Part shown: positions 1-64,000 of the stretch, piece by piece
Layout of the letters: each line of letters starts with the position of its first letter
How positions within the stretch are numbered: the stretch's first letter is position 1
DNA from: an uncultured bacterium
Lineage (GTDB): Bacteria > Oederibacteriota > PGYV01 > CAWJRG01
NCBI GenBank assembly: GCA_963845185.1
Contig: CAWJRG010000005.1
Span: forward strand, 1 to 64,000
DNA: 64,000 nt
Direction of reading: 5' to 3'
Notes under the pieces: generated by a model
Told to the model about the DNA's origin: nothing
Seen by the model: only the letters and a program-made list of their open reading frames with translations
Databases searched by the model: none
Program-made: the position numbers and the translations under genes

Positions 1-289
1 CCCAATATTCCAGCGATCAGGAAAATGGTTACAGTCTTCAGAAGCAGCAGGTTGACTTCTTTCACAATATCAAATATGTCCAGAACCCATATGACGGAAA
101 GAAAAAACCATTATCATGATAAAAATATCCCTCATGCTCATATGCAGGAAATACATGAGTATTGCTATCAGGCAGAGATGGTACGCAAGATGGAAAAATT
201 TCGTTTCCGGCAAACGTATCGAAAGTATTACGGCAATTATCATGATAATGACCGCCGCAAAAAAAATCAGGTTCTTTGTTATTCTGCAT
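1..289 (-). CDS. 5' part of a membrane protein running off the window (frameshifted as assembled)
   Basis: ATG at 289 overlaps the end of the upstream GAF gene. It reads MQNNKEPDFF and, after a 1-nt shift in an 8-nt homopolymer, continues as hydrophobic AAVIIMIIAVILSIRLPETKFFHLAYHLCLIAILMYFL. Confidence 0.5.
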
Positions 290-1190
290 ATTTTTCCTCC
301 GCAAGTATCCTGCCTATCATTGCTGCTATTATATCCAGGAATCTCACATCTTCGTGTGAAAATCCGTTTAAATTCTCCGATGTTACCCTCAAAATCCCTA
401 TAAGCTTTTCGCTCAGCGATAGCGGAACGCTGATTAATGATTTTATATTTTCGCTTTCTTCCGACGTGAACCTGACATCTTTGTATATGTCGGAAATAAT
501 CAGGCTCTTTTTATTGTTAATCACCCATTCGTCAAAATTCTTAAGGTACAGGCTTTCCTTGTCCTTTTCCCCCACAAACATGTCTTCCTTGCCGTCAGAC
601 ACGACTTTCATGAACCTGTTCTCCTTTATTAAAAACAGGGATACTGATTTTTCCTTATGGAAGATATGCACGGTGCTGGCGAGTATTTTTCTTATTTTAT
701 CGCTGAACACTTTTACGTCCTTTGTTGTTTCGTAAATTTCTTTCAGCTTTTTATACTTGTTAAGCTTTTCGATATTGGCTTCGTGCCCTATTCTTAAATT
801 TTTTTCCTCAACTATAAGCGAGTTGAACTCGCCTTCCAGGATTTTGAGCTTGTCTTCCATTGTAAAAATATAATATTTGTTTATGTCGCTGGATTTTTTA
901 ATAAGGTAATAGACGGTGATCGAGATTAGGAGTTCGACAAAAAATGGCGCTACGGACATTTTCGCCGCAAGCACCCTCATAAAAGTGATAATGTAAATAA
1001 TTATAATAAAAACCAAAAAACCTATGCTCGCGATGCCGCCCATAAGTATGTAGCCGCCTATCAAAATGAAATTATACGAGAATAAAAATGCAAGCCACCA
1101 GCTGGGTTCCAGCTTAAAAAGAAAAAAAGTAATAAGGATTCCAACCGCAAAAACTATCAGCTTCAGCGTGTTCTCAAAGTAATTCCGCAT
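279..1190 (-). CDS. Membrane protein with C-terminal GAF domain
   Basis: N-terminal TM segments, a coiled coil, then the GAF motif SLISVPL..LIGILRV..FSHEDVRFLDIIA. Confidence 0.8.
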   Translation of the reverse strand: MRNYFENTLKLIVFAVGILITFFLFKLEPSWWLAFLFSYNFILIGGYILMGGIASIGFLVFIIIIYIITFMRVLAAKMSVAPFFVELLISITVYYLIKKSSDINKYYIFTMEDKLKILEGEFNSLIVEEKNLRIGHEANIEKLNKYKKLKEIYETTKDVKVFSDKIRKILASTVHIFHKEKSVSLFLIKENRFMKVVSDGKEDMFVGEKDKESLYLKNFDEWVINNKKSLIISDIYKDVRFTSEESENIKSLISVPLSLSEKLIGILRVTSENLNGFSHEDVRFLDIIAAMIGRILAEEKYAE

Positions 1191-2352
1191 TTTTCTCAAT
1201 CTCCTTGGTCGCGTCGTTTACTGCCTTGGTCAATGGCATATTCATTTTGCGTGCTATTTTAGCACAATTTTCATATTCAAGGGTATAGAAATCTTTGTTT
1301 CCGTCGAAGATTTTTACGTCTATAAGGCCAAGCCTGGTTTTAACTTTTCTGATTTCGCGGCTTCTTTTAATCCTCGGCGTCAGGCTCACGCGCGCGCCGC
1401 CGGTTTTCAGCTCCCTGAATATTATGTTTACTATGTTTTCCGCCTTCTCAACTTCGCAAATGGCCGTAATTTTATAAGCAGGCCTGTTTTTTTTCATGAA
1501 TACCGGCGTAAAAAACACATCAAGCGCCCCGGCTTTAAAAAGTTTATCCATAACGTATCCGAGCGTCTCTCCGGTCTCGTTGTCTATGTTTGTTTCTACA
1601 ACCGCGACAATCTCCCTGTTTTCAGCGCTCTTCTCTCCGCTTATAAAGACCCTTAATACGTTTGGTATCTTTTTAAAATTATTTTTGCCGGCTCCAAGCC
1701 CGATTTTTTCGACAACCATGCCCGGGAAGCTGCCGAAAAAGGCGCTAAAGCCTTTTAATATGGCAATTCCTGTAGGTGTCATCATCTCGCCTTTTATTCC
1801 TGAATTAAATAACGTTACGTTTTTCATCAAATACGCCGCAGCAGGCGCAGGCATGGGTAAAATGCCGTGTTCTGCCTTAACATACCCGGACGACACGGGC
1901 AAAGCAGACGAATATACATTATCAACCCCCAGTAAAAACAAACCGATGACGGCGCCAGCAATATCAATAATGGAATCAACCGCCCCGATTTCATGAAAAT
2001 GTATTTCTTCCTTTCTAACGCCGTGTACTTTTGCTTCAGCCGAAGCAAGCAAATCAAAAATTTTTATTATCCTTTCTTTAATATGCTTGCCCAGTTTGCT
2101 TTTGTCTATTATAGCCTTTATGGTTTTTATATCCCTGTGAATGCGCTGCTTTTGCTTGATTTTTACCGTAAACGTGGTTGCTTTGATGTGGTTTTTAATA
2201 GCGCTTCCTTTTATTATTTCATAACCGGAAAGCCTGATTTTTTTCAAATGCTTTTTTAGCTGGCTAAAATCAAGGCCCGCGTCAAGCAAAGCTGCCAATA
2301 TCATATCGCCTGATATACCGGAAAAACAGTCAAAATAAGCGGTTTTTGCCAT
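1174..2352 (-). CDS. larC: Nickel pincer cofactor biosynthesis protein LarC
   Basis: YFDCFSGISGDM, AEAKVHG..IHFHEIGAVDSIIDI, ETNIDN, MKKNRP motifs. Confidence 0.95.
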   Translation of the reverse strand: MAKTAYFDCFSGISGDMILAALLDAGLDFSQLKKHLKKIRLSGYEIIKGSAIKNHIKATTFTVKIKQKQRIHRDIKTIKAIIDKSKLGKHIKERIIKIFDLLASAEAKVHGVRKEEIHFHEIGAVDSIIDIAGAVIGLFLLGVDNVYSSALPVSSGYVKAEHGILPMPAPAAAYLMKNVTLFNSGIKGEMMTPTGIAILKGFSAFFGSFPGMVVEKIGLGAGKNNFKKIPNVLRVFISGEKSAENREIVAVVETNIDNETGETLGYVMDKLFKAGALDVFFTPVFMKKNRPAYKITAICEVEKAENIVNIIFRELKTGGARVSLTPRIKRSREIRKVKTRLGLIDVKIFDGNKDFYTLEYENCAKIARKMNMPLTKAVNDATKEIEKNAELL

Positions 2353-2354
2353 TT

Positions 2355-3110
2355 TTATTCGATATTGGTGTGGTTTATCAGCGAAGCAACACAGCCGGCA
2401 CCGAAGCCATTGTCTATGTTTACAACCGTCACATTGGACGTGCAGCTTGTGAGCATGGAAAGCAGGGGTGTTACGCCTGAAAAAGATGCGCCGTATCCCA
2501 CGCTTGTCGGCACGCCAATAACCACTTTGTCCACAAGCCCTCCCACCACGCTGGGCAGCGCGCCTTCCATGCCTGCGGCTACTATAAATACGTTTGCCTT
2601 TATAAAAACTTCCTTATATGCAAAAAGGCGGTGTATCCCTGCCACGCCTACGTCGTAAATCCTTTCCACCTTATTGCCGAAAGCTTCGGCTGTAAAGGCA
2701 GCTTCCTCGGCGACCGGGATATCGGACGTACCGGCTGTTATCACGGCTATTATTTTATTTATTTTTTTTATTGGTTTTGATTCTATAAAAAGGATTTTTG
2801 CGGTTTTATTGTAGGATGCGGCCTTGAATTGCTTTTTAATTTTTTTGAATTTTTCTTCGGATATCCTGGTTGCCATCACATTGACATGGTTTTTTTTCAT
2901 TTCAGCGGCTATCGCGGCAATCTGCCCGGCAGTCTTGTTCTCGCCGAAAATCACTTCAGGAAAACCCTTGCGCAGCTCCCTGTGCAAATCGATTTTCGCG
3001 TCCTTAATCTCGCTGAAAGTAAAGTGCTGGAATTCTTTTGTTATTGAATTAAGGGACAGTTTGCCTGTTTTAAATTTTTGTAAAAGTAGCTTGAGTCTCC
3101 GCTTTTGCAT
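2355..3110 (-). CDS. larB: Nickel pincer cofactor biosynthesis protein LarB (PurE-like)
   Basis: GFPEVIFGENK, AGTSDIPVAEEA, DVGVAGIHRL, AGMEGALPSVVGG, VVNIDNGFGA. Confidence 0.95.
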   Translation of the reverse strand: MQKRRLKLLLQKFKTGKLSLNSITKEFQHFTFSEIKDAKIDLHRELRKGFPEVIFGENKTAGQIAAIAAEMKKNHVNVMATRISEEKFKKIKKQFKAASYNKTAKILFIESKPIKKINKIIAVITAGTSDIPVAEEAAFTAEAFGNKVERIYDVGVAGIHRLFAYKEVFIKANVFIVAAGMEGALPSVVGGLVDKVVIGVPTSVGYGASFSGVTPLLSMLTSCTSNVTVVNIDNGFGAGCVASLINHTNIE

Positions 3111-3124
3111 TTATATTTTTTATT

Positions 3125-3970
3125 TTATTCACCCATCTGGTCCAGTATTCTCAGGTTATCCCTGGCTGTTTTATTAAGCGGCTCAATCACAAGCGCCTGC
3201 GCCCACTGTTTCCTCGCGTCTTTATAAAGCCCCTTATTGTAATAAGCGTTGCCGAAATTGTTGTAAATAGCTGCTTTATCAGGCGCAAGTTTTACAGCCT
3301 GCTCGAGCACGTGTATCGCGTCATCGTATTTTTTCATTTTGATATATATGCTTCCCAGGTTATTGTATGCCATGCCGTCCGTAGGCTTAATCCTGATTAA
3401 ATCCTCAAATGTTTTTACCGCGTCGTCATATCTTCCTTTTTTGAAATATGCCATGCCAAGCTTCGTGTATACTACGTCGTCGTTCGTATTCTTGCCTATT
3501 ACGTACTCAAGCTCGGGTATTGCCGAATCATTGTCGTCCACAGACGCGTAATAAAGCCCCAGTTTTTTATGAGCCTCGACATTGTCCGGATTTAATTCTA
3601 TGACCCTTTTCCACATAAGTACTGCGTCGTCGTTTTTCCCTTTGTCGTATGATTCTTTTCCCAGTGTCAGATAAGCCGCTTCAAGCTTGCTGCTGACATC
3701 TGACAGGGAAGGCTGCAGCTTCATTGCCGTTTCCCATTCTGATATTGCCTCTAAAAGCATGCCTTTATCGGCAAAAACGTCGCCAAGTGATTTGTGCACC
3801 TGCGGGTCTTGCGGGTTTGCCGAAATTGAAAGCTGGAATTCCTCTATCGCCTCGTCAAGTTTGCCCTGCTGGTAATAGTCCATTCCGAGCTCATAATGTG
3901 AAGTGGTTGTCGCGCAGTTCAGGCACATTGCCATTAAAACCGCCATAAAAGGTAGGATAAGTTTCTTCAT
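3125..3970 (-). CDS. TPR-repeat protein, probable lipoprotein
   Basis: Signal peptide with Cys followed by about 7 TPR units (e.g. AYNNLGSIY, IYNNFGNAY). Confidence 0.85.
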   Translation of the reverse strand: MKKLILPFMAVLMAMCLNCATTTSHYELGMDYYQQGKLDEAIEEFQLSISANPQDPQVHKSLGDVFADKGMLLEAISEWETAMKLQPSLSDVSSKLEAAYLTLGKESYDKGKNDDAVLMWKRVIELNPDNVEAHKKLGLYYASVDDNDSAIPELEYVIGKNTNDDVVYTKLGMAYFKKGRYDDAVKTFEDLIRIKPTDGMAYNNLGSIYIKMKKYDDAIHVLEQAVKLAPDKAAIYNNFGNAYYNKGLYKDARKQWAQALVIEPLNKTARDNLRILDQMGE

Positions 3971-4155
3971 TTTAATAACCTCCTGATAATTGTTTCAAAT
4001 AAAAAATTGCTGTTGCAAAAAGTATATTAACATATAAATCATTTTTGTCAAGTTTCCGTTTTTAACGAAAGCAAGGTTAAAATTTATGCAAAATGAGTGT
4101 GAAGTCAGCAGCGTTTCTGATACGATTCCCGCAAAAATAACTGTTTTTCTTATTT

Positions 4156-6522
4156 TTATTTTGTTTTATTTTCCGCCTGCTGAATCTGATTGTATAAATT
4201 AACAAGTTGCGGGTCGTTGCCAACGGTTTGCATTGCTTCTTTTAGGGTATTTAAAGCTTTGTCTGGTTGTTCTAATTTATTATATGTTAGGGTGATATTT
4301 ATGTAATTTCCTACACTTTTATCCAATTCTAATGTTTTCTGAAAATATTTTAATGCTTTTTCAAAATTATTGATTTTAAAATTACATATTCCCATATTTT
4401 TATATACTTCAACCGTGACGTAATTTTGTTCAAGTAAAAATTCAAATAAATCAAGTGCTTTTAAATACCTGCCCAAAGCTGCAAATGCAGCAGCCTGGTC
4501 GGATAGTGCTTTATACTGTGAATATGAATCCGCATCACCAATTTGATTTAAATATTGCTGAAGCGCGCCGGTATTTTCGTTGTCATATTGCATTGCTTTT
4601 ACAAACATTGCTTTTGCAGGAATCCATAGCTTTTCATTAAAATAAATTTTTCCTAATATTTCATATGACTTATAATAATCTTCCTTAATTTTGAAGGATT
4701 TCCTTAAATATATTATTTGGTTATCTTCATCGTTAAGTAATTTATAAATCATGGATAAATAATAGCAAATGTCAGCTGCTGTTAAATTATCTGTAGCCAA
4801 TAGCAGAGCATATTTTAAAGTCGCTATCGCTTCTGAATATTCTTTTTTATCATAAAATTCTTTCGCCTGCTTTGTCATCTGCTGGCCATATAGGGAAATA
4901 AGCACTTTATCGAGATTATTGTTAATATTGAATATCCCGCGGTAAGAATAGTTTTTGAATATGTTGGCCGATATATGTTCGTTTTCATCAGCCACTTTTA
5001 ACAGCAGGCCCTTTGCTTTCAATTTTAGATTCCCTATATAGTTTTTCAGCTCGTCGTAATAATAATATGAAAAATAAATGTTATTTTTGTGAAAATATTT
5101 GGCGATTATATTACCCATATTCATTGGAAAATTATATTCTTTAAGATTAATTTGCCCGTATTTTTTAATAAAATCGTCGATTCCCCACTGGACCGAAAGG
5201 TGATAAGGCGTGATAACATTAATATCACCGGACCTGTGCTCCACCATGCGTTCGTAGCTGATAGGCATCACATAAGGGTCACCCAGCGGTATATAAAAAC
5301 TATTGGGTTCCATTGTGATAAGCTCATTATTTCCAAAATCATAGGAAATAAAATTATCCCGGCTGTTATTGGCCATAAAATGCAAAATGCCGGTGTATAA
5401 TAAAATAATAATTAGAATCAATGAAAAAATGTTTTTGTAAATTTTTTTATTAAGTATACTGGATACGGTATATATTCCGTTTATTGAAAAGCTTGCCAAT
5501 AAATACAGAGAAGGCATTAAAAAAGTGCCTGCCGCCCATTCATATTCCTCGGTTAAATGAATGGAAAATGTTACTATAAATAAATTTATTAAAAATATAC
5601 TTAAATAAAGAAATGAAATTTCCTTTTTTGCACGCCGTAATGCATAAAACCCAATAACAATAAATATCCAGAATAAGTAAATATTTGTAAAAAATAAACT
5701 GAATATTTCTTTAATATGATAATTCTTGACATTCATAGACGGAAAACTGGCATGTCCATAATCACGTAAAAAAATCATCCGGAACAGATAATTTAAGTTA
5801 TAAGGCCTGACCGTAAAAACAAAAATATTTTCATTTTCGGCCCTTATGGGCAGATAAGCGTATGCGCTTAAACCTAAAAACAGGTATAACATGCACAAGG
5901 CAAAATTTTTCCCAATTAACTTTTCCCTGTATTTATAAAAAAAATATACAAGAACAGGTAAAAAAATTACCACGCTTGGCCAGTGATCTGTAAGCGACAG
6001 GCCAAAAATATAAGTTATCAGGTACAAATATTTAATGTTAAAAGTATTTAACAAACGCAGACTTAAAAATATTAAAGCAGATAAAAATAAAAGATTTAAT
6101 ATATATATTCCGCCTTTTGCTTCTATAGCCTGATTCCAGTACATATAGGAAAATGCAAGGATAAAAACACCTGAGAAATTTATGATTTTATTCTCGTGGT
6201 TAAAAATTTGAAAAGTAATATCTTTAGTAAGATAATAAAACAGGACCAGTACCAGCATGGCAAGAAATATGGCGAATAAGTTAATCCTGAAAGCAGGCGA
6301 ACCAATAGGCAATAAAGAAAACACTTTTCCCGCCATTGTGAAAAGCGGGTATCCCGGTGGATGACTTATGCCGAGTGTATATGCCGATGTTATTGTTTCA
6401 GGTGAATCGTCGTTTTTAAAAGCAGGAACCATGGTATAAAGATATAATTGAAATATTGCTAATAAAAAAACTATTAATATTATAATTTCTTTGTATTTTT
6501 TTATCATTTTCACCCTAGGCAC
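4156..6522 (-). CDS. DUF2723/TMEM260-like GT-C membrane glycosyltransferase with C-terminal TPRs
   Basis: DDSPETITSAYTLGISHPPGYPLF motif, many TM helices, TPR tail. Confidence 0.85.
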   Translation of the reverse strand: MPRVKMIKKYKEIIILIVFLLAIFQLYLYTMVPAFKNDDSPETITSAYTLGISHPPGYPLFTMAGKVFSLLPIGSPAFRINLFAIFLAMLVLVLFYYLTKDITFQIFNHENKIINFSGVFILAFSYMYWNQAIEAKGGIYILNLLFLSALIFLSLRLLNTFNIKYLYLITYIFGLSLTDHWPSVVIFLPVLVYFFYKYREKLIGKNFALCMLYLFLGLSAYAYLPIRAENENIFVFTVRPYNLNYLFRMIFLRDYGHASFPSMNVKNYHIKEIFSLFFTNIYLFWIFIVIGFYALRRAKKEISFLYLSIFLINLFIVTFSIHLTEEYEWAAGTFLMPSLYLLASFSINGIYTVSSILNKKIYKNIFSLILIIILLYTGILHFMANNSRDNFISYDFGNNELITMEPNSFYIPLGDPYVMPISYERMVEHRSGDINVITPYHLSVQWGIDDFIKKYGQINLKEYNFPMNMGNIIAKYFHKNNIYFSYYYYDELKNYIGNLKLKAKGLLLKVADENEHISANIFKNYSYRGIFNINNNLDKVLISLYGQQMTKQAKEFYDKKEYSEAIATLKYALLLATDNLTAADICYYLSMIYKLLNDEDNQIIYLRKSFKIKEDYYKSYEILGKIYFNEKLWIPAKAMFVKAMQYDNENTGALQQYLNQIGDADSYSQYKALSDQAAAFAALGRYLKALDLFEFLLEQNYVTVEVYKNMGICNFKINNFEKALKYFQKTLELDKSVGNYINITLTYNKLEQPDKALNTLKEAMQTVGNDPQLVNLYNQIQQAENKTK

Positions 6523-6543
6523 CTAATGAATTTCCTGCAGTGC

Positions 6544-8343
6544 TTATGTCTTCCTTGCTTCCATTATATTTTTCACCCTGTTCCTTCCCTGCTCTTTTGC
6601 CGTATACAGGGCTTCGTCCGCGTTTTTTATCAGTTCCCTCGTGTCCTTAGCGTAATCCGGGCATGCAGCCACCCCGCAGCTTATGTATATTTTCCGCGTT
6701 TCTTTGGGGTTGCCGCCGCTCAAGTGTTCCTCGCTGTGTTTCCTGATTTCCTCAGCTATCCTCGATGCCTCGTAAATATCATGGTTTTCCATGACTACCA
6801 CGAATTCCTCCCCGCCGTACCTGGCCACATAAAGACCTGGATATTTTTTTTCAAAATCCTTCAGCATACCTGCCACCCTTACAAGAACCCTGTCGCCCTC
6901 CTGGTGCCCGAAATCGTCGTTGAATTTTTTAAAAAAATCTATGTCTATGAGGCACAACGCCACCCGCCTTAAGCCACCGCTCTTTATTTTCTCCACGCTC
7001 TCCATCAGCTTTTCCTGGAAAGTAAGGTGGTTAAAAATCCCGGTAAGGCCGTCTTCTGTGGCCTGCTTTTTTATTTTTTCATATAGCCCTGCGTTTTCAA
7101 GTATGATTGTTATCCGGTAAAGTATCATTTCAAGCGTTTTTATCTCAAACTCGGTAAAATCAAAATCTTCTTCCTTGTCGAGCTTCATGAATCCGTACAG
7201 GGATTCGTTTGTGCCCAGCCTGCTCAAAAGGAATTTTGAGACATTCTGCTTCCCGAAGTTAATCCTGATGTTTTTGTTTTGAGCGTCTTTTATTACCACG
7301 CTTTTTCCGGTATAGTAAATATACCTGAGCATTTCGTCGTCCTTGACTACCAGCTTTTCTTTTTTTATGCTTTCCGGGTAATTAAAAACCTCTATTATCT
7401 CGAACGCCTTGTCCTCAGGCAGCAATCTCGCTATGTAACCGCCGCATATATCGAGCCGTTTTATCTCCGAGAAAAATATCTGGGAAAGCTTATGGGGCCC
7501 TTCCATCAGGTTTAATTTCGCGTCTACGTCGTAAAGGAAACTCACGCGGCGCTCGTTGCTTATCGCTTTCCTGTTAATTTCAAAAAGGCTCAGCACTGAG
7601 GCTATCTCGTTTATGAGTTTTTCCAGTTCGGGCCTCATGTCAACTCTCGCGTGCCCGCTTTCTTCCTGAAAATCAACCACTATAAGCCCTATCACTTTAT
7701 TCAGGATTACCGGCATTGTCACCACGGTTTTAACGCCCGTGTCCCTTTTGTAATAAGGCAGCAAAAAATCTTTTACTGTAAAAACAAAAAAATCTTTTTT
7801 CTGCGCTGCCATGCCCAGGGCGCCTTCTTTTATGTTTATTATGCAATCCTGGTTTATCGCTTCTTTATTCATTGATGAAAAAAGGGTTAATTTATAAAAC
7901 CTTTCATCGCTGGCTTCTTTCAGGAAAAAAAGTATTGAAAACGGCTTAAAAAGCAGGAAATATATGTCAAGCAGGTTGCTAAGCAGGTTGTAGGCTATAG
8001 CCCCGAAATCCTTTATGTCCCTGCCTGTTTCCAGGTTGTAGCTGTCAAGATAATGGTCGGTCTGGTCCTGTGGTTCTTCCTTCCTGAGCCCTGCGGCATA
8101 GGATACCGCAGCCATGGCGATAAAAGCGGCAAATGTAAAGTAGTCGTAAGCGGAAAAATCTTTTATAGCTTTTATGAATGCGAGTATGGATAAAGCCGAG
8201 ATAACAGCCGCGTGTGAATAATGCCTCCTGTTAAGCAGAAGGAAAATCAGTATATATACTGCCCATCTTATTTCCGATTTAACGCCGCCCGATATATTTA
8301 TTATTGTTATTGTCGCCAGAAAGAAAAGGTAAAAAAGCCTCAT
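6544..8343 (-). CDS. Membrane-anchored GAF-GAF diguanylate cyclase
   Basis: DGLTGIFN, DIDFFKKFNDDFGHQEGD, RYGGEEF, ADEALYTAKEQGRN. Confidence 0.92.
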   Translation of the reverse strand: MRLFYLFFLATITIINISGGVKSEIRWAVYILIFLLLNRRHYSHAAVISALSILAFIKAIKDFSAYDYFTFAAFIAMAAVSYAAGLRKEEPQDQTDHYLDSYNLETGRDIKDFGAIAYNLLSNLLDIYFLLFKPFSILFFLKEASDERFYKLTLFSSMNKEAINQDCIINIKEGALGMAAQKKDFFVFTVKDFLLPYYKRDTGVKTVVTMPVILNKVIGLIVVDFQEESGHARVDMRPELEKLINEIASVLSLFEINRKAISNERRVSFLYDVDAKLNLMEGPHKLSQIFFSEIKRLDICGGYIARLLPEDKAFEIIEVFNYPESIKKEKLVVKDDEMLRYIYYTGKSVVIKDAQNKNIRINFGKQNVSKFLLSRLGTNESLYGFMKLDKEEDFDFTEFEIKTLEMILYRITIILENAGLYEKIKKQATEDGLTGIFNHLTFQEKLMESVEKIKSGGLRRVALCLIDIDFFKKFNDDFGHQEGDRVLVRVAGMLKDFEKKYPGLYVARYGGEEFVVVMENHDIYEASRIAEEIRKHSEEHLSGGNPKETRKIYISCGVAACPDYAKDTRELIKNADEALYTAKEQGRNRVKNIMEARKT

Positions 8344-8366
8344 TTCTTTCCCCAGTTTAATGTTAT

Positions 8367-8582
8367 TTAATCTTTTTTAAGGAAAAAAACACAGGCAAAA
8401 AACAGGACGTAAAACACAAGAACAAAAAATATGTTGAATGCAAAAACCGGGTAAATTCCGAAAACATTCAGGATATAAATTAAAAGGTATGCTGCGGCAA
8501 GAAAATACTTTACGTCATAGCCGCCTTCCGGTTTTTTTTTCATCCGGACCCCGTGAAAACCGCGGCTAAAAACACTGCGCAT
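8367..8582 (-). CDS. Small hydrophobic hypothetical protein
   Basis: ORF fills the gap in a co-directional operon; hydrophobic C-terminal half; start uncertain. Confidence 0.45.
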   Translation of the reverse strand: MRSVFSRGFHGVRMKKKPEGGYDVKYFLAAAYLLIYILNVFGIYPVFAFNIFFVLVFYVLFFACVFFLKKD

Positions 8583-8585
8583 TTT

Positions 8586-8930
8586 TTATTTGAATGACTT
8601 CAACGCTTCGTCCGTTCTTTTATAGTACTCAAGTATGTTCGTAAAATCAAGAAGCTCGAATATCTCCATAACTTCCGGCTTCATTCCGACAAGTTTTAAA
8701 TCGCCCTTGTTTTTCCTTATATTCTTTATTTCACTGACAAATATTCCCCAGCCCGCGCTGCTTATGTAATCTATTTCCTCGAGGTCTATGATAATCTTGT
8801 ATTTTTTTGCCTGCAGAATTTCAGCCAGGGCGTTTTCAAGTATCGTGGATGTGGTTGTGTCTATGTATCCCTTGCATTTTATTATTTTGATATTGCCTTT
8901 ATCTTCTACAGTTATGTTTAGGCCTTCCAT
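8586..8930 (-). CDS. STAS-domain anti-sigma factor antagonist
   Basis: IDLEEIDYISSAGWG motif, 114 aa. Confidence 0.92.
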   Translation of the reverse strand: MEGLNITVEDKGNIKIIKCKGYIDTTTSTILENALAEILQAKKYKIIIDLEEIDYISSAGWGIFVSEIKNIRKNKGDLKLVGMKPEVMEIFELLDFTNILEYYKRTDEALKSFK

Positions 8931-8954
8931 GTTTAAGAACCTCCTTGGTAAATT

Positions 8955-9425
8955 TTAATCTTTCCATTTTGTCCTGATATACCCGTATTGCCTCGTAAAT
9001 CCGTCTTTCCACATCAACATTATAACATTTTTTATATCCGGATAAAATAAAATTCTTTTAAATTCTTTCAGGCTGAAAAACCTCGCGTCTTTAAGTACCC
9101 TGTCTGGCATGACTTTAAATCCGCCCTTTGCCGGTATTTTCACCTTAAAATAAATGTTTATTATATGCCGCTTGCCGCCAGGATAAATTGTGTCGTTTAA
9201 AAATGCGAGTTTTCCCGGCCGGATTTTGTTAATGCAAAGCTCTTCCTTGATTTCTCTCTTTAAAGCCGCGATAAAAGTTTCGCCATATTCTACACCGCCA
9301 CCCGGAAAAAGCCAATAAGATTTTTTGTTTTTCCGGTGGTTGACGAGCAGGAGTTCGTTTTTTTTGTTTAATATAATAGCCGCTACCCTGACCCTGATAT
9401 TTTTCATTTTTTTTATTTTCACCAT
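8955..9425 (-). CDS. NUDIX hydrolase
   Basis: Nudix box [22 protein letters not shown]. Confidence 0.92.
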
Positions 9426-9437
9426 AGTTTTTGCTGA

Positions 9438-10451
9438 TCATCCTCTCTTTTGATGTTGAAATACTCGTACGCCTTCGGCGCCGCCTTCCTGCCTGAAGGC
9501 GTCCTCTGTATGAATCCTGCCTGTATTAAAAAAGGCTCTGTAAAGGTCTTCTATTGTGTCCGGTTCCTCGGAAACCGCGACAGCAATAGTGTCTATTCCC
9601 ACAGGCCCGCCCCCGAACTTGTTGATAATAGTCATTATTATTTTTTTGTCCATCGCATCCAGCCCAAGCTCGTCAATTTCAAGGAGTTTTAATGCCTCCA
9701 TTGCCGTTTTTTTCGTAATCCTTCCGTCGCTTTTTACCTGGGCAAAATCCCTGACCCTTTTTAAAAGCCTGTTGGCTATCCTTGGCGTGCCTCTTGAGCG
9801 CCCGGCAATTTCATCAATGGCTTCATCCTCGGCCTCGACTTTAAGTATTTTAGCCGTTCTTTTTAATATCGTAACAAGCGCGTCCTTTTCATAAAAGTCA
9901 ACCCTGTATGTTGCGCCGAACCTGTCGCGCAAAGGCGAAGTTATGAGCCCGGCCCTTGTTGTAGCTCCTATCAGTGTAAATTTCGGCAGGTTTATCCTGA
10001 AAGTCTTGGCTGAAGGCCCCTTGCCTATCACGATATCAAGCGCGTAATCCTCGAGCGCCGGGTACATTATTTCTTCAACCGACCTGTTCAGCCTGTGGAT
10101 TTCATCAATAAACAAAATGTCGTTTTCCTCAAGGTTTGTAATTATGGCAGCAAGGTCTCCTGCTTTTTCAATAACGGGACCTGCCGTTATTTTTATATTT
10201 ACTCCCATCTCATTCGCGATTATATGCGCCAGGGTGGTTTTTCCAAGCCCAGGAGGCCCGTAAAACAGAAGATGCTCGAGCGGCTCTTTCCTCTGCTTGG
10301 CCGCCTCGATAAAAATCCCGAGTTTTTCCTTGACCTTATCCTGGCCTATAAAATCCGCAAGGTATTTGGGCCGTATTTCCTTTTCATAGGAAGAGTCGTT
10401 TTCTGTAGCTTGGGGCTCAACCATCCTGTCTGTTTTTTTTCTTTCAGGCAT
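9438..10451 (-). CDS. ruvB: Holliday junction branch migration helicase RuvB (apparent 1-nt frameshift near 9540)
   Basis: [38 protein letters not shown]. The conserved EPFLIQ.GFIQRTP.GR continues in another frame. Confidence 0.95.
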
Positions 10452-10452
10452 T

Positions 10453-11046
10453 TTATCTCCCCAGCCTCTTAATGGCTTCTTTCATTATTAGTTCGCTGTT
10501 TTTGGTATCGTGCACTGCTTTATACGCCTCGCGCAGCGCTTCTTTTGCCTGCGTATACGGGAAACCAAGCTTGGCAAGTGCCTCGATGTATTCGTCCTCC
10601 TCCGTAAAAGCCGCTGCTGCTGCGCCGCTTCCCCCGTGCAGGAACTCGCTGAATTTGTCTTTAAGCTCCACTATTATCCTCTGCGCCTTTTTACCGCCGA
10701 GCCCTGGTACTTTTGTAATGTACTTCTCGTCCGAAGCCGCTATCGCTGCCCGCAATTTGTCCGGCGTGGTATTGCTTAAAATATTTATTGCTGATTTTGC
10801 GCCTATACCGTTTACGCTGATCAAAGCCATGAATACTTCCTTGTCCTCCTTAGTTGAAAACCCGAAAAGCTCAACCCCTGTATCCCTTACCTGCAAATAA
10901 GTATGCAATTTTACCCTGCCGTTTGAATCCTTTAGGCTATTGTATGTTGTTGAGGTTATATTAACGCCGTAACCTACTCCGTTGACGTTAATAACCACAT
11001 GGTTCGCTGATAGGCTCTCGACTATTCCTTCCAGAAAATCAATCAT
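10453..11046 (-). CDS. ruvA: Holliday junction branch migration protein RuvA
   Basis: [35 protein letters not shown]. Confidence 0.95.
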
Positions 11047-11105
11047 TGCTTTACCGCCTTGATAATTTTGACGTTCACAAGTTTAGCACTCAGCTAGGCG
11101 CTGCA

Positions 11106-11606
11106 TCACACGGCCCCTTGTTTAACTATGGCCTGCATCCTGCTTGAACTTGCGTGACATATTCCTATGGCTATAGCGTCAGCAATGTCGTCGGGTTTTG
11201 GCACTTCGCGCATGGATAGAATCATTTTAACCATTTCCTGCACCTGCTTTTTATCTGCCATGCCGTACCCGGTAAGCGCCATTTTTACCTGCAGCGGCGT
11301 GTATTCATAAATTTCAATGCCTGCCTCTGCCGCCGCCAGCATTATGACTCCCCTTGCCTCGCCTACGCTTAAAGCCGTCTTTACATTTTTGTTGAAAAAT
11401 AATTTTTCAATCGCCATTACTTCAGCTTTGTTCTTTTTTATGATTTTTTTTATTTCCCTGAATATTTTACGCAGGCGCTCGGGCCCTTCTGTCCCTGCCT
11501 TTGTCTCTATAAGCCCGGACGACATGAGCCTGCAGCTGCCGCCTTTTTTTTCAATAATGCCGTACCCCGTCCTCGCTGTTCCCGGGTCTATTCCCAGTAT
11601 TATCAT
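11106..11606 (-). CDS. ruvC: Crossover junction endodeoxyribonuclease RuvC
   Basis: ILGIDPGTARTGYG, EYTPLQVK, PDDIADAIAI. Confidence 0.96.
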   Translation of the reverse strand: MIILGIDPGTARTGYGIIEKKGGSCRLMSSGLIETKAGTEGPERLRKIFREIKKIIKKNKAEVMAIEKLFFNKNVKTALSVGEARGVIMLAAAEAGIEIYEYTPLQVKMALTGYGMADKKQVQEMVKMILSMREVPKPDDIADAIAIGICHASSSRMQAIVKQGAV

Positions 11607-11611
11607 TCTTA

Positions 11612-12739
11612 TTAGTACCTGTAAATTCTGGTTACCCTGTCGGTAATCCCCGTAAAAATCTCATATGATATGGTGCCTATTCTTTCCGCCATGTCCTCAA
11701 CGTCAATGCTTCCGTATTTATCCCTGCCGAATATCAGCACTTCATCGCCTACTGCCACATTGCCTTTTATTTTTACCGCGGTCATATCCATGCAAACCCT
11801 GCCTATGACTTCGGCTTTCCTGCCCTTTATAAGCACATGCCATCCCTTGCCCGTGATATCGCGCCTGAAACCGTCACCGTAACCTATGCCAACAACGGCA
11901 ATTTTTTCCGCGCCCTTTGCCCTATAAAGCCCGCCATAGCTTACCCTGTCGCCCTTTTTCAGGCGCGCCGTATGCAGCACCCTGCTTTTTAAGGTCATGA
12001 CCGGCTTTAAATCAACTGATTTTTTTAATTTTTTGCTGCTGAACGAGCCGTAAAGCATTATGCCAGGGCGTACAGCGTCAAAATATGAAAACGGGAACCT
12101 TGTTATTGCCGCCGAATTTGCCGCGTGCATAAAAACGTTTTTTGGTTTTATGCATTTTATCGCTGCGAGCCTTATTGTTTGCAGTATTGTGAATTCACCG
12201 CCGCCAGGCATGTCGGAGTCGGCAAAATGCGTGTAAATGCTTTTTAAATTAATATTTGGAAGTTTTTTTATAAAATTCAGGAATTCGGCAGCCTGCTCGT
12301 TCCTTACGCCCAGCCTGTTCATGCCCGTATTTATCTTTAAATGAACGTTAACTTTTTTTCCGGCTTTTCCCGCTGTGCTGTTTAACTCCTCGGCTTCTTT
12401 GATTGAGAAAACAGAAGGCTCAAGCCTGTATTTTATTATGTCCCGTACCTCGCCCCTAAAAAATCCGCCCAGTATTATTATATTCGCCTTTGTCTGCCCG
12501 TGTTCCCTTAAATCCGTGCCTTCATTGACCCTCGCAACTCCCACATCCCCGGTTTTCAGTTCCTGCGTGAAAAATTTGCACAGCTCGTGTATCCCGTGCC
12601 CGTAAGCGTTTGCTTTAATGACCGGTATTATCTTCCTGTTGCCGGTAAATTTTTTTACCTGCATGTAATTATGCTTCAGAGCCCGCATGTCAATCTCTGC
12701 CCAGGCAGTCAGGTTTGCCGGCTTTGCTGGTTTTTCCAT
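11612..12739 (-). CDS. alr: Alanine racemase
   Basis: VIKANAYGHG, HLKINTGMNRLG, GRVCMD. Likely start at 12739 overlapping the dnaB stop. Confidence 0.95.
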   Translation of the reverse strand: MEKPAKPANLTAWAEIDMRALKHNYMQVKKFTGNRKIIPVIKANAYGHGIHELCKFFTQELKTGDVGVARVNEGTDLREHGQTKANIIILGGFFRGEVRDIIKYRLEPSVFSIKEAEELNSTAGKAGKKVNVHLKINTGMNRLGVRNEQAAEFLNFIKKLPNINLKSIYTHFADSDMPGGGEFTILQTIRLAAIKCIKPKNVFMHAANSAAITRFPFSYFDAVRPGIMLYGSFSSKKLKKSVDLKPVMTLKSRVLHTARLKKGDRVSYGGLYRAKGAEKIAVVGIGYGDGFRRDITGKGWHVLIKGRKAEVIGRVCMDMTAVKIKGNVAVGDEVLIFGRDKYGSIDVEDMAERIGTISYEIFTGITDRVTRIYRY

Positions 12740-14157
12740 TAAATCACTTCGTCCGTGTCGCGCTCGGATGTTTCTGAAAAGGTAGTAAAATCCTGGACAA
12801 ATACGACTTTTTGTTCCCCCGTCGGGCCGTTCCTGTTTTTCGCTATTATAAGCCTGCATTTGCGGAATATATGTTGTTGGCTGTCTCCTTCGTACGTGAA
12901 ACTACTCTGCTCTTCCTCGTCTTCCCTGTCTATGAAAATAACCACGTCGGCATCCTGCTCTATTGCGCCGCTTTCCCTTAAATCAGAAAGCCTGGGCGGA
13001 ACTTTTCTTTCCTTGCCCCTTGTACGTTCCCTTTTCTCCGGCTCCCTGTTGAGCTGCGACAGGGCCATTACAGGCGCGTCAATTTCCTTTGCGAGGATTT
13101 TCAGCGAACGGGTTATGAAAAATATCTGCTGTTCCCTCGGCACTCTCATGTCGCTCGGCCTCACAAGCTGCAGATAGTCTACTATTACCAGGTCGAGGGT
13201 TTTGCCGTCTTTTTTCAGCTCGTTCATTTTGGACCTTGCCTTTGCCCTTATATCAAGGACATTGTTGTCGTCCGTATCGAGCCATATATGCGAATCTGAC
13301 AGTTTCCCTGCAACGTCCAGTATCCTGTGCTCTTCTTCCTTGTTTATGAACCTTCCTGTCCTTATCTTTATAAGGTTAACATTGGCGCCTACCGCGAAAA
13401 ACCTTCTTATAATGTCAATAGCGTTCATTTCAAGGCTGAATATAAGTATGTTTGCAGGTTGTTGTTCTTTGGTGCCGGAATTATAAGCTATATTTAGCGC
13501 AAGCGATGTCTTTCCGACCGAAGGCCTTGCGGCAAGTATAATAAGTTCTGATTTTTGTAGGCCGGACATAAGGTCATCGAGCTTTTTAAATCCGGTGGCA
13601 AGCCCAAGCAGCGTCCTGTCGCTGCCTGCAAGCAGCTTCATGTCCTCATAAACCTGGCCTACAATATCTTTCAGGCGTACCGTGGAATCTTTCTGCTTCT
13701 TGTTTGTCACGTTGAAAATATCGGTTTCAGCCTTTGCCAGTATTTCATCCGGGTTATATTCTTCTTTAAAGGAGGTTTCGATTATTCTGGTGGATAGGTC
13801 AATGAGGTGCCTTAATATGGATTTATCCTTGACTATTTTTGCGTATTCTTCCACGTTCGCCGAGGTGGGGACCGAGTCGGCAAGGGATGAAACGTAAGAA
13901 GCTCCGCCTGCGTCTTCAAGCTGCCCTTTTGTTCTTAAAGCCTCTATTGTGGTCAGCGAATCTATTGCGCTGTCTGCCTCATACAGTTCCAGCATTGCCT
14001 TGAATATTCTTTTATGTTTCGGGTCGTAAAAATCATCGGCTTCTTTTGTAAAAGGGATGACGTTGTCGAAAGCTTTTCCGTCTAAAAGGATACAGCCAAG
14101 CAGAGCCTGCTCTGCCGATATATTCTGCGGCGGCACCCTTCCGGGTATTTCTGCCAT
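12739..14157 (-). CDS. dnaB: Replicative DNA helicase
   Basis: PPQNISAEQALLG, AARPSVGKT, DYLQL, LSDLRESGAIEQDAD, KNRNGPTG. Confidence 0.97.
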   Translation of the reverse strand: MAEIPGRVPPQNISAEQALLGCILLDGKAFDNVIPFTKEADDFYDPKHKRIFKAMLELYEADSAIDSLTTIEALRTKGQLEDAGGASYVSSLADSVPTSANVEEYAKIVKDKSILRHLIDLSTRIIETSFKEEYNPDEILAKAETDIFNVTNKKQKDSTVRLKDIVGQVYEDMKLLAGSDRTLLGLATGFKKLDDLMSGLQKSELIILAARPSVGKTSLALNIAYNSGTKEQQPANILIFSLEMNAIDIIRRFFAVGANVNLIKIRTGRFINKEEEHRILDVAGKLSDSHIWLDTDDNNVLDIRAKARSKMNELKKDGKTLDLVIVDYLQLVRPSDMRVPREQQIFFITRSLKILAKEIDAPVMALSQLNREPEKRERTRGKERKVPPRLSDLRESGAIEQDADVVIFIDREDEEEQSSFTYEGDSQQHIFRKCRLIIAKNRNGPTGEQKVVFVQDFTTFSETSERDTDEVI

Positions 14158-14161
14158 TGTA

Positions 14162-14620
14162 TTATCCTTTCTTTTCGTTCTCTCTTACAACCCACAACTT
14201 TATTCTTGTCTCAAGGTTTTCCTTGAAAACAACCGGGACGTTAAAAAGTCCCAGTTCCTTTATGTGTTTTTCAAGGGCTATATATTTTTTGTCTATTTCG
14301 ATTCCCTGTTTTAGTATCTCTTCCGCTATATCCGATTCCGACACCGAGCCAAAAAGTTTGTCGTCTTCGCCCGCAAGCTTCTTTATCGTGATTTCAAGCC
14401 CGGACAATTTTTTCAGGGTTTCGTTTATCTTTTTTTCCTCTTCGCTCATTTTAAAATATTTCCTTTTTGCCTGCTCCTGGATAAACTTGATATTGCCTTC
14501 CGTGACCTTTGTGACTTTGCCCCTGGGCAGCAGGAAATTCCTCGCGTATCCGTCCGATACTTTTACCACCTCTCCTGCCTTTCCGAGATTTTTAATATTT
14601 TCCTTGAGTATTACTTCCAT
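14162..14620 (-). CDS. rplI: 50S ribosomal protein L9
   Basis: LGKAGEVVKVSDGYARNFLLPRG, KLFGSV. Confidence 0.97.
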   Translation of the reverse strand: MEVILKENIKNLGKAGEVVKVSDGYARNFLLPRGKVTKVTEGNIKFIQEQAKRKYFKMSEEEKKINETLKKLSGLEITIKKLAGEDDKLFGSVSESDIAEEILKQGIEIDKKYIALEKHIKELGLFNVPVVFKENLETRIKLWVVRENEKKG

Positions 14621-15375
14621 ATCGTACCTCCCTTTTCTAATCTTCTGAAATTAAACCATGTGTCGAATATTCCGGTTAAAACCATAACTATGGATATTGT
14701 CGGCCATATCACAAACAGGGCGTATATAGCCGCCTGAAAATAAAAAGGCACTCCGAATTTGTTGAGATAAAAAGTTAAAACGGATATGCCTATTATAAAA
14801 TAAAGGTTCGCCATTACTATAACAAAATTCAGGCCTGCCGTGTAGGACGCTTCACTTTTAAAGAAACTTTTCCCGATTACAAATGCCAGAGCAACAAGCA
14901 GTATCCACATTACTCTTTCATCCAGGTACCATTCTGGGAAAGCGCGGATCTCGTTTTTAATGTTATACTTTTTTATCGCAAAAAGCCTTACGACAAAATA
15001 ATTGAGAAAAACCATGAAAAGCACCGAAACAAAGCACCAGCCCGCGAAAGTTTTGACAAAGAAAATTTCCATGATTTCTTTTATGTATTCCAGTTCCTGC
15101 GCAGAGGCGCCGCCCTTCTTGTAATTGTCGAGCGCGGTTTTCAGGCTGTTGTCCAGCTCGCCCGATATGTAGGTAATCATATTGTGCCCGGTTGTGCTTT
15201 TTAAAAGAAAAAACAGCGCTGCAAAGAGTATGATGAAATAAAATGTCCCCGAAACAATGATATAAATCCATTTTATGTTTTTCTTGACCATGGCCAGAAA
15301 AATAGCGTCAAGCCCGAAGAAAACAAGTATCATTAAAAACAAGCTTATCAGGGTATATGCGAAATCATAAAGCAT
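14611..15375 (-). CDS. DUF2232/YybS-family membrane protein
   Basis: Multi-TM with terminal GIFDTWFNFRR; conserved position between rpsR and rplI. Confidence 0.85.
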   Translation of the reverse strand: MLYDFAYTLISLFLMILVFFGLDAIFLAMVKKNIKWIYIIVSGTFYFIILFAALFFLLKSTTGHNMITYISGELDNSLKTALDNYKKGGASAQELEYIKEIMEIFFVKTFAGWCFVSVLFMVFLNYFVVRLFAIKKYNIKNEIRAFPEWYLDERVMWILLVALAFVIGKSFFKSEASYTAGLNFVIVMANLYFIIGISVLTFYLNKFGVPFYFQAAIYALFVIWPTISIVMVLTGIFDTWFNFRRLEKGGTIWK

Positions 15376-15387
15376 AAAAATTACCTT

Positions 15388-15657
15388 TTATTCTGCTGTG
15401 AAAGGCAACAAACCCGCTTCCCTGCCTCTCTTTATGGCCCTTGTCAGCATTCTCTGGTGTTTAGCGCACGCTCCGGTTATCCTTCTCGGTATTATCTTAC
15501 CGCGCTCGGTTATATAATTTCTCAGGAAATCAACGCTTTTGTAATCGACCTGCCTCATTTCTTCGATGCACAATTTGCATTTTTTCTTTCTTATCCTTTT
15601 AAAACCCATTGATCTTCCGCCGCCGGGTCTTCCTCCTGATCGTCTTTCTGTCGCCAT
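15388..15657 (-). CDS. rpsR: 30S ribosomal protein S18
   Basis: [27 protein letters not shown]. Confidence 0.97.
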
Positions 15658-15829
15658 CCAGCTTCCTCCTCAGTTAATTGTGTGGAACCCCGCCGGCAGT
15701 AGCCGCCGGTTTTTATACCGAATGCTCCGTACGAGGGATTCCTTAAAAAACCACCGGAGGTTTATCATAAGTTCCCTCCGGAAAGTTGTAACTCATTCCC
15801 CAACCCTGGTTGGGGAAATTCTTTCTAGA

Positions 15830-16276
15830 TTAAAACGGTACTTCCTCGCCTCCTATGGGCGCATCGCCCGCGGTGTGCGCGTCGCTCGGGCCTACATTTC
15901 CTTCACCTGCCGGTGCTGTTTCTCCCGCTCCCGGCGCATAGTCGCTTTTCTTCTTGCCGATAAACTGCACCTTGTCTGCAATTACTTCCAGCACGCTCTT
16001 TTTCACGCCTTCCTCTTCCCAGCTGTTGTTATGCAGCCTTCCCTCGACGAAAACCCCTGAGCCCTTTGCCAGATAAGTATGGCAGCTTTCCGCCTGCTTG
16101 CCCCATACCACTACATTCACAAAACAAACTTCTTCTTTCTTGTCCCCGCTCTGCGTTGTGTATGTCCTGTTTATGGCCAGCCTCAAATTAGTCACCGGCT
16201 GCCCGTTTTTCCCGTATTTTAGTTCAAGATCCCTGGTTAAATTCCCCATCAAAAAAACTCTGTTAAGATTTGCCAT
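15830..16276 (-). CDS. ssb: Single-stranded DNA-binding protein
   Basis: NRVFLMGNLTRD, VFVEGRL, acidic C-terminus EEVPF. Confidence 0.97.
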   Translation of the reverse strand: MANLNRVFLMGNLTRDLELKYGKNGQPVTNLRLAINRTYTTQSGDKKEEVCFVNVVVWGKQAESCHTYLAKGSGVFVEGRLHNNSWEEEGVKKSVLEVIADKVQFIGKKKSDYAPGAGETAPAGEGNVGPSDAHTAGDAPIGGEEVPF

Positions 16277-16330
16277 TGTAAAATACCCTCCTTAGAATCC
16301 GTTGATTTTGCCAAGCGTCATGTTCTGCCT

Positions 16331-16717
16331 TTAATTCCCTGCTTCCTTTGCTTCGGCAGCCGCCGGCTTTTCCTGCGGCGGCGCGATCCTGTCTTTTACC
16401 GCATCCTCTTTCTTCACTTTCTTTTTCTTCTCTTCGATCCTGATGACGGTTCCTCTTATAATATGTTCGGTTATCCTGACTTTTTTCCTAAAATCGTTTA
16501 CAAGTTTGGGTTCAATATTGAATTTAAAGTAATAGTAAATCGCCTCTTTGAACTTTGCTACTTTAAAGGCAATTTGTTTTTTTTCAGGTTTGTCTTCCTG
16601 GATCATCACGGCGTTTGCTTCATTAAGGTAATTTTTGACTTTGGATGTGACAGCCGCCGTTTCCTCATCGCTTAAAGTCGGCTTGATAAAAAGTAAAGCT
16701 TCGTAAACTTTCTGCAT
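16331..16717 (-). CDS. rpsF: 30S ribosomal protein S6
   Basis: YEALLFIKPTL N-terminus and rpsF-ssb-rpsR gene order. Confidence 0.92.
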   Translation of the reverse strand: MQKVYEALLFIKPTLSDEETAAVTSKVKNYLNEANAVMIQEDKPEKKQIAFKVAKFKEAIYYYFKFNIEPKLVNDFRKKVRITEHIIRGTVIRIEEKKKKVKKEDAVKDRIAPPQEKPAAAEAKEAGN

Positions 16718-16805
16718 AATGCACTTGCTCCTTTCATGTTCGAGTTTAACCTATACCTGCGGCCAAAAAAACTTGGTGTTTGCCCCGCAAGGCGAATAGG
16801 TAGAA

Positions 16806-16833
16806 ATTCTAACAGAATATTATTTTTTTTCAA
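16806..16833 (-). promoter_or_regulatory. Sigma70-type promoter of the rpsF operon
   Basis: TTGAAA-16 nt-TAGAAT with extended TG; spacer includes a homopolymer. Confidence 0.6.
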
Positions 16834-16934
16834 GCTAAAAATACAACCTGCTATGTTAGAGAGGAATTTTAAATAGGTTTACTAATAAATATACTGTAAT
16901 GGTTAGTATTTTAATTGTAATTTAAATTTTATAA

Positions 16935-17819
16935 TTAAAAGCTAATTTTACATGCTTGAGTTTGGGAAGCCACCCAGAAAGTATCGGTTGCAACCCAATC
17001 AATGCCAAAAGTCTTGAGAGAACTGCCCAGTAAATATATTGCGTCTATAGTTCCGGAAGTGCTCATCTTGTAGATATAACCGTTAGTATTATCATAAGAT
17101 GACAGCCAGAGATATCCATCACCGCCGTATGTTATACCCCAATAATAACCTCCGTTATATGGTTGTTGCACTGAGAACCCGCCAAGAGAAGTGCCTGTAG
17201 TTGAATATTTAACGCATTGCCAGTTATAGGAAGTATCTAAATATAGCACCCACATATTTGTTCCATCGTATGCAATCCTGAAATAGTTCTCAGTTGTAAT
17301 CGGTTTATTAAAACTAGCCTTTGCAGTCCCGGTGATGTCATTGCTGTCATAAGCCTTAAAATAAGCAGCATACCCGCTCGTTACTGTTGAATACCAGAGC
17401 CAGTTATTCGTTTTATCCACCGCCATTCCATCTATCATAGGTGCAGTTGTTGAAAAAAGCGAATTTCCGGAAGAATCATATTTTACAAAATATGCACAGG
17501 CTGACTCCTCGGATGCCCATATATTTCCATCTGCATCCTGAACGATTGCCGAAGTTGCTGAACCGCATGTGCTCGTATTTACTGAAAAACATGTTTTCGT
17601 GATCAATGCAGAAACATCCGTTATCTGGAGAGTCGGAGTGATTGTAGCAGTCGGAGTGGCAGAAACTATCGGACTTATTGTTGCACTTAAAACAAGTGTA
17701 CTTGTTGGATTAGTATCGGAATTTGTCGCAGAATTGTGTTTTTTAGTGCATGCTAAAATTGAAATCAGACATAATAAAATTATGAACACATAAGATAAAA
17801 CATCCCTTATTTTGTACAT
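16935..17819 (-). CDS. Lipoprotein with Thr/Pro linker and probable beta-propeller domain
   Basis: Lipobox ILAC, TPTATITPT linker, repeated blade-like segments (DGNIW, YDGTNMW, DGYLW). Confidence 0.7.
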   Translation of the reverse strand: MYKIRDVLSYVFIILLCLISILACTKKHNSATNSDTNPTSTLVLSATISPIVSATPTATITPTLQITDVSALITKTCFSVNTSTCGSATSAIVQDADGNIWASEESACAYFVKYDSSGNSLFSTTAPMIDGMAVDKTNNWLWYSTVTSGYAAYFKAYDSNDITGTAKASFNKPITTENYFRIAYDGTNMWVLYLDTSYNWQCVKYSTTGTSLGGFSVQQPYNGGYYWGITYGGDGYLWLSSYDNTNGYIYKMSTSGTIDAIYLLGSSLKTFGIDWVATDTFWVASQTQACKISF

Positions 17820-17877
17820 AATACTATACCTCCTCTATCTGATGCAATTATAACACAATATTGCCATAAATCAACGT

Positions 17878-20800
17878 TTATCTGATTATTGCTATTTTCT
17901 TTGTCGCCATCTTTTCCCCTGCTTGCACTCTTAGTATATATACGCCATTTGCAACATGTATCCCAAAATCATTAGTTACGTTCCAGACAATGCAATTCAC
18001 GCCTGCCATCGTTTCTCCCGCATCAAGTTTCTTTTGCCAGATTATTTTACCATTGTTGTCGTAAATCGCTATGTTGACATCCTCTGGCGATTCAAGAGAA
18101 AACCTGATGTTTGTTTTGTCTTTGCACGGATTCGGGAAATTAAACGTATTCTTTTCACATAGCGGTTCTGCCAAACCAGGTGTTTTGTCTATATTTGAAT
18201 CGCATAACTGCTTAACTTTAGTCGGAGTGACAGTCGGCGTTATAGTTGTCGGGCATGTTGGTTCTATTCCCCGTATAAGGTATCCGCCATCATATACACA
18301 TATCTTTTCCCAATCCCTCCAACCTTTATTCTTGCATTCGTTCCAGTATTCATGATTTTCCCACCTGTTCCAATTTTCGCAATTCCCAAATGAATAATCA
18401 TTTGACTGGTCATACAGGCTGTTGTCTGCCCTTTTTACGAAAACACTTAATGTTATTTCACCGCCACGCTTTAATTCTCCAGCGCAATCACTAAAACTTA
18501 TTTCCAGTATTCTATCCTGACAATCGAATGGATTTTTAATTACGTTTACAATCACGCAATTGGAAATTTTATGTTTTTCATTTTCATTGTCTTTACCCTG
18601 TCCAAACCATCCGCATTCTTCTCCGCCAAAATTCTCGTTGTTGTCTTTTCCAAATTCCCAATTGCCATCCATATCATCCATATCAATATACCCTGATTTT
18701 AACGCCCAATAAACCCCCGTTGTTTCTTGGCCATTATAACCGTCAGAAGTATAGAAATACCTTATTACAACGCTGCTCAAATCAACGTCTTTTTTCGAGC
18801 AATTCTTAAAGATTATCTGCGGATTTATTGTTTTTGTCTTTATTTTGTCTATTCCAGGTATGTAACGCAACTTATAGCATAAACCCGGAATTTCGGTATT
18901 TGTTATTGTCGGCGTTACTGTGCATGTAGGTGTCGGCGTATTTGTGTATGTCTCTGTTGGAGTTATTGTAAATGTCGGGCTCGCAGTCTTTGTGGATGTT
19001 AAAGTAATTGTAAACGTCGGAGTAATTGGCGGAGCAGCTATGTCAATATTGAACGGCCCTCTGATATTATTTACCACAGCTCCATAACCTATTTCCTGTC
19101 CTTGCGCTATTGTTCCTGTCAACTGGATATTGTCATAATTTATTCCGTTTAACGTACCTTTTACTGTTAGTGTATATGACCCACCGCCACCACTTCCTAC
19201 TAATTTAATTTTATATGCTCCAGCAGGTGATGGAATCAATATCCGCTGGTGTGGTTGCGTTTTGAATAATGCTCCGGGAATTTGGTCCGTATTAACGTTT
19301 ATTACCCTTCCTTTCACGTCCGTTATTGACAAATCCGCAGGGCTAAACAATTCAACATCCAATACACCTCCCCAAACAGGCTGTCTTGTCTGTAATGACA
19401 ATAAAGAAAATATTGTACCCATTACCTTCGGTTCCTGCCAGTCTACAGTCGGGTCGGTTATATAATTTGGCCATGAACCGTCAGAATTCTGTGTCAATAA
19501 TAATTTATTCTGCAGCGCATCATACCAATCTGTAAATCCGTTTATCGTTTTTACATTACTTAATCCATACATAGTAAATGCCTTTGCCATAGTCAGGTAA
19601 TAATAATACAGCCATTCATATCCCATTGCAGGATTTGTTGCATTTACGGGCGTTACCGGATTTTGGTCTACACTTAAATTATTTGCGAACCAATTAACTA
19701 ATCCCGTAGTCGGATTAGTCAATCTACTATCAGTCCCCGGTATTCCTAAACACCAGTAAGCCCACATGCTTGCCGCAGACATTGTTCCATATGACCTATT
19801 TTGAGCCCAATGTCCGCTATCCGTCGTTCCATATGGCTTATAATTGCCCCCACCATCTGTATATGGAGGCAATGGCACATTTGTTGGTACGTTCCTGCTT
19901 CTATCGACAAATATCAACGCATCGGCATTGCTTGCTGAATTAAGCCAATCAATATGACCTAATGTTCCCGGGTCTATATTTGTTGCGCTATCTACCGTCC
20001 TTAATGCGAGCAATGCAAATTGTGAATTGCTCATATCAGCCCATCCAGTCGGAAAGTTTTCAGGTACTCCCCTTGGATATCCAAATCCTCCGAAATACAA
20101 CGCCGGCTCCCATACTCCGGAAACCGTTGGATTTTGTACATAATTCACCTGATCCCTTGTCATTCCTACGCACTGTACGCCGCTTAAATAATTGTACGCA
20201 TTTTGGATATCAGCGTCATATATTGTTATTCCATATTTTATCACGTGCAACTTTCTTATTGCTATTAACGCAGATATTGCTCCTGATGTTTCATATACCA
20301 CAGGCAACTCCCCGGGCGCGACAAAAGCCGAATTAAATATTGAACCATCCGCGAGATTCCTCTGAGTCAGTATATATGCCAACCCATTCTTTACATTCGT
20401 ATCCGCTTCATAGTCATATCCCGGCGTATTTATTACTCCATCATTTATCAATGCCAGTATAGCCAATCCTGTCAAGGCTACGGTCTGCTGGCTTGACGAC
20501 TGCCCATCCTCATAAGACCATGAACCATTAGAATTTTGAACCGACCTCAACCAGTTTAATCCTGCAGTCATGTTCCCCTTTACCTGGATAGATCCTTCAA
20601 ACGGCAAGTAGTTGTGTTTTGTCACCGTTACATACAATGTGCCTCCTGTTTGTGCCGTGAACCCACTAAAAACAGCATTACCACTGGAGTCTGTTTCTTG
20701 TACAAGGAATTTGTCACCTTCTTTATACAAACACACCCTTGCATTACTTACACCAGCAACATTTACCGTTATATCGTAGCTTACGTTTGAATTTATTATA

Positions 20801-23014
20801 TTCGGACAGTTCCAGCTTACAGCAAAAGAGCCTGCATTATTGGAATATATTGGTATTAAAGGGTCTCCCTGCATATTCATTTCCAAAACTCCGGTACGGG
20901 CAATCCCACGAAGAGTTAATTCACCAATGGATGAATTAATAAAACTATTTTTACCCGCAGTATATAAGCTTCCAGACGTATAATAAAAGTAATCATCTTC
21001 ATGGGAAGAAACATAATTAAACAAATTTTGGACATATTGAGCATAAGCAGTAACAAAATTTGAACCCAGAGTTCTGCTTGCACCAATAAAAGTCACAAAA
21101 CCGCCATTCAATGATTTTATGAAATTTTCAGAAATAGAAAATGATGTATTATTTGCAGTTGCATACGAAGCTCCAAAATCGAAAGCTCCTGATTCACAGC
21201 TTGAATTTAAACAAACGCCGCTAAATCTTCCGTTGGAATTCAATCCATATGCATCTGCTTCCTGCATCCATGGCCCTCCTCCTGAGCATGTCCCACTAAT
21301 AATGGTATCCTGCGAGTCAAGACACCATACTGCACCAGAACCATGGTTATTTACGAGTACAACATTGTATCCTGAATTCAAATAAGCTTTCATATTACTT
21401 AGCGTATCGGGTGCATTTGCATTATAGACAGTACCCGGATTATTGGCGTCAATTACAAATTGTGCATCACAATTATATACTTTATTTATGTTGAGATAAC
21501 TTGGAAACCAAGTATTCCATTGATTGACGTCACCGTTTGAAATATCCTTTGTTCCCATCTGGCAAAACTCCTGTGTGGAAACACCTGGTGGGTCAATGGC
21601 AGTATCTAATACTTTGTTAAAGTAATCATTATGCGTATTTTTTTCATATGCGATCGTTTTTGAACAAAAATTCTGGACTTCAGTTATATTTATGGCATCA
21701 GCCCGTCCTAAATTCAGGTTTATCGTCCAATACGGCAATAATGTCGGATCAGAAGTAGTACTGGCTGCCGGTTCATAACAATCATAATGCGTATTAGCCC
21801 CCAAAACCGATGGATTGTCAGCATAATTTCCCTGCAATATCCATTCCAATTCCACCGGGCTACCATTCAAGGTTACCAGTTGCAATCCGGAACAATAATA
21901 AAAATCCGTTGGCCCAGGATAAAAAACAGGATAAGACATATTCATATATTTTGTTGGCACAACATCAACATCCCCACCCAACAACACGTACTGCGTTCCA
22001 CAATTCCTGTACATGTCCTTTAAAAATTCACGAATTTTCTGTGAGGATTGAGTCGGGGCTTGATAATCCTGCACACCACTATATTTACTATTACTATAAA
22101 TATATTCAGTAGTAAAAATAGCAGTTGTAATTCCTTCTTTTAGCCTCCAGTTCGCCAATTGTTGGAAGGCAGGTACAAAATCTTTTTTTGTAACAATTAC
22201 GTATTCGAATAATCCGGGACTGGTGCTGCTAAACGTCGGATTTACAGGGACGTCAATCCTGGGAATAAAAATATCGTTGCCATTTTGCGAATATGAATAA
22301 CTGCTGCTCTTATCAACCAATACCTGTGGCGATACTTTATAATTATCAACGTCAGAAGGATTAATTACCTCTTCCTTTATTTCATTATCCTTTTTATTTT
22401 GTGAGTCCTTTGCTCTTAGTTGCAGGGGAGACAGACTATAAGTATTTTGAGTCTGGATGTCAAAATTGACGCCAGTGACAACGTTAACCTGGCCAGAGCT
22501 TGGAATGTATTGCAGCAAATAAAGTTTTATATAACATATATTATAACAACCTTCTTCATACTTGTTCCCGAACGACCTAATATTATTTGCCGGATATTGC
22601 GAAGAAGAACCATATATGCTTGCATCAGGCGGAACAAAAGTAGGGAGGGTATAATTGCGCAAATCCTGCAAATCGTGCTGAATCGGATATAAGTAATATG
22701 TACCTGTCAATGCTTGCGTAGTAATATTATTTATTGTAACTCCCGTGACAATTTGCCCGTTTGGAATTATTACCTTCAATACCTGGTAAGGCACACTTGG
22801 GGCACCAATTAATCCACTGTCATCAGTTTCAAATTGATTGTCGTTACCCAATCCTTTAACTGAAATAAAATCATAAGCGGTGGCATTAACATTTTCTTTT
22901 GCATAAATTTAGATTATTGGGATCAAATGAATAACTAAAGGAAAGACCTTGAGAGAAAAGAAAGGAATTGAGGACAAATACCAAAAACGAAACGATTGGA
23001 AAAATTTTTTTCAT
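17878..23014 (-). CDS. Large secreted gingipain-like C25 peptidase with prenyltransferase/squalene-cyclase-like repeats, CBM3-like domain and C-terminal Ig-like domain (frameshift near 22905)
   Basis: GGAGG plus ATG at 23014 gives signal peptide MKKIFPIVSFLVFVLNSFLFS. C25 motifs YVLLGGDVDVVP, HG and SC; QNSNGSW/QNSDGSW repeats; DQSNDYSF; NFPNP..NGVYILRV tail. Confidence 0.85.
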
Positions 23015-23246
23015 AATAACCCTCCCGTTTTATAAAATTATCTCTCCGTATGTTTCAAAAAATTTGATGTTAATAAGTTTACAGATTATTTCCAATTTGT
23101 CAAGAAAAAAAAATGTATAGAGTTCGGGAGTTTGGGAGTGTGGGGTATTGTTTATTCCAGTGGAATATCCAACGGTGAGAGTCTGTAAAAAATATATAAT
23201 AAGTATTTCTTTACCAGGAACGGATAAGGGTACAGTATTTTACTCT

Positions 23247-25067
23247 TTATCCATTTCCTGTTCCGCTATATGCAACCTTTTTCTCTTGGTTTTGTCCAGT
23301 TCTTTTTTCCTCATTCTTAATATTATGCGGCGTTATCTCAAGCAATTCGTCTTCGGCTATATATTCCATAGCCTGTTCCAGCGAAAATTTCCTTGGCGGC
23401 TCCAGGTTTATGGCGTCATCCGAGCCTGAAGCCCTCATATTTGTGAGCTTTTTCTCCCTGCAGACATTGATGTTCATGTCGCCTTCCCGTGTATTTTCGC
23501 CTACTATCATGCCCTCGTACACTTCCGCTCCCGGCCCGATAAAAAACGTGCCCCTGGACTGCAGTTTGTCGAGCCCGTAGGCTACAGATTTACCCTGCTC
23601 CCATGACGCCAGTACGCCCCTTGTCCTTGTCGGCACATCTCCCCTGTAAGGCCCATATTCGTGGAAGCTGTGGTTTAGTATTCCGGTGCCCCTTGTTTCT
23701 GTTATAAATTCATTCCTGAATCCCAAAAGCCCCCTTGTCGGCACCAGGAACTCGACCCTGGTATATCCGTCATTTCCCTGCACCATGTTTGTCATCTCGC
23801 CTTTTCTTATGCCCAGCTTTTCTATTACTGTGCCTACATAATCATTCGGTACGTCTATAATAGCGTGCTCGATTGGCTCGTATTTCTCACCTTTCACATC
23901 CTTGAATATTACCTGCGGCTTTGAAACCTGCAATTCATATCCTTCCCGCCTCATGTTTTCGATAAGGATGGCAAGCTGCAGCTCTCCCCTTCCTTTCACT
24001 ATAAAACAGTCGGGCGATTCGGTTTCTTCCAGTATAATGCTTACGTTTGACTGAAGTTCCTTAAAAAGCCTTTCACGCAGGTTCCTGGACGTGACAAATT
24101 TTCCTTCCCTGCCGGCAAACGGCGAATTATTTACCAAAAAGTTCATGGACATCGTCGGCCTGTCTATGTCTATTGTTGGCAGCTCTGCCGGATTGTCCTT
24201 ATCCGCTACTGTTTCTCCGACGTCTATATTTTCCATGCCTGCCAGCGAAGCTATGTCGCCTGCCACTGCCTCGTCCACCTCTATTTTTGTAAGCCCTTCA
24301 AAAGTGTATATGCGTGTTATTTTGCGAAGCAGTTTTTCACCTGTCTTTTTTATTAGTATTACATCCTCGCCTTTTCTTACTTTTCCGTTGTATATTTTCC
24401 CTATTCCCATTTTGCCTATGTAATTATCATAAGCGATTGCCGATGTCAGGAACTGTAAAGGCTTGTTCTCGTCGCCTTCAGTATCCTCCACGTGGTTAAT
24501 AATCATTTCAAAAAGGGGTATTATGTCGTTATTCGTATCGCTCAGGTGGTAGCGCGCTATTCCGTCCTTTGCTGACGCGTACACCACAGGAAAATCAAGC
24601 TGGTTGTCCACTGCGTTAAGTTCCACAAAAAGGTCAAAAACCATGTTTAAGACTTCGTCAGGCCTCGCGTTTGGCCTGTCAATCTTGTTTATAACGACTA
24701 TCGGCATGAGCCCGAGCTCGAGTGATTTTTTCAAAACGTATTTTGTCTGCGGCATTGTACCCTCGAAAGCGTCCACTACAAGAAGCACTGAATCTACCAT
24801 TTTGAGTATACGCTGCACCTCGCCGCCGAAATCCGCGTGCCCCGGCGTGTCCACGATATTTATCTTGTAATCCTTGTAGAAAAAAGCTGCGTTCTTGGAA
24901 AAAATCGTTATGCCGCGCTCTTTTTCCATCTCGTTTGAGTCCATGACACGCTCTTCGACCTTCTGGTATGACTTGAAGACGCCCGACTGCCTGAGCATGG
25001 CGTCCACCAGCGTAGTCTTTCCGTGGTCCACGTGCGCGACTATGGCTATGTTTTTAATCTTTCTCAT
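23247..25067 (-). CDS. typA: Translational GTPase TypA/BipA (apparent frameshift in last ~25 codons)
   Basis: NIAIVAHVDHGKTTLVD, DTPGHADFGGEV, GRGELQL, KKLTNMRASGSD. Confidence 0.97.
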   Translation of the reverse strand: MRKIKNIAIVAHVDHGKTTLVDAMLRQSGVFKSYQKVEERVMDSNEMEKERGITIFSKNAAFFYKDYKINIVDTPGHADFGGEVQRILKMVDSVLLVVDAFEGTMPQTKYVLKKSLELGLMPIVVINKIDRPNARPDEVLNMVFDLFVELNAVDNQLDFPVVYASAKDGIARYHLSDTNNDIIPLFEMIINHVEDTEGDENKPLQFLTSAIAYDNYIGKMGIGKIYNGKVRKGEDVILIKKTGEKLLRKITRIYTFEGLTKIEVDEAVAGDIASLAGMENIDVGETVADKDNPAELPTIDIDRPTMSMNFLVNNSPFAGREGKFVTSRNLRERLFKELQSNVSIILEETESPDCFIVKGRGELQLAILIENMRREGYELQVSKPQVIFKDVKGEKYEPIEHAIIDVPNDYVGTVIEKLGIRKGEMTNMVQGNDGYTRVEFLVPTRGLLGFRNEFITETRGTGILNHSFHEYGPYRGDVPTRTRGVLASWEQGKSVAYGLDKLQSRGTFFIGPGAEVYEGMIVGENTREGDMNINVCREKKLTNMRASGSDDAINLEPPRKFSLEQAMEYIAEDELLEITPHNIKNEEKRTGQNQEKKVAYSGTGNG

Positions 25068-25091
25068 TTTAGCTCCTAATTTAGTGCCAAT

Positions 25092-25117
25092 AAAAAAAGG
25101 CTGTATATCAGCCTTTT
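25092..25117 (-). terminator. Intrinsic terminator/attenuator just upstream of typA
   Basis: Minus strand AAAAGGCTG-ATATA-CAGCC-TTTTTTT, about 25 nt before the typA ATG. Confidence 0.7.
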
Positions 25118-25147
25118 GTGTTCAATCCTCTTAGAGGAGCAACCCAT

Positions 25148-25229
25148 CTTTAAAAATTCTCATATGCTCCCTCCCCGAAGCGCTATCAAATCCCGTCTTT
25201 ACAAAGGCGGGTTTTTCGCGGAACGGGAT
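25148..25229 (-). repeat. ~82-bp structured leader element, copy 1
   Basis: Closely matches 34520-34602; internal hairpin conserved with a different loop. Confidence 0.85.
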
Positions 25230-25270
25230 AAAAAAGGAAACCCGGGCTCCTGATTTAAACGAGCCCGGGT
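25230..25270 (-). terminator. Intrinsic terminator in the typA leader
   Basis: ACCCGGGCTC-loop-GAGCCCGGGT followed by TTCCTTTTTT on the minus strand. Confidence 0.7.
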
Positions 25271-25376
25271 AAAAGCAGTAACTCGAACCGTTCTTAAAAA
25301 CTACTGCACTTGCCTTTCTGTTTCTAAAACAAGTTCTCGTTCTACTTCTACCGCTTTGCCTTTCACTTACGATATA

Positions 25377-25405
25377 AGTATAGCAGATAACCCGTCATTT
25401 AGCAA
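25377..25405 (-). promoter_or_regulatory. Sigma70-type promoter upstream of the typA leader
   Basis: TTGCTA-17 nt-TATACT with extended TG. Confidence 0.6.
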
Positions 25406-25411
25406 GCAGCA

Positions 25412-25627
25412 TTAATTTTTGAAGTTGCCCGTCTTTTGAACATTAATTGCCCTTGCGTAACGTATTGCAGTCTCTATATCCGATATTTTAAAAGCCTTCC
25501 GTTTGCCGGAAATTGACAGGTAATAAGCATACATGGAATCAAGTATCTCTGCCCTGCTCCTAAATCCACTGTTATGTTTGGAAAGCTTATCTTCAAAACG
25601 CTTCATAACTGCAGTATTTTTCACCAC
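25412..25627 (-). CDS. Small hypothetical protein
   Basis: 71-aa ORF with GAGG upstream of a GTG start. Confidence 0.5.
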   Translation of the reverse strand: MVKNTAVMKRFEDKLSKHNSGFRSRAEILDSMYAYYLSISGKRKAFKISDIETAIRYARAINVQKTGNFKN

Positions 25628-25785
25628 GATGCACCTCTATATGTGTAAATATTATAACATTTTTTAATAACTATCGTGCCGATAAAAACCGTCTTATAAT
25701 TAAAGCAAAAACACATTTGAAATTATGCTATAATTTAATAACATTGAGCTTGAGCCTTGAACCTTGAACTTTGAACTGGTGTTAA

Positions 25786-26745
25786 ATGGAATACAATATC
25801 TTAAATAAATTCAAAAAACAAAAACCTATAGTCTCTCCCGCAAGAAAGGACAAAGCCCTGCCCGGAAAGGTAATAAACAGGGGCAATGTGAAATTCCTTG
25901 AAAGCGTCAGTGTATTTCCGCATTCCATCCTAATCCCCCATAAGGATATATTACACAGGCATTATATTTCCAGCCTTGAACTGCTATACGGCATAAGGGA
26001 CAAGAAATCTGAAAAGCTTGCCGCATCAGGCATAAAAGACCTGATTCAGCTTAAGGCTTCCGGCCATAAAGCAATATCGGAGATTGACTATATCCTGGCA
26101 GCGCTTGAAAAAGACTTCAGCAGCGTAAAAGAAGTACTGTCGGACAGGTTCTCGTCCTCGCACAAGCTCCTTTTCCTGCTCCTTTCCTATTTTAACAAGG
26201 AAGACCTGCTATTCTTGGATATAGAGACCAAGAGCCTTGCTTTCGAGACCTCTATATTATTGATAGGTGCGGGATATTTTGACAAGGACGGGTTCAAAGT
26301 CAAACAATACACCATACTCGAGGACGCCGCAGAGTATGAAATACTTGATGAATTTGTAAAAACTTTCAAGGACAAAAAAGCATTTGTTACTTTTAACGGC
26401 AGGACATTTGATGTGCCGTTTATTGACCAGCGACTTTCCTATTACGGCATATCATCAAATGAGGATTTTTTAGGCAGGCATAATTTCGACCTTTTGCATT
26501 TCTCAAGAAACATATTTAAGAAACACCCAGGAATCATTCAGGCTGAAACAGCTTGAATGCGATATACTCGGCATGAAGCGCGAATGCGACATTGACGGCG
26601 CTGAAGTCGAGATATATTATGACAAGTATGTAAGGACAGGCAAGCCCGAGTTCCTTGTCTCCGATAATAGAGCATAACAGGACTGATATCGAGTCCCTGC
26701 TCTTGCTCTTTGAATAAAATAAGCGAAAAATGGTGCGCAAGTAAA
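25786..26745 (+). CDS. mrfB: YprB/MrfB-like RNase H-like exonuclease (frameshifted near 26530 and near the 3' end; end approximate)
   Basis: LFLDIET, VTFNGRTFDVPF, FDLLH; later frame gives IIEHNRTDIESL; adjacent to mrfA. Confidence 0.75.
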
Positions 26746-26816
26746 GCCACCAAATTTATAAATTGTCAGATGACAGCATGGCGTGTAAAACAAATCTACT
26801 ATAATCGAAGAGAAAA

Positions 26817-29043
26817 ATGGATAAAATCAAGAAACTGGTTGAAAACATCCAGACAGAGCGGTTTTTCCGTGGGCAGATAAAAGAAGTCGCGGAAATAAAG
26901 GCAGTCGAGCCAGGTTATTCAGCTGAAGACCTTGCCTTCCCTGACCATTATTAAAAAATACCTTGAAAAATCTAGCATAGAAAAACTTTACATACACCAG
27001 GCAAAAACAATAGATCAATCTAAGGCATGGTAAAAACGTAATTATAACCACGCCTACTGCCTCTGGTAAAACCCTTGCTTTTAACATCCCTGTCTTTGAA
27101 AAACTGGCAGAAGACAAGCAGGCCACAGCACTTTACATATATCCGGCAAAGGCGCTCTCAAACGACCAGTTGAAAATGATAAATGAAATGCAGGATTTTT
27201 CCGGTTTCAAGTTCGACGCAGGCATTTATGACGGTGATACGCCTTCTGAAGAAAAAAAATTCATCAGGGAAAACTCCCGTATTATAATAACAAATCCTTA
27301 TGAGCTCCATCAGGTCCTTTCCTATCACGCGAAATGGAAAAGCTTTTTCAAAATTTAAAGTTTATCGTGCTCGACGAGGCTCACAGGTACAAAGGAGTAT
27401 TCGGCTCAAACATAGCTTTTCTGATACGGCGCTTAAAGCGCGTAATAAAATCATACAACGCGAGCCCTGTGTATGTTGTATCGAGCGCGTCTCTTGCCAA
27501 CCCCGTGGAATTCATTGAGAAACTTACAGGAGAAAATTCCTGCTTGTGGATAAAAATGGCTCGCCATCGGCCAAAAAATACCTTGTTTTATGGGATTCCT
27601 CCATGGCCCCTGAGAAATCCGTGCATACCCAGACAAAGGATATACTTTTAAGCACATGCTAAAAGCGGGTTCCAATCCCTTGCCTTTACCACTTCCCGGC
27701 GCATGGCAGAGCTTATCAGGATGTGGGCAAACCAGGAGGACAAGAGCGTAAATATACTCTGTTACAGGGCAGGCTATTCGCCCGAACTGCGGCGTGATAT
27801 AGAAAAGCAGCTAAAAACAGGTGAAATAAAAGGTGTTGTTTCCACAAACGCGCTTGAGCTCGGCATAGACATAGGCCAGCTTGATATAATCATAATATCC
27901 GGTTACCCCGGCAGCATTACGTCCTTCTGGCAGCAGGCAGGCAGGTCAGGCAGAAAAATGCATGAATCCGGTATTTTCTTTTTGCCTTTTGAGGACGCGC
28001 TTGAAAAATATCTGCTGCGCCATTCTGAAATACTTTTAAACATGCATTTTGAGAACGCCATAATATCCCTTGAAAACCCGAATATCCTGATAGGCCACAT
28101 ACTCTGCGCCCTGACCGAAGCACCGTCAAAGACAAAGGAAATCTTTGAAGGCATAGATACGGATAAACTAATCGACACCCTTGTTGAGCAGAAGGTCGTA
28201 AGCGAAACTCCCCGCGGATATATATATTCCGGCGGCTCCAGGCCGCAGGACGTGGTGTCGCTCGACAACATCGGCAGCAGCGACATAAAAATTAAGGTGG
28301 ACAATAAAATTCTTGAGACCATATCAATGGAACGCGCTTTCAGCGAAGCGCATGAAGGCGCAATGTATTTGCATAACGGCGAGACCTATGTGATAAAGGA
28401 ATTAAATATTGAGGAAGGCATCGCCAAAGCCGCAAAAGAGGATGTGGAGCATTATACTGACTCCCTGAAAGACGAGGAAGTCAAAATACTCGAGACAAAA
28501 AAATCAAAAGATTTCAAAAACTTCAAGCTGAATTTCGGCAGTGTTTCAGTGACCGAGATATACAAGGCATACAGGATAAAAAAAGGCGGCAAAGTACTGT
28601 CGCAGGAAGATTTGCGCCTGCCTCCGCTGACTTTTACCACCGAGGCATTATGGATGGAACTGGATGGCTCGATAGAAAGCAAAATAAAAAATGCATTGTT
28701 TGATTTTGACGGCGCGATACACGCGACCGAGCACTCCCTGATAGCGCTCTCCCCTCTTTTTGCCATGTGCGACAGGAACGACATAGGCGGCAGGTCATAC
28801 CCTTCATACCCGGATAATGGTTCTTCAATGATATTTATTTACGACGCCTACGAAGGCGGCATAGGCATAGCCGAAAAGCTGTATGATATTTTCCCGGCCC
28901 TTGCCTCGAATACTTATGACATGGTCAAGACCTGCGGATGCGAATCCGGCTGCCCTTCCTGCGTGTATTCTCCCAAATGCGGCAATAACAACAACCCGAT
29001 AGATAAACTCGGCGCGATTTTGATGCTGGAGGAACTGCTATGA
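26817..29043 (+). CDS. mrfA: YprA/MrfA-like DEAD/DEAH helicase with C-terminal DUF1998 (several apparent frameshifts 26950-27700)
   Basis: PTASGKTL, LDEAHRY, STNALELGIDIG, QQAGRSGR, YDAYEGGIG, CGCESGCPSCVYSPKCGN spread over shifting frames. Confidence 0.88.
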
Positions 29044-29139
29044 TAGCGTTTGTTTTGTTGCGCCGTCAACAGGCGATAACAAAACATTACGCTATCTTGT
29101 ACCCGCTCCAGTCCTGAGCTTGCGAAAGACAAGCGGTAC
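29041..29139 (+). repeat. Two-hairpin intergenic element, copy A
   Basis: GATAGCGT..ACGCTATC stem plus GTACCCGCT..AGCGGTAC stem; overlaps the mrfA stop codon. Confidence 0.9.
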
Positions 29140-29315
29140 TAAATATAATTCCCCCTTTAACAAGGGGGCAAAGGGGGTTTGCTTTAATCTCCTGAAGTAG
29201 CGGAGCGCTTGAGCTCCATTTCGATTGCTGTCTTCATTGAAAATTGACAATTCTTAATTGATAATTACTGCGACCACCACACGTCGCTATAATAAGTGCC
29301 GTTTTTTACCTTAAA

Positions 29316-29747
29316 TTATAATCCCCCGCCGGCGCAGGGCACCCAGTGTGAATCTATGAGCGTCCCGGAAGAACCTATAGTTATGGCGTGCGTGGAACCC
29401 AGCGTCGCGGAAAAAGTGCACCACTTGATATAATTACCTGAATAGCCGTTGACATATACGTCATATAAATTCGTTGCGGGTATTATGACACTTACATTTG
29501 CCGAAGTGCCTGCTGTTATCGAACAGCTCTGCGAATAACTGCTTGAATCTGAATTGCGTATCAATTGCACGGAAATTGCTGTTTTGGTGCCCGTATCGTT
29601 GTTTGTGACGCTGAATTTGACGTAATTGGGGGTTTGGGTGGGTGCCGGCCCTGATGATGTGGGTGACTTTTTGCTGCAACCGATGTTAAACAGGCCCAAA
29701 ACAATAAAACAACAAACAACAAAAAAAACTGCAGTAACTTTTTTCAT
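29316..29747 (-). CDS. Small lipoprotein of unknown function
   Basis: GGAGG RBS, signal peptide, IGC-SKKSPT, beta-rich mature part. Confidence 0.75.
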   Translation of the reverse strand: MKKVTAVFFVVCCFIVLGLFNIGCSKKSPTSSGPAPTQTPNYVKFSVTNNDTGTKTAISVQLIRNSDSSSYSQSCSITAGTSANVSVIIPATNLYDVYVNGYSGNYIKWCTFSATLGSTHAITIGSSGTLIDSHWVPCAGGGL

Positions 29748-29761
29748 TTTAAAGCCTCCCT

Positions 29762-29859
29762 TGATTTCGTTTACTTTGCCAAGCCGTCAACAGGCGCAGG
29801 CAAAGTATTACGAAATCATGTACCCGCTCAAGTCCGGGCTTCACAAGGACAAGCGGTAT
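29762..29859 (+). repeat. Two-hairpin intergenic element, copy B
   Basis: GATTTCGT..ACGAAATC and ACTTTGCC..GGCAAAGT compensatory variants; second hairpin conserved. Confidence 0.9.
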
Positions 29860-29883
29860 TGTTTAATTTACTATTTAAAACCC

Positions 29884-31383
29884 TTACGGGTGGAATACTT
29901 CGATTCTGTTATTACCCTGGTCAGCTACATACACATTTCCGCTGCTGTCCACTGCTATAAGTTCAGGAGAAGAAAATTGCCCGATTCCGCTTCCGGTGCT
30001 TCCCCATTGTGATATGTATGTCCCGGTACTGCTGAATTTTTGGACATTGTTATTGACTTCATCTACAACATACACGTTACCGTTGCTGTCCACTGCCACT
30101 CCCTGAGCATATTCAAATTGCCCGTTGCCGGTTCCTTTGCTGCCCCATTGCGTTAAGTATATCCCAGTATTGCTGAATACCTGTATCCTGTAATTACCAT
30201 AGTCTACGACATACACATTTCCGCTGCTGTCTAATGCTATTCCTTCGGGACTGTTAAACTGCCCGTTGCCGCTCCCTGAACTGCCAAATTGTGCCATATA
30301 TGTACCTGTGCTGCTAAATTCCTGGACCCTGTTATTATTCTCGTCTGTTACATAGACGTTGCCGTTGCTGTCCATCGCCACTCCACTTGTATAGCCGAAC
30401 TCCCCATTTCCGTTTCCGGCATTCCCCCATGCAGTTATATATGTGCCTGTGCTGCTGAATTCCTGGATTTTGCTATGCCCCCAATCTGCGACATATACAC
30501 CATTATTGTTTACTGCTATTCCAAAAGGAAAATAAAACTGCCCGATCCCGCTTCCATTGCCGCCCCATTGTGTTATATATGCCCCTGCATTGCTGAATTT
30601 TTCAACCCTGTAATTGCACCTATCGGTAACATATACATTTCCGCTGCTGTCCACTGCTACTCCGCTTGGGCAGTTAAACTGTCCGTTGCCGGTTCCATAA
30701 CTGCCCCATTCCCTCACAAACATCGCGGACATAGTTGCTGTTGCGTTGGGTGTCGGCGCCGTTGCTGTAGAAGTAGTTGTCATTGTGCTTGTCATTAACG
30801 CCGTTGTCACTGTCTGCTGAGCCGTGATTGTCCATGTCTCATTTGCCGTAATTGTTGCGGTTAAAGTATTAGTGATTGTTACGGTGAATGTATTTGTCAT
30901 AGTATGCTGTGCCTGCGCAGTGGCTGTTTGTTGCGCCGCTATTGTCTGCGTCTCGTTTACCGTATTTGTTTCGGTGAAAGTACTTGTCGCTGTTATAGTG
31001 AATGTATTGGTTAAGGTATGTTGAACCTGTGCTGTTTCTGTCTGCTGCGCCTGGGCTGTTTGTGTTTGTTGTGCCTGAGCAGTAGCTGTCTGCTGCGCCT
31101 GTGATGTGGCCGTCGCCTGTGCGCTCGGCCCTGCTGTCTGCAAATACGCGGCTGTGGCAGTTGCCGCCGCGATTTGTGTCTGCGTGGCAATTACTGCCGC
31201 AGTCGCTGTCGCCTGCGCACTCGGCCCGGCTGTCTGCAATGCTATGGCTGTCTGCGTTATCTGCGCGACTGCCGTGGCAGTGGCATTGCCTGCCTGGTTT
31301 GGTACGGTCGGGGATGCCAGTTTCCTCGCGCATGCGTAAAAGATAATTCCAATAACAAGCAGCAATAACAGAATTTTTTTCAT
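29884..31383 (-). CDS. NHL-repeat 6-bladed beta-propeller lipoprotein with Thr/Ala/Gln stalk
   Basis: YAC lipobox, TATAQAQQ repeats, six ~47-aa WGSxGxGNGQF..GVAVDSSGNVYV.D repeats. Confidence 0.92.
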   Translation of the reverse strand: MKKILLLLLVIGIIFYACARKLASPTVPNQAGNATATAVAQITQTAIALQTAGPSAQATATAAVIATQTQIAAATATAAYLQTAGPSAQATATSQAQQTATAQAQQTQTAQAQQTETAQVQHTLTNTFTITATSTFTETNTVNETQTIAAQQTATAQAQHTMTNTFTVTITNTLTATITANETWTITAQQTVTTALMTSTMTTTSTATAPTPNATATMSAMFVREWGSYGTGNGQFNCPSGVAVDSSGNVYVTDRCNYRVEKFSNAGAYITQWGGNGSGIGQFYFPFGIAVNNNGVYVADWGHSKIQEFSSTGTYITAWGNAGNGNGEFGYTSGVAMDSNGNVYVTDENNNRVQEFSSTGTYMAQFGSSGSGNGQFNSPEGIALDSSGNVYVVDYGNYRIQVFSNTGIYLTQWGSKGTGNGQFEYAQGVAVDSNGNVYVVDEVNNNVQKFSSTGTYISQWGSTGSGIGQFSSPELIAVDSSGNVYVADQGNNRIEVFHP

Positions 31384-31398
31384 TTTCGCCTCACATTT

Positions 31399-32805
31399 TT
31401 ACGGATGGAATACTTCGATTCTGGCATTATTACTGTCTGCAACATAAACGTTTCCGCTGCTGTCTACTGCCACTCCCCATGGGCAATTAAGCTGTCCATT
31501 GCCGCTTCCCAAACTACCCCATTGTGTTATATACGTCCCTGTACCGCTGAATTTTTCGATTCTGTCATTATTATAATCTGAAACATACACGTTACCGCTG
31601 CTGTCTACTGCTACTCCCACAGGATAATTAAACTGCCCATTACCGGCTCCTGCGCTGCCCCATTGTGTTATATATGTTCCTGTGCTGCTGAATTCCTGTA
31701 TGTTATTATTATCACCGTCTGAAACATAAATGTTGCCATTGATGCTTACTGCTATTGCGGTGGGCTGAAGAAATTGCCCATTGCCTCTTCCATTAGTTCC
31801 CCATTGTGATATATATGTGCCCGTACTGCTGAATTTCTGGATATTGTCAGTAAACGAGTCCGCAACATATACGTTGTCACTGCTGTCTACAGCTATTCCT
31901 TTAGGCTCATAAAACTGCCCATTGCCGATTCCAAAACTACCCCATTGTGTTATATACGTCCCTGTACCGCTGAATTTTTCGATTCTGTAATTATCATAAT
32001 CTGCAACATATACGTTCCCGCTGCTGTCTACTGCCACTCCCCATGGCCAATTAAACTGCCCATTACCGGTTCCTGCGCTGCCCCATTGTGTTATATATGT
32101 GCCTGTACTGCTGAATTCTTGGACCCTGTTATTAATATAATCTGTAATATATACTCCATTACTGTTTACTGCTATTCCGGTAGGATAAATAAACTGACCG
32201 TTGCCATTTCCGCTACTTCCCCATGCAGTTACAAACATTGCAGTCATGGTTGCTGTTTGTTGCGCAGCCTGGGCTGTCGCTGTTTGTTGAGCCTGTACAG
32301 TTGCTGTCTGTTGCGTCTGCACCGTGGCTGTCATATTAGGCGTATTTGTGGATGTTGGCGTTGCTGTTATAGTAGTTGTAATTGTTGAAGTATGTTGCGC
32401 TTGGGCAGTGGCTGTTTGCTGCGACTGAGAAGTTGCTGTTTGTTGTGCCTGCGCTGTTGCTGTTTGCTGCGCCTGGGCAGTTGATGTCTGTTGTGCTTGG
32501 GCTGTTGCTGTCTGCTGCGCCTGCGCAGTGGCTGTTGCCTGCGCAGACGGCCCGGCTGTCTGCAGATACGCAGCTGTGGATGTCGCCACCGCTTGCTGCG
32601 TAGCAGTAACCTGAGCCTGTGCGGTCGCCGTTGCCTGTGCGCTCGGTCCGGCTGTCTGCAAAGCTATGGCTGTCTGGGTTATTTGCGCGACTGCCGTTGC
32701 AGTGGCGTTGCCTGACTGGTTTGGCATGGTCGGGTTTTTTAATTTCCTCGCGCATGCGTATAGGATAACTCCTAAAACTAGCGTCAATAATAAAATTTTT
32801 TTCAT
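31399..32805 (-). CDS. NHL-repeat 6-bladed beta-propeller lipoprotein (paralog)
   Basis: Same architecture and same RIEVFHP end as 29884-31383. Confidence 0.92.
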   Translation of the reverse strand: MKKILLLTLVLGVILYACARKLKNPTMPNQSGNATATAVAQITQTAIALQTAGPSAQATATAQAQVTATQQAVATSTAAYLQTAGPSAQATATAQAQQTATAQAQQTSTAQAQQTATAQAQQTATSQSQQTATAQAQHTSTITTTITATPTSTNTPNMTATVQTQQTATVQAQQTATAQAAQQTATMTAMFVTAWGSSGNGNGQFIYPTGIAVNSNGVYITDYINNRVQEFSSTGTYITQWGSAGTGNGQFNWPWGVAVDSSGNVYVADYDNYRIEKFSGTGTYITQWGSFGIGNGQFYEPKGIAVDSSDNVYVADSFTDNIQKFSSTGTYISQWGTNGRGNGQFLQPTAIAVSINGNIYVSDGDNNNIQEFSSTGTYITQWGSAGAGNGQFNYPVGVAVDSSGNVYVSDYNNDRIEKFSGTGTYITQWGSLGSGNGQLNCPWGVAVDSSGNVYVADSNNARIEVFHP

Positions 32806-32832
32806 ATTTATACTCCTTTTTAATAATTTTCA

Positions 32833-32926
32833 ATACCTCTTGTCTTTAGCAAGCTAAAGACTTGAACGGGTACTTGATAGCGTAATATTTTGTTATCGCC
32901 TTCGGCTCAACAAAATAAACGCTATA
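32833..32926 (-). repeat. Two-hairpin intergenic element, copy C (inverted)
   Basis: Reverse complement reads ATAGCGTTTATTTTGTTGAGCCGAAGGCGATAACAAAATATTACGCTATCAAGTACCCGTTCAAGTC..GACAAGAGGTAT. Confidence 0.9.
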
Positions 32927-32962
32927 AGTTTTCAGTTTTCAATTATCAATGAAAAACCAACC

Positions 32963-33685
32963 TTAATTAATAATTATTTTATAAGTTACCACGACCTGAC
33001 GATTTTGCGGGTCAATTCCGGCCGTCACAGGAAATGCGGCGTGGATGAAAAGCATGTCCGCCAGGGTATATACCACCGCAACGCCTGTAATAGCGCCGAA
33101 TATTTCATAAGTAGTAAACTTATTTTCGGTTGAAGTTTTTATGCTCATAAGCGAATTATAATTATCCATCGTGGTATTATCAATCTGCGCATAGGTGTTG
33201 TTATAACTATTCACCGCGTTATTATAATTCATGTAATTGGATATTGAAAAGCCGGCCAATACGACATCTGCTCCCAGCACTACCCATTTAAAAGGCGAAT
33301 CGTTTGGCTTGCCCGCAGCCGTGGACATTGCCGCAGGCGGCATTGTAATTTCCTGTGTTTCAGCCTGCGCGCCGCTTGTTGCCTTAATGTTGTCAATCTG
33401 CGACTTTAGACTATCGTCACCCGTAAGCTTATATGCTTTATTAAGATATTGAAGGGCTTTGGCAGGGTTATTTAAAGACATATACGTATAGCCGCCGTAA
33501 GTAAGCGCGTCTGTGTTCTTGGGGTTGATTTTTAACACGGTATCATAGGCAGACGCAGCTTTGCTGTAATTCTGATTTTGATAGCATTTATTGGCGTAAT
33601 CCAACCATTGCTGTTCGAGGGATTTTGATGATATTAAGAATGGGACAAATATAAGCGGGATTAACATCAGCGCGGTTTTTTTCAT
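32963..33685 (-). CDS. Secreted TPR protein with C-terminal membrane-associated region
   Basis: Signal peptide, two TPRs, two hydrophobic C-terminal segments; GGAGG RBS. Confidence 0.75.
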   Translation of the reverse strand: MKKTALMLIPLIFVPFLISSKSLEQQWLDYANKCYQNQNYSKAASAYDTVLKINPKNTDALTYGGYTYMSLNNPAKALQYLNKAYKLTGDDSLKSQIDNIKATSGAQAETQEITMPPAAMSTAAGKPNDSPFKWVVLGADVVLAGFSISNYMNYNNAVNSYNNTYAQIDNTTMDNYNSLMSIKTSTENKFTTYEIFGAITGVAVVYTLADMLFIHAAFPVTAGIDPQNRQVVVTYKIIIN

Positions 33686-33803
33686 CCCTTTTGTCCTCCT
33701 TGCTTTGTTGTTGTTTGCTTAACTCTTAAACACAATTATACAGCATTAAAGCTGCTTTTACAAGGTTATTTCGGGAATTGTGTTGTTGGATATGCGCTTT
33801 ATC

Positions 33804-33919
33804 GTACAGACGGCCCTGCGGGTCGTCTGTACATTAACCGCCCTAAATCCCCTTGTTTTCTCCATTCGTAGAGAGGCGGCTTGCCATGAACCGAAATGAT
33901 ACATGGCTTGCGGCCTCTC
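33804..33919. repeat. Pair of REP-like palindromes
   Basis: GTACAGACGGCC..GGTCGTCTGTAC (33804-33832) and GTAGAGAGGCGGCTTGCCATG..CATGGCTTGCGGCCTCTC (33868-33919). Confidence 0.65.
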
Positions 33920-33971
33920 GTTTTTACTGTTAATGGGATTTCTGTAATTCCGTTTGTTTTGCCGGCTAATA

Positions 33972-34229
33972 TTACCTTTTATTGATAATACGCGCTATAA
34001 TAACCGTATTGTTTTTTTCACGCTCAAAATATATAGCCGTTGAATGAATTACACAACAAAAAAAATCAGCCTTTACTCTATAAGTATCTTCATATTCGTC
34101 CATTGGCCTGTTTCGCCTGCTTAATTCGTCATAAATAAACTCATGAACCTGCTTTTTTAACTGGTTATGCAGGGCCGCCAAATCCAGCCCTGCCTGGTCT
34201 GTTATCATTACAAGATTCATTGCAGACAT
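33972..34229 (-). CDS. Putative RelE/ParE-like toxin
   Basis: 85 aa, 1-nt overlap with upstream small ORF, weak RelE-like pattern (ITDQAGLDL..YRVK..IYF..VIIARI). Confidence 0.45.
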   Translation of the reverse strand: MSAMNLVMITDQAGLDLAALHNQLKKQVHEFIYDELSRRNRPMDEYEDTYRVKADFFCCVIHSTAIYFEREKNNTVIIARIINKR

Positions 34230-34468
34230 TAAACTTTTAGCCCTATCTTTTTCGCAAAATCGGAATAGCCGGTTGCGGTTTTTTTGCCGTGTTTGATATA
34301 TTCCTCATAAATCATCAGGTCTTCTTTCATGGTTTCACGCTCAATTTCATGGGTTATGGCGTTTCCTAAAAACGCGTATATCTTAATTCCGTGCTTTTCG
34401 CAGAAATCACGCATTAAATCCCTTTTGTCGTCCTCAATCTTCGCTGCAAATGGAACTACTTTAGGCAT
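34229..34468 (-). CDS. Putative antitoxin (ribbon-helix-helix-like)
   Basis: 79 aa, AGGAGG RBS, N-terminal strand plus helices, YSDFAKKIGL tail typical of RelB-like partners. Confidence 0.5.
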   Translation of the reverse strand: MPKVVPFAAKIEDDKRDLMRDFCEKHGIKIYAFLGNAITHEIERETMKEDLMIYEEYIKHGKKTATGYSDFAKKIGLKV

Positions 34469-34519
34469 TTTTAATCACCTCCTGGATTGTGGAGCCCCCC
34501 GCCTTTACAGGCGGAGCGC

Positions 34520-34602
34520 CTTTAAAAATTCTCACATGCTCCCTCCCCGGAGCGCTATCAATCCCGCCTCAACAACAGGCAGGGTTTTTCGCGGAGCGGG
34601 AT
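34520..34602 (-). repeat. ~82-bp structured leader element, copy 2
   Basis: Closely matches 25148-25229. Confidence 0.85.
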
Positions 34603-34624
34603 GAATTTCTTTCTTAATATAATA

Positions 34625-34672
34625 ATTGTATCATAAATAATTTTATTATCAAGAACTAAAGTAATACTTTAG
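34625..34672 (-). promoter_or_regulatory. Promoter and palindromic candidate operator of the TA-like operon
   Basis: TTGATA-16 nt-TACAAT with extended TG; perfect inverted repeat CTAAAGTA-A-TACTTTAG at 34656-34672. Confidence 0.55.
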
Positions 34673-34709
34673 TATCATTTTTACCCGGACAGCATTGGCC
34701 GCGGCGAAA

Positions 34710-34833
34710 CATGGTCAAAACCTGCGAATGCGAATCCGGCTGCCCCTCCTGCGTCTACTCCCCCAAATGCGGCAACAATAACAACCCGATAGATAAACTT
34801 GGTGCGATTTTGATGCTGGAGGAACTAACATGA
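34710..34833 (+). pseudogene. Duplicated 3' fragment of mrfA (last 40 codons)
   Basis: Aligns without gaps to 28920-29043; translates MVKTCECESGCPSCVYSPKCGNNNNPIDKLGAILMLEELT*. Confidence 0.92.
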
Positions 34834-34924
34834 TAGCGTTTATTTTGTTTAGTCGAAAACGACGACAAAATATTACGCTATCATGTACCCGCTCAAGTCC
34901 GGGCTTCACCCGGACAAGCGGTAT
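34831..34924 (+). repeat. Two-hairpin intergenic element, copy D
   Basis: GATAGCGTTTATTTTGT..ACAAAATATTACGCTATC-ATGTACCCGCTCAAGTCC..GGACAAGCGGTAT. Confidence 0.9.
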
Positions 34925-34948
34925 TGTTTAATTTATTATTTAAAGCCA

Positions 34949-35344
34949 TCATGGGTGGAATTTTTCAATTCTGGTATTACCATCATCCGAAACATATACG
35001 TTCCCGCTTCCATCCACTGCTATTCCATCAGGCCCATTAAACTGCCCGTTACCGCTTCCTGCACTTCCCCATTGTGTTATATATGTCCCACTGTCGCTGA
35101 ATTCCTGAATTCTGCTATTTAAAGTATCTGCAACATACACGTCTCCGCTGCTGTCCGCTGCTATACCCCAAAGATCATAAAACTGCCCGTTGCCAGTCCC
35201 CTGACTTCCCCATTGCGTTATATAACACGGCGGCGAATCAGCCATGGCATGGGAATTTATTATGAAGATAATAAGGATTATGAATATTGGGCTTAAAAAT
35301 TTTTTCAATTGCCGCCTCAGATTCAAATAATTTTTAATTTTCAA
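34949..35344 (-). CDS. Short secreted protein with two NHL repeats
   Basis: Hydrophobic N-terminal segment, two WGSxGxGNGQF repeats, RIEKFHP end; start uncertain. Confidence 0.75.
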   Translation of the reverse strand: MKIKNYLNLRRQLKKFLSPIFIILIIFIINSHAMADSPPCYITQWGSQGTGNGQFYDLWGIAADSSGDVYVADTLNSRIQEFSDSGTYITQWGSAGSGNGQFNGPDGIAVDGSGNVYVSDDGNTRIEKFHP

Positions 35345-35397
35345 TTCTCAATGTTGTCAATTAACTGCTTTTAATTGAAAATTGAAAACTTTTAACT

Positions 35398-35491
35398 CAT
35401 AGCGTTTGTTTTGTCAAGCCGAAGGCGCTGGCAAAACATTACGCTATGAAGTACCCGTTCAAGTCTTGAGCTTGCTAAAGACAAGCGGTAT
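35398..35491 (+). repeat. Two-hairpin intergenic element, copy E
   Basis: CATAGCGT..GCCGAAGGC..ACGCTATG-AAGTACCCGTTCAAGTC..GACAAGCGGTAT. Confidence 0.9.
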
Positions 35492-35498
35492 TGGTAAT

Positions 35499-38400
35499 TT
35501 ATTTCACTACCGCCATCTTTCCCCAAGCTTTTTTCTTGTCCTTGCCGTCCGCTGCCTCTATCCTGTAAATATATATTCCGTTTGCCACTGCCCTGCCAGA
35601 TTTATTATTTCTGTCCCAGTATATGCTGTTCATACCCGGCTCGCCCTGCTGCGTTATTTCCCTCACAACCTCGCCGCTTATTGTGTATATCTTTACATTT
35701 ATTTCTGCCGCGTCGCATAACTGATAAATTATATTTGTGCCGTTTGAAAATGGGTTCGGCGAATTTTTATATAAAGTCAGGCAAAGCGGTATTACCGGCG
35801 TAGGCGTTACTGTTATTGTGCATGTTATGCTTGGCGTGGGTGTTGGTGTTTTTGTATTTATATTTGGCGTAGGGCTTATGGTCAAAGTCCACGTCGGGCT
35901 GACTGTGGCTGTTGGAGTCGGCATAATACCCAGGCAATATGCAGGCGGCAAAGAGAACAGGCCAACCTGGTTGCCGCTGCAGGCATAAACGTGAAGGTTT
36001 GACGGGTCTATATTAATGGCAATGCCGCTGCCGCTGTTTAACGGATAGCACTTGTAAAGGAATGTCCATGGAGTTGTGGATTCGTCGAAAACATTCCATC
36101 CCCCGCTCTCGTCTGCCACGTGCACGCGCGTAGAGCCGGGTTCATAGAACATGTAGGTGGGCCTGAACCCGGGCGAAGAATAAACCGTGGCGTCATAGGA
36201 GTAATGCACGCCGTCCGTGGTCGTCCAGCGCACTATGCGGTTGTTCCAGTCATCCGCCACGTAAACTGTATTGCCCTGCGCCAACACGCCAAAAGGATTA
36301 TCAAACTGGTTGGTCCCTGACCCTGTAACCCCTGTTGTCCCGAAAGAGGCCACCTGGGTAAAAGTATTGACCGGATTCTCGTGGTACCGCCGCACCGTGG
36401 CCCGGTCAGTCACATAAACATCACCGCCATTGTCCACGCAAAGTGCCAGCCCGCCCCACAGGTCGCCGCCAAAGGAAGCCATTACAGCGCCTGTTGTGCT
36501 GTTCATTTTCAGTATGCTGCTCCCGTTTATGCAGGCCGCGTACAACGCGCTGTTATCCGGGCTTAATCCAAGCGCAAGCGGGTTAGGAAGGCCGTAAGGT
36601 GTTCCGGTAAATGCCGCGACCCATGCTCCGGTAGCGGCATTGAACTGGTTAATGCGGTTATTGCCAAAATCAGAAACGTAAAGATAGCCATTTCCTGCAG
36701 CAGGCCCGCTGGCGCCGTTGAACTGGCCGTTGCCCGTTCCTGCGCCGTTCCCGTAGGTTTGCACCGGGTTAAAGCAAGTGCAGGGTATGGGAACGGGCGT
36801 GGGCACTGTGCCGGGAAACGGGCTCCAGTAAATAAGTACACGCGACCTGTCAGGGTCGGTCATGAAAAGGTTGCCGTTGCTGTCAAAAACCTCGGAGTAA
36901 GCGCCCATGGACTGGAAATCATTCATGTAAGCCGAAGGCACGTCAAACTGGGTTAAAGGGTTATAAAAACCAACCGGCCAGCGCGAACCGACATAACCCA
37001 TGGTACCAACAGTCATCACCATGTCGTCGCTGCGGAAAGCAGGCTGCCATGGCCCGCACGGGCTCAGGCTCTGGAGGCTAAAGGGGTAACATCCCACAGG
37101 CCCAAAATTCCCGTTCTTTGCATAGACATGGGAAGCCGCTACATTAAAAATGCAGTTAGCCGTTGTGTTTTGCACCGAAGCCGCGCTGTACTCCAGGAGC
37201 CTGGCGTTCCCGTTTGACTCCAGGGAAAAATCCGAAACATATATATTCCCGTGGTGATCCATGGTTACGGCGCCCGGAAGATTCAGGGTATAGGCGCTCT
37301 CCACCCCTCCCTGATTTATGGCATTGGAAACAGCATCAGGTTGCCCCAGGATGATGTCCACCTGCGGGCTTGTAAGCGGGTTCCGGATACGGATAACACG
37401 GTTGTTCATGGTGTCGGCAAGCCAGAGATATTGCCCTGTTGGGTCCACCGCAATACCTTGCGCACTCCATGTTAAAGAGCCTCCCCCAAGCACTGGAACC
37501 GACGAGTTAATGACCGCCGACCCGGTTTGCCATGATACCAGCGGCAGGTTGTAAGTCTCCACCCAGACACCACCGCCGTTTGCATGTAATGTCCAGAGAT
37601 GCGGCTGGGGCGACGCAGAGTCCGTGCAAATACGGCCGAACCAGTCTCCGGCGAAATAAAGATACGTGGATGGAGTCGTGGCTGCAAAGCCGTCCGCGGC
37701 TTTACCGTTGGTCAATCCCAGAGAAGGTTGGTTCGTGTAGTCCAGGTTCCAGTACATCAGCCTGTGGCCGTCTGCGGCGATGAGCTGCGTAATTCCCGAA
37801 CCCGAGCCGATCGCCAGTCCCAGGGCGCCTACAGTATAGTTCGACACATGGTTGCTCATGCCTCCCGCACCCGGGTTTTGTTGCGGTTTGAATACATCCA
37901 CATCCGGCGCATGCGCCTCGCCCGCGTTTGGAAGATTGACAGTATAAATCCCGCCTGAATAATTCAGTCCCGGTATGGGAGCCGGATAGCGCAGTACGTC
38001 TATCATGGGGTCCATGAAGCTCACGAAAACATTTCCTGCCGAATCCACTCCTATACCGCCCCAGTTGTCATGAAAATATTCCGGGCACTGGGAGCAAAGC
38101 GTACTGCTGGGCGGAGATGTGTAATTGGTGAAATCCGGGCCGTCCGCGCTGGTTGGGTCAACTGCTGCTCCGCTGCCCGGATAAAGCTGGTAACGCAGCA
38201 AAAGTTTTAAAGGTGTGGCAGTTGGAGGCGTGGTTGAGAAATCTATATTGTATTCTATGACCTGGGTGTTCAACGAATCAGCCACCCATAAATTGCCTGA
38301 AGGGTCAAACTCAAGACCTGTCGGCCGGTTCAGGCCAAAGGTAATGACACCATCGGGAATTTGGCCGTTATTGTATTGAGGCACCCCATTAACTATAGAA

Positions 38401-39415
38401 ACCGGCTTAAAAATAAGTACCCGGCCGCCCTCAATCCTTGTCCCTGTCGGCGGCGGATCGTCTGACACAAAAACATTGCCGTTTGGGTCTACCCTTATTG
38501 AACCCGGGTAGTAAAAATGTGACAAGTCCTGGTCGTCCGTAGCCGGCACCCCGGTCTGGCCCAAAATCAGGTCTGCGGTCGTTGAGGGTAAGCCCGGGTT
38601 TGGAGCATTGGGGTTTGGGAACCTCAAAACCCGCAAATTTCCCGTATCAGTCACCCAAAGGTTCCCCACGCTGTCTATGGCCACGCCGGCATTCAAAATA
38701 CCGCGCTGGTTCATAAAAGATAATGTACTGTTTGCAGGCGCCCCTCCCTGGTTTGGCCTGTAACTTGTGAAGTCAGGCTGGCCCCAGACGTATGAGGCTG
38801 CTTCGTTGGTGTAGGTCGGTGCATTATATCGCAGGATACGGTTGTTATAATAATCAGGCACATAAAGGTTTCCCTGGTAATCCACTGCCAACGTGGCGTT
38901 CGAGCCTGATTCTCCCGGCGAGACCACTCGCGGGTCCAAAGGCACAGGCTTGAAGCCGTGGGATTCGGGAGCGGGTCTGTGCTGGAAAGATAAGCTCCAA
39001 ATGGGAAACCCGGGAAGTTCTGAAGCTGGCAGTCCCCGTTGGCGTAAGCGTGGTTGAAGTCTGCCTGTCCCAGGACAATGTCCGCGCCAAAACCCTGAGC
39101 CGCGTTCAGGTTGGGCGTGAAGTTATTGATGTTGCTGAAACATAAAATCCTGTTGTTGCCTGAATCGTACACGTATAACCTCTGCGGATTGGAGACACGG
39201 TCCACAAACACGCCGCCGGGCCTGTTCAGGCGCATGTTGTCCACGTAAAAGCTGTTCATGGCAGCAAAATCATACTGACCCAGCACTACATCTGCCCAGA
39301 GGTCGCCTGCCACGCCCCGTACAGGCGCAGGAAAAATATTGCCGCAGAAATAAAAAGGCAAAATTATTAAATACAGGAGGAATAAAAAAATTTTATAAGC
39401 TTCGCGTTTTCTCAG
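35499..39415 (-). CDS. Large secreted multi-NHL-propeller protein with TPT linker and C-terminal Ig-like domain (frameshift near 38940)
   Basis: ORFs 38711-39499 and 35499-38945 join; ADVVLGQ.DF repeats, NNRILR blades, NSPNPF..NGIYIYRI..KMAVVK tail. Confidence 0.85.
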
Positions 39416-39570
39416 AATACGGCCTCCTTCTATATAATATATTAATTCCATGTTTGATAATATACTTGTTTTGACAACAAATATCGGAAAAAGTTCCATT
39501 AAAGCTCAGCCCTATCCCTCAATGGGATTTGAATTATTTTATATGCTGGTGCCGGGCGTCATGCTTCCAG

Positions 39571-40986
39571 TCAGGCGGGTTGCCCCTGAGATAAGAAATA
39601 AATGCCCCCAAAACGCTTATCACAAATGATACTGTAAATAGTATTCTCAGCCCTGAAATAAATTCCTTCACGGCAATGCCTTTTGACCCGACTTGAGTTC
39701 CTGTAAATAAGTCCGGAAAATGCTTCGGGCGTAAGGCACGAGGTAATGACAGCCATGGAAAGCGCCATGCTGATTACCATGCCCACATTATTTATCATTG
39801 TCCTGACGCCGCCTGCGATCCCCCTTCTTTCCACAGGCACGGCTTCCATGATTGACTTGTTGTTGGGCGGAAAGAACATGCCCGAGCCTGTGCCTATAAC
39901 TATCATCGCATAACGTCAATTGCAAATAGGATGTTTCAGGCTTTATCCCGACAAGGCCTAAAAATCCCATGAGCGCATACAAGCAGGCCTATTGAGCTTA
40001 GCATCCTGGCGCCTATCCTGTCTGCCAGCCATCCGCTGACAGGGGCTATTATCACTTGCGGAAGGACAAAAGGTATCAGCATGACAGCTGCCTGGATAGG
40101 GTCAATCGCTTTTATTCCCTGAAAGTAAAATATCAGAAGAAATGTCACTGCGCCCGCGGGCAATGCCGTTCATGAGATTGGAGCCGTAAGCAAAGCCCAG
40201 CAGCCTCGACTCAAAAAGCCTCATGTCAAGCATGGGTTGGTCTGAATTAAATTCGATATAAATGAAAAGCGGCAGCAGCACAACAGCCGCGGCCAGCATG
40301 ATATACTGCCCCGGCTTGTTCCAGCCGTAAAGCCCGCCGAAAGTCAGATAAAGCAGCAGGCAAAGCATTCCCATGGTGAAAATAATGGTTCCCAGCCAGT
40401 CAAATGTTTGTTTTTCCGGCAGTATGTCGAGTTCCTTAAGCTGCATTAGCGCCCATATCGTGCCGAAAATACCAAAAGGCACGTTTATATAAAATATCGA
40501 CCGCCAGCCCATGCTTATCAGTAAACCGCCGAGAATCGGGCCGATAACTCCGCCCACGCTTATTATCATGCCGTTAATTCCCATTGCCATGCCGAGTTCT
40601 TTCCTGGGGAAAGCGTCTGTAACTATTGGCACGCTGTTCGCTGCCAGCAAAGCACCGCCAATTGCCTGGACCATCCTGTATAAAAGCAGGTCTATTCCCG
40701 ACCTCGAAAAAGCGCATAATAAGGACCCGATGGTAAATACAACGAAACCTCCGACAAAAAGTTTTTTCCTGCCTATCATGTCCGCTACCCTTCCTATTGC
40801 AGGCACCAGTATGCTTATAATGAACATATAGCCCATCATTGTCCATACAATTTCCTGGAAAGTCGCGTGTAAATCCTTCATTATAATAGGCAAAGCTACA
40901 ATAAGGGTGTTCCCGCTCATGACGGAAAAAAATGCGCCCAGCGAAGTGCATGAAAGCGCTATCCATTTGTATTCAATCTTCTTCAT
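39571..40986 (-). CDS. DHA2-type MFS transporter (split by apparent frameshifts near 40160 and 39920; 3' end approximate)
   Basis: GRVADMIGRKK, GPILGGLL..WRSIFYINVP, DWLG, GWLADRIGAR across three consecutive ORFs. Confidence 0.85.
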
Positions 40987-41090
40987 GTATTCTCCTTGTT
41001 ATGGAAAAAAATTATAAAATATATGCGCAGGGTTGTTAATTGGAAATCGGCTTCTTCAAAGAATATATGCAGTTGTAGAGAGGCGGCTTG

Positions 41091-42704
41091 GAGTCTGTCT
41101 CAAAACTCTTTTAAACGCCTTGCATTGCCTACACTTATCGCGTTTTTTAGCCCCTATCTTTATTATTTCTCTTCTTTTCGATTTGTGGTTCTTTTCTTGT
41201 CAGGTTGCGAACCTTAATTTAACCTTACCTTCCCTCCACAAGGCATACATTGTCTTTATGTTATGGGCGGCGCATATAAAAGACCATTGTGTTTTTACGC
41301 TTTCGATTCCTCTAACATTAAATCTTGTAAAACCAAGTACGTTTTTTATACGTCCCAATAATGGCTCAACTATTGTTTTTCTCTTTCGAAGCTGTTCTTT
41401 TCAGTTATTGACCCTAGCTTCTTCTCTGTATATTGACACTATCTCCTCATACTCATGCTTATTTGCTTCTATTATCCTTCCGGATTTTACCTTGCTGCAT
41501 TCGTATTTATAAATACAATCCCTATGATCCCCGCATCGGTATATCATTGTCTCTTTTCCGTTTTTCTTCTTCCTTATACTGGTATATTCAAGCCTGCCAT
41601 TTTTAGGACATACATATTCGTTTTTTTCTTTGTCGTATTTAAAATGCGCTTTGCCATACGGCCTATCGCTGTCATCCTCCGGCAAGTTAACAATTATATT
41701 CCTTTTTTCTTCTTTGGCTTTTGCCAGTTCTTCCGGTGAATAATACCCTCCATCCGCAAGCGTTACTCCTGATTTTTGTCCGGTATTCGACTCTGCTTTT
41801 TCTATCATATCATTCAGCATGTGAGCATCCGATTCCTTGTTTGTCACATTCTCTGCCACAATTATCTGTTTCTTTGCGTCCACAACAACCTGTGAGTTAT
41901 ATGCCTGTTGCAGTCCTTTACCTCTTGTCATCATGAACCGGCTGTCTCTATCTGTGGGGTTTTCAGTTGTTTTTCCTTCACTTTTCATACGTTCTATATG
42001 TTCTCTTATTACCTGACGCAGTTTCTCCTTTTCCTGCAATTCTTTTGGCATTCCGCACTTACTTTTGCCCTCTTCATCGTCTTGTTCGTCATTTTTCTCA
42101 ATTTCCACCATTATTTTGTCTATTTCTCTGTCTAATTCTTGTATTTTTTTATTCATGTCTTTTATTGTTTTGGTCTTTTCCTTATTTACATCTGCCTGTA
42201 TTTTTGTGCCGTCCACGGCTTGAATTTCAAAACCAACCAAATTGTTGTTTGTTGCCACACGCACCGTCTCCTTCAGTAAAACCCTTATCTGCTCTTTATT
42301 TCCTTTAAAAAATCTCCATAGCGTATTATGGTCGGGATGATTATTCCCGGTTATCCATATCATCCCCATTGAATCGTAAGTCATTTTTTCAACTTTTCTG
42401 CTGCTCTTTTTTCCTTCCAGTATGCCGTACATCCATGCCCCAAGTAAAAGATCTACAAAATATCCCGGTCTTCCGGTTTCTTCTTCCATTTTAAAACCCA
42501 TCTCTTCAAGCGGTAATTCTTCTACGAATTCTACGACAAATCAAGCTAAATGATCTTTTGAAACCCAATCTTCTATTGCCGGTGGCAGTAGATACATTTG
42601 ATTTCTATCGGCTCTTATCGTTGGCATTTGGTTTCTCCTTCGCTAAATTTTGAAACCATTATACCATTTATGTCAAAGAATTAAGAGGCTTTTGAGACAG
42701 ACTC
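41091..42704 (-). mobile_element. IS1182-family insertion sequence, copy 1 (1614 bp)
   Basis: 15-bp terminal IR GAGTCTGTCTCAAAA, 4-bp target duplication CTTG, near-identical to 60881-62494. Confidence 0.92.
41200..42627 (-). pseudogene. IS1182 transposase with two nonsense mutations
   Basis: CGA>TGA at 42543 and TGG>TGA at 41401 relative to the intact copy. Confidence 0.85.
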
Positions 42705-42759
42705 CTTGCCCCTTCTCTACAAATACTTTTACCAAATTTATTTATAATTTATGGTTTTT

Positions 42760-44592
42760 CTATCTTAATGCTATAAACGGGACGATTCTTCTTATCGCTT
42801 CTTTGCCTTCTTTGTCCTCTGCCGTCAGGACGCAGTAATACATTCCGCCGGCAATGTTTCCCAGCTCCCCGGCGGATAAATTTATTGCATAATGTCCTGA
42901 TATATAAGCAATGGAATCAGCCGGCCATGTCTTGTCCAGAATCAGCCTGAAAGCAAAAGTGAAAACTCTCATTCTTACTGATTGCGGCGGGCGTGTTATG
43001 ACCATACACACGCTAAGCGTGTCTTTCACCGGCTTTATCGGATTTGGATAAACAAGGACATTGTTTATTGAAAATTCGCTGCCTATTGTTGCAGTCGGGG
43101 TTATGGTCGGCGAACATATGGGCGTAACAGTCAGCGTAGGTGTGATTGTCGGGCTGGGGATGTAAGGAGGAATAACAAGCAGTTCCATTTCGCTCGGCAA
43201 AAGATTCACTGTAAATGACACGCCAACGGCCTGGGCCTGCCCTGCAATTGAAGCCAGGCTCGCAGGCGCCGGGTTGACATTCCCGTTTATCTGGATATCA
43301 GGCGCTTCCTGCGGCGCGCCCGAGGCGCTGGTGCCTGACGGCAGCATCACCCATGCGCTGGCCGTATAAGCAGGGTTAAACCCGGACAATGTGATTGTGG
43401 CGGGATTGCTGTTATCCGGGTCGTTGTTTACAATGAAAATGGTAAGGTCCCCGGATGAGTCCATGGCAGCGTATGCCCTCACAATGGTTTCGCTGCTTGT
43501 GCATGAAACCATATTATTTCCGAACTTACCGGTAAGCATCGGGTACACGTAATAATTCGGATATGGTGCGTCTGTGCTGGTATTGATGAATCCGAAATCC
43601 GGGCAACAACCGTTTTTCGTTGCCCACAAATTTGTTCCTATCCAGCCGTTTTTAGCGCATTCCAAGATCCACTGTGAGCAGAACATCGCGTTTATATATT
43701 CGTTGACTAAAGCAGTGGGATCAACGTTGATGTTGAATTCATCCATATAATATTTCACCTGACCGACATATGTAGTGCCCAAATATGCAGACACCATGTT
43801 GTCCATGCTGATTTTTTGGATGCCGGGCAAAGCGAGATTGGCCAGGGAGGCGTCATCGACAGCCGTCCCGGTACCTGATGGGCCCGGATAGTTATGTATG
43901 ATAAGGAAATCCGGGACAACACCTGCGGCTGCCGCGGCAGTCAACACCTGCGGCGTCCAGCCGCTATAATTTGTCGCGTACGGGCATGCCACTGCCCCAA
44001 TCATGATTGTGGGATCCACAGCCTTCATGGCTGTATAGTAATCGGCAAATTTCTGGCCATAGTCCGTGCCGTTCGTGTATCCCTGTTCCCAATTGCCGTA
44101 ATCCTCGTTGCCTATATCCCAATATTTCGCTCGAACCGGAGCCGGCAGGGACAGGTTTGACGCCACCCATGATACAGCCAGGGCCACTGCCTGGCTATGG
44201 GTATACTGGGTGTTGCACCAGTAACCGCTGAAATTACAGATGGGATGCATGCTTCCGCCGAATTCCTGAAGAAAGGAAATGTATTCGGGCGTTGTGACTT
44301 CATAACTTGCCTTGCACTGGATATTGCTCCAGTCCAACTGGTCGGCCCATGCCCCTCCGGGCCAGCGTATGTTGCGGCTGCCTGAAACCTGCATGGCAGC
44401 CACATAAGCCGCGTCCGAGCCGCTGTTGGTATTGACCCATGGCGCCATATTGTTTCCGTAGATTTCCGGAGGAATCTTAAGCAGGATTGCGGAAGCGTCC
44501 ACTGTAATGCTGATTTGGCCGTATAAAGCGGAAAAGCCGGCCAAAAAAAGCATTATTGTAAAGCTCAAAAGCGCGATTTCTAATTTTTTCAT
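42760..44592 (-). CDS. Secreted clan GH-A glycoside hydrolase (GH51/GH79/GH44-like) with TPT linker and C-terminal Ig-like domain
   Basis: IRWPGG, YWDIGNE (acid/base), YMDEF (nucleophile), VYPNP..GGMYYC tail. Confidence 0.75.
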   Translation of the reverse strand: MKKLEIALLSFTIMLFLAGFSALYGQISITVDASAILLKIPPEIYGNNMAPWVNTNSGSDAAYVAAMQVSGSRNIRWPGGAWADQLDWSNIQCKASYEVTTPEYISFLQEFGGSMHPICNFSGYWCNTQYTHSQAVALAVSWVASNLSLPAPVRAKYWDIGNEDYGNWEQGYTNGTDYGQKFADYYTAMKAVDPTIMIGAVACPYATNYSGWTPQVLTAAAAAGVVPDFLIIHNYPGPSGTGTAVDDASLANLALPGIQKISMDNMVSAYLGTTYVGQVKYYMDEFNINVDPTALVNEYINAMFCSQWILECAKNGWIGTNLWATKNGCCPDFGFINTSTDAPYPNYYVYPMLTGKFGNNMVSCTSSETIVRAYAAMDSSGDLTIFIVNNDPDNSNPATITLSGFNPAYTASAWVMLPSGTSASGAPQEAPDIQINGNVNPAPASLASIAGQAQAVGVSFTVNLLPSEMELLVIPPYIPSPTITPTLTVTPICSPTITPTATIGSEFSINNVLVYPNPIKPVKDTLSVCMVITRPPQSVRMRVFTFAFRLILDKTWPADSIAYISGHYAINLSAGELGNIAGGMYYCVLTAEDKEGKEAIRRIVPFIALR

Positions 44593-44687
44593 TTTTCACT
44601 CTCTTTCCAGGTTATTAATTTTTTAATCCAAAATCCCAAATTGGTTTCCATTGAAAATTGACAATTTTTAATTGATAATTGTTTTAA

Positions 44688-45717
44688 CTACTGCGCCCAC
44701 CACACGTCATTTAAACAGCCGTTGCTGCTGGACCCTGCTATCACCCACATTAGATTGTTATATACCACGCTGGTATGGTTACTCCTTGCGTTGAAAGCCG
44801 CTGCCGTTGTTGCTTCTGTCCAGCTTGCGCCGTCGCTTGAATACCAGACATCATTTAAATTAATACTGCCATTATACCCACCTATCACCCACATTTCATT
44901 GTTATATACCACGCTGGTATACCATCCCCTTGCGCTGAAAGCCGCTGCTGTAGTAGCTTGTGCCCAGTTTGCGCCGTCGCTTGAATGCCACACGTCATTT
45001 AAATAGCTGCTATTCTGCCCGCCTATCACCCACATTTCATTGTTATATACCACGCTGGTATGGCCCTGCCTTATGCTGAAAGCCGCTGCTGTCAGTGGCT
45101 GTGCCCAGTTTGCGCCGTCGCTTGAATACCATACATCATTTACATTGTACCATCCGCTGCTTGAATTGTAGCTTTCCCCGCCTATCACCCACATTTGATT
45201 GTTATATACAACGCTTGTATGGCTGTCTCTCACGCCAAAAGCAGCTGCTGTTGTGGTGCATCCCCAGTTTATCCCGTCGCTTGAATACCATACATCATTT
45301 AAAATCGCTGCTGTTACTCCACCCGCCTATCACCCACATTTCATTGTTATATACAATGCTGGTATGCCACGCCCTTGCGCTGAAAGCCGTGCCGGTTGTC
45401 GCTTTATCCAGTTTGCGCCATTGTTTGAATACCAGATGTCATTTAAACAGCCGGTGTTGTAATTATACCCGCCTATCACCCACATTTCATTTTTATATGC
45501 CACGCTGGTATGGGCCTGCCTCGGGAATAAAGCACTGCCTGTCTCATCATGCCATATACTTCCGGATAGAGGCGTGGGTGTAATCGTGGGTGTAACGGGT
45601 GTGTAAGGAGTGTTTGTCGGTGCCGGTGCCGCCGGGCTGCTTTTTCTTCGCGCATGCGGAAATAAAAAAAGCCGCCAATAATATAACTCCAAAAAATATT
45701 GCTGTTGATTTCTTCAT
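44688..45717 (-). CDS. Kelch-like propeller lipoprotein (apparent frameshifts near 45645 and 45320-45390)
   Basis: MKKSTAIFFGVILLAAFFISAC lipobox; repeats HTSVVYNNEMWVIGG..LNDVWYSSDGANW. Confidence 0.85.
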
Positions 45718-45880
45718 TTATATGCCTCGGGTCTTAATTTTTAATTCTAAAACTGCTGCAATTTTTTAAAGTGTTATGATTATATCTTCTTAAAAATGCA
45801 TTGTCAATAAAAAGGCAGGGCCATATAATTTATAAAATAGTGTGTAATTTTAATTTTTATTATTATCTAAAAAGAATTTT

Positions 45881-45976
45881 CCCTCTCCCTCGACGGGAGA
45901 GGGCGGGGTGAGGGTGAAAATTTTTATGGTTTCTCCGCACCCCTCACTCTGGCTCTCTCCCTCAAGGGGAGAGAGG
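45881..45976. repeat. Inverted pair of CCCTCTCCC..GGGAGAGGG REP-like palindromes
   Basis: CCCTCTCCCTCGACGGGAGAGGGCGGGGTGAGGG and an inverted relative; same family at 59007-59088. Confidence 0.8.
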
Positions 45977-46039
45977 TTATTTGTTTTTGAAATTACACGC
46001 AATAGTGTACACTAAAGCAGGGCTCTATTAGAGCCCGGA

Positions 46040-46570
46040 TTATTTCAGGCCTTCTATTAGTTTTTTATATTTCTCATGAATCATTTGCCTGTCATGCTCA
46101 TAAAATTCCGCCAAGCATTTCATCAAGTTCTTTTTCGCTGAAATATCCCATTGCGAGCGGAAAAAATGTTTTGTCTTCCTTGCCAATATGCCTCGGGTAA
46201 AAATCAGCGATAATCCTGAGGTTCTCCATCACTTCCCGTAGTAGCGTTCCAGCCGCCTGTCCTTTGCCTTTCATTTGCAGCCATCAGGTTTACGATGGTT
46301 TTTCTGACATAAATATGGTCGTTTATCAGGGCCTCCATTTGTGCTGCATGTTCTTTTAAAAGGCTCTTTTGTTTGAGCGCCTTGAAAAGTATATGCTCTT
46401 CCTTTCCTTCATGCGTCCTTTCTGCGTAGGTCATGAAAAAATCAACGGCTAATCGATAAATGCCGTGGGAATCTTTTTGCCTTTTTCCGCTTTTTTACTT
46501 CCGAATTTATTACAGGCACTATCTGCTCAATAAGCCTGTGCTCGCTCAGCAGCATATCCAAAGGTTTCAT
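46040..46570 (-). CDS. Hemerythrin-domain protein (several apparent frameshifts)
   Basis: MKPLDMLLSEHRLIE, DFFMTYAERTHEGKEE, HIGKED, HEKYKKLIEGLK* in shifting frames. Confidence 0.75.
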
Positions 46571-46648
46571 ATTGTGCCTCCATGTTATAAAATTCTTAAA
46601 TAAGTATATGTCACTCTTGATTTATTTTCAAGAAAGTAAATTTTATTT

Positions 46649-46676
46649 GTAGAGACACGCCATGGCGTGTCTCTAC
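46649..46676. repeat. GTAG-type REP-like perfect palindrome (empty IS target)
   Basis: GTAGAGACACGCCATGGCGTGTCTCTAC, identical to the reconstructed target of IS copy 2. Confidence 0.9.
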
Positions 46677-46682
46677 CTTGAA

Positions 46683-47636
46683 TTATTTCCCCGATTTTAT
46701 CTGCTTGAACCTGTCAAAAAGTACCGCGCCAAGAAGTATCAGCCCCCGCACCACATACTGGTAAAAAGACGGGATATTAAGCAGGTTCATTGCATTCTGC
46801 ACCGTGCCCATTATAAGCACTCCCACTATGACGCCCGTCATGGTGCCTATGCCGCCGGTCAGGGATATGCCGCCGAGCACGCAGGCAGAAATCGCCTCGA
46901 GCGCAAACCCCTGCGAGGTCATCGGCTGGCCGCTTGTCATGCGCGAGGCAAGTATTATTCCCGCAAAAGCCGATACAACGCCCTGTACGCAGAATATAGC
47001 TATTTTTATCCAGTCAACGTTTATGCCTGCCAGCCTTGCTGCTTCTTCATTGCCACCGATTGCCAGCGTATTGCGGCCGAAAGCCGTGTTATTAAGTACA
47101 AAACCGAATATTATGAAACATGCTATTGTTACCCATATCGGCACAGGCAGGCCGAGAAATGCTGCGTTTCCCAGCGCGTAAAAAGCTGCCTGCTTTATGC
47201 CTACGGCCTGGCCTCCTGCAATTATGTAACCAAGCCCGCGCACTATCTGCATGGTGGCAAGCGTGGTGATAAGCGCGTTTATTTTTAATTTCGCTATTAC
47301 CACGCCGTTGACAAATCCTATTAATGCGCCGGCTAAAATGCCGAAAAATATGCCGAGAAAAATACTGCCTGTAGAGTTCATGACAACCGCGGCAAGCACG
47401 CCGGCCGCTGCCACGACAGCTTCTACCGAAAGGTCAAAATGCCCCGAAGCCAGGCAGAAAAGCATGGTGCACGACACCATTCCCACCATGGAAACAGACA
47501 GGGCCAGGCCCTTCATGTTTATAAGCGTAAAAAAATTCGGGACAAAAACAGAAAGCAATATAAAAAGTATGAAAAATATGCCGAGCATGCCCGCATTTTC
47601 CCATAATGACTGCAGTTTATCTTTAATATTTACCAT
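46683..47636 (-). CDS. araH: L-arabinose-type ABC transporter permease
   Basis: MLFCLASGHFDLSV, ITTLATMQIVRGL, ASRMTSGQPMTS, ISACVLGGISL. Confidence 0.88.
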   Translation of the reverse strand: MVNIKDKLQSLWENAGMLGIFFILFILLSVFVPNFFTLINMKGLALSVSMVGMVSCTMLFCLASGHFDLSVEAVVAAAGVLAAVVMNSTGSIFLGIFFGILAGALIGFVNGVVIAKLKINALITTLATMQIVRGLGYIIAGGQAVGIKQAAFYALGNAAFLGLPVPIWVTIACFIIFGFVLNNTAFGRNTLAIGGNEEAARLAGINVDWIKIAIFCVQGVVSAFAGIILASRMTSGQPMTSQGFALEAISACVLGGISLTGGIGTMTGVIVGVLIMGTVQNAMNLLNIPSFYQYVVRGLILLGAVLFDRFKQIKSGK

Positions 47637-47748
47637 GTTATAGCCTTTCTTTATTGTTTTCTGCTTTTCACGCAGCACATCGCACGCCGCACTATTCCTG
47701 TTGTTCGCTTTTCACATAGCACACAGCACATACCACGCTGCACTGTCT

Positions 47749-49256
47749 TTAATGCCGTTTGCCTGCGGGCAAAGCCATCTGCATCACTTTTTCGCTGTCT
47801 GCCTGCTGCCTCAGCAGCCCGCCCTTTATCCTGCCCTCACACATCACCACAATCCTGTCACATACGCCGAGTATTTCGGGTAAATCGCTTGATACCATTA
47901 AAATGCCTATACCCTGCGACGCCAGCGTGTACATAAGTGAATATATCTCGCTTTTTGCGCCAACGTCAATGCCGCGCGTGGGCTCATCCAGCAGCAACAC
48001 CTTTATATTTTCGGAAAGCCATCTCGCGAGTATTGCCTTTTGCTGGTTGCCGCCTGATAAATTTTGTATAAGCTGCGACAAAGACGGGGTTTTTATTGCG
48101 AGCTTTTCAATCATGGCTGACGCGTTGCTTTTTTCCCAGCTGTCGTCCAGCATGATGCCTGCGATCATGTTATTTCTCCTTGCGCTTAAATTAATGTTCT
48201 CCAGCACTGACCGGCACGGGATAATGCCTTCTTTTTTCCTATCTTCAGGGCAGTACATCATGCCGTTTTTTATTGCGTCAATCGGCTTTTTTATGTCAAC
48301 CTGCTTTCCTGCAATCCGTATTGTTCCTGATTGCCGCGGAAGCGCGCCGTATATCAGTTTTAAAAGTTCTGTACGTCCTGCGCCTACGAGCCCGAATATC
48401 CCTACTATTTCGCCTGAAGCTGCTGTCAGCTCGCAAGGCGCCGATAACCCTGGGCCAGTCACATGCCTTTGCATCGAGCACCGGACCGCTGATTTTTCTC
48501 GGCGTATAGCCGTATATGTCTGATATGCTCCTGCCCACCATCTTTTCGATAATTTCCTCAGGCAGACACTCCTTTTAATGAGCCGTAGGTTATTACTTTC
48601 CGCCCGTCCCTCATCACGGTCAGCGAATCGCATATCCTGAAAACTTCGTCAAGGCGGTGCGTAACGTATATTATTATCCTGCCTTCTGCGGCCAGGCTCT
48701 TTATCATGGTAAAAAGTTTTTCTGCCTCGTTGGCCGTAAGGCTGCTCGTTGGCTCGTCAAAAGCTATTATTTTTGCGCCCCTTGTCAGCGCCTTTGCTAT
48801 CTCAAGCATCTGCCTCTGCGCTATGGAAAGGTATTTGACTTTCGCGTCAGGCCTGGCTTCCTCGCCTATCTTATCCATCTGCCCCAGCGTATCGCTTAAA
48901 AGTTTATTTTTATCCAGCATCCCGTATTTTTCGGGCAAATGGCCGAGGTACAGGTTCTCGCTGACAGTCATCTCAGGTATAAGGTGAAGCTCCTGGTGTA
49001 TTTTTGTTATGCCGGACAAAAAAGCGTCGGACGGCGAATTAAAAGCAACCGGTTTCCCGTTGATAAAAATCATGCCGCTGCTCTGGCCGAACACCCCGTT
49101 TAAAATATTCAGAAGCGTTGATTTTCCCGCGCCGTTTTCGCCTACTATTCCATGTATCGATCCTTCATTGACTTCAAGGGAGACATCGTCAAGCGCCTTT
49201 ACGCCAGGGAAAAACTTTGAAATTGATTCAAACCTGAGATAAGCTGTTGCTGCCAT
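47749..49256 (-). CDS. araG: L-arabinose-type ABC transporter ATP-binding protein (apparent frameshifts near 48470-48570)
   Basis: GENGAGKSTL, AFDEPTSSL, MVGRSISDIYGY, CPEDRKKEGI, LSGGNQQK. Confidence 0.88.
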
Positions 49257-49320
49257 TTTTAATAATCCTTTAGTGTGTTACGAATAACAATAGAAATCAT
49301 GCTCCTTGCTCATAATTAGT

Positions 49321-49417
49321 TTGCCGCAGCGGTTTATGTAGAGTCCGGAGCGTTTGATTATAATTAATTTACAACAAATATCAGGCGATCCGATACCGGA
49401 ATAAATCGCTGCGGCAA
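49321..49417. repeat. Long inverted repeat between araF and araG
   Basis: TTGCCGCAGCGGTTTAT..ATAAATCGCTGCGGCAA. Confidence 0.7.
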
Positions 49418-49430
49418 CTGTTATTCAAAT

Positions 49431-50450
49431 CTATTTTATTCCCTGCTCTTTTAGTATCTCCATATAATTATCCCTTGTTATGAGTATTCCTGTTGTCCTT
49501 GTGTCTTTGGCCGGTTCCTTGCCTGTTGTTATCCATTCATACATCATAGCGGCGGTTTTATAGCCGTGCTCCCTTGCCGAAAGCAGCATTGACCCGTAAA
49601 ACCCCGTAACCTGTTTTTTTTCAAACTCAGTTACAGCTTCGGTCCCGTTTATACCGACCCCTATCGTGTTTTTTTCGTTGAACCCGTGGTTTTCCATTGC
49701 CCTTATCGCGCCAAGCACTGCGTTGTCGTTCATGCCGCATACAAGCCAGTTTTTTACTTCAGGATGCTGTGTTAAAAGCACGTTGACCGCGTCGAACGCG
49801 CCCGGTATATCCGATGTCTTTTGCGGAGCCTTGTATATTTTATTTTTCGGGAACCCCGAACTTACCAGTCCCTGTATAGCCCCGTCTGTCCTTTCGCGGG
49901 CAGTGTCGAGCTCCTCAAATGTCACTACGCAGACTGCGGTATCCGCAGCCTGCCAGTTTCTCTTTTTCATTTCGTCGAACAATGTTGTGCCGACATTCTC
50001 TCCTATTTTGCTTGCCGATATGCCAAGGTAAACAACGTCTTGCATTGGCTTGCCGTCCGGCCCCAGGAATCTGTCGTCAACCGCAATAAACTTCAGATTA
50101 TTTTTATTTGCTGCCGCGACAATTGCCGGCCCGAGCCTCACGTCCGGCGTACAAATAATAAATCCCTTTGCTCCGTTCGCCGCAAGGTTGTCTATCGCAG
50201 CAAGCACTTTTTCGCCGTCTGTTGCCCCTATTTTAATAACATCAAACCCCAGTTCCTTTCCTGCCTTGTCCGCGAACTTCCATTCATACTGGAACCAGGG
50301 CTCTTCAGGCTGTTTTACAATAAAGCCTATTTTTAATTTCTTTGACCCTGCGTTATTATTGCACGCAGTCATGGTAAAAATTACGCTCAGCCCGAATACA
50401 AACAAAATAAGTACTGCAACTCCGAACAATTTCCTTGATTTCATAATCAC
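49431..50450 (-). CDS. araF: L-arabinose-binding protein
   Basis: KIGFIVKQPEEPWFQYEWKFADKAG, GAKGFIICTPD, DTARERT, GMNDNAVLG. Confidence 0.92.
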   Translation of the reverse strand: MIMKSRKLFGVAVLILFVFGLSVIFTMTACNNNAGSKKLKIGFIVKQPEEPWFQYEWKFADKAGKELGFDVIKIGATDGEKVLAAIDNLAANGAKGFIICTPDVRLGPAIVAAANKNNLKFIAVDDRFLGPDGKPMQDVVYLGISASKIGENVGTTLFDEMKKRNWQAADTAVCVVTFEELDTARERTDGAIQGLVSSGFPKNKIYKAPQKTSDIPGAFDAVNVLLTQHPEVKNWLVCGMNDNAVLGAIRAMENHGFNEKNTIGVGINGTEAVTEFEKKQVTGFYGSMLLSAREHGYKTAAMMYEWITTGKEPAKDTRTTGILITRDNYMEILKEQGIK

Positions 50451-50458
50451 ACCTCCGT

Positions 50459-53356
50459 CTAATTCGTCTTAACTTTTGCCGTGGCTGTCTTCAGCCCCTT
50501 TGATGATGCCGTAATCTTTATATCCCCCGGTGTTTCATTTGAACGGATAATTGCGAGGCACATGCCGTGGAAAGCCCTGCACTCTTTGGCGTTAAAAAAC
50601 GCGTGGTTTATGGAATTCCCGTTGCCTGTCGCTGCAAGTATTCCGTTGCCGCTGACCTTGAATTTTATATTGTTATCCGCGTCCGGGCATACCACGCCTT
50701 TGCTGTCAGTCACCCTGACCGTTATATAAGCCAAATCATCGCCGTCCGCTGATATTTCAGGCCTGTCGATTGCAAGTGTTATATTTTCAGGTTTGCCTGC
50801 AGTCCTGACATCCTGCCTGCATATTTCCTTGCCCTGTTTTTTTGCCACTGCCGTGATTTTACCCGGGGTATATGGCACCTGCCATTCAACGTGCAGTTGG
50901 CGCGTGTCTGCCATATTTTTCTCGCCAAGCGATTTGCCGTTCAAGAAAAGCTCAACAGAATCGCAGTTGCTGTAAACCCAGACCGGTATTTGCTTTCCCT
51001 CGTAACCTTTCCAGTTCCAGTGGGGAAGGACATGCACCATTGGCGTATCTGTCCACTGGCTCTGGTAAATATAATAACGGTCCTTGGGGAATCCGCATAA
51101 ATCCGTAATGCCGAAATATGAAATGCATGACGGCCAGTCATACGGCGTGGGCTCTCCTATGTAATCAAAGCCTGTCCAGACAAATTCGCCCGCCACCCAG
51201 GGTGAATCTTTTAAAGCCCTTAAAGAATCCTCTGCATTGTTTCCCCATCCGGGTTGGCACACATCGTATGAAGAACATTGCGAGTTTAGCCGCGGCTCGA
51301 TGACAGGTTCTCCCTGCTCCAGCACAAGGTTATATTCCCCCCTGGTGCTTACCGCCGAAGCTGTTTCAGAGGCGATAAGTTTCCTCATTCCCTTATATTT
51401 TTTATAGGCATATATGTTGTAATTTATGCCTACCACATCAAGCTGGCCTGTTATTATGCTGTCCGGACCGTTGCATGCCGCTGTAACAAGCCTTGACGGG
51501 TCTTCCCTGTGGCAAATATCAACGAGCTTTCCGGCTATGCTGGAAGCCGCGTCTTTGTCGCTTGACCATTGCTCAAGAACCTCGTTTCCTATGCTCCACA
51601 TTATTATGCAGGCATGATTCCTGTCGCGGTGCAGCATGCTTACAAGGTCGCTTTCGCTCCAGTCGTCAAAAAACCTGCCGTACCCGTATTGTGTCTTGCT
51701 TTCTTTCCATTCGTCAAATGCCTCGTCCATTACAAGCATGCCCATGCGGTCGCATATTTCTAGGAGCTCAGGCGCTGGCGGGTTATGGCTCGTGCGTATC
51801 GCGTTGCATCCCATGGCCTTCATTATCTCAAGCTCCCGCTCTATTGCCCTTTTATGCACTGCTGTGCCGAGGTATCCCTCGTCATGGTGCAGGCACACTC
51901 CTTTTATTGCCACATGCTTTTTATTCAGGAAAAATCCTTCATCCTCGGTGAATTCTACTGAACGTATGCCGAATGTCGTCACGTAAGCGTCCTTTGCTTT
52001 ATTATTGACAAGTACCATGGAAAGAGCCGTATATAAATCCGGCGAATCAGGCGACCACAGCATTGGTCTTGCAATTTTCATCTCCTGACCTATTTCCTTT
52101 TCGCTTTTAGCGCTGATTTTCTCCGTTGAATCGGCTGTTGCGCATACGCTGTTGTTTTTGTCTATGATTATAGTCTGAAGCGTGATTTCCGTCTCTGAAT
52201 CGCCGCTGTTTTCTATGCTTGTTTTCATATTGATTTTTGCTTCCGAATCCAATATTTCCGGCGTTGTTATATATGTGCCCCATTTTGCTATATGCACCGG
52301 GTTTACAGCCACTAGCCTTACATGCCTGTATATGCCTGCGCCCGAATACCACCTGGTACAAGGCTGTTCTACGTTCACGCGCACCGCTATCAGGTTCTCC
52401 CCGTTTCCGTATTTTAAATACGGCGTGAGGTCATAACCGAAACTCGTGTATCCGTAAGGATGGTTTCCCATGTGAGTGCCGTTTATCCAAACGTCGCTGT
52501 CCATGTAAACGCCGTCAAACTCAATGCCGGTGATTAAATTTTTCATCGATTCCGGCAGTTTGAAATTTTTCCTGTACCAGCCTATGCCTCCCTGCAAATA
52601 GCCGTTGCCGCTGCCGCCTTCAGACCCCCTGTTAAAAGGGCCTTCTATCAATTCAAGCTGTTTATCAGCCCAGATACCCGCGTTTCCCTGCCCGTTATAA
52701 ACCCTGACAGCTATGATATTTTTTTCGCCGTATTTTATCAGCTCAGGCTTGATTTTGTACTCCCTGTAATAATTCCATGCGGTCTTGTATTTTGGAGGCA
52801 ACGTGCCCATGCCCCCTATAAACTCGCCGTTAAGATAACTTTCGTCCACATCGTCTATCATGCCGAGGTCTATGATTATAACTTTGCCTTTCATCGAAAC
52901 AGGTATATCTATCTCCCTCCTGTACCACCCATAGTCGTTATCGCCAATGTAATTGGAGTGTTCCTGCCATGTGGCAGGCAGTTGTACTTTTTGCCAGCCG
53001 CTGTCATCATAATCAGGAGCCTTCCAATTCATGTCGTCGCCTTCTTTAAACTTCCATTCTCCGCGGACTATTGACAATTCCTGTGTTCCTGCTGTGCTTG
53101 CATTTGCTGTTGTTTTAACGCAGCCCTCTATGCCCCAGTCATGCGGCAGGTCAATATTGCGCCACGAAGAATTGTCAAAATCCGGTTTTGACGCGTTTTC
53201 CACGTCGCCTCTCTGGAATTTCCAGCCCTTGTCAAACGCTATAATTTGCCTGGAGGTGCTTTTCCCGCTTTCCGATGAAACTAAAATACTCTTATTAATA
53301 AACAAAGATAAAAACATTACCGTGATGAACAACAGTAATCCTATTTTTTTCATCAA
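50459..53356 (-). CDS. GH2 beta-galactosidase-like enzyme with an inserted extra sugar-binding domain
   Basis: RWYSGAGIYRHV, NAIRTSHNPP, RDRNHACIIMWSIGNE, FVWTGFDYIGEP. Confidence 0.92.
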   Translation of the reverse strand: MMKKIGLLLFITVMFLSLFINKSILVSSESGKSTSRQIIAFDKGWKFQRGDVENASKPDFDNSSWRNIDLPHDWGIEGCVKTTANASTAGTQELSIVRGEWKFKEGDDMNWKAPDYDDSGWQKVQLPATWQEHSNYIGDNDYGWYRREIDIPVSMKGKVIIIDLGMIDDVDESYLNGEFIGGMGTLPPKYKTAWNYYREYKIKPELIKYGEKNIIAVRVYNGQGNAGIWADKQLELIEGPFNRGSEGGSGNGYLQGGIGWYRKNFKLPESMKNLITGIEFDGVYMDSDVWINGTHMGNHPYGYTSFGYDLTPYLKYGNGENLIAVRVNVEQPCTRWYSGAGIYRHVRLVAVNPVHIAKWGTYITTPEILDSEAKINMKTSIENSGDSETEITLQTIIIDKNNSVCATADSTEKISAKSEKEIGQEMKIARPMLWSPDSPDLYTALSMVLVNNKAKDAYVTTFGIRSVEFTEDEGFFLNKKHVAIKGVCLHHDEGYLGTAVHKRAIERELEIMKAMGCNAIRTSHNPPAPELLEICDRMGMLVMDEAFDEWKESKTQYGYGRFFDDWSESDLVSMLHRDRNHACIIMWSIGNEVLEQWSSDKDAASSIAGKLVDICHREDPSRLVTAACNGPDSIITGQLDVVGINYNIYAYKKYKGMRKLIASETASAVSTRGEYNLVLEQGEPVIEPRLNSQCSSYDVCQPGWGNNAEDSLRALKDSPWVAGEFVWTGFDYIGEPTPYDWPSCISYFGITDLCGFPKDRYYIYQSQWTDTPMVHVLPHWNWKGYEGKQIPVWVYSNCDSVELFLNGKSLGEKNMADTRQLHVEWQVPYTPGKITAVAKKQGKEICRQDVRTAGKPENITLAIDRPEISADGDDLAYITVRVTDSKGVVCPDADNNIKFKVSGNGILAATGNGNSINHAFFNAKECRAFHGMCLAIIRSNETPGDIKITASSKGLKTATAKVKTN

Positions 53357-53382
53357 GTCTCCCTTAGATTTCGTTTATTTTA

Positions 53383-53694
53383 TCAAGACGTCTTAAACTG
53401 AATTAGCGTCTGCTCAAACTGCTGTTTCTGGTCAACGTTTAATTTGTCAAAATTACCCACAAGGCAGTATGCTGTAACACCTTTAAATTTAAATTTATAA
53501 ACAGGGTTGCCCTGTTTGAGTTCGTCGCCAAAAACATCCACAGTGACCTCGCCTTCCACATTAGCCATTTGCAGGTCGGAATCAAACTCGTTTTTTCTTT
53601 CCGGCGGCAGCGTAATCCATTTTTTTAACGAAACGGTTAAATTTTTATTAACGCAATGTTTTAAAAAAGCCTCTCCTTTTATCATTTCAAACAC
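53383..53694 (-). CDS. Hypothetical protein
   Basis: 103-aa ORF in a co-directional run with GAGG/GGAG upstream. Confidence 0.55.
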   Translation of the reverse strand: MFEMIKGEAFLKHCVNKNLTVSLKKWITLPPERKNEFDSDLQMANVEGEVTVDVFGDELKQGNPVYKFKFKGVTAYCLVGNFDKLNVDQKQQFEQTLIQFKTS

Positions 53695-53759
53695 CTCTTT
53701 TGGTTTTCATTCAGCATTCAACACTCAACAATCAACAATCCACATTCCGATTCCCGTTA

Positions 53760-54578
53760 CTATATTACCGGCCCGCCGGCTATCATGTCATTGCACCTTA
53801 TGCAGTCTGCCTTGTCGCAGTGCGTAATTTCCGGCTTAATCTGTATTGCCGCAGCCGCGCGTTTTAAAAAAGCTGACATTGGAAAAACCCTCCATAAGCT
53901 TTCTCCTACTTTAATCTTTTTTTCAAGAACCGACAAAACCGGCGCGAGTTTCTCAAAACCCTCGGAGCATCCGCCTATTTCAGCCTGGATAATTTTTTTA
54001 TCAGGCCCGTTTGCCCAGCGTATGAACATTTTCCTGCCCGCTGTCTGCTCTGCAAGATGAATTGCAGTCATCCTGTTTAAACCCACACCCATGAGCAGTA
54101 TAAATCCGTTGAATAACGCGAGCTCACGCAAAGGCGCGTAAACATCCATGGGTTGCTGCTCTTTTACCAGTTCCTGCGCATAGGGACCAATTGCCGCAAA
54201 TGAATCAAGCGGGTGTTTCCCTCTTACCCTTTCTTTCATCCTGATAATTTCAGCAGGTATCGAGCCCATATCCCTGTTTATTTCCCTACTTTCCAGTGAA
54301 TAAACCATATCTTTTTCTTTAGGGTCAATCCACCACACTTTACTGTAATCTATGCCGTTTTGTTTTATCCTTTCATTTTCCGGGGGCATAACCTGGTAAA
54401 TATCCGAAAAAGCCGGAACCAGCATCGTGCATTTTTCTTTTAAAAAAGCCTTGATTATGGTTTTGGCGCCCCCGTCAACCTCGCCGAATGACTTCAAAGA
54501 CGAATGCACGCACATCGCCTTGCCGGATAAATTCAATTCTTTAATGGCTTTTATTATATCCTTTTCTTTGACCGGCAT
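53760..54578 (-). CDS. AAC(3)/YokD-family acetyltransferase
   Basis: VHSSLKSFG.V.GGA, HPLDSFAAIG, ILLMGVG..MTAIHLAE, GCSEGF. Confidence 0.88.
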   Translation of the reverse strand: MPVKEKDIIKAIKELNLSGKAMCVHSSLKSFGEVDGGAKTIIKAFLKEKCTMLVPAFSDIYQVMPPENERIKQNGIDYSKVWWIDPKEKDMVYSLESREINRDMGSIPAEIIRMKERVRGKHPLDSFAAIGPYAQELVKEQQPMDVYAPLRELALFNGFILLMGVGLNRMTAIHLAEQTAGRKMFIRWANGPDKKIIQAEIGGCSEGFEKLAPVLSVLEKKIKVGESLWRVFPMSAFLKRAAAAIQIKPEITHCDKADCIRCNDMIAGGPVI

Positions 54579-54582
54579 CCTG

Positions 54583-55371
54583 TTATGCCTGTCTTCCGGC
54601 TATCACTTCAAGCCTTTTCATTTCAAGCGTCAAAATACCTTTTGAATCCGCCGGGTGCTTTTCAATATATCTTTGAAGTATTTCATTTAAAAATTCCTTT
54701 TTTAATTTTTCCGGCACCCTTTGTATATAAGGCAGCCATGTTGTCCTTATCCATGCCGTCATGCCCGCTTTGTCCTGCCTCATTATCCTGGTTAAAATCT
54801 TCACGTTTTCAGGTTTCAGCCCTGCTTCTCCCAGCCATGCCCTGTATTGTTTTGCCCCGTAAAATCCCCAGGGGAACGAAAACTCCCTGAAATATTTTTT
54901 CCATTTCTTTTTCCTTATTATTTCGTTTACATTATTGACCATCATTTGCGCGTTGCCTTTGCCGCCCATCTGAATAAATATTTTCCCGTTTGGTTTTAAT
55001 GCCTTTTTTATCCTTTTTAAGAGTGATCGGTGGTCAATTACCCAGTGCAGGCATGAATTTGAAAGTATAAGGTCGAATTCATTTTTAAAACTGATTCTTC
55101 GTGCGTCCTTTGTCATAAATGCAAGATTTTTATATTTTCCGCCCTTAAATTCATTTTTGGCATGACCTATCATGCTTTTCGAATTGTCAATGCCCAGGAC
55201 ACTGCTGTTTTTTGCTTTTTCAGCCACAATGGCAGTCAGCCTGCCGTCGCCGCAGCCTATGTCAAGCACATGCCAGCCCGGTTTCATTTTTATCTTTGCG
55301 ATAAGTTCCCTGGCCCATTGCTCCTGGTATTTTGAATTCTTCTTATAGTCTTTAGCGTCCCATTTGTACAT
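54583..55371 (-). CDS. Class I SAM-dependent methyltransferase (Tam-like)
   Basis: VLDIGCGDG, FDLILSNSCLHWV. Confidence 0.88.
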   Translation of the reverse strand: MYKWDAKDYKKNSKYQEQWARELIAKIKMKPGWHVLDIGCGDGRLTAIVAEKAKNSSVLGIDNSKSMIGHAKNEFKGGKYKNLAFMTKDARRISFKNEFDLILSNSCLHWVIDHRSLLKRIKKALKPNGKIFIQMGGKGNAQMMVNNVNEIIRKKKWKKYFREFSFPWGFYGAKQYRAWLGEAGLKPENVKILTRIMRQDKAGMTAWIRTTWLPYIQRVPEKLKKEFLNEILQRYIEKHPADSKGILTLEMKRLEVIAGRQA

Positions 55372-55381
55372 GTTTTAATTC

Positions 55382-56320
55382 CTATTTGTCCATTGTCGTC
55401 CTGTTTTTTCCGGCATTTTTGCTGTCATACATTAATTTATCCGCCCGGCTTACAATGCTCGCTATGTTCTCGTTGGGTTTAGCTATTGTAGCGCCTATTG
55501 AGACGGTAACTTTCAGCGGTTCTTTGTCAACAGTCACTCCGGAGCTGGCAACAAGTTCCCTTAATTTTTCAGCAACGCCGTATAAATCCTCGGTATCTAT
55601 GCTTGATACTATTACTATAAATTCCTCCCCTCCCCATCTCCCGACAAAATCTTCTATCCTTACATTGGTAAGCATGGTTTTGGCAACATACTTTAATACC
55701 CTGTCCCCTGTTTCGTGGCCGTAGGTATCGTTGAATTTCTTGAAATTGTCTATGTCGACAAACAGCACGCCGAATTCGCCCCTCCAGGGATGGCGCTGCC
55801 ATTCCTCAAACTTTGTAAGCAGCCTTATTTCCGTATAGCGTCTGTTGCCGACTTCGGTTAATTCGTCTATGAATGCAAGCGCCTGCAGCCTTTCTATTTT
55901 CTGGAAAGCAATAAGATTTTCAGTATTATTCCTGAATATCTCCACGGCTCCGATTACTTTTCCATGCTCATCCCTTATCGGGGTAATGCGCGTGGAAACA
56001 GGTACGCGGTAGCCGTCCTTGTGTTTCAAAAAAATCTCTTCTTTAACCATCCTGTTTTCCTTCATTGCCAGCTCAGCCGGGCATTTGCCGGACTTGCACA
56101 GGTTTTCGCCCTTTGCGTTCACATGCACAAGTATATTATCAAAGCAATGCGTTCCCATTATTTCTTCTTTTACATAACCTGTTATTTCTTCCGCTGCTTT
56201 GTTCCAGAATGTTATCTTTCTTTCCCAGTCGCAGTAATAAACGCCGTCATGCAGGTTGTCAAGCAAAGTCTTGTAAAAATCATCATCTTTTCCGTCCATT
56301 TTCTCTCCTGATATTTTCAA
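55382..56320 (-). CDS. PAS-domain diguanylate cyclase
   Basis: WNKAAEEITGY PAS; DIDNFKKFNDTYGHETGD, RWGGEEF. Confidence 0.92.
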   Translation of the reverse strand: MKISGEKMDGKDDDFYKTLLDNLHDGVYYCDWERKITFWNKAAEEITGYVKEEIMGTHCFDNILVHVNAKGENLCKSGKCPAELAMKENRMVKEEIFLKHKDGYRVPVSTRITPIRDEHGKVIGAVEIFRNNTENLIAFQKIERLQALAFIDELTEVGNRRYTEIRLLTKFEEWQRHPWRGEFGVLFVDIDNFKKFNDTYGHETGDRVLKYVAKTMLTNVRIEDFVGRWGGEEFIVIVSSIDTEDLYGVAEKLRELVASSGVTVDKEPLKVTVSIGATIAKPNENIASIVSRADKLMYDSKNAGKNRTTMDK

Positions 56321-56348
56321 GCTGTTTTAATAAATGGGACTAAAATAA

Positions 56349-57395
56349 TTACCAGTTTTCCCTGTCTTTTATTCCGAGGTTCTTTACCAATTTCGCCTTA
56401 ATAAAACTGGCACCGTAAATAAAAAGCGTGATAAAACACACAACCGGGTGGTACAGCCAGGCTGTTTGCCTTTTCCTGATAAAACCCGCAATCATCTGTA
56501 TTAAAAGAGGTATTATAGTTACGCAGCAAACGCTGAATAATAGTATGCCCGTCAGAGGAAATTTGCTCCACGGATAAGTCCTTTCGCTGCTTTTGTTAAA
56601 ATAAAGGAAATCAAGTATGCGCCTCTGCTGTTTTTTTATGAATGATTTCAGGTTTCTTGAATATATATGCACTATGCCTGTCTTTACTTTTACGAACCTG
56701 TTAAATCCCTGTTTTACAAGCTCGTAAACAATATCAATGTCAAACATATAAGGCGCGTATTTTGTTTTTAAAAGCATGCCTTTCCTCAGGAAAGTGCCGT
56801 TTGCGCCTATTGTCGGGATATTTTTTTTATCCAGGTTAATAACGATTTTATTTTCGTCTTCTTTGCAGTCAAGCTTGAACCCGGTCCATTTGCCCGTTAT
56901 ATAGCTGTACTTGTCATAATTGCCTATAAAAAGGCACAGCGGGTCATTGGCCCCTGACATGGCAAAATACTTTGTCAAGGGGGTGTCTTTTTCCCTGTAA
57001 ACAAAATACAGCGGCTCAGTGCCTATTATTTCGGGCATAAGCTCAAAAGGCTCGGCCATTTTTTGTATATAATCCGGACCGGGCATTATGTTATCGCTGT
57101 CAATGAACGCAAGTATGTCGCCTTTTGCCTTGTCTATCCCGACAGATTTTCCCGCTTCGCCTGTTTTTAACGGGTTCGCGTGTATGCTTATGCTGATTTT
57201 ATCCTTATAGGAATTCACTATTTCAAGGGTTTTATCCTTTGAGCCCGCGTCAACTATTATGAGCTCCAGTTTTTCTTCCGGGTAATCCTGGGATATTATG
57301 GCGTCAATACATTCGCCTATCACGTTTTCCGAATTATAGGTGGGGGTTATTATTGATATATATGGCTGCATTTGTTTTTGCTCCGCAATACGCAA
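56349..57395 (-). CDS. Family 2 glycosyltransferase
   Basis: SIITPTYNSE, VDAGSKD, AFIDSD, C-terminal TMs. Confidence 0.9.
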   Translation of the reverse strand: MRIAEQKQMQPYISIITPTYNSENVIGECIDAIISQDYPEEKLELIIVDAGSKDKTLEIVNSYKDKISISIHANPLKTGEAGKSVGIDKAKGDILAFIDSDNIMPGPDYIQKMAEPFELMPEIIGTEPLYFVYREKDTPLTKYFAMSGANDPLCLFIGNYDKYSYITGKWTGFKLDCKEDENKIVINLDKKNIPTIGANGTFLRKGMLLKTKYAPYMFDIDIVYELVKQGFNRFVKVKTGIVHIYSRNLKSFIKKQQRRILDFLYFNKSSERTYPWSKFPLTGILLFSVCCVTIIPLLIQMIAGFIRKRQTAWLYHPVVCFITLFIYGASFIKAKLVKNLGIKDRENW

Positions 57396-57407
57396 TCCTC
57401 AGTTTCA

Positions 57408-58856
57408 TTATTTCTTGTCCCTTTTAAAGTCCATTATATGGCCCATAGCCGCCTTGCCTGCCTTAAAAAGGAAAGTAAAATCTTCCCAGGTTCTGATTTC
57501 AGCGAACTGCCTCATTATGAATTTCGGCGTCATAAATGCACTGTAGATGTCGTCGCATATTTTCATTACGTCGGCAGGCTCCATGTCGGGAAATTTAAAA
57601 ACCGGCCTTGTCATGTCGAATTTTTCCCAGTCCCCCGGAGTAAACCTCAGCCAGCTATTTTCCACTGCCTGCTTGTATAAGGGCGTGCCCGGGTAAGCGA
57701 TTACAACCGTTGCCTGCAGCATGTCTGCCAGGCCCTTGTCAAGCAGCCTTTTTGCCATGTCGTATGTCCTCATAGCGTCTTCTTTTGTTTCCCACGGGTA
57801 ACCTACCATTATGGTAAGGTGCACGCCGATGCCGGCATCTTTCGCTATCCTGCAGCCTTTTTCAATATCCTCAACCTTTGTGCCCTTGCACAGCCTGTCA
57901 AGCGTGTGCTGGTTCGCGGATTCAAGCCCGAACTTTAAAAGCCTGAAGCCCGCTTTTTTCATCAAAGGCGCTATCGTCTCGTTTATATAGTCGAACCTGA
58001 AATTCGCCATAAGCGATATTTTGTATTTCCTGTCCAGCACTCCCTGGCAGAATTTCTTCAGCCACTCACCCCTGGGGAATGTGCCTGTATCGTCAAAAAT
58101 TTCCCTTATCCTGTAGTTCTCAATCAGCAGCCCGATTTCGTCAAGCAGGCTTTCCGGAGACCTTGTCCTGAATGTCGGAAAAAGGGTTGTCCATGAACAG
58201 AATGTGCATTTTGCCCACGGGCAGTCCCTTCCGGTCATCGTGTAAGTATATGGGCTGTATTTGAAAAATTTTTCGCCGTATAATTTCCATTTTGTGAGTT
58301 CCCTGTCTATAAAAGGAAGCGTGTTAAGGTCATGGTCAAGCTTGAACTTCCCCGTGTTTTTTACTTCTCCCGAATCCCTGTACCATATGCCCGGCTCAAG
58401 CGCTGCCTTCCCCTGTATCCATTCGGCAATGTTTAAAAGCAGGAAATCATAATCCCCGCCCGTCAGCACAAAATCAGTTTTCGAATTTTGCATTGTTTCG
58501 TCGGGCATTGCCGTCACGTGGTCGCCCATCATTACCACTTTTGCTTCCGGCAGTGCGTATTTAATGTCCTCTATTATGCACCAGTGCTGTTTGACGACCG
58601 GCGTTTTTGTTTCGATTGCTATTAAATCGGGTTTTTCCTCGATAAGCAGTTTCATGTAGTCTTCCAAAGACTTTTTTTCGGCTATGTAGTCGTTCCATAT
58701 AACGTCGTAACCTTTTGACTTTAATAGCGTGGCTGCCGACGCAGGAACCATCGGATAAATAAACGACGGGTTGTGGAACCACTGAAACTGCCTGTTCTGG
58801 CCTAAAGTCGGCGTCCCCTCGCCCTGCAAAGGCGGGTAGGATATCATGATTTTCAT
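57408..58856 (-). CDS. B12-binding-domain radical SAM protein
   Basis: GRDCPWAKCTFC cluster motif, MGDHVT, FGLESAN, GTPLY. Confidence 0.88.
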   Translation of the reverse strand: MKIMISYPPLQGEGTPTLGQNRQFQWFHNPSFIYPMVPASAATLLKSKGYDVIWNDYIAEKKSLEDYMKLLIEEKPDLIAIETKTPVVKQHWCIIEDIKYALPEAKVVMMGDHVTAMPDETMQNSKTDFVLTGGDYDFLLLNIAEWIQGKAALEPGIWYRDSGEVKNTGKFKLDHDLNTLPFIDRELTKWKLYGEKFFKYSPYTYTMTGRDCPWAKCTFCSWTTLFPTFRTRSPESLLDEIGLLIENYRIREIFDDTGTFPRGEWLKKFCQGVLDRKYKISLMANFRFDYINETIAPLMKKAGFRLLKFGLESANQHTLDRLCKGTKVEDIEKGCRIAKDAGIGVHLTIMVGYPWETKEDAMRTYDMAKRLLDKGLADMLQATVVIAYPGTPLYKQAVENSWLRFTPGDWEKFDMTRPVFKFPDMEPADVMKICDDIYSAFMTPKFIMRQFAEIRTWEDFTFLFKAGKAAMGHIMDFKRDKK

Positions 58857-58869
58857 AATTGATCTCCTT

Positions 58870-58968
58870 TGATAGCGTTTATTTTGTCAAGCCGAAGGCG
58901 CCGACAAAATATTACGCTATCATGTATCCGATCAAGTCCGAGGCCGCAAAGCCGAGGACAAGCGGTGC
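58870..58968 (+). repeat. Two-hairpin intergenic element, copy F
   Basis: GATAGCGTTTATTTTGTC-AAGCCGAAGGCGCC-GACAAAATATTACGCTATC-ATGTATCCGATCAAGTCC..GGACAAGCGGTGC. Confidence 0.9.
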
Positions 58969-59006
58969 TGCTATTCTTGTTTGCTCTATTGCTGTCCAAA
59001 GAAATT

Positions 59007-59088
59007 CACCCTCATCCTGGCTTTCTCCCGTCAAGGGAGAAGGAAAAAACACCCCCTCTCCCCTTGCGGGAGAGGGTAGGGTGAGGGG
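59007..59088. repeat. Inverted pair of CCCTCTCCC..GGGAGAGGG REP-like palindromes
   Basis: CACCCTCATCCTGGCTTTCTCCCGTCAAGGGAGAAGG and CCCTCTCCCCTTGCGGGAGAGGGTAGGGTGAGGG. Confidence 0.8.
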
Positions 59089-59097
59089 TCTATTCTT

Positions 59098-60105
59098 TTA
59101 TTTTGGACAAGAATGAGTCTGCTCGTCTTTTAATTTTTTAGAAAATAAGCCTTTAATAAAGTATATTCCATAATATACATGTGTCAACAGTATTCCAAGT
59201 ATCACATGTGCGGAATATTTTATATTTTTAACCCTTATTCCGTCTATTAAAAGCAAAACAAGGTAAATCATGGCAGGCGCAAGCCACAAAAAACACAATA
59301 TTTTACCGCAGTTGACAAAAAAGGAAAAAACAAAGCTTAAAAGATAAATCACAAAAAAAGTCGGTATGAAATAGGACAGCCTGAATGAAGTCTCGGGGAA
59401 CCTTTTGACAAAATATCCCCTGTGGGTGGCGTAATTTTTCACCTGGTTTATGTGCCCTGTAAAAAAATTCCTCCTGTGGTGAAAAACTATTACGCCCGGG
59501 TCGTATACTATCCTCATTTTTAGGTCCTTTACTATTTTCAGGCATATTACCGTGTCCTCGCCCGGCCAGAAAGCCGTGTTAAAACCCCCTATTTTATTAA
59601 GTATATCCCGCCTTATTATTAAATTGCTGGATGGGTAATCGTCAACATCGCGTCTTTTTTCCGGCATATACCTGTACCTGTAACCGCCGCCGCCCAAAAA
59701 GGAAGAGTATATAAATCCACTTACTTTTTGCAGGAAAGAATCCGACTCGGGAGTTACCGCCGGCCCGCATACCGACGCGATATTTTTGTCTTCGTTGAAT
59801 ATTTCAATCGCCCGCTTCAGCCATGTCTTGCCCGGGAAGACGTCGTCGTCTATAAAAGCTATTATCCGCCCTGCCGCATGCTTCAGGCCTATGTCCCTTT
59901 TCGCGCCCGGGAATATGTGCCCGGTCGGGATTATTTTTATTTTAAACGCGTGCTTCTTTACGCTCTTGTCTTTTTTATCGGGTAATATGATGACTTCCAG
60001 GTCTTTCCTTTTGAAATCAATAGAGTTGATATACGAAAGCGATTCTTTTATATAATCGTTTATTTCCTTTACGGGTATTATTATGCTTACTTTTGAAGTT
60101 TTCAT
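59098..60105 (-). CDS. Family 2 glycosyltransferase
   Basis: SIIIPV, AFIDDD, WPGEDT, C-terminal TMs. Confidence 0.9.
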   Translation of the reverse strand: MKTSKVSIIIPVKEINDYIKESLSYINSIDFKRKDLEVIILPDKKDKSVKKHAFKIKIIPTGHIFPGAKRDIGLKHAAGRIIAFIDDDVFPGKTWLKRAIEIFNEDKNIASVCGPAVTPESDSFLQKVSGFIYSSFLGGGGYRYRYMPEKRRDVDDYPSSNLIIRRDILNKIGGFNTAFWPGEDTVICLKIVKDLKMRIVYDPGVIVFHHRRNFFTGHINQVKNYATHRGYFVKRFPETSFRLSYFIPTFFVIYLLSFVFSFFVNCGKILCFLWLAPAMIYLVLLLIDGIRVKNIKYSAHVILGILLTHVYYGIYFIKGLFSKKLKDEQTHSCPK

Positions 60106-60839
60106 TGCGTCTTGTCATAATATCGCAGTATTCTCAGCCGGTAAAAAACTGCTGCGGTATCCCACATCATATTAAATATCGCCATAAAAGTTATATGGCC
60201 AAATCTGCCTTTATACTCTACGACAACCGGCGCTTCAGATATTTTAAAGCCGTTGTGATGTGCCAGCACGAGAAGCTCGAGGTCAAAAGCGTATCTTTTT
60301 ATAAGTACTTTATGAAAGACCTTTTCCAGTACTTCTCTTTTAAAAAGTTTAATGCCTGTCTGGGTATCGCGGAGCGGCAGGCCGAAAAGCAGCTTAACGA
60401 TAAAAAAATAACCAGCGGACATAATCCTCCTTCTCACCGGGTAATGTAAAACCGATCGAGGGTGCCTTTTTGACCCTATTACAACATCGGCATTTTCTTT
60501 ATTCATGGTGCCAAACAGCACTTCGAACTGCTTCGGGTGTATATCAAGATCCCCGTCAAGAAACATAACAAGGTCGCCGCTGCTTTTCCTGAAGGCTTCT
60601 TTTAACGCTTCTCCCTTGCCCTGGTTTTTGGCCAGCTTAAATACTTTAATATGCTCCTTGTTTATCTTTGAAACTTTATCAAAGGTCATATCCCTGGAAC
60701 CGTCGTCCATGACTATTATTTCATAACTTAATTTCAGCTTTTTAAAGTATTCATCGGTTTCCAGTATGTTTGCCGCTGCATGCATTTCCTCGTTGTACAT
60801 CGGCATCAGAACCGATAATTTTTTAAATTCCATCATCAT
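60102..60839 (-). CDS. Family 2 glycosyltransferase (polyprenol-phosphate sugar synthase-like)
   Basis: SVLMPMYNEE, DDGSRD, NQGKGEA, FLDGD, DTQTGIKLF. Confidence 0.9.
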   Translation of the reverse strand: MMMEFKKLSVLMPMYNEEMHAAANILETDEYFKKLKLSYEIIVMDDGSRDMTFDKVSKINKEHIKVFKLAKNQGKGEALKEAFRKSSGDLVMFLDGDLDIHPKQFEVLFGTMNKENADVVIGSKRHPRSVLHYPVRRRIMSAGYFFIVKLLFGLPLRDTQTGIKLFKREVLEKVFHKVLIKRYAFDLELLVLAHHNGFKISEAPVVVEYKGRFGHITFMAIFNMMWDTAAVFYRLRILRYYDKTQ

Positions 60840-60880
60840 TCTCCGTTCTTTATTCTTTCTTATTGTAGAGACACGCCATG

Positions 60881-62494
60881 GAGTCTGTCTCAAAACTCTT
60901 TTAAACGCCTTGCATTGCCTACACTTATCGCGTTTTTTAGCCCCTATCTTTATTATTTCTCTTCTTTTCGATTTGTGGTTCTTTTCTTGTCAGGTTGCGA
61001 ACCTTAATTTAACCTTACCTTCCCTCCACAAGGCATACATTGTCTTTATGTTATGGGCGGCGCATATAAAAGACCATTGTGTTTTTACGCTTTCGATTCC
61101 TCTAACACTAAATCTTGTAAAACCAAGTACGTTTTTTATACGTCCCAATAATGGCTCAACTATTGTTTTTCTCTTTCGAAGCTGTTCTTTCCAGTTATTG
61201 ACCCTAGCTTCTTCTCTGTATATTGACACTATCTCCTCATACTCATGCTTATTTGCTTCTATTATCCTTCCGGATTTTACCTTGCTGCATTCGTATTTAT
61301 AAATACAATCCCTATGATCCCCGCATCGGTATATCATTGTCTCTTTTCCGTTTTTCTTCTTCCTTATACTGGTATATTCAAGCCTGCCATTTTTAGGACA
61401 TACATATTCGTTTTTTTCTTTGTCGTATTTAAAATGCGCTTTGCCATACGGCCTATCGCTGTCATCCTCCGGCAAGTTAACAATTATATTCCTTTTTTCT
61501 TCTTTGGCTTTTGCCAGTTCTTCCGGTGAATAATACCCTCCATCCGCAAGCGTTACTCCTGATTTTTGTCCGGTATTCGACTCTGCTTTTTCTATCATAT
61601 CATTCAGCATGTGAGCATCCGATTCCTTGTTTGTCACATTCTCTGCCACAATTATCTGTTTCTTTGCGTCCACAACAACCTGTGAGTTATATGCCTGTTG
61701 CAGTCCTTTACCTCTTGTCATCATGAACCGGCTGTCTCTATCTGTGGGGTTTTCAGTTGTTTTTCCTTCACTTTTCATACGTTCTATATGTTCTCTTATT
61801 ACCTGACGCAGTTTCTCCTTTTCCTGCAATTCTTTTGGCATTCCGCACTTACTTTTGCCCTCTTCATCGTCTTGTTCGTCATTTTTCTCAATTTCCACCA
61901 TTATTTTGTCTATTTCTCTGTCTAATTCTTGTATTTTTTTATTCATGTCTTTTATTGTTTTGGTCTTTTCCTTATTTACATCTGCCTGTATTTTTGTGCC
62001 GTCCACGGCTTGGATTTCAAAACCAACCAAATTGTTGTTTGTTGCCACACGCACCGTCTCCTTCAGTAAAACCCTTATCTGCTCTTTATTTCCTTTAAAA
62101 AATCTCCATAGCGTATTATGGTCGGGATGATTATTCCCGGTTATCCATATCATCCCCATTGAATCGTAAGTCATTTTTTCAACTTTTCTGCTGCTCTTTT
62201 TTCCTTCCAGTATGCCGTACATCCATGCCCCAAGTAAAAGATCTACAAAATATCCCGGTCTTCCGGTTTCTTCTTCCATTTTAAAACCCATCTCTTCAAG
62301 CGGTAATTCTTCTACGAATTCTACGACAAATCGAGCTAAATGATCTTTTGAAACCCAATCTTCTATTGCCGGTGGCAGTAGATACATTTGATTTCTATCG
62401 GCTCTTATCGTTGGCATTTGGTTTCTCCTTCGCTAAATTTTGAAACCATTATACCATTTATGTCAAAGAATTAAGAGGCTTTTGAGACAGACTC
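60881..62494 (-). mobile_element. IS1182-family insertion sequence, copy 2 (1614 bp, intact)
   Basis: 15-bp terminal IR, 4-bp target duplication CATG. Confidence 0.93.
60990..62417 (-). CDS. IS1182-family DDE transposase
   Basis: LLPPAIEDW, SSRKVE, PDHNTL, AVDGTKI, TDRDSRFM, LADGGY, RKTIVEP. Confidence 0.93.
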   Translation of the reverse strand: MPTIRADRNQMYLLPPAIEDWVSKDHLARFVVEFVEELPLEEMGFKMEEETGRPGYFVDLLLGAWMYGILEGKKSSRKVEKMTYDSMGMIWITGNNHPDHNTLWRFFKGNKEQIRVLLKETVRVATNNNLVGFEIQAVDGTKIQADVNKEKTKTIKDMNKKIQELDREIDKIMVEIEKNDEQDDEEGKSKCGMPKELQEKEKLRQVIREHIERMKSEGKTTENPTDRDSRFMMTRGKGLQQAYNSQVVVDAKKQIIVAENVTNKESDAHMLNDMIEKAESNTGQKSGVTLADGGYYSPEELAKAKEEKRNIIVNLPEDDSDRPYGKAHFKYDKEKNEYVCPKNGRLEYTSIRKKKNGKETMIYRCGDHRDCIYKYECSKVKSGRIIEANKHEYEEIVSIYREEARVNNWKEQLRKRKTIVEPLLGRIKNVLGFTRFSVRGIESVKTQWSFICAAHNIKTMYALWREGKVKLRFAT

Positions 62495-62562
62495 CATGGC
62501 GTGTCTCTACTTTAGTTTATAAAAAATCCTTGCCTCATCCGTTAATATTTGACAACTTTAAC

Positions 62563-63825
62563 TCACAGAAGTTCCTCTTTACTTTTCCTGCCTTTTTTTT
62601 GCCTGATATTGATGGCAATAAGGCTGAAAGCAAGTATAAAAAACGTGCTGATAAAAAGGCTGAATAAAACCTGGTAAAAATTCGCATGCAAAAACCACAG
62701 CAATATTCCGTATATTATGATGCCGCCATACATTGCGTAAATGAACAAATATTTGTGCACGGCCAGGCTGTAATTGATGACGACATTAAAAAGCACAAGC
62801 GGCAGAATCGCGAACCCGAATACCCTGACAATATAATCGATGTTGAGAAACTGGTTGCCGAAAAGAAGGCGTATTATGAATTTCGGGAACAAAAAGCAAA
62901 ATAAAACCCCGGCGAGTGTTATTGATGCTGTCAAAAGCAGGCTTTTGTAAAAAAGATTCTTGGAATCTTCTTTCATGGCAAAATTTTCTGATACTTTTGG
63001 AAAAAGCGCCATGGCGATTGCCGACGGAAAAAACAAAAACGCCTTTCCTACTATTGATGTGGCCGAATACAGGCCGGCTTCATACGGAGGGTAAAAATGC
63101 TTTACCGCAAAAACGTCCATGTAACTTAAAAGCGAAAAACCCGTCATTGTAATAAAAACCGGTATTGTATATCCGAAAATGTCCCTTTTCCTGATTGTTA
63201 TGCCTTTTTCCTTGTATTTAAATATAAAACTCAGGTAAATAAGCCCGATAATATATGCGGCTGCTACGGAAAAAAAGCTTGATGCGAGCGCGCCTCTTAC
63301 CGACCATCCGATGGCCAGTACCAAAACCAGGGTTAAAAGCCTCAGAACCGCGTCCGTTATCATATTAACGCCCAAAGCAACAAATTTTTGAATTCCCTGC
63401 AAAAGCCCCCTTACGGCCGGTATGACCATGCTGGCAACCGATATACCGCCCACAATTACTATCATTAACCTGTCTTTTATATGAAAAAAATCCTTGATTA
63501 TATTCGAAGCCAGAAAATACACCATAAATCCGGCCATGCCCAGTACAAAAAACCAGATGTTTGTTTTTATGAAAAGTGTTTTTATGCCGCCCCAGTTTTC
63601 CCTGGCTTTAAAATCAGCCGCCTTTTTGGCTACAGTCATCTGAAGCGATGCTGCGGGCATCATCACCACAATAAGCATCGCCAGCATTGTCACAAGCACT
63701 CCGTAATTTTCAGGCCCAAGCTTCCTGCTTGCGTACATATGAAACAAGAAATTTGCCAAATTTACTATGCTGGTGGCTACAAACAAAATAAATGAATCCT
63801 TGATGAGGTGATCTGTTTTTCCCAT
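62563..63825 (-). CDS. Polysaccharide flippase (Wzx/MOP superfamily)
   Basis: About 12 TM segments, SRKLGPENYG, EAGLYSA, LFPKVS; located in the GT cluster. Confidence 0.85.
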   Translation of the reverse strand: MGKTDHLIKDSFILFVATSIVNLANFLFHMYASRKLGPENYGVLVTMLAMLIVVMMPAASLQMTVAKKAADFKARENWGGIKTLFIKTNIWFFVLGMAGFMVYFLASNIIKDFFHIKDRLMIVIVGGISVASMVIPAVRGLLQGIQKFVALGVNMITDAVLRLLTLVLVLAIGWSVRGALASSFFSVAAAYIIGLIYLSFIFKYKEKGITIRKRDIFGYTIPVFITMTGFSLLSYMDVFAVKHFYPPYEAGLYSATSIVGKAFLFFPSAIAMALFPKVSENFAMKEDSKNLFYKSLLLTASITLAGVLFCFLFPKFIIRLLFGNQFLNIDYIVRVFGFAILPLVLFNVVINYSLAVHKYLFIYAMYGGIIIYGILLWFLHANFYQVLFSLFISTFFILAFSLIAINIRQKKGRKSKEELL

Positions 63826-63859
63826 TAAACCCTGTATCCTGTCGTAATTTGATTTTGTT

Positions 63860-64000
63860 TTATTTAAACCCTGGCTTTATTTTGATTATCTGGCTCCTGT
63901 TCATTTCGGATACATAAATAATGTCGTCTTTGTCAATTGCTATGCCGAGAGGCGTGGCAAACAGCGGTTTGTCCTGCAAATCGGTTTTTATTGTGCCAAG
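63860..64000 (-). CDS. 3' end of a protein with an NHL-like repeat (partial)
   Basis: LFATPLGIAIDKDDIIYVSEMNRSQIIKIKPGFK*. Confidence 0.6.
   Translation of the reverse strand, partial: LGTIKTDLQDKPLFATPLGIAIDKDDIIYVSEMNRSQIIKIKPGFK

Follow-up and report, generated by a model that had tools for sequence, protein, structure and literature searches.

A dispersed two-hairpin repeat beside Shine-Dalgarno sites and a mosaic copy in a patch of NHL surface-protein genes of an uncultured bacterium

The closest described systems to the element analyzed here include the REP/BIME sequences and the REPINs associated with RAYT. Like them, the element is high-copy, extragenic, and hairpin-forming, and it lacks target duplications; it also resembles REP/BIME in being often tandem and inside transcription units and in acting as a substrate for repeat-mediated rearrangements. 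REPs are not known to lie at a fixed distance of 3 to 4 nt from Shine-Dalgarno sites. A REP is defined as a palindrome of 20 to 40 nt with a GTAG/CGTC tag (PMC3733652). The element differs in being ~100 nt long, with two unlike hairpins and no short tagged palindrome. It differs from REP-RAYT pairs as well: a search for Y1_Tnp/RAYT (PF01797) gave no match in the genome, which is 99.4% complete, and Y1 genes do not track the element in relatives, being present in 5 of 10 element-positive and in 17 of 21 element-negative genomes. The only nearby case (in G001:C140) lies 2.7 kb from an element and is not flanked by it.

The Neisseria REP2 and the Borrelia plasmid IR are intergenic sequences of 120 to 150 nt that have two internal stem-loops and no terminal inverted repeats and are located immediately upstream of unrelated genes (PMC3184786). 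The element shares with REP2 the two internal stem-loops, the lack of terminal inverted repeats, and the position directly upstream of genes. REP2 is described as carrying its own promoter, ribosome-binding site, and ATG (PMC3184786), whereas the Shine-Dalgarno associated with our element is not part of the repeat and also occurs at sites that lack the element. A promoter search gave no consistent match. Relative to REP2, the copy number is about 7 times higher and folding is favored on the strand that is antisense to the downstream gene.

The attC sites of integrons are, like the element, imperfect hairpins between genes, with the ribosome-binding site of the next gene close behind. Both also fold on the strand that is antisense to the genes and forms the leading-strand template, an orientation reported for the bottom strands of attC in 25 of the 30 sedentary integrons (PMC5371416). 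The region further resembles an attC array in that one local copy, D, looks like the product of an exchange. Yet the element differs from integrons in lacking IntI, attI, and the R''/R' cores. An attC is one imperfect hairpin, with an unpaired spacer at its center, extrahelical bases, and a variable terminal structure; the element has two hairpins, of which hairpin 2 alone has a bulged C, an internal loop, and a hypervariable apex. An integron array is contiguous, co-oriented, and mostly made of single ORFs, whereas copies of the element are found genome-wide beside core genes. The ends of IS200/IS605 and the PATEs share with the element the subterminal hairpins at both ends and the lack of terminal inverted repeats and target duplications, and the left-flank consensus CCTCCTTTG, fixed, short, and directly 5' of the left hairpin, is PATE-like. 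Unlike PATE systems, the genome has no Y1 TnpA, our search for TnpB found none, and no gene-bearing long form was found in which the hairpin-1 and hairpin-2 halves are parted by a gene-sized insert. The folding-strand bias of IS608 and ISDra2 is the opposite of the leading-strand-template placement of the element. MITEs differ from it by their terminal inverted repeats (the best 12-nt terminus match of the element averages 6.8, versus 6.1 in shuffled sequences), by their target-site duplications (found in at most 10 of 111 copies of the element at any offset or length, and perhaps due to tandem copies), and by a parent insertion sequence with the same ends, of which we saw none as parted hairpin halves.

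The window, i.e., the whole stretch of 64,000 nt that was analyzed, holds six copies of the element: A (29041-29141, + strand), B (29762-29861, +), C (32831-32930, inverted on the - strand), D (34831-34926, +), E (35398-35493, +), and a sixth at 58871-58970 (+). The five ~95-bp copies A to E lie where the initial annotation of this DNA had placed them, and each of the six folds into two covarying hairpins. The fold is the same in all six, with z from -5.6 to -9.4 (MFE -40.6 and z -6.2 for A, MFE -45.6 and z -9.4 for D), and 0 of 200 shuffles fold as well. Among the five copies A to E, 10 of the 37 pairs have compensatory changes. With 50 copies (46 distinct), both sides change at 28 of the 37 pairs and paired cells amount to 92.3%, a value that 0 of 500 shuffles matched; slid controls gave 11 to 17 pairs. 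Hairpin 2 combines an outer stem of conserved sequence with a bulged C, an internal loop, and an apex that is hypervariable and differs in length, with 100 distinct forms among 114 copies.

Beyond the window, iterated nhmmer gave 183 matches (E < 1e-3) on 7 of the 11 contigs of the 3.5-Mb genome, and the covariance model, for which 150 of 906 candidates were scored, gave at least 142 matches at E <= 0.01. The element is a repeat dispersed across the genome, which does not support the cassette array that had been proposed from the local copies. The family is lineage-restricted and has no gene of its own. Of 31 genomes of the order, 10 contain it, and in other families of the order the structure is kept and the hairpin-1 sequence is changed. 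The exact hairpin-2 pattern occurs in 11 stretches of 4 assemblies, two of them titled candidate division FCPU426, and in no other record of a genome collection of 185,579 species. Rfam 15 gave no match at gathering score in the window and none at E <= 1 in 28800-35700, and we found no description of the family in Rfam or in the literature searched. Copies are spaced as at random, save for head-to-tail tandems: gaps below 300 nt are the only enriched class (29 versus 2.7 expected), and those of 300 to 4,000 nt number 38, versus 30.5 expected. The near-identical copy pairs that we examined have common flanks and are therefore segmental duplications; copy E, for example, is duplicated with both flanks at G000:C1:208339-208828 (86% over 490 nt).

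A typical copy lies between two co-directional genes, its hairpin-1 end 3 to 4 nt from the Shine-Dalgarno of the downstream gene, whatever this gene is. On the hairpin-1 side, 87 of 153 copies have a Shine-Dalgarno 0 to 6 nt away with a start codon and an open frame after it; the same test finds none in 165 copies on the hairpin-2 side, and 58 among 3,000 random intergenic positions. The neighbors include core genes. Copies precede genes for a MocA oxidoreductase and an Orn/DAP decarboxylase and, in the relative L031, one precedes BipA and another is inside the rpsF operon. Signal-peptide-like N termini are not enriched among the downstream genes (33 of 92 versus 820 of 2,715). The Shine-Dalgarno also exists at sites free of the element, as seen for BipA in the window compared with L031 and for a lipoprotein paralogue (see below). 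When genes are called crudely from ORFs, intergenic copies are antisense to both neighbors in 117 cases and co-oriented with both in 9. Read in the orientation of the initial annotation, G·U pairs outnumber A·C pairs (197 versus 53) and, of 114 copies, 84 give the stabler RNA. A new observation is that G·U pairs are tolerated on the strand that is antisense to the neighboring genes. Because 84% of the genes are on the leading strand, the orientation bias of the element is fully confounded with that of the genes. Two of the six window copies are in the canonical position: B, with its hairpin-1 end 3 nt from the GGGAGG Shine-Dalgarno of a lipoprotein-like gene, and 58871, which has CTCCTTTG immediately to its left and CAT farther left.

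Left of copy A lies mrfA (26817-29043, +), encoding a DEAD/DEAH helicase with an MZB zinc domain (Pfam MZB and Helicase_C). The C-terminal ORF (27703-29043) is intact and the N-terminal part matches in shifted frames, a tblastn search with the 741-aa L031 orthologue giving matches in frames 3, 1, 2, and 1. The TGA stop of mrfA (29041-29043) is the first three bases of copy A; the orthologues in L031 and L032 have a TAA stop and no element. Copy A is noncanonical: it directly adjoins this stop and lacks a Shine-Dalgarno at its hairpin-1 end. Next come a terminator-like hairpin (29151-29168, -) and, upstream of it on the same strand, a gene for a 143-aa protein (29316-29747, -) whose lipoprotein-like N terminus was judged by eye and which has no family match. 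Its paralogue at G000:C9:844582-845010 (68% aa identity) has the element on neither side. Copy B is followed by an NHL-repeat propeller gene (29884-31383, -; 499 aa; family match) and its tandem paralogue (31399-32805, -; 468 aa), and copy C by a gene for a TPR protein (32963-33685, -; 240 aa; family match). Two small overlapping ORFs of 85 and 79 aa (33972-34468, -) had been called TA-like; since neither has a match in Pfam or NCBIfam, this label is only putative. A duplicated fragment of the mrfA 3' end (34660-34833, +) corresponds to residues 685-740 of the orthologue (70% aa identity, with a protein-level span of 34660-34827) and is 88% identical in nucleotides to 28919-29043. It leads to copy D and then to a 131-aa NHL fragment (34949-35344, -) with two NHL repeats by family match, 66 to 67% identical to the C-terminal blades of the two NHL genes. 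Copy E lies 6 nt from the stop of a gene for an 1148-aa NHL protein with a T9SS C-terminal sorting domain (35499-38945, -; family match), and forms with C a 131-nt inverted repeat (86%) that includes ~30 nt of C's left flank. Contigs C1, C9, and C10 carry NHL paralogues at numerous places. Domain matches bear out the earlier labels of MrfA C terminus, NHL propellers, and TPR protein.

The two parallel arrangements described previously, one around A and B and one around D, are real. Positions 28919-29070 match 34709-34860 at 88%, and mrfA and its fragment join A and D, respectively, at the identical base, with the TGA stop in the first three bases of the element. Copy D had further been described as a hybrid of A and B. 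This holds on the left, where its flank is of the A type, and on the right, where its second hairpin and its flank are of the B type: hairpin 2 shows 95% identity with that of B (rank 1 of 113) and is followed, as in B, by a 23-nt spacer and an NHL 3' end. Among informative sites, D equals A at 10 and B at 4 in hairpin 1, and equals A at 0 and B at 10 in the linker and hairpin 2, so that D as a mosaic relative to A and B is supported. A caveat concerns the "A-like" outer stem: the shared ATAGCGT is simply the consensus of the family. So are 7 of the 10 hairpin-1 sites where D equals A. Hairpin 1 of D is 78% identical to that of A, with 19 other copies closer, and its apex is unlike those of A and B, which have a common one; hairpin 1 of B is a member of a 19-copy subfamily. 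The best full-length matches of D lie elsewhere in the genome, on C9 (89% and 86%). Since D has the left flank of A and the right flank of B, loss or gain of a 721-bp lipoprotein unit by exchange between copies fits well.

The element is a dispersed repeat family of ~100 nt and two hairpins, with ~180 copies and no gene of its own, and we consider it likely that the region is a duplication-prone NHL patch in which D arose by duplication and recombination. Ordinary recombination between dispersed repeats, which the initial annotation had named as its alternative, is the better reading. Positions 29 to 35.5 kb would be a patch of a large family of NHL surface-protein genes in which several copies of the repeat were carried along by segmental duplication. 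A stretch with the mrfA-3'/A junction and the B/NHL junction may have been duplicated, after which A and B, direct repeats at a distance of 721 bp, would have recombined, or a polymerase would have switched template between them. The exchange would have taken place in the block TGTACCCGCTC of the linker and hairpin-2 start, identical in A and B, and the lipoprotein unit would have been lost from the duplicated copy. In this order of events the join would be the work of host recombination or slippage, with no dedicated recombinase. The identical block is only 11 nt, which is short for RecA-dependent recombination, so slippage must be invoked, and since the apex of D is unlike that of A and B and the A-B apex is absent from D, extra conversion or divergence steps are needed. 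A further point against this reading is that synteny with L031, the nearest relative (88% aa identity in MrfA), breaks exactly at the left edge of A, as for a cassette boundary. What looked like an integron-like array would then be clustered copies of a dispersed repeat within a surface-protein gene family prone to duplication. The repeat itself deserves attention: it is strongly structured, belongs to one uncultured lineage, turns over fast between relatives, and lies with near base-pair precision beside the ribosome-binding sites of unrelated genes, in a near-complete genome with no recognizable transposase. A mechanism that targets the repeat to such sites, if there is one, would matter for the shaping of translation-initiation regions by small mobile DNA and for the gain and loss of genes seeded by repeats. 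One more point against our reading is that a comparison of L031 with the window shows elements that come or go at 3 places in ~13 kb, which implies recent mobility; no enzyme for it was identified.

Could D be an independent insertion that resembles A and B by chance or through the family consensus? The consensus bases at most of its A-like sites and the close matches on C9 would be expected in that case, but the shared flanks disfavor it: a 125-170 nt mrfA fragment joins D at the same base as A, and the hypervariable hairpin-2 apex and the 23-nt spacer match B specifically. We regard such an origin as extremely improbable. Site-specific exchange of cassettes is also quite improbable. Here, an unrecognized system acting on folded single-stranded DNA would exchange DNA at the junction of the two hairpins, moving both the element and adjacent single genes as integrons do. 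D indeed switches at the linker, and hairpins are reshuffled among family members, with a Cramer's V of 0.19-0.21 for sites on opposite sides of the linker versus 0.28-0.30 at similar distances within hairpin 1 (null, 0.165), a loose linkage that makes a preferred exchange point between the hairpins possible. The bulge, internal loop, and variable apex of hairpin 2 loosely recall attC, the folding strand is oriented as in attC bottom strands, synteny with L031 breaks at the edge of A, and a second dense cluster (C9:671-677 kb) has copies before toxin-antitoxin pairs (Fic/HTH, ParE/DUF6290, and AbiEii). Still, as noted earlier for the local sites, attC cores are missing: none of 111 full copies, whichever way it is read, has the pair RYYYAAC (R'') and GTTRRRY (R'). 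A whole-genome search for the integron integrase (TIGR02249) gave at best 86 bits, below the cutoff of 265. The genome has three tyrosine-recombinase loci, all outside the window, and none adjoins the array. Single copies are scattered beside core genes, part of what the initial annotation had named as refuting its cassette reading; cassette-size spacing is not enriched, the lipoprotein paralogue is free of elements, a 6.4-kb difference in content between the window and L031 (16845-23243) has no element at either end, and the orientation bias is that of the genes. An integron-like cassette system is thus not upheld. Very doubtful, too, is a folded single-stranded DNA site system of FCPU426 that would set copies beside the anti-Shine-Dalgarno CCTCC and gain or lose single genes at the linker without integron integrase, Y1, or TnpB.

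Alternatively, the element could be a functional RNA module, either a 5' leader or intercistronic stabilizer in transcripts of the gene strand or, on the other strand, a small RNA that is antisense or stands alone, and its local clustering could reflect a common control of surface-protein genes. We find this unlikely as the main explanation, even if it is compatible with the dispersed repeat that we favor, because mobile repeats are often co-opted. The covariation is strong, and the structure persists in other families of the order despite the change in hairpin 1. The excess of G·U over A·C pairs would run against the direction expected from strand mutation bias, and fits an RNA, as do the stabler fold in the orientation of the initial annotation and the tandem G·A motifs in many hairpin-2 apices. 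Moreover, with a Shine-Dalgarno at 3 to 4 nt, the transcript of the gene strand must carry the hairpins. The favored strand is, however, antisense to the genes that it would lead, and these are unrelated and not enriched in secreted proteins. Only two of the six window copies abut a Shine-Dalgarno, there is no conserved promoter on the hairpin-1 side, hairpin 2 is called a terminator at none of the local copies, and Rfam has no match. Close relatives also differ in the presence of the element at orthologous core-gene sites.

The region contains a second, unrelated dispersed repeat family of ~110 nt (34490-34610, no strand assigned), detected by blastn, which gave 30 rows genome-wide; another copy lies at 25148-25232. 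The genome also holds many IS copies of other kinds.

The five copies of the element reported in the initial annotation (A, 29041-29141, B, 29762-29861, D, 34831-34926, and E, 35398-35493, on the forward strand, and C, 32831-32930, on the reverse strand) were recovered by repeat finding and alignment. All five adopt a common two-hairpin fold, with z-scores between -5.6 and -9.4 and none of 200 shuffles folding equally well. The description of these hairpins as covarying also holds, with compensatory changes in 10 of the 37 predicted pairs among the five copies. We then have an alignment of 50 copies (46 distinct rows) from the window's genome and its relatives, which is biased toward structure because it was fitted to the covariance model; in it, 92.3% of the cells are paired and double changes occur at 28 of the 37 pairs. 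This level of pairing was reached by none of 500 shuffles, and slid controls gave 11 to 17 pairs. No Rfam family matches the element. The covariance-model scan that had been proposed was run with a model built from the five copies (R1), whose strong matches in the window are exactly these five and a sixth at 58865-58980. In the whole genome (3.50 Mb in 11 contigs, rated 99.4% complete, with the window at positions 1-64000 of contig C5), R1 gave at least 142 matches at E<=0.01, with 150 of 906 first-look candidates scored. With an iterated nhmmer profile the count was 192 at E<=0.01, or 183 when E<1e-3 was required, spread over 7 of the 11 contigs. Hence, the five copies in the window are local members of a dispersed, high-copy family, whose density is about one per 19 kb.

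Among the species genomes compared, the window's genome is alone in its family and has no close relative. Of 31 genomes from the order, 10 carry the element according to the model (E<=1e-4), with 15 copies in one relative and 1 to 5 in the others. In these copies the sequence of hairpin 1 has changed with pairing kept, whereas hairpin 2 retains the sequence of its outer stem. The exact pattern of the latter stem occurs in 11 stretches from 4 assemblies among 185,579 species genomes, a set from which the records of the window's own genome were possibly excluded; two of these assemblies are titled candidate division FCPU426. A narrow search of the literature on Goldbacteria and on repeats, set outside subscription journals, found no description of the element, the papers on repeats that it brought up being reviews of other ones, and a term search of the main Goldbacteria genome paper (PMC7031533) found no wording on palindromes, intergenic regions, or transposition, with "repeat" referring to laboratory steps only. 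Some copies form arrays. At positions 916520-917180 of contig C9, six full copies and a partial one are arranged head to tail with a 100-bp period, hairpin 1 being nearly identical throughout (B's subfamily) and two variants of the hairpin-2 apex alternating. A smaller array lies in another genome (G014:C31:7613-7921).

The position of the element relative to genes was analyzed with crude gene calls, i.e., the longest non-overlapping ORFs of at least 90 codons. Read from hairpin 1 to hairpin 2, it is antisense to both neighbors in 117 intergenic cases and points the same way as both in 9. A further 21 copies have divergent and 11 have convergent neighbors, and 25 overlap a called ORF. The left-flank consensus of the 111 full copies is CCTCCTTTG, the complement of an optimal Shine-Dalgarno sequence. 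When a start codon followed by at least 50 open codons was also demanded, a Shine-Dalgarno site was found to start 0 to 6 nt (mode 3) from the edge of hairpin 1 in 87 of the 153 copies keeping that end. The hairpin-2 side gave no such site in 165 cases, and random intergenic positions gave 58 in 3000. The Shine-Dalgarno site is part of the gene, not of the repeat, since it is present in an element-free paralogue of the lipoprotein-like gene lying between A and B, and at the element-free BipA start of the window. The genes downstream of the copies are unrelated to one another. Examples from the nearest relative (L031) are TypA/BipA and one of the rpsF-operon genes; further examples are a MocA-type oxidoreductase, an Orn/DAP decarboxylase, and toxin-antitoxin pairs. 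No enrichment in secreted or surface proteins was found downstream of the element with a crude signal-peptide rule (33 of 92 versus 820 of 2715), and scans for promoter and terminator patterns at the elements gave nothing consistent. The densest other cluster (C9:669500-678500, locus L111) has seven copies, three of them doublets, which precede small operons including HTH+Fic/Doc, DUF6290+ParE, and an AbiEii fragment.

Which strand folds? In the orientation of the initial annotation, the stems of 114 aligned copies have 197 G·U and 53 A·C pairs, an A·C pair on one strand being a G·U pair on the other. Hairpin 2 shows the greatest imbalance (135 to 21, summing the per-pair rows). This orientation is the more stable as RNA in 84 of the 114 copies (mean of -40.7 versus -38.1 kcal/mol) and the more stable with DNA parameters in 67 of them. 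Many hairpin-2 apices have the form GTCC-GA-GGCC...GGCC-GA-GGAC, which we read as tandem G·A pairs, possible on this strand alone. The same strand is C-rich in 167 of 183 copies and is thus antisense to most genes, given that 2280 of 2715 are on the G-rich strand; judging from the skew, it is probably the leading-strand template as well. On this strand, A·C is what strand mutation bias would be expected to favor, and the excess of G·U therefore suggests selection. The strand bias would be consistent with a folded DNA strand or, alternatively, with an antisense RNA. A simple 5' leader on the gene strand is a poorer fit, even though the transcript of the gene strand has to carry two strong hairpins in any case. 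Because only 4 copies have both neighbors on the lagging strand (3 of them keeping to the orientation of the genes), the orientation to replication and the orientation to transcription could not be told apart in this genome. According to the portion of PMC5371416 considered here, attC-site bottom strands have the same orientation to replication in 25 of 30 sedentary chromosomal integrons. The parallel with the element is an analogy and not evidence of kinship.

Copy D had been described as a hybrid, A-like on the left and B-like on the right, and it is indeed a mosaic of the two. At informative sites, it agrees with A at 10 and with B at 4 in hairpin 1, and with A at none and with B at 10 in the linker and hairpin 2. 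The shared flanks were also confirmed. On the left, D adjoins a duplicated mrfA 3' end (28919-29070 versus 34709-34860, 88% identity), detectable as protein over 34660-34827, and because this fragment joins D at the same base where mrfA joins A, the two copies come from one junction rather than from two insertions. On the right, hairpin 2 is followed by a 23-nt spacer and the end of an NHL gene. It is 95% identical to that of B, the closest of 113 other copies, a telling match since the apex is hypervariable (100 distinct forms in 114 copies). What does not stand is the attribution to A of the outer first stem, which is the family consensus, as are 7 of the 10 hairpin-1 sites where D agrees with A; hairpin 1 of D is only 78% like that of A, 19 copies are closer, and its apex is unlike those of A and B. 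Since B is an ordinary copy abutting the Shine-Dalgarno site of the lipoprotein-like gene, the simplest history of D is a duplication followed by recombination. The arrangement mrfA-A-lipoprotein-B-NHL would have been in place, part of it would have been duplicated, and in the duplicate the direct repeats A and B, 721 bp apart, would have recombined within the block TGTACCCGCTC, which is identical in both and belongs to the best-conserved stretch of the family. An insertion into a D-like copy, the reverse history, is possible. Duplication is the local rule: C and E have 131 nt in common, including a flank, E and both its flanks are duplicated on contig C1 (86% over 490 nt), the only pair of distant copies with 100% identity likewise has common flanks, and NHL paralogues occur at many loci among the matches listed. 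Across the family, the association between variable columns is lower across the linker (V of 0.19-0.21) than inside hairpin 1 (0.28-0.30; null of 0.165±0.01). Copies exchanging often at the conserved block could give such a drop, which may alternatively reflect the fast-evolving apex of hairpin 2.

The proposal that these genes form an integron-like cassette array is, in our view, mostly wrong, even if the observation itself is sound. In its favor, synteny with L031 and with a second relative, L032, stops exactly at the last mrfA codons, where A starts, the mrfA of both relatives ending in TAA with no element there, and the second dense cluster (seven copies at C9:671-677 kb) precedes toxin-antitoxin pairs. 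Yet the element is a dispersed repeat and, as the initial annotation had stated, lacks attC cores (both cores in 0 of 111 copies). A genome-wide search with the integron-integrase model, answering the suggestion to look for a tyrosine recombinase, found three such loci, all far under the cut-off. Spacing at cassette size is near random, with 38 gaps of 300-4000 nt between copies and about 30.5 expected under random placement; only gaps below 300 nt are enriched (29 versus 2.7), and 19 of these 29 are head-to-tail tandems. The lipoprotein-like gene has a 68%-identical paralogue at C9:844582-845010 that is element-free on both sides. The gene thus does not move with the elements. Furthermore, L031, whose MrfA is 88% identical, differs by 6.4 kb at window positions 16845-23243, with no element at the ends. 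This segment, absent from L031, encodes a 1657-aa Peptidase_C25 / CBM_3 / T9SS-tail protein and a 294-aa protein.

Hallmarks of known mobile-element classes are absent. At any setting, no more than 10 of 111 copies show a target duplication, terminal inverted repeats are on a par with those of shuffled controls (6.8 versus 6.1 of 12), and none of 46 partial matches is a long form carrying a gene between the hairpins. The genome has no TnpB and no Y1/RAYT transposase, so that the HUH/RAYT nuclease suggested as a co-occurring enzyme has no Y1 candidate in it; among relatives, Y1 genes occur in 5 of the 10 genomes with the element and in 17 of the 21 without it. The genome is nonetheless rich in insertion sequences, with 37 DDE_Tnp_1, 9 rve, and 7 IS110 matches. 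The absence of target duplications argues against mobilization by DDE enzymes, and a comparison of coordinates revealed no adjacency between IS110 copies and the element. A GIY-YIG nuclease was also considered and rejected: the genome has UvrC and one 91-aa GIY-YIG gene beside tRNA genes (C5:376452-376724), with no flanking element.

Still, the family has recently gained or lost copies, since three element sites differ from L031 over some 13 kb of synteny (78-88% nucleotide identity), and this without a recognizable mobilizing enzyme. In front of BipA, L031 carries a full copy and the window 10 unrelated bases. L031 carries another full copy in the rpsF operon; there, an imprecise deletion of about 95 nt has left the window with just the left arm of hairpin 1. 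Conversely, A lies at the mrfA stop in the window and L031 has no element at its mrfA. One clean case (BipA) and one imprecise deletion (rpsF) are too few to define the exact insertion point. The rpsF remnant, at 16290-16330 downstream of rpsF, consists of the hairpin-1 left arm and the adjoining CCCTCC.

One defining test failed for each of the known systems compared, and we therefore file the element as a new variant of dispersed structured repeats, outside every named family considered. REP/BIME and other co-transcribed structured repeats are nearest in how the family works, but the genome lacks a RAYT. By position, the most similar is the Neisseria REP2, as far as the portion of PMC3184786 considered here describes it, but the element has no built-in ribosome-binding site. 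Gene-less IS200/IS605 derivatives are most similar in the structure of the ends, but there is no TnpA in the genome, and integrons differ by their attC cores and IntI, both lacking here.

Among the gene labels initially given to this region, Pfam confirms the MrfA C terminus, the two NHL propeller genes, and the TPR protein, whereas no family was matched by the "lipoprotein" or by the "TA-like pair". It also confirms a two-blade NHL fragment and an NHL protein of 1148 aa that has a T9SS sorting domain. The N-terminal part of mrfA is apparently broken (26817-27352): matches to the 741-aa orthologue of L031 fall in frames 3, 1, 2, and then 1, implying two or three frameshifts at the least, or errors of assembly, and a single ORF covers only the 446 C-terminal codons. 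Two DDE_Tnp_1 transposase matches lie in the window, at 41257-41934 (with an in-frame TGA) and 61047-61724. A second dispersed repeat, unrelated to the element and about 110 nt long, occurs at 34490-34610 and 25148-25232, and one of these copies, next to the BipA terminator, is inserted relative to L031; the repeat gave 30 blastn rows, with contigs C5, C9, and C10 among the matches listed (25 of 30). A third, short motif of about 35 nt, AATTGAAAATTGAcAATT-like and with a TTGACA-type hexamer, is found at 29232-29267, 32930-32955 (reverse strand), and 35372-35394. It has at least 15 sites in the genome and lies directly left of C, of E, and of the twin of E on contig C1. Finally, a further short stretch is common to L031 (8177-8346) and to a distant locus of the window's genome (C10:314556-314725) with 85% identity, and is probably another small repeat family.
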